A stretch of 32,000 bases of DNA from Candidatus Minimicrobia sp. QA0096 (GCF_963967315.1 NZ_OZ017288.1:390001-422000); one strand, 5' to 3'; shown: positions 1-32,000, counted from the stretch's first letter. Numbers and translations: made by a program. Notes: a model not told the origin generated them from the sequence alone.

Positions 1-458
1 CGAACCAACGTTTCTGTAATTTCCAATGCTTGCTCGCCGTTATCTGGCTGAGAAACCAACAAATTTTCCGTATCTACACCCAGACGCTTAGCGTATGCTG
101 GATCAAGGGCGTGCTCAGCATCAATAAACGCTGCCGTTCCACCCTGCTTCTGAATTTCTGCAATAGCGTGAAGCGTCAATGTTGTCTTACCCGAGCTTTC
201 TGGACCATAGATTTCTATGATACGACCTTTTGGATATCCGCCACCGAGCGCCAAATCCAAACTCAAAGCACCAGAAGGAATTACTTCAACATCGACTTTA
301 TGAGCCTCGCCCAATTTCATAATTGATCCGTCGCCAAATTGCTTGGTGATTTGATCCATTGCTAGACCAAGCGCCTTAAGCTTGCCTTCATCAACTTTTT
401 TATCCGATGCCTGACTTGACTTTTCTGGATTTACTGTTTTACTGTCTGATTTTGCCAT
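1..458 (-). CDS. recA: RecA recombinase, N-terminal ~152 codons (gene continues past the left edge of the window)
   Basis: Absent from the ORF track because it is edge-truncated. Reverse translation from ATG 456-458 gives [79 protein letters not shown], which includes the RecA P-loop and flanking conserved blocks. GGAGGG Shine-Dalgarno at 465-470, 6 nt upstream. Confidence 0.93.
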
Positions 459-509
459 AGCATTCCCTCCTTAGTTACTTCTTTTATTATACCGATTTGT
501 CGCAAGATT

Positions 510-518
510 TGCTATAAT
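510..518 (+). promoter_or_regulatory. Extended -10 promoter (TGcTATAAT) placed to start transcription at the pilin ATG (leaderless)
   Basis: TG at 510-511 and TATAAT at 513-518, followed by 7 nt and then ATG at 526. There is no Shine-Dalgarno between them. Confidence 0.5.
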
Positions 519-525
519 TACATTC

Positions 526-918
526 ATGAATAAGCGAAACGGTTTCACTATTATTGAACTTTTGGTTGTAGCGACTTTCTTGATTGTTATCGCAATCTTA
601 GGTTTCTCACAATATACAAAATTGACCAACGAATCAAACAACGCCAAAAAACGCACCGCGATTAACGCTATGCATTATAGCCTGGAAGAAGGTTTTTACG
701 TTAAAAATGGCTATTACCCAGAGAAGCTAGAAGAAGGTACGCTTCCAACTATGGATCCCGCATTGTTAAAAGATCCACAAGGTAAGAAAATTGGCGAAAA
801 AGACAGCAGTTACCGCTATGAATCTTCAAATTGTAATGACGGAAAATGTAAGTCATACAAACTTGTCGCGACGCTTGTCGATGAAGATGACTATATAAAA
901 GAAAGTCGCCACAAATAA
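526..918 (+). CDS. Type IV pilin / pseudopilin with prepilin N-terminal cleavage-methylation motif
   Basis: N-terminus MNKRNG|FTIIELLVVATFLIVIAILG shows a short basic leader, G-F cleavage site, Glu at +5 and a hydrophobic helix. C-terminal CNDGKC cysteine pair is typical of a pilin D-region loop. Confidence 0.85.
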   Translation: MNKRNGFTIIELLVVATFLIVIAILGFSQYTKLTNESNNAKKRTAINAMHYSLEEGFYVKNGYYPEKLEEGTLPTMDPALLKDPQGKKIGEKDSSYRYESSNCNDGKCKSYKLVATLVDEDDYIKESRHK

Positions 919-922
919 TTAG

Positions 923-1759
923 CTAATCATCACAAACAGGACGGCCATTCTTAAAGTCTTCAATGGCATTATTGATTATCGCAATTTGCTTGCGTGGATT
1001 TGCCACAAAATGGAATATGTATGTCGTTTCTTCACCCTCAGTGCTGAGGCGAATCGTGCCATAATTGAAAAGAGTCTGAATAATGCCTGATTGGCGGAAG
1101 CTTGCATCTTCAATACTGCCTAAGCTCACCGTTTGCTCGTGTCGATAAAATAAGCTACCTTGGATTTCCTGAATCACACTTTCGTTGGTCATGTAAAAAT
1201 GATTCTGCAAATATATCCACAAGGACACCGCACCACCAAGCGCCACCAGCCCAATAAGCAGCATCGCCACGCCAAACATATCGGTTAGTGACGGCATTGG
1301 CGAAATAATCGAATCTCGAGCAATTGACGGATAAAACATCACAAACACCATGATCATCACCACTAAGAAAACCGAGATTCCCGTCGGGATTAGCATACCA
1401 ATCGGATGACGCTTAATATCCAAAATAATATATTCGCCTTCACTCAAATTGAGGTTTGGGTATTGCTGAACTGATTTTTCATGTTTTTGCTTCAAATCAT
1501 CGCTAATAGTAAACGGCTTCGGGTCAATATCCCTGGCAACATGGACAACTTGCGGTTCATTAGCATACTGACTACGTAATCGCGGATCAAAATTCTCCCC
1601 ATCAATAATTTCTGGTCTTGCCGTCACATAAGAATTCGTCTGCGCCACAACCGGAGCTGGACGACCAGTCTGTGGTGGATGGTGGTACAGTGGTCGACCA
1701 TCAGCATCATACGCAACAGGCTGCGTTAAATCTTCTGACGAGGATGTTTGTGGATTCAT
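923..1759 (-). CDS. Membrane protein with bacterial PH domain (YdbT/DUF304-like) and a Pro-rich N-terminal region
   Basis: 278-aa ORF. The GEYIILDIKRHPIGML motif is followed by two TM helices and a C-terminal PH-like region (YMTNESVIQ..GTIRLSTEGEE). TGtTATAAT lies 6 nt upstream of the ATG. Confidence 0.7.
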   Translation of the reverse strand: MNPQTSSSEDLTQPVAYDADGRPLYHHPPQTGRPAPVVAQTNSYVTARPEIIDGENFDPRLRSQYANEPQVVHVARDIDPKPFTISDDLKQKHEKSVQQYPNLNLSEGEYIILDIKRHPIGMLIPTGISVFLVVMIMVFVMFYPSIARDSIISPMPSLTDMFGVAMLLIGLVALGGAVSLWIYLQNHFYMTNESVIQEIQGSLFYRHEQTVSLGSIEDASFRQSGIIQTLFNYGTIRLSTEGEETTYIFHFVANPRKQIAIINNAIEDFKNGRPVCDD

Positions 1760-1871
1760 GCCTATATTATAACACGACAGAACTTAAGATAGTCTTGTTT
1801 TTTGCCCATGGCGGCTCCTAGTTAAGTTTGTCTGGTTTTATTAAACCACAAAAAACCAAGGAATACGATAA

Positions 1872-2870
1872 CTATTTTCCCAAATGTCGCTTTGCCTTAA
1901 TCGTCACTCGACGACCACGCGGCGTACGCTCAATAAAACCAATTTGTAGCAAATATGGTTCATAAAAATCCTCAATTGTTGTCGCTTCGTCGCCAGTCAA
2001 CGCCGCAATTGTCGTTAATCCAACAGGATTATCGCCATAATTCTCCAGAATCGACTGTAATAAATTACGGTCAGCCGGATCCAAGCCCAACTCATCCACT
2101 TCCAGCATCTCCAAAGCGTTGGTTGTAGTTTTTACATCAATTATTCCGTCGCCATTAACGTCAGCATAATCACGCACGCGCTTAAGAAGTCTATTGGCAA
2201 TACGTGGCGTCAAGCGAGCCCTTGTAGATAACAAAACTGCCGCCTCATCTCGAATTGACGACTCCAAAATCTTCGCACTACGCGTCACGATTTTCGCAAT
2301 GTCCTCTGGCGTGTAAAATTCCAAACGATAAATATGCCCAAACCTATCACGCAAAGGTGCCGCCAAACTTCCGGTTCGTGTCGTCGCACCAATCACCGTA
2401 AATCGCGGCAAATCTAATCGAATTGAACGCGCTGCCGGACCTTTTCCAATCACGATATCCAGCTTAAAATCTTCCATTGCGGAATATAAAATTTCCTCAA
2501 CCGACCGACCCAACCGATGAATCTCATCAATAAACAAAATATCACCATCAGACAAATTAGTTAAAATCGACGCCAAATCGCCCGCTTTTTCAATAGCCGG
2601 ACCGCTAGTAATCCGCAGATTCGTACCCATTTCATTAGCAATCACCGTTGCCATAGTTGTTTTACCAAGCCCCGGCGGACCATATAATAATACATGATCT
2701 AACGGCTCGCCGCGCTTTTTAGCCGCATCAATCGCCAAGCGCAAATTACGTTTTAATCTTTCCTGACCAACATACTCAGCAAAACTCTGCGGACGCAGAC
2801 TCACCTCAATTCGCTGCTCTTCAGAATCATCATCATGCGAACTTGTATCAACTATTCTTTCAATTGCCAT
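1872..2870 (-). CDS. ruvB: Holliday junction branch migration DNA helicase RuvB
   Basis: 332 aa with [12 protein letters not shown] Walker [11 protein letters not shown] Walker B and full-length RuvB-like sequence ([13 protein letters not shown]...). Confidence 0.97.
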
Positions 2871-2939
2871 ACACTAATTATAACATTTACAAGCAATACT
2901 TAATTTAGGGTCAATAATTAAATATTGGAACACAAAGAT

Positions 2940-3515
2940 CTATTTCTTCAGCGCCTCAGTTACTCGCTGAGCTGTCGGCAAATTAGCATCGACGTTTTCG
3001 AGTGCCTTAGTGGCATCCGCTAATGTATAGCCCAAAGCCATCAACGCCTCCAAAGCTTCGTCGGAAGTGTTTAATTCAGTCTGTAGCGGAGCTTCCGTTC
3101 GGCCGTAATGAGTCGGTAAGCCAACTTTATCACTCAGATCAACCACTACTCGCTCGGCGGTTTTTTTGCCAACGCCCGAAGCTTTTTGCACAAAACCGCT
3201 GTCAGCATTAGCAATAGCGTTACGCACTTGCTCGGCATCACCCAAGCTCAAGATAGCCAGCGCAGCCTTCGGGCCAACCCCCTGAACCGTGATTAGCATT
3301 TCAAATAACTTTTTCGCCGCCAGGCTAGAAAACCCGAACAACTCCTCAGTTTGTTCGCGCACGTGATGATAAGTGTAAAATTTTACTTCTTGGTCTAATG
3401 TTACTGCATCAAAATCGTTAGCCGCCACACTGACTTCATATCCAACTCCATGCACGTCAATAACCAACGACCCATTAAACTTCTCGGCAACTTTTCCAAA
3501 AACATGTGCAATCAT
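2940..3515 (-). CDS. ruvA: Holliday junction DNA helicase subunit RuvA
   Basis: 191 aa. MIAHVFGKV..VIDVHGVGYEV is an N-terminal OB fold, followed by helix-hairpin-helix GVGPKAALAILS / GVGKKTAERVV. Confidence 0.95.
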   Translation of the reverse strand: MIAHVFGKVAEKFNGSLVIDVHGVGYEVSVAANDFDAVTLDQEVKFYTYHHVREQTEELFGFSSLAAKKLFEMLITVQGVGPKAALAILSLGDAEQVRNAIANADSGFVQKASGVGKKTAERVVVDLSDKVGLPTHYGRTEAPLQTELNTSDEALEALMALGYTLADATKALENVDANLPTAQRVTEALKK

Positions 3516-3522
3516 ATTTCAA

Positions 3523-3996
3523 TTATACCCGATTCATCGCCGCGTGTGTAATTGCTGCAGCCAAAGCATCCGCGCAATCATCCGGCTTCGGAACATCTTT
3601 CAAACCCAAATTAAGGCGCACCATTTCCTGAACTTGCTTTTTATCAGCCTTTCCATAGCCGGTCAAAGTTTGCTTTATTTGCAACGGTGTATATTCAGCA
3701 ATCGGCATTCCGGCTTTTCGCCCAGTCAACATCGCCACACCACGCGCCTCCGCCACAGAAATCGCCGTCGTAACATTGCGCGCAAAAAATAGCTTTTCAA
3801 TCGACATAACATCAGGATTTGTTTCGGCAATAATCTCTGTCAGGCTATCAAAAATCTCCTCCAGTCGCTCGTCAATTGGCGTATGTGCCGGCGTCGTCAC
3901 AACTCCCGCCGTGACCATCTTAAACTTGCCACGAGAAAAATCAATCACACCAAACCCTAAAATCCCCGTTCCCGGGTCAATCCCGATAATTCTCAT
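3523..3996 (-). CDS. ruvC: Crossover junction endodeoxyribonuclease RuvC
   Basis: MRIIGIDPGTGILGFGVI... is the canonical RuvC N-terminus. The ATG at 3996 is chosen over the track's 4095 start because the longer form overlaps the upstream gene and TGcTATAAT (4003-4011) lies 6 nt upstream of 3996. Confidence 0.92.
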   Translation of the reverse strand: MRIIGIDPGTGILGFGVIDFSRGKFKMVTAGVVTTPAHTPIDERLEEIFDSLTEIIAETNPDVMSIEKLFFARNVTTAISVAEARGVAMLTGRKAGMPIAEYTPLQIKQTLTGYGKADKKQVQEMVRLNLGLKDVPKPDDCADALAAAITHAAMNRV

Positions 3997-4012
3997 ATCT
4001 TTATTATAGCAA

Positions 4013-5797
4013 TTATTTGCCGTTAGCGGATTTAATACTTTCGCAGATTTTTCGTACAAATTGCGAAATTTCCCATCGCCATTGCCATACGCCATAACCG
4101 ACGGCCAGTAAGCTCACGCCACCAAATACCCACCAACCCCAAGTAGCACCAGCGACTTGCTTAACTTCAGCGGCCGCCGAACCAACAGTTGGCATATTCG
4201 CAGATTTTATCTTTCGGCATCGCTTAGTTTGTGGGTTGCGCTCAAATCCTTCTGGACATTCTTTTGCTATACCGTCAGTGGAGGCAATTTTCTTACATCG
4301 ACCCGTAGATGAATTGCGGAATTGACCTTCTGGGCAAGGCTTCAAAGTTTTTGCCGCAGCCGATGCGATAGATCGGCATCTGCCAGTTTCTTCACTACGA
4401 TAATAGCCATCTTTACAGGGCGTAATAGTTTTTTCCACTTCAATTTTTCGACAACGGCCAGTTTCTGGATGACGATATTGACCGGCGGGACAAGAAACCT
4501 CAATGGGCGGAACGGAAATTTTCACACATTTACCCAACACATTTCGCTCGTAACCACTCTGACAGTCTGGATATTCCTTAAAGATATTCTCAGAATTTTC
4601 AGTTATCATAAACGTTTGCATCCACTCATCATCAATCAAACTCCACGAAGAGCTTTTCGATAACTTCTCATATTCAGTGGAATCAATTTTCGAGCCAGCC
4701 TCGTCTAGTAAATAAACTTTTCCTTTTGTTTTTGGCAATTTCAGCTTCGTATTTTTTATTTTGATCGTTAAAAATTCACCAGGATTTAATTCGATGTCAC
4801 CAATATTTTCACGAACGCCAGAATCGCCAACTGTCAATTTACAGCCCGTCGTAATGACGGTTTTTTCGCCAGAATTGATAATTTCAATGAATTGTTCATC
4901 AACATTCGATGCGATTTCACTTAACTTCAGGCCTTCACATTTATTCAACTCCTTTGGAGATTCAGATTTGGAATCTGGGGTTTTGCAATTTGGTCGCGAA
5001 TACGGCTCAACTTCCTGATTGTTAAAATTTTTACCTGACAAAAATTTCGAATCAATAATATTTTCATCAATAAAACAGCGCCAAACAATTTTCACACCGC
5101 CTTTAATCGGCAAACCCGTAGACTTTGAATTATTCCCCCAGCCAACAGTATCTGAAACCGACCCATCCGAACGCGACAACACGACCGATCCATCATTTTG
5201 AGCCAAACCTAAATTATTATCAAACTTTATGGCATCAGCAAGCGTTTTATCGTTCGACAAAACCAAAAATCCGTTCGCCAAGATTACTTCATCCTTGAAA
5301 ATTTTTCCAACGGTTTTAGCGCCAGATCCAGTGTAATACTCTATTTTCCAACCAGCCAAATTAACATTCTGATCCGTCGGATTATAAATCTCAACGTATT
5401 TTTTATCCTGACTAATCTTTGAAATTAATATCGGAGCATTTTCTTCTGTGCTTTTATCTGAATTATCTGTTTTTGGCGGCTCAGATTCGGAATTTGATTC
5501 AGGCTTTGGAGGCTCATTGGCGACATGATTTTCATTCGAGTCATTCGTAGACGGATTTTCCAGTAGAATCTCGGAATTTTCACTTGATTGAGAAGGTGAA
5601 TTGCTATCGATCTGTTCCTTATCAACAACTGGATCTTTCACCTCCTCAGCCGATTTAAGACTATTATCAACAGTCTGAACGTCATCAACTTTCGACTCTT
5701 GAGTAGCACCTGAAACGCCTTCCGCCAAAACCAACGGCGACGGCATTATTAGTGCCGCGGCTAGTATCATAAGTAGTGTGTTTCGCAAATACTTCAT
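4013..5797 (-). CDS. Secreted, C-terminally membrane-anchored protein with two lamin-tail (LTD) domains and five two-cysteine repeats
   Basis: MKYLRNTLLMILAAALIMPSPLVLAEG is a signal peptide, with AAGGAG SD at 5803-5808. The S/N/E/P-rich linker is followed by LTD signatures YVEIYNPTDQNVNLAGWKIEYY and FIEIINSGEKTV. Five C-x2-G-x2-R-x(3-4)-G/K-x-C-x-K/S-I repeats lie at 4208-4564. C-terminal TM is ATWGWWVFGGVSLLAVGYGVWQW. Confidence 0.8.
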   Translation of the reverse strand: MKYLRNTLLMILAAALIMPSPLVLAEGVSGATQESKVDDVQTVDNSLKSAEEVKDPVVDKEQIDSNSPSQSSENSEILLENPSTNDSNENHVANEPPKPESNSESEPPKTDNSDKSTEENAPILISKISQDKKYVEIYNPTDQNVNLAGWKIEYYTGSGAKTVGKIFKDEVILANGFLVLSNDKTLADAIKFDNNLGLAQNDGSVVLSRSDGSVSDTVGWGNNSKSTGLPIKGGVKIVWRCFIDENIIDSKFLSGKNFNNQEVEPYSRPNCKTPDSKSESPKELNKCEGLKLSEIASNVDEQFIEIINSGEKTVITTGCKLTVGDSGVRENIGDIELNPGEFLTIKIKNTKLKLPKTKGKVYLLDEAGSKIDSTEYEKLSKSSSWSLIDDEWMQTFMITENSENIFKEYPDCQSGYERNVLGKCVKISVPPIEVSCPAGQYRHPETGRCRKIEVEKTITPCKDGYYRSEETGRCRSIASAAAKTLKPCPEGQFRNSSTGRCKKIASTDGIAKECPEGFERNPQTKRCRKIKSANMPTVGSAAAEVKQVAGATWGWWVFGGVSLLAVGYGVWQWRWEISQFVRKICESIKSANGK

Positions 5798-5850
5798 GCT
5801 CGCTCCTTGCTTATGGTTAATCATCTTTAGTTTAGCGTACTTTTTGTCAA

Positions 5851-5880
5851 ATTAAAAATCGCCCCAGAAAAGGAGCGACT
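5851..5880 (-). terminator. Rho-independent terminator downstream of yebC
   Basis: Minus strand reads TCGCTCC-TTTTCT-GGGGCGA (7-bp stem with one G-U) followed by TTTTTAATTT. Confidence 0.55.
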
Positions 5881-5896
5881 TCTTAGAGCGATAATT

Positions 5897-6613
5897 TTAT
5901 TCCGCCGTGATATCCGCATTTGTATGAACATTCACAACGTCATCCAAATCGTCCAACGCATCAATCATCTTCATCAATTTCTGCGCAGTTTCCATGTCGG
6001 CAATTTCTATCGGCGTATTGGCAATATATCGCAGTTCCGCATCTTTAACCTTCAAGCCTTGCTCAACCAATTTATTTCGCACGCTCGCCAAATCTTTCAA
6101 CTCCGTATACACGATAATTTCGCCGTCTTCCTCGACAGCATCTTCAGCGCCAGCATCCAAAACCGCTAGCAACAAATCTTCCCCGCTGCCTTCGATAGTA
6201 ATGACGCCTTTGCGCGTAAATTGGAACATCACACTACCAGCATCAGCAATTCTCCCGCCATTTTTAACCAACGCAGTTTTTACCTCTGGCAATGTTCGAT
6301 TACGATTATCTGTCGCTGTTTCAATAATAACGCCCACGCCGCCAGGACCATAACCTTCGTAAGCAATTTCCTCCAAAGCTGCCGCACTCTTATCTGCAAC
6401 TCGGTCAATTGCTCGCTGAATGTTTGAGCTAGGCATATTTGCAGCCTTAGCTTTTTCAATTGCCATCGCCAAACTTGAGTTCAGCGCTGGGTCTGTGCCA
6501 CCACGTGCTGCAATAGCAATTTGATTACCCAGTTTCGTAAAAATCGCGCCGCGCTTAGCGTCAACAATCGCTTTTTGTCGGTGAGTTGTAGCCCATTTAC
6601 TGTGTCCTGACAT
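5897..6613 (-). CDS. yebC: YebC/PmpR family DNA-binding transcriptional regulator
   Basis: MSGHSKWATTHRQKAIVDAKRGAIFTKL... is the family-defining N-terminus. Length is 238 aa, with an AGGAGA SD. Confidence 0.93.
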   Translation of the reverse strand: MSGHSKWATTHRQKAIVDAKRGAIFTKLGNQIAIAARGGTDPALNSSLAMAIEKAKAANMPSSNIQRAIDRVADKSAAALEEIAYEGYGPGGVGVIIETATDNRNRTLPEVKTALVKNGGRIADAGSVMFQFTRKGVITIEGSGEDLLLAVLDAGAEDAVEEDGEIIVYTELKDLASVRNKLVEQGLKVKDAELRYIANTPIEIADMETAQKLMKMIDALDDLDDVVNVHTNADITAE

Positions 6614-6660
6614 AATTTCTCCTAAAGTTATTTGCTATTTCAATCTGTTACTATTATACA

Positions 6661-8112
6661 CTACTCCACAATATTTATCTTAGCGAGGTCTAATTTAGTT
6701 TGCTTTTTCATCCAAATCATTGCCAAAATTAGCGCCACATATAAAACCGCACACTGCCACAAATTGATACTAACTTCCATTTGAGCCCATTCAAATCCAG
6801 CCGTCCAATTGGTGACTTGAATCATATAGCCAAGTAGCCACGTCGTCGGAATTGCAATCAACACACCAATCATCGGCACAAAAACCAGTACACCCGACAT
6901 AAACGTCAGCAGCATCGCTAGCGGTACAAACGGCAAAATCAACATATTCGCAATTAGCGCCACATTACTAATAACCCCAAAACTCATCATAAGTAGCGGC
7001 AATGTCATAATTTGCGCCGACAAAGTTTCAATTAAAATTTGTCGAAACGCGCCCGGCTCTTTATTGCCAAAAAAGTAAGAATGCAAAAGTGGCGCCAACA
7101 TAATTACACCCGCAAATGAAGCAAAGCTTAATTGCCAGCCCAAATCACCCCAGCCAAATTGTGGATTTATCAATAGCGTAATTGCCGCCGACACAGGAAG
7201 CAGGACCAGCGGATGAATTGTCCGACCATAATACCACGCCGCCAAACTCAGTCCCGCCACCAAGCCAGCCCTCGACATACTAGGACTTAATCCAGTCACC
7301 GCCATAAAACCAATTATCATAACAGCCGCGCTGAGCATCGCTAAATATTTTGATCGCTTGGCGAATAATTGTCGCGCTAAACGAACTAAAATTGTTAAAT
7401 TATAGCCGCTCGCCACCACGATATGCGTTAGTCCAGCAATTTTCAAATTGTCACTTAATTCAGCTGGCATAGCACGTCTTAAACCCAGTAAAAATCCCAG
7501 CCCTAGCGCAGATTCAGACTCTGGAACGTGAGTGCGAACTCGCCCGGCAAACCAATCGCGAACTCCCACCGCCACATCACCCGGAACGGGTCTTTCGGCA
7601 CTAATAATTTTCGCCCGATATATGCTTGCTGAAAAAGCCCCAAATCCCGCCGTCATTTTACCCTTAACCCTCACAATATCACTACGCTTAATTGAGTTTT
7701 TATCTGGTGTCGTTACCCAAATTTGTCCCGGCAATTTTTCATTATTCATCTGCAAATTGCCCAGTCTAAGAACCGTTTGACTATTTTTATCGAGATCAGG
7801 ATCCTCCAAAACTTGACCTTGGATAATTGCGACTTTTCCGATTAACGAATCATAAACCTCCACGCCTTTTCTGCCGATTTCACCGCGCCAAAGACCAATC
7901 AAAACTCCAGAAATAATTGCTAAAATCACGAAAAATCGCCAGCGCCAAATTGCCACGATTACAAAAATAACCAGCCCGACCAATAAAAATAATGGATTCG
8001 CCGCAAACGACCGCGGTATGTAATGGATGGAAATTACGCCAATTGTCAGACCGAGGCACCACACCGCCACCAACCAAGAAATATGCAACTTCTTAAATAG
8101 CCAACTATTCAT
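6661..8112 (-). CDS. comEC: ComEC/Rec2 family competence channel protein (OB/DUF4131 plus competence domain only)
   Basis: 483-aa polytopic protein. It has N-terminal TMs, a soluble OB-like segment (VAIIQGQVLEDPD..VRVKGKM), then the competence-domain TM bundle (GLTHIVVASGYNLTIL..MSRAGL). There is no C-terminal metallo-beta-lactamase region. Confidence 0.87.
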   Translation of the reverse strand: MNSWLFKKLHISWLVAVWCLGLTIGVISIHYIPRSFAANPLFLLVGLVIFVIVAIWRWRFFVILAIISGVLIGLWRGEIGRKGVEVYDSLIGKVAIIQGQVLEDPDLDKNSQTVLRLGNLQMNNEKLPGQIWVTTPDKNSIKRSDIVRVKGKMTAGFGAFSASIYRAKIISAERPVPGDVAVGVRDWFAGRVRTHVPESESALGLGFLLGLRRAMPAELSDNLKIAGLTHIVVASGYNLTILVRLARQLFAKRSKYLAMLSAAVMIIGFMAVTGLSPSMSRAGLVAGLSLAAWYYGRTIHPLVLLPVSAAITLLINPQFGWGDLGWQLSFASFAGVIMLAPLLHSYFFGNKEPGAFRQILIETLSAQIMTLPLLMMSFGVISNVALIANMLILPFVPLAMLLTFMSGVLVFVPMIGVLIAIPTTWLLGYMIQVTNWTAGFEWAQMEVSINLWQCAVLYVALILAMIWMKKQTKLDLAKINIVE

Positions 8113-8140
8113 ACTTAAAGTATATCTGGATCTGAAGCCA

Positions 8141-8165
8141 TAAAAAAGACTCCGCCAAGGGAGTC
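8141..8165 (-). terminator. Rho-independent terminator after tRNA-Lys
   Basis: Minus strand reads GACTCC-CTTGGC-GGAGTC followed by TTTTTTAT. Confidence 0.6.
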
Positions 8166-8176
8166 GATTTCAAATT

Positions 8177-8253
8177 TGGAGGGTCCACCGGGGCTTGAAC
8201 CCGGGACACCCTGCTTAAAAGGCAGGTGCTCTAACCAGCTGAGCTATGGACCC
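8177..8253 (-). tRNA. tRNA-Lys (anticodon UUU), CCA encoded
   Basis: Reverse complement GGGTCCATAGCTCAGCTGGTTAGAGCACCTGCCTTTTAAGCAGGGTGTCCCGGGTTCAAGCCCCGGTGGACCCTCCA folds as a cloverleaf: 7-bp acceptor, GCTC/GAGC D stem, CCTGC/GCAGG anticodon stem with loop CTTTTAA, and CCGGG/CCCGG T stem. Confidence 0.95.
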
Positions 8254-8300
8254 ATTCGGAATATCCGCTTTCTTCATCCTAGCACAAACCAACACAAAGG

Positions 8301-8780
8301 TCAATGCTTAGCAAGTTTATGTCCGCCAGTATGTAGTGAAAAAATGTCAATTAGACCACACACCAGACCAAACGTAGCCACATACCGCCAATTATTCGCG
8401 AAAATCCTATACAGCTCCAGCGCCTGTCCGTCTAGTGATATATATTTTCCCAGAGGAACCACCAATAGCGCTGCCGTCAAAAACGCAATTCCCACCGCCG
8501 AGACAATTCTCTCATGTTTTTTCTGATATCTCGGACCACTTAGAAGAAGCATAATTAACGGAATCAACGTTAAGACTAATCCCGAAATTACACCATTTGG
8601 CAATAAACCAGTTTTCAATTTCAAGCCGTCCAGCACCACCGTCAGCCAGTTGCTCCACCATTCTGATAGTAAAAATCCCGTCGCCAACGCCAACGCCAAC
8701 GGACCGAATCTTCGAGATGAAACAAATGCAACCGCAAAAACCGTTACTAAAATTACTCCAAATAGAATTATCACGCTCAC
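8301..8780 (-). CDS. Hypothetical integral membrane protein (about 5 TM)
   Basis: 159-aa hydrophobic ORF whose start overlaps the stop of the upstream DUF192 gene. No recognisable motif. Confidence 0.55.
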   Translation of the reverse strand: MSVIILFGVILVTVFAVAFVSSRRFGPLALALATGFLLSEWWSNWLTVVLDGLKLKTGLLPNGVISGLVLTLIPLIMLLLSGPRYQKKHERIVSAVGIAFLTAALLVVPLGKYISLDGQALELYRIFANNWRYVATFGLVCGLIDIFSLHTGGHKLAKH

Positions 8781-9268
8781 TTATCCTCCTCCAAATCAAA
8801 TTTTACCTGTGACCCAATCATAGCGCTCGCCTGCTTAGCAACTCCTGCCTTCACCTCCAACACGTACTTTGCAGGAACCGGTGGCGCATATTTTTCATGC
8901 GGCTCAGCGTCCGGCTTGACGTTATGTTTTACATAGACAACGCGCTTTTTATCATTGATCCAAATCATATCAACCGAAAACTTCATATCTTTCATCCACA
9001 TTTTATGACGATCGTTATGGTCAAATACGAACAGCATGGCATAATTTTCATCAATCCCCAGCCTTCCAGACAGACCTTTCCGCTGCGATTCTTCGTCATT
9101 AGCAATTTCCGCCTGAAGCATCGTCTTATTAAGGTAAATCATTTCCGTTTTTGGCGAAACCGTTCGAAAAGCATAAAAAATTGCCCCACCAATAACCATC
9201 AGCATACCGCATATAAATATCCATTTAATGACAGTCTGAGTTACTGTCGAGTGACGAGATTCGTCCAT
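8777..9268 (-). CDS. DUF192 domain-containing protein with N-terminal membrane anchor
   Basis: The MLFVFD..MWMKDMKFSVDMIWIN..VVYV..YVLEVKAG pattern matches DUF192 (COG1430). TGtTATAAT lies 6 nt upstream of the ATG. Confidence 0.72.
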   Translation of the reverse strand: MDESRHSTVTQTVIKWIFICGMLMVIGGAIFYAFRTVSPKTEMIYLNKTMLQAEIANDEESQRKGLSGRLGIDENYAMLFVFDHNDRHKMWMKDMKFSVDMIWINDKKRVVYVKHNVKPDAEPHEKYAPPVPAKYVLEVKAGVAKQASAMIGSQVKFDLEEDK

Positions 9269-9292
9269 AAACCTATTATAACAAGTTTATGC

Positions 9293-10210
9293 TTAAGCGC
9301 CGATTTTATCTTTTTTATTGCCACGCTTAGCATTTCGATCAATGTATTCGATTATCTTTCCAGCTACATTTCGGCGAGTAATTTTCTCAATTCCAAATCC
9401 CGGACTAGCATTAACCTCCAGCACCAAAGCTCCACGGCTTGATCTCATGAAGTCGACTCCAGCAACCGTTAATCCCATTGCCTTAGCAGCTTTCACGCAC
9501 ATTTTACGCTCAGAATCTGTCAATTTTATACTGGTTCCTTCGCCACCTTTGTGTAAATTACTACGAAAATCATCGTCCAAACTCTGACGCTTCATACTAG
9601 CCACCACTTGACTACCAACCACAAACGCACGAATATCGACACCAGCCGACTCTCTAATAAATTCCTGAAGCAGCACGTTCGTGCCGTCCGAGTTGGTCAA
9701 ATAGAACGCCTGCAGAACCGACTTGGCAGCCTTCTTAGTTTCCGCCAGAACCACACCATTTCCGTGTGTACCACGCGCCAACTTAATAATCGCCGGCATA
9801 CCGCCAATTTCTTCAATGAGTGAATCAATGTCAGTCGCGTTTCGAGAAAATACCGTCTTCGGAATCGACACTCCCGCTTTAACTAATAACTGAGTTGAGC
9901 GCAATTTATCCCGCGCCCTAGTAATTGCAATCGAGCGATTCATAAAAAACGCCTTCGGATGCATCATTTCTAATTGACGCAAAACCGCTGTTCCATACTT
10001 TGTCATATGGCTCGCGATTCGCGGAATTACTACGTCAAATTCACCAATTTCCTTACCCTTGTAAATAACCGTCGGATGCTTTTCGTCAATTGAAACGTAG
10101 CAGTTTTTATACTTAATAACCTTGACTTGATGACCGCGCTTTTCAGCCTCTTCTTTCAGGCGAAGCGTCGAATAATTAATGTTGCCGTTAGATAAGATTG
10201 CAATTCGCAT
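9293..10210 (-). CDS. rimK: RimK-family ATP-grasp alpha-L-glutamate ligase
   Basis: 305 aa, MRIAILS...YVSIDEKHPTVIYKG...IIKLARGTHGNGVVLAE..LLQEFI..DIRAFVVG..RSNLHKGG..AGVDFM....VLEVNASPG. This is the ATP-grasp layout of RimK. Confidence 0.87.
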   Translation of the reverse strand: MRIAILSNGNINYSTLRLKEEAEKRGHQVKVIKYKNCYVSIDEKHPTVIYKGKEIGEFDVVIPRIASHMTKYGTAVLRQLEMMHPKAFFMNRSIAITRARDKLRSTQLLVKAGVSIPKTVFSRNATDIDSLIEEIGGMPAIIKLARGTHGNGVVLAETKKAAKSVLQAFYLTNSDGTNVLLQEFIRESAGVDIRAFVVGSQVVASMKRQSLDDDFRSNLHKGGEGTSIKLTDSERKMCVKAAKAMGLTVAGVDFMRSSRGALVLEVNASPGFGIEKITRRNVAGKIIEYIDRNAKRGNKKDKIGA

Positions 10211-10716
10211 TATTTTTCTTCACCTTTCTGATGATATTTTTTATAAAATTCGTATGGATTCAATTTTATTTCTTCATTAAGACTAGCAGTTACGGACAGT
10301 TTTTTCCTGCGAACATTTTTTCTCGATACGTCCACTAGGAATTTTCCAGAAATCGACCGTCTTCCGATTAACACAGGGAATTCATTCTTCGATCGATCAG
10401 ACAAATTCATCAACATTTTAATTTTTCGCCCACTAATTTTTACCCAAAAATGTGTCCGATAACGAATCTGCTCATGCCCAGACGAACTACGCACCCTCGC
10501 CACCGAATAATCAGTTCTCTTAAATATCTTACCGTCATAATACGGCGAGCCTTCGCCAAACAGAGAAAATTTCAACACTCCATCTTTATCAATGTGAATA
10601 TTACTCGCCCAAACTGCACTGGAATCGGCGCCCGTATCAATTTTAGCTGGGATTTTTTGCGCTCGCTCGCCGAAGTTCACAAACTCAGTTGACCCAATAA
10701 TGGATTTTTCTTTCAT
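10210..10716 (-). CDS. RimB-like retropepsin-fold putative protease (PF05618 / COG4067, annotated as ATP-dependent zinc protease)
   Basis: PAKIDTGADSSAVWASNI carries the DTGA motif, and VLIGRRSISGKFLVD is the C-terminal motif. Its stop overlaps the rimK start (TAATG), which indicates translational coupling. Confidence 0.72.
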   Translation of the reverse strand: MKEKSIIGSTEFVNFGERAQKIPAKIDTGADSSAVWASNIHIDKDGVLKFSLFGEGSPYYDGKIFKRTDYSVARVRSSSGHEQIRYRTHFWVKISGRKIKMLMNLSDRSKNEFPVLIGRRSISGKFLVDVSRKNVRRKKLSVTASLNEEIKLNPYEFYKKYHQKGEEK

Positions 10717-10739
10717 ACGTCAATATTATGGCATAAAAA

Positions 10740-13700
10740 CTATCTTTTTGCAATATCTTGCCTTTTGCTTCTTTGAGCTCTCGCTACCACAATTGTCACC
10801 GCTACAATGATAGATATACCAGCCAAAATAGCTAATACATAAGTGTATCCCGACAATAGATATATCAGAGCTAATGTCACACATACAGCACCCCAGGTCG
10901 TAATCAGTCGTTTGTTAAGCGCCAGTCCCACAACAACCATCAATGAGTGCTCTATTAGGAATAATATTTCCATAACGCTATCTCCCGCGAACGCCAGGAT
11001 GAGAGTTGGCAGACTAAACACAGAGAGAGCCAGTACTAGATGTACTATCGTAGACTTATGAATATACCCCAACCAACGCCACGACAGCGCCGCCCCCGAA
11101 AGAATTGCCACTGACCACAAATATGGTATTGTGATAGCGTGAACGGGCAGGGATAGGTTTTTAACAGTAAATAAAACGCCGCACAAAATCAGGATCACAC
11201 CTGAATCAAAATATAAAATATTCTTTTTAGGAACACCTTCGAACATCAAGGCTATACCGTTAATTATCCACACTAGCGCCGCCAGAATCACTGACGCCAC
11301 AGCAGCGCTAACTGGTGTAGCAATAGACAATAAGACTACCGACCAGCCGATGGCGCTATAGAATGAAGAGTAATACCAACGACTCGATATCTTTCTGGTT
11401 CGCGCAGCAATAGCTAGACCGTAAAATACCGCAAAAACAATCAGGGCAACGACTGACATGAATTCGAGTGGAACAGTAAACCATTGAGCTATAAGGCAAA
11501 GTAACAACACTAGGCTCGGGTGTGCGGCTATTGTCATTATTCGCCAATCTCGTTTAGCAAGTACCGCCATATAAAGAGCTACTGTAGCTGCCAACCACCC
11601 CAATATCTTGCACGACAGATCATATGTTGCCGGTAGATTAATTATTGGAAGCGCTATCGCTGGAACTATAGCAGCACACAGCGTCATATCACCAATAATT
11701 GACGATTGTCTATTCATTAGCAACAGCCAGTACAAAGACCCAAAACCAACTAGACTCACCCATGTAGTAATTGCGAGATTGTCATTAAACGGTATATTCA
11801 ACCAATGCAGGGATAATGAAACAAAGATGATTGTCGTAAGATATGCCCCGCCCAAATAAACCTCTCTACGACATCGGTAAAATGCATAGTATAGCGACAC
11901 CACTAGCGGCAACCAAACTATCGGATGAATTGACGACAACACAACAACGATAGCTACGCCAATGATAGAATGCAATAATAACTCATGGTTTTTGATAACC
12001 GTGTTGTCATGACGATGATAAAGCCATTCTACTATTAATAGCGACGACACATTTATCCACGCCATTAAAATAGAGACGTTTTCACTAGACACCGCAAAAC
12101 CTAAAGCTAGCAAAAATACTGACAACATTAAAGAAGTATGGACTCCAACTACAAATTCATAAACTTTTTCGCGCCATACAACCACACTCATAATGCCAGC
12201 GCCGATAGCTATCGCGCCCGATAGGCACATCAGGGCTTCCTCTGTCGCATAAGTGGCTATTATCGCTGAAGTAAACATTGCCATTAATAGCCAAGTTGAC
12301 GCAGCGCCATACACTAAAGCAGCCTGACTTTTACTAATATTCGGACGCTTCAAAATTAGCAATCGGCAAATAACTGGCAGTGGCGTCATGAATAGAAAAA
12401 TTAGATACTGTACGCGTGGTGCCATAGCTATATCAATATTGAATAGTGTTATACCAATCGGCACCAATAGAATCCCAGATATCACAACCATAATACCGAA
12501 GCGGACACGACGTAACAAAAAAAGGATTGCAAGACTAATCGCTGAAATAACACCAATAAAGATAAAAGCAACCATCATTCGTAGCGAATCTCCAGAACCG
12601 ATCACGCCAAACAGAGCACTTAATGACACAACAAAACTAACCCACAATACTATTTCATGATGTCTATCGTACTGTTTCTGAATGTACATTGATATAGCGG
12701 ACCAGATTATATTTCCAAGTGCCACTAACCCTAGAATCACGCTTACAACCAACTGATTATCATCAGATAAATACATTGCGAAACTAGTAGCCATCACCAT
12801 TAACAATAAGCGAGCTGTTGTCAATTCATAAGTACGCATCTTTTTAGACTTCTCAACAAGAGCAACCGTAAAGTAATATGCAACGCTAGCAAATAACAGT
12901 ACACTAATATCTAATGCACCCATATATGCCGACGAGCTAAGCGCGATAAACATCGTCATCGGCACGATAAACGGATTTACAACGTTTAACGGTTCGACGA
13001 ACTGACGAGGAAAGCGACTAGAAAAATATGCAGCCACAGTCATCAAACATCCAAATAGCAGCATTACAACGTAATACCAGACCAGCTGCGCATGCACAAC
13101 AGCCGGCAAACTAGTCGTCATCGTAAACATTGATAGTAGTGATACATAAGCAAGAGGTCTACTATTCAATCTCACTGTAGCATCAACACACAAAACAGCA
13201 CCAATTACAGAGGTAATAAGCCAGCACCATGCGGGGTCAATACCTAAAAGTAAATTCATAGTCCAGCCGCCAATTGGTACAGCTGCCAAGGCGGTGCCAA
13301 TAAGTGCCGTCGACGCAGATTTCAATATTGGCAAGCGAGCATACAATATCTGACCAATAATATAATAAATAAAAATAAACAACCACACCAACCCAAACCT
13401 GAGCTGTGCCGAAAGCTCAATCGTTTGCGCCAACAACAATATGCCAGCGGTCAATAATAATGACGCAGTATATAGCGCTACATTGATGGTAGTTTGACGA
13501 TTTTTCTCTTTCTCTTTATTGCCAACTAACGGTACCTGCTCAGAGATTTGCACCTCTTTAGCGGGAATATTCACATTTTCTTCAATCGGTACAGCATCAG
13601 TAGGTGGCGCAACGTCAGGCTCTTGCTCTTCGCTACTAATTAGCACAAGGTCACTAAACTGCGGAACTGCCTTTTGATTCTCGGTAATAAGCCTCACTTG

Positions 13701-13871
13701 ACCGTTGTCATTCTCAATTTTGGCGCGACCAGCCTGTGCATCACGCACGCCATCCCAATATCCCTGCCGATAATCTTCGGAATAATTAGACGGCTGGCTA
13801 TCACCCCTCTGTAATAATTTTATTAGCTTAATTACTACAATAATAACTATTATCAGAAAAATTAATCCCAT
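10740..13871 (-). CDS. Very large polytopic membrane protein of unknown function (1043 aa)
   Basis: Single uninterrupted ORF with a GAGGGA SD. It has an N-terminal TM, an acidic ~110-aa linker, then hydrophobic helices nearly continuously to the C-terminus. No catalytic motif recognised. Confidence 0.75.
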   Translation of the reverse strand: MGLIFLIIVIIVVIKLIKLLQRGDSQPSNYSEDYRQGYWDGVRDAQAGRAKIENDNGQVRLITENQKAVPQFSDLVLISSEEQEPDVAPPTDAVPIEENVNIPAKEVQISEQVPLVGNKEKEKNRQTTINVALYTASLLLTAGILLLAQTIELSAQLRFGLVWLFIFIYYIIGQILYARLPILKSASTALIGTALAAVPIGGWTMNLLLGIDPAWCWLITSVIGAVLCVDATVRLNSRPLAYVSLLSMFTMTTSLPAVVHAQLVWYYVVMLLFGCLMTVAAYFSSRFPRQFVEPLNVVNPFIVPMTMFIALSSSAYMGALDISVLLFASVAYYFTVALVEKSKKMRTYELTTARLLLMVMATSFAMYLSDDNQLVVSVILGLVALGNIIWSAISMYIQKQYDRHHEIVLWVSFVVSLSALFGVIGSGDSLRMMVAFIFIGVISAISLAILFLLRRVRFGIMVVISGILLVPIGITLFNIDIAMAPRVQYLIFLFMTPLPVICRLLILKRPNISKSQAALVYGAASTWLLMAMFTSAIIATYATEEALMCLSGAIAIGAGIMSVVVWREKVYEFVVGVHTSLMLSVFLLALGFAVSSENVSILMAWINVSSLLIVEWLYHRHDNTVIKNHELLLHSIIGVAIVVVLSSIHPIVWLPLVVSLYYAFYRCRREVYLGGAYLTTIIFVSLSLHWLNIPFNDNLAITTWVSLVGFGSLYWLLLMNRQSSIIGDMTLCAAIVPAIALPIINLPATYDLSCKILGWLAATVALYMAVLAKRDWRIMTIAAHPSLVLLLCLIAQWFTVPLEFMSVVALIVFAVFYGLAIAARTRKISSRWYYSSFYSAIGWSVVLLSIATPVSAAVASVILAALVWIINGIALMFEGVPKKNILYFDSGVILILCGVLFTVKNLSLPVHAITIPYLWSVAILSGAALSWRWLGYIHKSTIVHLVLALSVFSLPTLILAFAGDSVMEILFLIEHSLMVVVGLALNKRLITTWGAVCVTLALIYLLSGYTYVLAILAGISIIVAVTIVVARAQRSKRQDIAKR

Positions 13872-13931
13872 GCCTTCAATCCCTCTTATGTTAGCTTCAG
13901 TATAGCACAGGATTTTTTCTCGACAAATATA

Positions 13932-15041
13932 CTAGGAAAACAATCCTCGTTTTTTCGTACCCTTAAATTGCTCCAAAAGCTCCTTCTGCTTTTTGGTCAA
14001 TTTGGTTGGCGTATCAACAATAACACCCACAATATGCGGACCACGGGATTCACTATGTAGGTGCGGCACGCCATGACCTGACAACTTAAAGTCGGTGCCG
14101 CTCTGAGTGCCTGCTGGGATTTTCATCGTTATTACGCCATCCACAGTCTCCACATCAATCTCCGTTCCCAGTGCCGCATCAACCATAGAAATATGCTCTT
14201 CGCTAAGAATAATATTGCCTTCACGAGTGAATTTTTTATGCGCCTTAACGCGAATGTGGACATACAAATCACCTCTACTACCACCAGCAACTGCTTCTCC
14301 ACGATCGCGCAGACGAATTGTCGCGCCATCATCAATTCCTGCCGGAATTTTAATAGTGATATCCTGATTCTGTCGGGTCGTGCCTTTTCCTCGACAAACT
14401 GAACATTCTTTTTCAGGAACTTTTCCCTTACCGTGACAAGTTTCACAAACAACCGCCTGCTGAATTTGCCCAAACAGCGAATTCATCGTTCGAGTTTGCT
14501 GACCCGCTCCCTTACAAGTTGGGCACGTTTTCATTCCAAACCCTGGCTCGGCGCCATCGCCATGACAATGCTCACATTCAACATCCAGCATTAAACTAAT
14601 TCTCTTTTCTACACCAAATACCGCGTCCTCAAAACTCAATGTTACACTAGTTTCAACATCACGCCCACGCGAACGACCATTTCCAGCGCCACCAGCCGCA
14701 TCACCGAAGAATTGGCTAAAAATATCACCTAGTCCACCGTCACCAAAATCAAAGTGAACGTTTTGACCGCCGAATCCACCAAATCCTTCAAACGGATTAC
14801 CGGAAAAACCGCCGCCAGAAGAACCACCCACACCAGCATGACCAAATTGATCATAACGCTGTCGCTTCTGCTTGTCTTTCAGAACCTCATAAGCCTCATT
14901 GATTTCCTTAAATTTAGCCTCGTCACCACCCTGTTTATCGGGATGGTATTTAATTGCTAATTTACGAAAAGCCTTTTTTATCTCATCTTCAGAAGCGGTC
15001 TTTGGAACGCCCAATATTTCATAATAATCACGCTTACTCAT
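13932..15041 (-). CDS. dnaJ: Molecular chaperone DnaJ
   Basis: J domain ([13 protein letters not shown]), G/F-rich region, and four CxxCxGxG zinc-finger repeats ([32 protein letters not shown]). Confidence 0.97.
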
Positions 15042-15050
15042 ACCTTATAT

Positions 15051-15088
15051 ATTATACGCGTTTAGCACTCTCAGTGCAAGAGTGCTAA
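15051..15088 (-). promoter_or_regulatory. dnaJ promoter with overlapping CIRCE operator (HrcA binding site)
   Basis: Perfect CIRCE TTAGCACTC-N9-GAGTGCTAA at 15062-15088. On the minus strand its spacer contains TTGCAC (15074-15079), followed by 17 nt and then TATAAT (15051-15056), 9 nt before the dnaJ ATG. Confidence 0.85.
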
Positions 15089-15090
15089 GT

Positions 15091-15126
15091 CCAAAAAAGG
15101 CCACTCTTTTTATCGAGCAGCCTTCT
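15091..15126 (-). terminator. Possible rho-independent terminator after dnaK
   Basis: Minus strand has an interrupted stem, AAGGC..CTC-loop-GAGTGGCCTT, followed by TTTTTGG. The stem is imperfect. Confidence 0.4.
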
Positions 15127-15143
15127 TTGTAAAGACGTTAAGT

Positions 15144-17033
15144 TTATTTTTCGTCGACAATTTCGCCTTCGACCGGCTCATCTTTATCAGACTTTTTGTC
15201 GCCAGCTTCGTCAGCTTTTTTATCGTCGGCTGATTGTTGATACATCTTAGCCCCAATTGGCATAATCGCATCATTCAAGGCTTTAATTGCAGCGTCCAAT
15301 TCGTCCTTATCTTCAGAATCTTTGTGCTTTTCAGCCTCTTCGACAGCCTTTTCAATCGCTTGCTTGTCGTCGTCAGAAATCTTATCTTTGAATTCGTCCG
15401 GCATTTTCTTTGCCTGATAAATAGCGTTTTCAAGCTGATTCTTCGTATCGACAGTTTCGCGTTTTTTCTTATCTTCGTCCGCGTGAAGTTCGGCTTCTTT
15501 TTGCGCCTTCTCAATATCTTCCTTGCTCATATTGCCAGAGTTTTGAATAGTGATTGATTGCTCTTTGCCTGTTCCCTTGTCTTTAGCCGTAACATTAAGA
15601 ATACCGTTGGCGTCAATGTTAAAGGTCACTTCAATTTGAGGCACACCGCGCGGTGCTGGCGCAATACCGTCAAGCACAAAACGACCCAAACTTTTATTAT
15701 CATTGGCAAATTCGCGCTCACCCTGAAGAACGTGAATTTCCACCTGAGGCTGGTTATCCGCAGCCGTCGAGAAAACTTCACTCTTGCTTGTTGGAATCGT
15801 CGTATTTCGGTCAATCAACTTCGTCGATACGCCGCCCATCGTCTCAATTCCAAGAGAAAGCGGAGTCACATCCAGAAGCAACACATCCTTAACATCACCA
15901 GCCAAGACACCACCTTGAATTGCGGCACCAACAGCCACAACCTCATCTGGGTTCACGCCTTGCATTGGATCTTTTCCAAAGAAATTCTTTACGCGCTCGA
16001 CCACAGCTGGCATACGAGTCATTCCACCAACCATAACTACATTGTTAATATCGGACTTAGAAAGCTTGGCGTCCTTCAAAGCCTTTTCTACTGGACCATC
16101 CAAGCGATCCAATAAATCCTTAACCAAATCTTCCAACTTGGCACGACTCAAGCTCATCTCAAAGTGCTTTGGACCGTCAGCATCGGCGGTAATAAATGGA
16201 ATGTTGACTTCATATTCCGTAACCGTCGACAATTCTTTCTTTGCCTTTTCAGCCTCATCCTTCAGGCGTTGCATCGCTGCATTATCTTTACGAAGATCAA
16301 TTCCTTCCTTCGACTTGAAGTCGTCCAAGAAGTAATTGACAATAGCGTTGTCGAAATCCTCACCGCCAAGGTGTGTGTCGCCATTAGTTGCTTTAACCTC
16401 AAATACACCGTCGCCTAGCTCCAGCACCGACACGTCAAACGTACCGCCACCAAGGTCGAATACTACGATAGTTTCGTCGTTTTTACCCTTTTCTAGGCCG
16501 TACGCCAAAGCTGCAGCTGTTGGTTCGTTGATAATACGCTTAACTTCCAATCCAGCAATTTTACCAGCATCCTTAGTCGCTTGGCGCTGTGAATCGTCAA
16601 AGTACGCTGGCACCGTAATCACCGCTTCCGTTACTTTTTCACCCAAGAAAGCCTCGGCGTCAGCCTTGATTTTACTAAGAATCATTGCTGAAACTTCTTC
16701 TGGCGTGTATTCCTTATCGCCCATTTCGACTGCCACACCAGTACCTTTTTTAACAATCTTGTACGGCATGATATCCAAGTCTTTTTGCACTTCCTTATCG
16801 TCAAACTTACGACCAATCAAACGCTTAACGCCGTAAATCGTGTTTTTTGGGTTTGTTACACGCTGACGCTGAGCAACTTGACCGACAAGTCGTTCGCCCT
16901 TTTTATTGACCGCAACTACAGACGGTGTAGTACGATTGCCTTCAGCATTAGAAATAACCTCTGGTTTTCCAGCTAACATATACGCAAATGCGCTGTTGGT
17001 TGTACCAAGGTCAATACCAATAATTTTACCCAT
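15144..17033 (-). CDS. dnaK: Molecular chaperone DnaK (Hsp70)
   Basis: 629 aa with [17 protein letters not shown] and VGGMTRMP signatures. AAAGGGG SD upstream. Confidence 0.98.
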
Positions 17034-17084
17034 ATGATTCCCCTTTCTGCTATGATCACATCTGGTCTATATCTTATATTCATT

Positions 17085-17111
17085 CTAGCACTCTTTCGTG
17101 GCGAGTGCCAA
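17085..17111. promoter_or_regulatory. Second (promoter-proximal, degenerate) CIRCE element in the dnaK leader
   Basis: CTAGCACTC-N9-GAGTGCCAA has one mismatch in each arm versus consensus. It begins 7 nt downstream of the dnaK -10 box, so it lies at or after the predicted transcription start. Confidence 0.75.
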
Positions 17112-17118
17112 CTATCTC

Positions 17119-17147
17119 AGTATAAATAATTAGCACTCTCATGTCAA
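17119..17147 (-). promoter_or_regulatory. dnaK sigma-70-type promoter (TTGACA-N17-TATACT)
   Basis: Minus strand has TTGACA (17142-17147, inside the CIRCE spacer), a 17-nt spacer, and TATACT (17119-17124). Confidence 0.72.
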
Positions 17148-17156
17148 GAGTGCTAA
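17130..17156. promoter_or_regulatory. CIRCE operator (consensus) overlapping the dnaK -35 box
   Basis: Perfect TTAGCACTC-N9-GAGTGCTAA inverted repeat. Confidence 0.9.
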
Positions 17157-17178
17157 TCGCTATTTTTTCGCAATCACA

Positions 17179-17643
17179 TTACTTACGAGCAACTTTTACC
17201 ATTGCGTCGCGAATAACTGAGCCGTTCAAAGTATAACCAGCGCGAAGCTCCTCGACAATAACTTCCTTATCGCCATCCGTCGATTCGTCAAATTGAACAG
17301 CCTGATGAAATTCAGGATTAAATAGAGTGCCAGGTTTGGCGTCAATTTTCTCCAAACCAATCTCCTTCAATTGCTTGTCAAGTTGCTTGCTCAGACCAGC
17401 CACGCCCTTAACCCACGCATTATCTTGAATCTCCTCTGGGACGTTGGCAACAGCCCGCTCAATCGTATCAACAACTGGCAATAATTTCATCACCGACTTA
17501 GTTTGACCCAACTCGTGCGCTGATTGCTTTTCTGCATCCACGCGCTTACGATAATTCTCAAAATCCGCTCGAGTTCGCTGCAGATCCGACGTCAGCTCAG
17601 CAATTTCTTTCTCTAAATCTTCAGCTTTTTTATTCTTCGTCAT
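17179..17643 (-). CDS. grpE: Nucleotide exchange factor GrpE
   Basis: 154 aa with the RTRADFENYRKR motif and C-terminal beta domain. AAGGAGG SD upstream. Confidence 0.93.
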   Translation of the reverse strand: MTKNKKAEDLEKEIAELTSDLQRTRADFENYRKRVDAEKQSAHELGQTKSVMKLLPVVDTIERAVANVPEEIQDNAWVKGVAGLSKQLDKQLKEIGLEKIDAKPGTLFNPEFHQAVQFDESTDGDKEVIVEELRAGYTLNGSVIRDAMVKVARK

Positions 17644-17661
17644 TTTTCCTCCTTTTAGCCA

Positions 17662-18372
17662 CTACAAGACTTCTTCCAGCATCGCGCCCGTACGACGCAC
17701 CAGCTCCATCGTTCGACGATAATTTTGTCGCGTCGGACCAATCACACCGATGTAATTATCGCCACCAGACGATGACTTAAATTTACTTATAATCAACGTA
17801 GCTCCACTACTTTTACCAATTGGGTTTTCGCTACCAATAAACACATTTAGCGGTTCGTCCGGTGCCGCTTCGCGCAGCCACGGTTCGATATTGTCAATCA
17901 ATTTAGCAACCGCCTGAACGTGATCGCCATCACCAAACTCTGGTTGACTAAAGAGCTGAGTCATTCCGTTCATATATAAACTCGAACCAAACGACGCAAA
18001 ACCAAAATTGCCAGTCATTTCCACCAAACCATCAACTGCTCGACGAATCGCTTTGTCTGAAGTATCAACATTTGAATTGACGTGCGCCTCAATTGCCTTC
18101 GTGCTGCTATCAATACCGCTCGGCAATTCCGTCATTTGCGCCGCCGTGATTCCATTGACATAAAAACGATATCCCTTATCTGTCGGAATTCGACCTGCGC
18201 TCGTGTGAGGCGCCTCAATAAATCCCATCTCCTCAAGTTTTGCCATTTCACTGCGAATCGTGGCGCTACTCACACCAAACAGTTTGGCTAGCGTTACACT
18301 ACCAACTGGCGCCGCAATTTCAGCGTACTGTTCGATAATAGCGACAAGGATTGCTTGTTGACGTTCGGTCAT
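17662..18372 (-). CDS. hrcA: Heat-inducible transcriptional repressor HrcA (short form, 236 aa)
   Basis: [65 protein letters not shown] is a winged [21 protein letters not shown] is the HrcA C-terminal signature. Start set at 18372 because TATAAT (18379-18384) lies 6 nt upstream. Confidence 0.9.
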
Positions 18373-18392
18373 AGTCCAATTATATCGCAAAT

Positions 18393-18419
18393 CTAGCACT
18401 CATACAAGCAGAGTGCCAA
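18393..18419. promoter_or_regulatory. CIRCE operator upstream of hrcA-grpE
   Basis: CTAGCACTC-N9-GAGTGCCAA inverted repeat, located 8 nt upstream of the hrcA -10 box. Confidence 0.8.
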
Positions 18420-18422
18420 GCC

Positions 18423-19790
18423 TTATCGTCTTTCCGTAAAGTAGCGCGCTGCATCTGAAGAGAACAACATCATGATCATAATATGCACGCCAATTGAGAT
18501 CAAAAGCAGCATAATCGACGCATTAATTCGCCCAATTGTCACGGATAAAGATTCGGTGACAATAGCTAATGTCGCTACAGAAAGTAGTGAGATTCGCGCC
18601 CGGCTACTTCCTCGAAGTAGCAGTCCAACCAGCACGATTTCCGCCACGACCAACAGCACATTAAAGCCGGCCATCATCGATAACATGGTATTCGCGGCAT
18701 TTATATCAATTCCGTCAATATTCGCAACCTGCACCAAAGTCGTCGGCCAACTAGAAAAGTCCACCAACATTTGCCCAATTGTGAATAACGACGCCAGAAT
18801 CATTAATCCGCCGCCAATTAAAATCTGCGGTGGTCGGCGACTCCAAAGCTCTTCCAGTAAAGTTTCGTGATTTCGCGGATGACGATCATAAATTGTGCCA
18901 TCCATAATCACCCCGAGCCGCGTTGAAGCCGTGACATTATCGTCAGCCTTTATTCGACCAACTCCCAAAATTGGCAAATCGCCATCAGTGCGGATAGAAT
19001 CTCCAAGACCATTGCGCGAATGATAGCCCGTTGAAAAATCCTTTAATATCGTCACTCTAACATTTTTATTGTTACTTTTAACCGACTCAATGATATAATC
19101 TCGTTCAATATCAATATTCTCGTCAATTTTATGCGTGAACTGGAAAGTAAACAAAGAAAAGCCAACGCTCTTATCGTATGTACCAGCCGCCAACCAATCA
19201 ACTCGATGACCGCCAGGAAGAAGCCAGCCAGTTGGGCATCGCCAAAACCTAACATGATGACGACGCCTTGGATTGCCGTCAACTTCCTGCTGATAAGCAA
19301 AGTCCTGCCGTCTACCAAACAAAAATGCGGGCGACACCGGTGCATTTGGATAACTACGACCACTCAGCACCGTAAGCACCATTTTCCAAGCCGACCTTGG
19401 AGTTATGTCATCCGCCAAAACCCAGCCAGCCTCAGTCATTGCCTTATGGAGCTTTTCTTCTGAACCACGCACGCTCAAATTGACAGGGTCGCTTAATACT
19501 CCGTCCGCCGTTCGCGTCCTGCCAATAAAATAATTCGGTACGTACATATTGCTCAAAATTCGATGAAGCCTAGGCAACGCCAAATATGCCACAATTATCC
19601 ACACAACAAAGAACAAGCCAACCAGCCACCAGCCGCCCGTCGCCCAACCTTCTCTAAGTACCAACCATGCCAACCAAAACGATGCCAGACCTGCAAAGAT
19701 AAAAAAGGATTGGTCTAACAATGTAGTCAAGGTCTTCGAGGAGCGATCTTGCCTGGCTGCTATTTTTTTTGGAGTTTTTACTGAACTCAT
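18423..19790 (-). CDS. LssY C-terminal domain-containing membrane protein
   Basis: N-terminal TMs are followed by DPVNLSV.G....L...M.EAGW..AD...PVSPAFLFGRRQDFAYQQE....RRRHHVRFW...THKIDENIDIERDY, the LssY_C pattern as I recall it. Additional TM helices at the C-terminus. TGaTATAAT lies 6 nt upstream of the ATG. Confidence 0.72.
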   Translation of the reverse strand: MSSVKTPKKIAARQDRSSKTLTTLLDQSFFIFAGLASFWLAWLVLREGWATGGWWLVGLFFVVWIIVAYLALPRLHRILSNMYVPNYFIGRTRTADGVLSDPVNLSVRGSEEKLHKAMTEAGWVLADDITPRSAWKMVLTVLSGRSYPNAPVSPAFLFGRRQDFAYQQEVDGNPRRRHHVRFWRCPTGWLLPGGHRVDWLAAGTYDKSVGFSLFTFQFTHKIDENIDIERDYIIESVKSNNKNVRVTILKDFSTGYHSRNGLGDSIRTDGDLPILGVGRIKADDNVTASTRLGVIMDGTIYDRHPRNHETLLEELWSRRPPQILIGGGLMILASLFTIGQMLVDFSSWPTTLVQVANIDGIDINAANTMLSMMAGFNVLLVVAEIVLVGLLLRGSSRARISLLSVATLAIVTESLSVTIGRINASIMLLLISIGVHIMIMMLFSSDAARYFTERR

Positions 19791-20497
19791 AGATTAATTA
19801 TATCATTGAGGAGATTTCGAGCTATCAAACGCGCCTCGTCATCTTGACGCTTAAACACGTCGCCGCGCAAAATAATTTCCTCAGTCACTCGAATTGCTCG
19901 CTCCAAATCGTCATTGATAATCACGTGATAATACGGAACTTCAAGCGCGTAAGCCAACTCTTTTATCGCCGAGGCGTGACGCTTTGGCCACTCCGCTTGA
20001 AAATCTTCTTCGGTTGCGTAACGCTTTTTTAATCGCTCAATCCAAGTTTGGCTATTTGGCGGCACAATGAAAATCGCAATGCTATCTGGCGCCAGTCGCT
20101 CATATTCCTCCACGCCCTGAACGTCAATGTCAGTAATTGCCACGCGGTTCTGGTCATGCGCTAATTTCAACTCAGCCACCGACGTCCCATAAACTGTACC
20201 GTGAACAAACTTCGCCTCGATAAATTCATTATTTTGTAGCATATTTTCGGCAGTTCGCGAATCAATAAAGTGATAATCAATTCCATCTTGCTCGGCGCAT
20301 CCGTTATTTGTGCGTGGCGAACGCGTAGTATGAGAAACGATATCGCGAAACCCTGGCGACTTCAATAATTGTTTTTTTATCGTGTCTTTGCCCGCACCAG
20401 AAATTCCCGCGAGCAGCGCAATTTTCGTACTTTTAACCAACTCAATTGTTGATTCAGTTGGCTGATAATTTGTAATAAGATCTTCAATACTTGGCAT
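19787..20497 (-). CDS. gmk: Guanylate kinase family protein (divergent P-loop, 236 aa)
   Basis: GISGAGKDT P-loop, SHTTRSPR....DGIDYHFI guanylate-kinase signature, and EAKFVHGTVYGT..DIDVQG. Confidence 0.68.
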   Translation of the reverse strand: MPSIEDLITNYQPTESTIELVKSTKIALLAGISGAGKDTIKKQLLKSPGFRDIVSHTTRSPRTNNGCAEQDGIDYHFIDSRTAENMLQNNEFIEAKFVHGTVYGTSVAELKLAHDQNRVAITDIDVQGVEEYERLAPDSIAIFIVPPNSQTWIERLKKRYATEEDFQAEWPKRHASAIKELAYALEVPYYHVIINDDLERAIRVTEEIILRGDVFKRQDDEARLIARNLLNDIINL

Positions 20498-20506
20498 AAT
20501 ATCTAC

Positions 20507-20965
20507 CTATAATAACTCATCAAGTACAGATTGCCAATTGGGAAATTCAGAACTTCCAAAACGAATAAGCCGACCAGAAAACTCGCCCGCATCATTCGCC
20601 GTCCGATCGTCAATCAAAATATCGCCTCGACTCAAATTCTTTGCTGACGAAAAAATAACCTTACGAAAGAAAATATTATCCGAACCTTCGCCACCAAAAT
20701 ACTTTTTCACCCACGCCAACTTATCTCCCAAAGCCGTCGGATTTTCCCACGGAGAAGAAGATAAAATGTATAAATCGTATTTGTCTTTCAGGGCGTAAAC
20801 CGCCTCGATAGCTCCAGGCACGGGTTCCATTAAAGAAAAAATTCCTGGAATATTATCGTGATGACCAGCAAACTCATCAATCAACTCGGGCGATATTTTT
20901 GTTAAAGCAGATTTGAAATCCGCCAAAACGCCATCCATATCAATATAAACAATGAGTTTTTTCAT
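20507..20965 (-). CDS. HAD-family 5'(3')-deoxyribonucleotidase (NT5C-like)
   Basis: VYIDMDGVLADF is HAD motif I (DxDxV). Small size and ILIDDR motif fit the NT5C family. Confidence 0.72.
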   Translation of the reverse strand: MKKLIVYIDMDGVLADFKSALTKISPELIDEFAGHHDNIPGIFSLMEPVPGAIEAVYALKDKYDLYILSSSPWENPTALGDKLAWVKKYFGGEGSDNIFFRKVIFSSAKNLSRGDILIDDRTANDAGEFSGRLIRFGSSEFPNWQSVLDELL

Positions 20966-20967
20966 AG

Positions 20968-21930
20968 TTAATCCCTTTTTAGCATCACCATAAATGCTTC
21001 GCTCGGTATGTCAACTTTACCAAAGCGCTTCATTCGTTTTTTACCGCGCGCTTGCTTGGCGAGAAGCTTCTTTTTACGACTGACATCGCCGCCGTAAAGA
21101 TAGCCCGTAACGTCTTTTCGATAAGCGCCGATATTTTCCCTGGCAATAAACTTACCGCCAATTGCCGCTTGCAATGAAACTTCAAAACTCTGGCGCGGCA
21201 CGACTTCTTTCAACTTCTTAACAATCTCGCGCCCCAAATGCTGCGATTCCGACCGATGGCACATTACGCTCAACGAATCAACCATTTCGCCCGCCACATA
21301 AAAATCGACACGCACCAAATCTTCCACTTGATAATCCGCCAACTCATAATTAAACGAACCGTAGCCGCTGGTAATAGATTTCAATTGGTCATAAAAATCC
21401 GTCAACAAATTCGCAAGTGGCGCCGCGAATGAAATCAGCGCCCGCTCGTCAATGTAACTCAGGTTTTTCTGGCGGCCACGCTTGCTCACAATCAACTGAA
21501 TCACCGCACCGATGTAATCCTGCGACACAACAATTTCACCGTCAATCCACGGCTCGCGAATCTCTTTTATCTGCGCTGGGTCGGGCAATTCGCTGGCGGA
21601 TTTAATATCCAGCTCCTCGCCATTCGTCAAACTAACTTGATAATCAGTACTCGGATTGGTCACAATCAAATCCAAATTATATTCACGCTCTAGTCGCTCG
21701 CGAATGATGTCCATATGAAGCAGACCCAAAAATCCAATTCGCACACCATAGCCCAGAACCGGCGAATTTTCCGGCTCGAATTGCAGCGCCGAATCGCTGA
21801 GGCTCAACTTTTCAATTGCCTCTTTCAGGTCATTATAGTCTTCATTGGACACTGGGAAAAACCCCGCATAAACGAAGGGCTTGACTTCTTTGTAGCCGGG
21901 TAGAGGGTGGACGGTAATTTTTTTGGTCAT
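20968..21930 (-). CDS. lepA: Elongation factor 4 (LepA), C-terminal fragment (domains III, V and CTD); split gene or possible pseudogene
   Basis: MTKKITVHPLPGYKEVKPFVYAGFFPV..FEPENSPVLGYGVRIGFLGLLHMDIIRERLEREYNLDLI...KKRMKRFGKVDIPSEAF is LepA from the end of domain II onward. TGATATAAT (21942-21950) lies 11 nt upstream and there is no SD. Confidence 0.9.
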   Translation of the reverse strand: MTKKITVHPLPGYKEVKPFVYAGFFPVSNEDYNDLKEAIEKLSLSDSALQFEPENSPVLGYGVRIGFLGLLHMDIIRERLEREYNLDLIVTNPSTDYQVSLTNGEELDIKSASELPDPAQIKEIREPWIDGEIVVSQDYIGAVIQLIVSKRGRQKNLSYIDERALISFAAPLANLLTDFYDQLKSITSGYGSFNYELADYQVEDLVRVDFYVAGEMVDSLSVMCHRSESQHLGREIVKKLKEVVPRQSFEVSLQAAIGGKFIARENIGAYRKDVTGYLYGGDVSRKKKLLAKQARGKKRMKRFGKVDIPSEAFMVMLKRD

Positions 21931-22040
21931 AACTATTTGTTATTATATCAGCTCAATGTTTTTATATAAACGCACAGTAAATCGCTCCTTGCATGCCTAC
22001 TTATTCTCAGCAAATTATTCCTTACACACTGAGGTCTAAC

Positions 22041-22511
22041 CTATAACTGCTCAAAAATCTTATGAGCTTGATTCTTGCCAATAGCCTGAACCAGTTCAGC
22101 GTAACTCATCCACCGACCGTGCTTAGCTTTGTCGCGACGATAGTCCTTCTCATCGGTAATATCGCCCTTAACTATTGCATCAACATTACGCCAAGCAATC
22201 CAAGGCATGTTATCGCTCAAAAAGCTATAATCTAGATGAACATAATTTTCGTTGATCAGTTTATAGTCTGACGATGAAAATCCGCGCGCATACAACTCGC
22301 GGAGAATAACGTCTGCTAGTTCAGCAAAGTTGTCAGCAGTGACACACAAAAAGTCATCGTATTCTTCACCAAGTTCGTATGATCGTCCATTCATAAAAAC
22401 ACAATACAAATCATCGTCGACAATTTTCTCATCCAACCACACACGACGATCGCGTGTTATCGGAATTACGCGACATCTAATCTTCTCTGTAAAGTTTTTG
22501 AAGTTACTCAT
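22041..22511 (-). CDS. Hypothetical acidic cytoplasmic protein (156 aa), no recognisable domain
   Basis: ORF MSNFKNFTEKIRCRVIPITRDRRVWLDEK...; start taken at 22511 (the track's 22535 start adds a hydrophobic MIYLLLAI). Same strand as the MazG-like gene and 74 nt downstream of it. Confidence 0.5.
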   Translation of the reverse strand: MSNFKNFTEKIRCRVIPITRDRRVWLDEKIVDDDLYCVFMNGRSYELGEEYDDFLCVTADNFAELADVILRELYARGFSSSDYKLINENYVHLDYSFLSDNMPWIAWRNVDAIVKGDITDEKDYRRDKAKHGRWMSYAELVQAIGKNQAHKIFEQL

Positions 22512-22585
22512 AATTGCCAACAACAGATATATCAATACCTATTTCGTGCATTTTATTACATCTGCGCTTTTCAATACAGTATATA

Positions 22586-22900
22586 CTATTTCCACTGTCG
22601 CGTCTGGTTGATCTTGTGCTTCTCAAAATACACTTCCGCCAAATTGACGTCAAACCGATTTGCCAATTCCATCAAATAGTTCAGTACGTCCGCAAACTCC
22701 TCGCGCAGATTGTCGTGGTTATCAGGTCTTTTTTCTCCCTTAAATCCTGTCTCTTTGCGAATCGCCTTCGCCAGCTCGCCAACTTCCTCGGCTAACAATA
22801 AGAATACTTCAGTGACAGAATTTTTATCCCAACCTTTCTCCTTACAAGTTTGATCGAGGTGTTTTTGTAATTCAGTTAAGCTTATTGTTTGTGGATTCAT
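22586..22900 (-). CDS. MazG-like nucleoside triphosphate pyrophosphohydrolase (single-domain, 104 aa)
   Basis: LLLAEEVGELAKAIRKE and EEFADVLNYLMELANRFDVNL are the EExxE / ExxD metal-binding helices of the all-alpha NTP-PPase fold. GAAGGA SD upstream. Confidence 0.8.
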   Translation of the reverse strand: MNPQTISLTELQKHLDQTCKEKGWDKNSVTEVFLLLAEEVGELAKAIRKETGFKGEKRPDNHDNLREEFADVLNYLMELANRFDVNLAEVYFEKHKINQTRQWK

Positions 22901-22927
22901 GGTTTTTCCTTCTTTAATCTTAATTAA
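22869..22927. repeat. Direct repeat copy A (RBS plus first ~10 codons of the MazG-like gene)
   Basis: aattcagttaagcttattgtttgtGgattcAtggtttttccttctttaatcttaattaa matches 23650-23706 with a few substitutions and a 2-nt indel. Confidence 0.85.
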
Positions 22928-23073
22928 CTTACACTTGATGAAATATAAACATAGCAGGAAGCAAGAATCTGCTCGCTATCCAATCCTATTTTTAATTACT
23001 ATTATACTCTGATTTATCAAACAATATATCACTTTGGTTAAATATTTTTTCCTGTGATAGTCCAAAATCTCTA

Positions 23074-23108
23074 CCAGCAACTTTTTTATGAAGTTGCTGG
23101 TTTTGTTT
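23074..23108. terminator. Strong hairpin downstream of the SemiSWEET gene (possible bidirectional terminator)
   Basis: CCAGCAACTT-ttttatg-AAGTTGCTGG is a perfect 10-bp stem. TTTTGTTT follows on the plus strand; on the minus strand TTTT follows after 5 nt. Confidence 0.45.
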
Positions 23109-23117
23109 ATATAACTT

Positions 23118-23381
23118 TTATAAAGAAGTAATAAAAGTTAAACCGCCTAATATCACTCCCGCTGCATTGGGAATGATGAGGATCCAGTCTTTTTTAGGTT
23201 CTTTTGTCCAACCATAGATTACCCAAATTAAACAAGAAACTGCTGCGAATAGTGGTTGGAATGGTTGAGCTTTTTCTCCTTGTAGGTTAGCGATAATTTG
23301 TGGAATATATGCAATAAAGACAAGGATCCCAATAAAAGCTCCAATAGATCCGACAAAGCGATTAATTTTTTGTTTAGACAT
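23118..23381 (-). CDS. SemiSWEET / PQ-loop family small sugar transporter (3 TM, 87 aa)
   Basis: MSKQKINRFVGSIGAFIGILVFIAYIPQIIANL has the PQ motif in TM1. CLIWVIYGW is the W..YG motif of TM2, and IIPNAAGVILG carries the Asn in TM3. GAGG lies 6 nt upstream of the ATG at 23381. An alternative ATG at 23393 adds MRYY. Confidence 0.75.
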   Translation of the reverse strand: MSKQKINRFVGSIGAFIGILVFIAYIPQIIANLQGEKAQPFQPLFAAVSCLIWVIYGWTKEPKKDWILIIPNAAGVILGGLTFITSL

Positions 23382-23427
23382 ATAATACCTCATGAGGTTT
23401 TATTATATTATAAAGGAAAAGATGCTG

Positions 23428-23607
23428 TCAATAATTTTGTGTAAACACTCTAGTAGAGTCTTCAAACAAAGTAACTAAGTAACGTTCCAGAGCCTCCTCG
23501 TTAGGAAAAAGAACCTTCTATTTCGTTTGACGTTTGATTTCTTTATTAAGAGACTTAATGAGTTTTGTCGAATAAATGCTATGCCAAATCTGGTAAGGAA
23601 ACTGATT
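23428..23607 (-). pseudogene. IS256-family (mutator-type) transposase C-terminal remnant
   Basis: Minus-strand frame reads NQFPYQIWHSIYSTKLIKSLNKEIKRQTK*KVLFPNEEALERYLVTLFEDSTRVFTQNY*. This matches the conserved C-terminal FP...IYTTN.IE.LN.EI.RR.K....FPNE.A..R block of IS256-type transposases. An in-frame TAG lies at 23518-23520, and the upstream ~350 codons are absent. Confidence 0.6.
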
Positions 23608-23649
23608 TCAGCAATCATACGCGTCAATACTACGAACCAACGCCAAAAA

Positions 23650-23706
23650 AATTCAGTTAAGCTTATTGTTTGTAGATTCGTGGTTTCCCTTTTTAATCTT
23701 AATTAA
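23650..23706. repeat. Direct repeat copy B (decayed copy of the MazG-like gene 5' end)
   Basis: aattcagttaagcttattgtttgtAgattcGtggtttccctttttaatcttaattaa. The ATG of copy A reads ACG here. The terminal TTAATTAA supplies the stop codon of the lepA N-terminal fragment. Confidence 0.85.
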
Positions 23707-24529
23707 AATATCTCCCCAGTGTTACCGTATCGCCAACCCGCGCCTCGCGTGTCGTTTTCAGGTTCGTCACAATATAGCCAATTTCGCCAGTTTCAAGCGA
23801 AGGGTCGGGTTGCATGGCTGGGTTAAGATGACCGACTTCCAGAGCTAGTCCATCTGCGCCAGTCGCCATCATTCGGATAGATTCGCCCTTTTTAATTCGC
23901 CCGTCAACCACCCGCACGTATAAAATCACGCCACGATAATCGTCATAATAGCTATCAAAAATCAACGCCCTAGTCGGACCATCAGCATCGCCAGTTGGTG
24001 CCGGAATTTTATCAACAACCGCATCCAAAACCTTATCTACGTTTTGACCAGTTTTAGCAGAAATATGAATAATCTCGCTCTCGTCGCAGCCCAACAAATT
24101 AATGACTTGCCTGGATACGCGCGGTATATCGGCGGCTGGCAAATCAACCTTATTCAAGACCGGAATAATCGTCAAATCCTGCTCCATTGCCAGGTAAACA
24201 TTCGACAATGTTTGCGCCTGAATTCCTTGACTAGCATCAACCACCAATATCGCGCCCTCGCAAGCCTGCAAGCTACGCGAAACTTCATAACTAAAATCAA
24301 CATGCCCCGGAGTGTCAATCAAATTCAGATCGACATTTTTATATCGCATTCGCACCGGCGCCAACTTAATAGTAATGCCTTTTTCTCGCTCCAAATCCAT
24401 CGAATCCAGCAACTGCGATTTCATCTCGCGCTTTTCTACCGTCCCAGTCATCTCCATCATTCGATCAGCCAGCGTAGACTTGCCGTGATCAATATGAGCA
24501 ATAATACAAAAATTCCGAATATTTTCCAT
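23699..24529 (-). CDS. lepA: Elongation factor 4 (LepA), N-terminal fragment (GTPase domain I plus domain II); split gene or possible pseudogene
   Basis: [40 protein letters not shown].. are the G1-G4 motifs. The fragment ends ..[12 protein letters not shown] followed by RYFN* read from inserted sequence. Its start overlaps the murJ stop (TAATG). Confidence 0.93.
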
Positions 24530-26181
24530 TAGCCCTTAAACTCCAATCGTCCAAATAACACTTTCTTCAATCGCGCAAGAATCGGGTCAATTTCCGGCAA
24601 TTTTAGCCACTTCGAAGCCGCGGCATACGCGCCAAAACTAACCAATGAAATGATAACGAATTTCGGAAAAGCGCTAAAGAAGCTGTCGTCATGATAACGA
24701 AATGGCAAAACCAACACACCAATATAACAAACTACACCCGTAATAATTCCAGCGAGTATCATCTTAAAAATTGCTCGCACAAACGTCATGTCGAATAATT
24801 TTGGCATTTGACGATTCATAACCGCCAAAAGAACAACCACTTCCAAAACTGCCACTGTCGATTGAGCCCAGGCCAATCCATATGCGCCCATTTTCAAAAC
24901 CATCGACAGAACAATTGCTAAGATGATGTTCAAAGTAATCGAGAAAATTGAAATGTACAGCGGAGTTTTCGTGTCTTGGCGGGCGTAAAATGCTCGCGCG
25001 GCCATGTGATAAATAGTTCGGAATAAAATCGCCACGACCAGGCAGCCCAAAATTCCAGCAATCAGCTGATCACCACCGTTACTAATAAAGTGCACAACGT
25101 ATCCCCTGGTAAAGAAAATCACCACCGACATCGGAAGTGCCATCCAAAAAATAATTCTCAGCAGGGAACGCAGGTCTTTTTGAAATAGATCATTTCGACC
25201 TTCGCCCAAATGCTCAGTTAATTGCGGAAAGGCGGCATTTGAAATCGCCACACCAATAAGATTGATCGGCATCATATGAAGAGTCAAAGCCTGTTGGTAC
25301 GCCCTAACCGTTCCGTCAGCCAAGCGCGAAGCCAAATTGACCTCAACCAAGCTAACCACATAATCCATTCCTTGATCGACAGAACGCGCCGGCAATAAAG
25401 ATAAAACTTTCCTAAATCCCTTATTTCGCCAATAGATTTTGAAATTGTAATCAAACCCAAGCCCAGCCAAACCGACCGCACTGACGATCAATTGTAAAAA
25501 TGATCCCAAAACCACACCCAATGCTACACCCATAATGCCGCCGTCAAAAATCTGCCAGCCGAATAAATTGACGCCGCCGGTAAACCACACCGTACCAATA
25601 ATAATACCGACGTTATACAGCATTGGCGCCAGCGCGCAGAACATAAATCGACCAACCGCTTGCTGAATACTAGCAATCACCGCCGCAACCGCAAAGATAA
25701 ACGGGTTAACCGCGATTACCTGCATCATACTGACCGCCAAAGCATGACCAGACTCACTCAGGCCAGGCGCGATTAAGTACTTCATCAACGGATCAGCGAA
25801 AATAATAATCAACACCGACGCCGCCATGGTTATTAGCGCCATAAAATTGATCATGCTAGAGCTAATTTGCCAAGCCGACTGCTTATTGCCCTTGACCCAG
25901 CGCTCATTAAAAACTGGAATGAACGTCACACTAAGCGCACCAGAAACCAGCACTGCAAACATAAAATCTGGCACCATGAAAGCCGCCGTATAAGCGTCTA
26001 GTCCAACCGGGTATCCCGCCGATACTCCATTTTTACTTGGCATGTAGGCAGAGTTAAGTAGACGATCACGGAAAAATCCCAGCAAGCTCGACAGCAACGT
26101 CGAGCTTGCCATAATCGTAGCAGCCAATTTAACATTAAGCCGCTGATTTATTTTCGTAACTGTACTACGAACGCGCCCCAT
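24529..26181 (-). CDS. murJ: Lipid II flippase MurJ (MviN family)
   Basis: 550-aa polytopic protein. The N-terminus ..[26 protein letters not shown] is typical of MurJ, and the rest is consistent with a 14-TM MOP-superfamily layout. Confidence 0.88.
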
Positions 26182-26187
26182 AGTATT

Positions 26188-28062
26188 TTACGAATGCAGT
26201 TTAGCTTCTTTTGGTAATTTAGTGCCTTTAAGAATCTCGTCAACCTCAGATTCTTCCAGAGTTTCTTCCTTTAGTAGAGCCTCGGCCAACTTATCAAGGA
26301 ACGAACGGTTCTCTTTCAATACCAACATTGCACGATGTTTAGCTTCGGTAATCAATTGCGCGACTTCCTCATCAATCATCTTCGCAGTCTCATCAGAATA
26401 CGGACGCTCTCTGGTCATCTTATCGAACATCAAGCCGCCGTTATCTTCATGGAATACTTGATCGCGCAAGCCCTTGCCCATTCCTTGCTCAATCACCATA
26501 TCACGGGCAATTTCAGTCGCTTTTCGCAAATCCGAACCAGCGCCAGTGGTAATTCCGTCGTCGCCGTAAATCAATTGCTCAGCGATTCGTCCGCCCATTG
26601 CCCGAGCCAAAATATCCTTAAACTCGTAAACATTTGTGTAGCTCTTATCTTCTGGCGGCAAGAACCACGTTACTCCACCAGTACCGCCGCGCGGAATAAT
26701 CGTAACCTTGTGGACTGGGTCGGAATCAGGCAAGACGTGACCAACAATTGCGTGGCCAGCTTCGTGATAAGCAGTTAGTTCTTTCTCGTGATCGTTCATT
26801 ATTTTGGTCTTGCGCTCTGGACCAATTGCCACACGCTCAAACGCCTCAGTTAATTCGTCATTTGAGATCTTCTTCTTGTTGCGACGAGCGGCAATAATTG
26901 CAGCTTCATTAGCCATATTTGCCAAGTCCGCACCAGATGAGCCAGCAGTTTTTGCCGCCAATTTATCAAGATCAACAGTTTCGTCAGTCGGCTTTTTCTT
27001 AAAGTGAACTTTCAGAATTGCCTCACGATCTTTACGCTCTGGTAATGTAATATTCACACGTCGGTCAAATCGTCCAGGGCGAAGTAAAGCTGGGTCCAAA
27101 ACATCCGCTCGGTTGGTTGCCGCCAAAACAATAACGTTCGTTTCGCCATCAAATCCATCCATCTCCACCAAAATCTGGTTCAGAGTTTGCTCGCGTTCAT
27201 CATGACCGCCACCCATACCAGAACCACGCTTACGACCCACGGCATCAATCTCGTCAATAAATATAATGCACGGCGCATTTTTCTTAGCCTTAGAGAATAG
27301 GTCTCGTACTCGGCTAGCACCAACACCAACAAACATTTCCACAAATTCAGAACCGGAGATCGAGAAGAATGGCACGCCAGCCTCACCGGCAACAGCACGA
27401 GCTAGCATCGTCTTACCTGTACCTGGATTACCGACTAACAATACGCCTTTTGGAATCTTTGCACCCAAATCTTTATATTTCTTCGGATGCTTAAGAAAAT
27501 CAACAACTTCCTGCAGATCTTGCTTGGCGTTATCATTTCCAGCGATATCCGTAAACAGAACCTTTTCTTTATCTTGTCCATACAGGCGAGCCTTGCTCTT
27601 ACCAAATCCCATAGCTTGATTATTTTGGCCCTGAGCTTGGCGCATCATAAACATAAAGAACACCACGACAATCAACACAGGCACGACCATAACAGCCAAG
27701 TTCCACATGGTTTCGCCGGTTGTGGATGGTGGAATAACCTTCACCTCAACCTTAGCATCCTTGTTCAAGCCCTGCTCATAAATGCTACTAGATTCCTTGA
27801 CTGAATGCTCGGTAGGTTTTGATTGATCCTTTGGAGTAATCTTAATATCGTTTCCTTGAACCTCCAATTGAGCAATTTTACCGTCATTTGCTCGACGCAC
27901 TACATCAGACAAAGCTACATCTTTAAGATTTGACGCAGGGAAGAGTGTTGCGTAAAAAATTAACGCTACAAAAATTATAATTGCCCAAAACAATCCAAAT
28001 CGTAAAATTTGACTTATTCTATTCTTTCCATTTCTTTGAGGCATCTTAACAGCCATTCTCAA
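26188..28062 (-). CDS. ftsH: ATP-dependent zinc metalloprotease FtsH
   Basis: Two N-terminal TMs, AAA+ module ([23 protein letters not shown] region) and HEAGHA zinc motif. The track start at 28062 is TTG; the ATG at 28056 (MAVKMPQ) is an equally plausible start. Confidence 0.96.
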
Positions 28063-28084
28063 CTAATCCTTTCGCCTATACTAA

Positions 28085-28921
28085 TCAAACTCTCTTTATT
28101 ATAACACTTCTTAGCGTCAATTTCATCACAATGCCGCCGCCAACTTGCCAACAAGAGCCAGCTTTTCCAGTTTTTATAGCAATTAGCATACGCTCCAATT
28201 GAGAACCCAGTAACGACACATCATAATGTCGTAAAACGTAATAATATAGTAATTCTTGTGCGACATTATCATCTATCATCGTCAAAAAATACCGACTAAG
28301 CACTTCTCCATCAAACTTCTCTATTTCCTGCTCAATTTCTCCTCTTAATTCTCTCTGTTTTCGCCACACCTCATACACTCCAAGCTTCTGATATTCATCA
28401 AGCTCACGATTTATCTTACGCCTAAATTTATTCCTCTGATACAAGTCGCTTTGATTCGTCTCGTCTTCACACCATTCCAATTTCTGGCGAATCGCATATT
28501 CATAAATTCTCTGCTTTGTCCAACCATTCATCGGCCTAACTATTTGACTATCACTCATCCCCGCCAAGCCTCGCCACCTGGAGCCACGCTTAAGGTTCAT
28601 TGCTACAGTTTCAATAATGTCATCTCGGTGATGTGCCGTCACTATCACGCCATCAAAATCCGTCGCCACGCCACGCAAAAATTCATAACGCCTTTGGCGC
28701 GCCAATTCTTCACTGGCATCAGCCCCTAGCTTTTCGCGCCGACAAACAAATTGTATTTTATATCTATCAGCTAAAGCCTCGACAAATCTAGCATCACTCG
28801 CCGAATCTTCACGAATTCCGTGGTCAAAATGAGCGACCACCAAATCTTTTTCCGTTCGTGACATCAAATCCAGCAAAACTACCGAATCAATCCCACCACT
28901 GACTGCGATAATATATCTCAC
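28085..28921 (-). CDS. tilS: tRNA(Ile)-lysidine synthetase TilS (short form, 278 aa)
   Basis: MRYIIAVSGGIDSVVLLDLM has the PP-loop SGGxDS, followed by VAHFDHGIR..S and TAHHRDD motifs. GTG start, with TGaGATAAT 6 nt upstream. Confidence 0.9.
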   Translation of the reverse strand: MRYIIAVSGGIDSVVLLDLMSRTEKDLVVAHFDHGIREDSASDARFVEALADRYKIQFVCRREKLGADASEELARQRRYEFLRGVATDFDGVIVTAHHRDDIIETVAMNLKRGSRWRGLAGMSDSQIVRPMNGWTKQRIYEYAIRQKLEWCEDETNQSDLYQRNKFRRKINRELDEYQKLGVYEVWRKQRELRGEIEQEIEKFDGEVLSRYFLTMIDDNVAQELLYYYVLRHYDVSLLGSQLERMLIAIKTGKAGSCWQVGGGIVMKLTLRSVIIKRV

Positions 28922-28955
28922 ACATCCATTATCTCACAATTTACCTAAAACGTAT

Positions 28956-28984
28956 TTGGCAAATTTTATACTATCTGTTACAAT
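28956..28984 (+). promoter_or_regulatory. Sigma-70-type promoter for the downstream tRNA (TTGGCA-N17-TACAAT)
   Basis: TTGGCA at 28956-28961, a 17-nt spacer, and TACAAT at 28979-28984. The tRNA 5' end is 12 nt downstream. Confidence 0.5.
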
Positions 28985-28995
28985 CAATGCAGTGT

Positions 28996-29072
28996 GGCAC
29001 CGTAGCTCAGCTGGTTAGAGCGCAGGACTCATAAGCCTGAGGTCGGTGGTTCGGGTCCACCCGGTGCTACCA
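28996..29072 (+). tRNA. tRNA with CAU anticodon, non-initiator (probably elongator tRNA-Met), CCA encoded
   Basis: GGCACCGTAGCTCAGCTGGTTAGAGCGCAGGACTCATAAGCCTGAGGTCGGTGGTTCGGGTCCACCCGGTGCTACCA folds as a cloverleaf with loop CTCATAA. Position 1:72 is paired (G-U) and the anticodon stem has no GGG/CCC, so it is not an initiator. Confidence 0.88.
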
Positions 29073-29084
29073 GAAATTATCTTT

Positions 29085-29110
29085 CCTCGTCAATACGACG
29101 GGGAATTTTT
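29085..29110 (+). terminator. Rho-independent terminator after the tRNA
   Basis: CCTCGTC-AATAC-GACGGGG is a 7-bp stem with one G-U, followed by AATTTTTTAT. Confidence 0.55.
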
Positions 29111-29123
29111 TATAGATACTGAA

Positions 29124-29288
29124 TTAAATTAGCTCAAGCTCTTCAGATTGAACGCCGTCCAAAGCCGCCAATCGTCGTGACACAAAACTATCCAATTCCC
29201 ATGAATTACGCTGACGCTCCCACGTTGCTAAATCCTTTTTTCGGGTTACTTCTAAAAATTCAGCTAATTCACTGGTGTTGATTTCCAT
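29124..29288 (-). CDS. Possible small protein (54 aa), unknown function
   Basis: Below the ORF-track cutoff. ATG at 29286-29288 is preceded by AAAGGAAAAAAT. Translation is MEINTSELAEFLEVTRKKDLATWERQRNSWELDSFVSRRLAALDGVQSEELELI. It occupies an otherwise empty 350-bp gap. Confidence 0.3.
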   Translation of the reverse strand: MEINTSELAEFLEVTRKKDLATWERQRNSWELDSFVSRRLAALDGVQSEELELI

Positions 29289-29428
29289 ATTTTTTCCTTT
29301 TTTGTGTTAATTATTTAACTGTCTTTATACTATCATAAATTTGACAAAAAAGCAATACCTTTTTCGGTCATTATTTACCTTTTCATTCCGCTTGTGGTAC
29401 ACTGGTAGAGAAGGATTTATACACAAAA

Positions 29429-30166
29429 ATGACCCCTGTAACAATCTCATCACTGGCCACCATAATTTTTGCAGCGATTATTCACGCTAGTTTTCAGCTT
29501 AGCGTCAGTGTTTTAACGTTACTTAGCGGACATTCAATTGGCAAAAAAACCGCCCAGAGAAAGATTTTTCGTATGAGCAACAGTTTTGTACTTGGAGTCG
29601 CAATGATCACCTTGTTATTTATCAGCTCAATTTCCTATTTCTTATCACTATTCATCCACCACGTCACCAGCGCAGAGCAACTCGTTGCCGCCGTCTCTTC
29701 AGGGATGATGTTTGGATTAGGAATCGCAATTTGGGCGTTCTACTTTCGACGACAACCAGGAACTTCGTTATGGCTTCCACGCAATTTTGCAGAATATTTA
29801 AACAAGCGCACCAAAAAAACCAAAAATTCCATAGAAAGCTTTGCCCTGGGAATAATTAGTGTTATTGCAGAAATCGTATTTATTATCGCGCCAATTATCG
29901 CCGCCAGTCTGGCTATTATCACCCTACCAAACCCCTTCTTGCAAATCGTCAGCATAGCGATCTACGTCATCGTGTCCACACTGCCGTTATTTGTCGTTAT
30001 CGTCTTGATCGGCAGCGGACGCAGCATCTCTAATTTACAACGTTGGAGAGAAGATCATAAGAGATTTTTGCAATTCGCCAGCGGCGGTAGCTTACTAATT
30101 TTGGCGGCATTCCTATTTGTCGATCGCGTTATTGGCGTCATTAGCTATGGAGGCAATCTATGGTAA
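29429..30166 (+). CDS. Hypothetical integral membrane protein (about 6 TM)
   Basis: 245-aa hydrophobic ORF. Its stop overlaps the start of the next gene (ATGGTAA). No motif recognised. Confidence 0.6.
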   Translation: MTPVTISSLATIIFAAIIHASFQLSVSVLTLLSGHSIGKKTAQRKIFRMSNSFVLGVAMITLLFISSISYFLSLFIHHVTSAEQLVAAVSSGMMFGLGIAIWAFYFRRQPGTSLWLPRNFAEYLNKRTKKTKNSIESFALGIISVIAEIVFIIAPIIAASLAIITLPNPFLQIVSIAIYVIVSTLPLFVVIVLIGSGRSISNLQRWREDHKRFLQFASGGSLLILAAFLFVDRVIGVISYGGNLW

Positions 30167-30447
30167 AGCCAGGTCAAATTGACGTCATCAAACAAGGAAA
30201 ACGACCACCAGAGGAGTTTAGTCCAGATAAGCTCCACAATTCCATAATTGCCACCTGCCTAAGCGTTCGCACACCAGAAGGTCAAGCTCAAGACATCGCA
30301 AAAACCGTCACTTTGGGCGTTATGAATTGGTGCGAAACTCACCCAGAAATAACCTCTGCCGATATCCGCCGCCAAGCACAACGCATTATGAAAACTCTAC
30401 ATCCTGACGCAGCCTATTTATATAAAAATTATAAAACCATAATTTAG
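30160..30447 (+). CDS. Stand-alone ATP-cone domain protein (95 aa)
   Basis: IDVIKQGKRPPEEFSPDKLHNSI..A......E.....I...V........EITSADIRRQ....L......AYLYKNY follows the ATP-cone pattern seen in NrdR and RNR N-termini. GGAGG SD 6 nt upstream. Confidence 0.68.
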   Translation: MVKPGQIDVIKQGKRPPEEFSPDKLHNSIIATCLSVRTPEGQAQDIAKTVTLGVMNWCETHPEITSADIRRQAQRIMKTLHPDAAYLYKNYKTII

Positions 30448-30455
30448 GAGATTTG

Positions 30456-31826
30456 ATGTCGCAAAAACCAACTTTTGACTATGACTATATCGTAATTGGT
30501 AGTGGCGCTGGCGGTTCACCTGCAGCCAACATATTAGCAAGTGCCGGAAAAAAAGTTGCTGTTGTAGAAAAATCAACATTCGGCGGGGAATCACCAAACT
30601 GGGGAGATGTACCAACTGGATTTTTAACTCATGCTCTTAATGTTTATCAAACAGCCAAAGATGCCGCTAAATTTGGGCTGCGCACTAACTTGGTTGGGTA
30701 TAATTACCCTTCTCTGCTCTCCTGGAAAGACAAAGTTGTAAAGAGAACTGGAGCTGGCGGCAATCGATATTATTACGAAAAGCAAGGCATTAGTGTTTTT
30801 GCTGGCAATGCACACTTCTTGAGTCCGAACGAAATAGCCATCAATCGAAGACACTTGTCCGCTCGCAAATTTCTCATTGCAACTGGATCTGATTGGCAAA
30901 TTCCAGAAATACCTGGGTTAAATGCCGTTTCTTATTACACTCTAAAAACTATTTTTAGCTTGAAGCGCCCACCAAAAACCATGTTCATTGTTGGCGCGGG
31001 AGCTACAGCACTAGAATTGGCGCATGTCTTCTCCACCCTGGGAACGAAAGTTTACGTAGCAGAGAAATCGTCCAGAATATTATCAACATTTGACCCAGAA
31101 ATCGGCACTTTGATTACGAATGACGCAAAAAATCGCAATATTTCAATCTTAGCTCGCACTAAGATTATCGCTATACAAAAATCGTCTATACAAAAGCGCG
31201 TCATTTTTCTGCAGGGGCGAATAGAGAAATCTGTACGCGTTGATGAGATTCTAATTGCCGACCAACAATTGCCTGCGACAGATTTAGGCTTAGAAAACGC
31301 TGGCGTAAAATATACCGAAAATGGCATTTTGGTTAATTCTTACCTGCAAACTTCCGCTCGGCATATTTTTGCCGCAGGAAATGTAACTGACGCCAATATC
31401 CAAACTCACACAGCTTTAGCGCAGAGTCGTATTGCGGCTCATAATTTGCTACATAATAATAAGATTAAATTCAATGATTCCCCACGCCTACAAGTTGCAT
31501 TTACTCAGCCAGAAATAGCTCAAATTGGAATGAATGAATATGATTGTAAGGTGAAAGGAATAAGCGCAAAAATAGCAATTGTTCCGCTCACGACTACCGT
31601 ACGCAGCAATATTACCGACCAGCGAATAGGTTTTGTGAAATTGATCGTTGATAAGAAGCGAGTTGTCGTAGGCGGAACGATCGCCGGACCGCACGCTAGC
31701 GATATGGCAGCCGAGCTAGCCCTGGCCGTTCGACATAAAATTACCAGCGAAGAACTAGCGTCCACTCCGCATTGTTTTACTTCTTGGTCAGAAGCCGTGC
31801 GAATTGCCGCTGGAAAACTTCTATAA
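30456..31826 (+). CDS. FAD/NAD(P)-binding pyridine nucleotide-disulfide oxidoreductase family protein lacking the redox-active cysteine pair
   Basis: DYIVIGSGAGGSPAA is the FAD GxGxxG motif, FIVGAGATALELA is the NAD(P) GxGxxA motif, and IFAAGNV is the second FAD motif, with a C-terminal dimerisation domain. The expected GGxCxNxGCxP reads GGESPNWGDVP. The ATG at 30456 follows an AGGAG SD; the track's 30453 is TTG. Confidence 0.85.
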   Translation: MSQKPTFDYDYIVIGSGAGGSPAANILASAGKKVAVVEKSTFGGESPNWGDVPTGFLTHALNVYQTAKDAAKFGLRTNLVGYNYPSLLSWKDKVVKRTGAGGNRYYYEKQGISVFAGNAHFLSPNEIAINRRHLSARKFLIATGSDWQIPEIPGLNAVSYYTLKTIFSLKRPPKTMFIVGAGATALELAHVFSTLGTKVYVAEKSSRILSTFDPEIGTLITNDAKNRNISILARTKIIAIQKSSIQKRVIFLQGRIEKSVRVDEILIADQQLPATDLGLENAGVKYTENGILVNSYLQTSARHIFAAGNVTDANIQTHTALAQSRIAAHNLLHNNKIKFNDSPRLQVAFTQPEIAQIGMNEYDCKVKGISAKIAIVPLTTTVRSNITDQRIGFVKLIVDKKRVVVGGTIAGPHASDMAAELALAVRHKITSEELASTPHCFTSWSEAVRIAAGKLL

Positions 31827-31856
31827 TTACCTCTGATGCGCTATAATAAGTCTCAC

Positions 31857-31932
31857 GGGGGCGTAGCTCAGGGGTTAGAGCAGTCGGCTCATAACCGATT
31901 GGTCGCTGGTTCGATCCCAGCCGCCCCCACCA
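31857..31932 (+). tRNA. tRNA with CAU anticodon, non-initiator (candidate tRNA-Ile2 / lysidine substrate), CCA encoded
   Basis: GGGGGCGTAGCTCAGGGGTTAGAGCAGTCGGCTCATAACCGATTGGTCGCTGGTTCGATCCCAGCCGCCCCCACCA folds as a full cloverleaf with a paired G1-C72 and no GGG/CCC in the anticodon stem. TATAAT at 31842-31847 lies upstream. Confidence 0.88.
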
Positions 31933-32000
31933 CATTCTGAATTTGAACTTGATAATCATAAGATGAATATTTTTACCATTCCTGCTACAATATTATGTGG

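Follow-up and report, generated by a model that had tools for sequence, protein, structure and literature searches.

The window, by which we mean the whole stretch of 32,000 nucleotides that was analysed, derives from a lineage of oral Saccharibacteria (Nanosynbacter). Few bacterial proteins are as conserved as EF4/LepA, which is encoded here by two intact minus-strand ORFs, lepA-N and lepA-C, for which the ORF and Pfam analyses confirm the coordinates and domains proposed in the initial annotation (Table 1). A single EF4 polypeptide of ~600 aa is not encoded, as the ORFs of 276 and 320 aa are 1,768 bp apart (21931-23698). The gap holds three ORFs on the same strand as the lepA halves, and the ATG of lepA-N overlaps the murJ stop codon by 1 nt. 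Annotation pipelines name the halves 'GTP-binding protein' and 'LepA'.

Table 1. Features of the split lepA locus, in window coordinates
Feature	Position	Strand	Remarks
Guanylate kinase (gmk)	19787-20497		After the NT5C gene
NT5C-type 5'-nucleotidase gene	20507..20965	-	2 nt downstream of lepA-C
lepA-C	20968..21930	-	320 aa; EF4 domains III, V and LepA-specific CTD; ORF, Pfam, alignment
lepA-C promoter	21942..21970	-	TTTATA-17-TGATATAAT; extended -10 TGATATAAT at 21942-21950
Cargo 3 ORF	22041..22535	-	164 aa from TTG, or 156 aa from in-frame ATG at 22511
Cargo 2, MazG-like / dimeric-dUTPase-like nucleoside triphosphate pyrophosphohydrolase	22586..22900	-	104 aa
Direct-repeat copy B	22869..22927	-	Functional RBS and 5' end of the MazG-like gene
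Hairpin, terminator-like	23073..23101	.	12-bp stem; just downstream of the semiSWEET-like gene
Cargo 1, semiSWEET/MtN3-like membrane protein	23118..23393	-	91 aa; MtN3_slv 9e-8; phrog_37682 1.7e-44
Sigma-70 consensus promoter of the semiSWEET-like gene	23402..23431	-	Perfect TTGACA-18-TATAAT
Direct-repeat copy A	23650..23706	-	Begins at the lepA-N stop
lepA-N tail	23699..23719	-	Codons L-G-R-Y-F-N and TAA stop
lepA-N	23699..24529	-	276 aa; EF4 domains I (GTPase) and II; ORF, Pfam, alignment
murJ	24529..26181	-	Directly upstream of lepA-N

An identical 276-aa lepA-N is present on a 689-kb NCBI contig, hundreds of contigs, some of them from named Nanosynbacter genomes, encode near-identical 276-aa proteins, and nearly all of the best 120 lepA-C homologues are ~320 aa long. 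Misassembly is ruled out by this recurrence. The layout is the same in the cultivated Southlakia epibionticum ML1, with murJ (SEML1_0728), the N-half (0727), cargo (0726), and the C-half (0725) in succession. In Tn-seq of S. epibionticum both halves are non-essential, which is expected for lepA but does not prove function.

The lepA-N product matches GTP_EFTU (3e-58) and GTP_EFTU_D2 (1e-11), and the motifs G1 (AHxDHGKST), G3 (DTPGH), G4 (NKxD), and G5 (SAK) can be read in its translation. The lepA-C product matches LepA_C (PF06421; 2.7e-43) and EFG_C (1.9e-19); its EFG_III match, at 3e-4, is weak and falls short of the Pfam cut-off, yet this segment aligns with 3CB4 and 2YWE. When joined, the halves (596 aa) align from end to end with solved EF4 structures: residues 2-594 to 4-598 of Aquifex LepA (2YWE), and residues 1-593 to 1-592 of E. 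coli LepA (3CB4). No LepA residue is missing between them and the breakpoint falls in the domain II/III linker. The claim of essentially no loss of coding sequence therefore stands, whereas the near-perfect abutment has to be qualified, as the linker is ~6 aa longer than in E. coli (LGRYFN/MTKKITVHP vs LARNPAEKA), the sole irregularity. Residues that are conserved in intact EF4 are retained in both halves. In an AF2 model (pLDDT 88.6, pTM 0.82), the concatenated halves adopt a complete EF4 fold, with TM scores of 0.79-0.86 to EF4 structures. The fused-chain model shows no sign of a dedicated tail-head interface. Zipping of the new termini as beta strands is unsupported: in the model the N-tail forms a short helix, and the C-head is coil (pLDDT ~73).

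The locus was compared with the 80 closest species-representative genomes. murJ-lepA synteny is found in all 80, split and intact alike, so the lepA locus is orthologous and the two halves come from one orthologue; the complete ORFs with no segment lost are those of a stable fission. In 64 of the 80, lepA is split at the identical point and the stop after the lepA-N tail is kept (both halves are in view in 50 genomes, and a split-type tail and stop in the other 14). All 51 loci that show both halves have the N-then-C order on the same strand. The gap between the halves runs through a series of -4 (ATGA overlap), 89, 143, ~400, and ~700 bp, 1.4-2.6 kb, 7.8 kb, and >8 kb; the first three are the cargo-free loci L041, L076, and L049, respectively, and the last applies to L056, L057, and L066. 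The initial annotation took the insertion as the cause of the split. Because relatives are split without cargo or with other cargo, and strains with at least 97% identity in the N-half differ in theirs, the 1.8-kb cassette did not split lepA. From the short-gap forms we infer that the fission probably predates the first insertion.

The median dN/dS is 0.060 for lepA-N (204 pairs), 0.022 for lepA-C (183 pairs), and 0.017 for intact lepA. In comparisons with split loci that are more distant, dS is 1.3-2.0 or not computable, that is, at saturation or beyond. These values indicate that both halves are under strong purifying selection and have been retained for a long time. Such selection also argues against the halves being redundant with a second intact lepA elsewhere in the genome. 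A recent cassette that disrupted an intact lepA and left two decaying pseudogene halves would suit the distinct composition of the insert (a GC content of 30-34% in the semiSWEET module vs 45-50% in lepA) as well as its own promoter and terminator-like hairpin. However, this is scarcely credible and is refuted by the comparative data, since the split is common to 64 species-level genomes, cargo-free relatives are also split, both the termini and the C-half promoter are conserved, and dN/dS stays at 0.02-0.06 over saturated dS. The proposal of a very recent insertion fails on the same shared break point and substitution values.

The new termini are conserved as well. The last residues of lepA-N, RYFN, had been ascribed to foreign sequence, but across the split forms the tail follows the patterns GDTVTL-x-x-Y-[FIMV] and L-[KGRAQ]-[KRSEG]-Y-[FIMVL], with codons that vary synonymously. 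The one exception is L028, which has N for Y; L009 and L017 keep L-G-R-Y-L, followed by a frameshift and read-through. The lepA-N stop sits inside a TTAATTAA palindrome, which is seen again at module junctions. The lepA-C head, MTKKITVH-PLPGYK, is clade-conserved, and the new tail and new head always occur together. Intact forms share an ancestral-type linker, V-x-R-x5-PLPGYK, which resembles that of E. coli.

The extended -10 noticed earlier upstream of lepA-C is present and generalises to the relatives, in which the distance from the box to the C-half ATG is usually 7-13 nt. In the window its end lies 11 nt from the ATG and no Shine-Dalgarno sequence is found there, which implies a leaderless or near-leaderless mRNA, as far as start signals can tell. 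Of 51 split loci, 34 have TATAAT at a distance of 5-13 nt ahead of the C-half ATG, 32 of them with the TG extension, and these boxes lie in at least nine different sequence contexts. As background, the same arrangement precedes 9.9% of 760 long ORFs and none of 81 lepA-N or intact lepA starts. In short-gap environmental split forms, the C-half has a Shine-Dalgarno sequence in place of the -10 box.

Restoration of a full-length EF4, with the insert acting as an excisable element of the skin or nifD type, an intron, or a split intein, would agree with halves that abut with no sequence loss. We regard this as extremely improbable, because no recombinase domain occurs in the three cargo ORFs or the window, no repeat pair brackets the whole insert (21931/23698), the N-half has a conserved tail and stop while the C-half has a start and promoter, and the gap consists of ordinary genes spanning 0 to >8 kb. 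Moreover, there is no Hint/intein Pfam match, and each new end adds just 4-9 residues (also counted as 6 and 8). An Rfam scan of the window at gathering thresholds found three tRNAs and no intron or ribozyme, and a scan of 21800-23850 at E<=1 returned a chance-level RT-6 match alone (E 0.7).

The cargo consists of small genes. The hairpin behind the semiSWEET-like gene likely interrupts read-through from lepA-N. The third cargo ORF had no family match in the searches and is conserved in 17 related loci. Across the islands, co-directional genes account for 90% of the coding length of the cargo, which occasionally includes a candidate defence gene (PDC-S57/T5orf172). Cargo differs among strains with an N-half identity of 97% or more, with gaps of 703, ~1,768, 1,836, 1,848, 2,628, and 5,571 bp and more. 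Their flanks are collinear, with murJ at about -3 in all, and NT5C at +3, gmk at +471, and LssY at +1178 where the contig reaches. Close relatives thus combine variable gene content with invariant flanks, as at an integration hotspot.

Copies A and B form a 58-bp direct repeat that flanks a 781-bp semiSWEET module. Copy A is a degenerate duplicate of the MazG RBS and first ~12 codons, in which the ATG is mutated to ACG. Locus L002 is the recombination product of the two copies and has lost the MazG ATG. The last 48 nt of lepA-N are copied within the islands of L002, L005, L014, and L020, which also contain a lepA-C fragment (residues 35-62); a copy of the lepA-N tail is present in the distant L077 as well. 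These 48-58 bp direct repeats and lepA fragments point to recombination-driven turnover. No integrase or transposase is encoded in the island or the whole window, the island has no tRNA target, and none of the three was seen among the cargo families examined in related loci. The window encodes ComEC and RuvABC. comEC-dependent natural transformation via homologous recombination has been shown in Saccharibacteria, including N. lyticus (PMC10633639).

Taken jointly, these data make it probable, in our judgement with good confidence, that lepA underwent a stable fission, that its two polypeptides act as a two-piece EF4, and that the gap is a recombination hotspot. The gene would have been cut in the flexible domain II/III linker into lepA-N (G domain and II) and lepA-C (III, V, and CTD), and both pieces would have been retained as working genes for two polypeptides. 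This agrees with one of the two options raised originally, EF4 expressed as two polypeptides divided at the domain II/III boundary, which is the reading that the sequences support. lepA-C would be transcribed from its own extended -10 promoter into a leaderless-type mRNA, and the two products may cooperate on the ribosome. The new intergenic space would have tolerated insertions and become a hotspot for the gain, loss, and exchange of small genes, most of them co-directional, so that the semiSWEET, MazG, and ORF cargo of the window would merely be its current occupant. Turnover may proceed by homologous recombination at the lepA ends and short repeats with no dedicated recombinase, possibly of Campbell type as the repeats suggest, and natural competence could aid it.

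The halves might instead have diverged in function, with the N-half working on its own as a GTPase, the C-half as a separate factor that binds the ribosome or tRNA, and each under its own regulation. The separate C-half promoter, the terminator-like hairpin between the halves, and their separation by >8 kb in L056, L057, and L066 would fit such sub- or neo-functionalisation, as would the evolution of lepA-N, which is ~3 times faster than that of lepA-C, and the G-domain insertions of about 40-48 aa in some lineages. On the contrary, the invariant order and strand in 51 of 51 loci, the retention of intact-EF4 conserved residues in both halves, and the constant pairing of new tail and head speak against it, and we consider it improbable.

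Split and intact alleles are interleaved on both the LepA and MurJ trees. Fission might have arisen repeatedly and independently at the linker, or once with subsequent lateral replacement of the allele. The split forms are monophyletic in 0 of 200 LepA and 0 of 100 MurJ bootstraps. Mixed sister pairs are strong on two markers, namely intact L050 with split L051 (95%, 96%, and 100% support), and intact L048 pairs with split L039 (92%); intact L042, L059, L061, and L064 are nested in split lineages at 82-100%. Even though these trees favour repeated origins, we consider such origins rather unlikely, because the derived tail and head are common to every split form and the ancestral-type linker to every intact one. 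In addition, split and intact alleles tend to separate in the N-part of LepA, and the C-part and MurJ follow lineage, albeit with weak support; this is the pattern predicted by recombinational allele replacement.

A further-reaching joint reading, which we offer tentatively and hold to be less probable than the stable fission itself, combines recombinase-free capture and exchange of cassettes at split lepA, a laterally spreading allele, and a non-covalent two-subunit EF4. Naturally competent Saccharibacteria would use the two ultra-conserved lepA halves as universal homology arms. Modules would leave as circles via short-repeat recombination and re-enter by a Campbell-type crossover at the 3' end of lepA-N, leaving the 48-58-bp duplications. 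In unrelated lineages, the split allele with its new tail and head would replace intact lepA or be replaced by it, and the C-half of the two-subunit factor would be made from a leaderless mRNA.

If the stable fission with its two-piece EF4 is correct, the covalent link between G-domain/II and III/V/CTD is dispensable in EF4, and the locus offers a natural system to ask how two EF4 modules meet on the ribosome. The locus also illustrates how, even in a compact genome of 0.7 Mb, a gene fission can open a place where insertions are tolerated. The accessory functions that then fill this place vary from strain to strain and include nucleotide sanitation enzymes, a small protein resembling a transporter, and a candidate defence gene. 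The reading is directly testable. Saccharibacteria that share this gene layout (Southlakia epibionticum ML1, SEML1_0725-0727) can be grown in culture and are open to natural transformation (PMC10633639). Single-copy marker sets that include lepA may mis-score split-lepA genomes.

The locus can be set against several known systems. To our knowledge, EF4/LepA has always been described as a single chain and no split translational GTPase of the EF-G family is known; literature searches aimed at such a case found no published description. The split lepA with its island is a gene fission combined with an integration hotspot, apparently undescribed. Canonical single-chain EF4 (E. coli 3CB4, Aquifex 2YWE, T. 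thermophilus 4W2E/5J8B) likewise has all five domains, G1-G5, and the CTD, at 44-52% identity and TM 0.79-0.86 over the whole length. In contrast, the present EF4 would consist of two chains cut in a II/III linker that is ~6 aa longer, with conserved new termini and a C-half promoter. Natural gene fissions occur in reduced genomes, such as those of reverse gyrase and alanyl-tRNA synthetase in Nanoarchaeum equitans, and surveys of fusion and fission, such as PMC11237513, exist. Similar to these, one conserved protein of an ultra-small episymbiont is encoded by two selected ORFs cut at a domain boundary; in contrast, the lepA halves remain in order at the original locus with a variable island between them, and related species carry split and intact alleles in an interleaved pattern. 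Gene-splitting excisable elements include skin in sigK of B. subtilis and the nifD element of Anabaena. They too place a multi-gene insert between same-strand halves of a conserved gene, whereas the lepA insert has no recombinase or bracketing att-like repeats, each half is a complete translation unit, and excision would restore no frame. Chromosomal integration hotspots or 'plasticity zones' occur between conserved core genes, and the lepA island resembles them in its invariant flanks and strain-variable content of small accessory enzymes, membrane proteins, and an occasional candidate defence gene. Unlike them, it has no tRNA, integrase, or transposase, its module edges bear 48-58-bp duplications of the lepA-N end or a neighbouring gene start, and its flanks are the halves of one former gene.

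The two lepA halves are both intact ORFs on the minus strand, at the coordinates claimed in the initial annotation (see table). All G motifs are readable in the translation of the N-half (EF4 domains I-II), and the C-half carries domains III and V and the C-terminal domain. The gene occupies its usual place directly downstream of murJ. When the halves are concatenated (596 aa), residues 2-594 align to residues 4-598 of 2YWE, end to end, and residues 1-593 to residues 1-592 of E. coli 3CB4. The alignment is irregular only at the domain II/III linker, where the joined halves have ~6 residues more than E. coli (LGRYFN / MTKKITVHP vs LARNPAEKA). The AF2 model of the concatenated halves, computed from alignment A3 with 74 sequences, is confident (pLDDT 88.6, pTM 0.82) and matches EF4 structures at TM 0.79-0.86. 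Because the alignment runs end to end and the model superposes on these structures, no part of EF4 is missing and both pieces belong to one lepA orthologue; the earlier claim of no coding loss is thus borne out. Pairing of the new N-tail (LKKYF) and C-head (ITVQ) as beta strands is unsupported, since the fused-chain AF2 model has the tail as a short helix and the head as coil, at pLDDT ~73.

Features of the split lepA locus and of other parts of the window
Feature	Position	Strand	Remarks
lepA-N, 276 aa	23699-24529	-	Pfam EF-Tu-type GTPase domain 3e-58, domain II 1e-11
lepA-C, 320 aa	20968-21930	-	Pfam EFG_III weak, EFG_C 2e-19, LepA-specific C-terminal domain 3e-43
Insert, 1,768 bp	21931-23698		three ORFs, same strand as lepA
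Repeat copy A	23650-23706		start codon ATG changed to ACG
50-aa ORF	23475-23627	-	TTG start
semiSWEET promoter	23402-23431	-	perfect TTGACA-18-TATAAT
semiSWEET/MtN3-like membrane protein, 91 aa	23118-23393	-
12-bp hairpin	23073-23101		terminator-like, 3' of semiSWEET gene
Repeat copy B	22869-22927
MazG-like pyrophosphohydrolase, 104 aa	22586-22900	-
164-aa ORF	22041-22535	-	without family match
1,043-aa ORF	10740-13871	-	no Pfam match
ComEC (competence channel)	6661-8112
RuvC-RuvA-RuvB	1872-4095

The halves were located in the 80 closest species-representative loci, all from Saccharibacteria and with N-half identities of 73-99%. In 16 of the 80, lepA is continuous with an ancestral-type linker (e.g., VGDTVTV-RRAQSGQ-PLPGYK), and in the other 64 it is cut at the identical point. 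The halves are separated by a graded range of distances, from stop/start overlap through 89 bp, 143 bp, ~400 bp, ~700 bp and 1.4-2.6 kb to as much as 7.8 kb; in three loci the distance exceeds 8 kb. The minimal split is found in L041 (8229-8270), where the lepA-N stop and lepA-C start overlap in TCATGATAG (ATGA; ...TAT TTC TCA TGA / ATG ATA GTC...) with AAGGA upstream, an arrangement that suggests translational coupling. This locus is a single MAG in which a sequencing frameshift is possible, though its tail is of the split type (LKEYFS*). The ~400-bp gaps of L039 (8829-9246) and L051 (8838-9237) hold a homologous, tightly packed protein of ~135 aa with no Pfam match, which starts 8 nt past the N-half stop in L039 and overlaps that stop codon in L051; its own stop overlaps or abuts the C-half start.

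The initial annotation had considered a very recent insertion, which is contradicted by the breadth and age of the split. The exact N-half of the window occurs on a 689-kb NCBI contig, and hundreds of contigs, some of them from named Nanosynbacter genomes, carry near-identical 276-aa proteins. The best 120 C-half homologues are nearly all ~320 aa long, with no GTPase domains. By pairwise comparison with the Nei-Gojobori method, median dN/dS is 0.060 in the N-half (204 pairs), 0.022 in the C-half (183 pairs) and 0.017 in intact lepA, so the N-half evolves ~3 times faster than the C-half, and dS between the window and the more distant split loci is 1.3-2.0 or saturated beyond computing. Low dN/dS over such high or saturated dS indicates that both halves are maintained as genes and that the split is old. 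A recent disruptive insertion and an assembly chimera are both excluded by the hundreds of contigs, the 64 split loci and the dN/dS values. The only top C-half match that also carries N-terminal domains, the protein P0084, does not represent an empty site in this species; it is a contig-truncated LepA of the intact type from another lineage, with the linker VKRAHATTPLSGYK. In the N-halves of L025-L037, L043, L044 and L053-L063 (e.g., L044:8001-8951), ~40-48 extra G-domain residues are present as two insertions, one after the VRMxY strand and one at the junction of the G-domain and domain II.

The split has its own conserved termini. After VGDTVT, the N-half ends in L-[KGRAQ]-[KRSEG]-Y-[FIMVL], 1-5 further residues and a stop in all split loci but one (L028, where N replaces Y). 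There are 29 tail variants, with synonymous changes such as TAT/TAC, TTT/TTC and AAA/AAG. Since this pattern and its synonymous variants recur across the split N-halves, RYFN, which had been taken as read from foreign sequence, is instead the clade-conserved tail. In L009 and L017 (8825-8876), L-G-R-Y-L is kept, but the loss of 1 nt shifts the frame past the stop, so that the N-half extends into repeat copy A by another 15 residues, which suggests that the residues beyond R-Y are loosely constrained. Every C-half begins with M-x(0-6)-[IV]-x-[VI]-[QEKHR]-PLPGYK. The extended -10 described upstream of lepA-C is real and general among split loci: in 34/51 split loci a TATAAT precedes the C-half ATG by 5-13 nt, 32 times with the TG extension, and the sequences upstream fall into at least nine unrelated contexts. 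Of 760 long ORFs in these loci, 9.9% show this arrangement, against none of the 81 starts of lepA-N or intact lepA. In short-gap environmental lineages, a Shine-Dalgarno sequence or a stop/start overlap takes the place of TATAAT. From the spacing between the -10 and the ATG, the C-half mRNA should be leaderless or nearly so. In the window, read-through from lepA-N would be stopped by the hairpin that follows the semiSWEET gene, so a separate promoter makes sense.

Split forms are monophyletic in 0/200 LepA bootstraps (junction columns removed) and in 0/100 MurJ bootstraps, as repeated independent fission would predict, and this remains a live rival. Independent markers give good support to mixed pairs: intact L050 with split L051 (95% for LepA, 96% for the LepA C-part, 100% for MurJ) and intact L048 with split L039 (92% on the C-part). 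In addition, the intact loci L042, L059, L061 and L064 sit within split lineages at 82-100%. On the other hand, one derived tail/head pair is common to all split forms and one ancestral linker type to all intact forms, and the LepA N-part tends, weakly, to cluster by state while the C-part and MurJ cluster by lineage. A single fission followed by lateral allele replacement through recombination is favoured.

The gap between the halves is a hotspot of gene turnover. In loci with at least 97% N-half identity to the window, the flanks line up to the exact base (murJ at ~-3 in all; nt5c at +3, gmk at +471 and LssY at +1178 where the contig extends), and the gap measures 703, ~1,768, 1,836, 1,848, 2,628 or 5,571 bp with differing gene content. 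The gaps of all loci together hold 268 ORFs, which run in the direction of lepA over 90% of their coding length. Recurrent cargo includes MazG-like and semiSWEET-like proteins, three NUDIX families, DUF6994, DUF218, GrpB, T5orf172, GNAT, a P-loop kinase, S51 peptidase, SDR and methyltransferase enzymes, and several unknowns, with no integrase or transposase among the families examined. T5orf172 is the sole cargo family that matches a candidate defence system (PDC-S57; PADLOC, E 9.5e-59). This T5orf172/GIY-YIG-like protein of 202 aa is found in the islands of L025, L026, L029, L030, L032 and L047, and is usually followed by a secreted-looking protein of 212 aa.

The semiSWEET promoter of the window is the only 12/12 sigma-70 consensus of the region, and the semiSWEET module (about 22928-23649) has 30-34% GC vs 45-50% in lepA. 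The 91-aa protein matches the phage family phrog_37682 (E 1.7e-44), the only strong PHROG match in the insert. A phage origin was rejected, as the 1.77 kb, compared by blastn with 50,697 phage records, gave one trivial match of 151 bp. A reading of the cargo as a defence island was rejected as well; PADLOC was null for the three genes except for chance-level Cas12b matches of the 164-aa ORF (E 0.006). An intein is unlikely, since no Hint domain is present and the ends carry just 6 and 8 additional residues. Rfam detected no intron, ribozyme or riboswitch in the insert even at E<=1, which also makes an intron unlikely. The absence of a recombinase and of repeats bracketing the whole insert, together with the status of each half as a full translation unit, makes an excisable element unlikely. 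The 50-aa ORF between copy A and the semiSWEET promoter is shared with 17 close relatives and matches no Rfam family; it is probably non-coding spacer conserved by recency alone. The remaining window is ordinary core chromosome (tilS, ftsH, murJ; nt5c, gmk, hrcA-grpE-dnaK-dnaJ, comEC, ruvCAB), and the window as a whole has no integrase or transposase. The 1,043-aa ORF lies between dnaJ and a Zn-protease/RimK pair, and the ORFs at 923-1759, 8301-8780 and 29429-30166 are likewise without a match.

The islands carry duplications at the borders of their modules. In the window, a ~58-bp direct repeat consisting of the MazG RBS and first twelve codons flanks the 781-bp semiSWEET module. In L002, the lepA-N stop is followed by copy A, which continues directly into the MazG body as a 73-aa ORF; this looks like a recombinant between both copies, with the module deleted and the MazG start codon lost. 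L013 is without both MazG and the 164-aa ORF. The islands of L002, L005 (100% identical), L014 and L020 each contain a copy of the final 48 nt of lepA-N, placed directly before a 183-aa gene; the L005 copy is at gap nt ~1156-1200, 2 nt ahead of the ATG. In the distant L077, a further tail copy closes a cargo ORF at gap nt ~504. The copies in these five islands include the form ...DTVILAKYFTKDTK*. Moreover, a lepA-C fragment (residues 35-62) is present in L002, L005, L014 and L020; in the first three, a 189-193-aa ORF begins with it. Circular DNA inserting at short homology by a single crossover (Campbell-type) would leave such 48-58-bp duplications at module borders. This reading is consistent with the lack of a recombinase, with the location of comEC and ruvABC in the window, and with the comEC-dependent natural transformation by homologous recombination that has been demonstrated in Saccharibacteria including N. 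lyticus (PMC10633639). DNA uptake through ComEC and homologous recombination with RuvABC would fit as the route of island turnover.

At the split lepA locus, a gene fission and an integration hotspot come together. The gene affected encodes a universal translation factor, and the case can be tested directly. A search of the C-half against 1.84 billion representative proteins gave no convincing case of split LepA beyond Saccharibacteria among the inspected matches, of which the ~320-aa proteins P0125, P0208 and P0264 resemble truncated fragments of intact genes. No description of split lepA/EF4 was found in the literature; lepA is unmentioned in McLean 2020, Bedree 2018, the TM7x transcriptome preprint and the main text of Wang 2023. 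As in E. coli, lepA is usually non-essential. The cultivated, transformable and genetically tractable Southlakia epibionticum ML1 has the same layout in its Tn-seq table (PMC10633639, Table S1), which the text of that paper does not mention. There, SEML1_0725-0728 comprise murJ (SEML1_0728), lepA-N (SEML1_0727, a 'GTP-binding protein' of 918 bp), one cargo gene (SEML1_0726, hypothetical, 687 bp) and lepA-C (SEML1_0725), and both halves and the cargo are non-essential (NE) at T0, T1 and T2 (PMC10633639).
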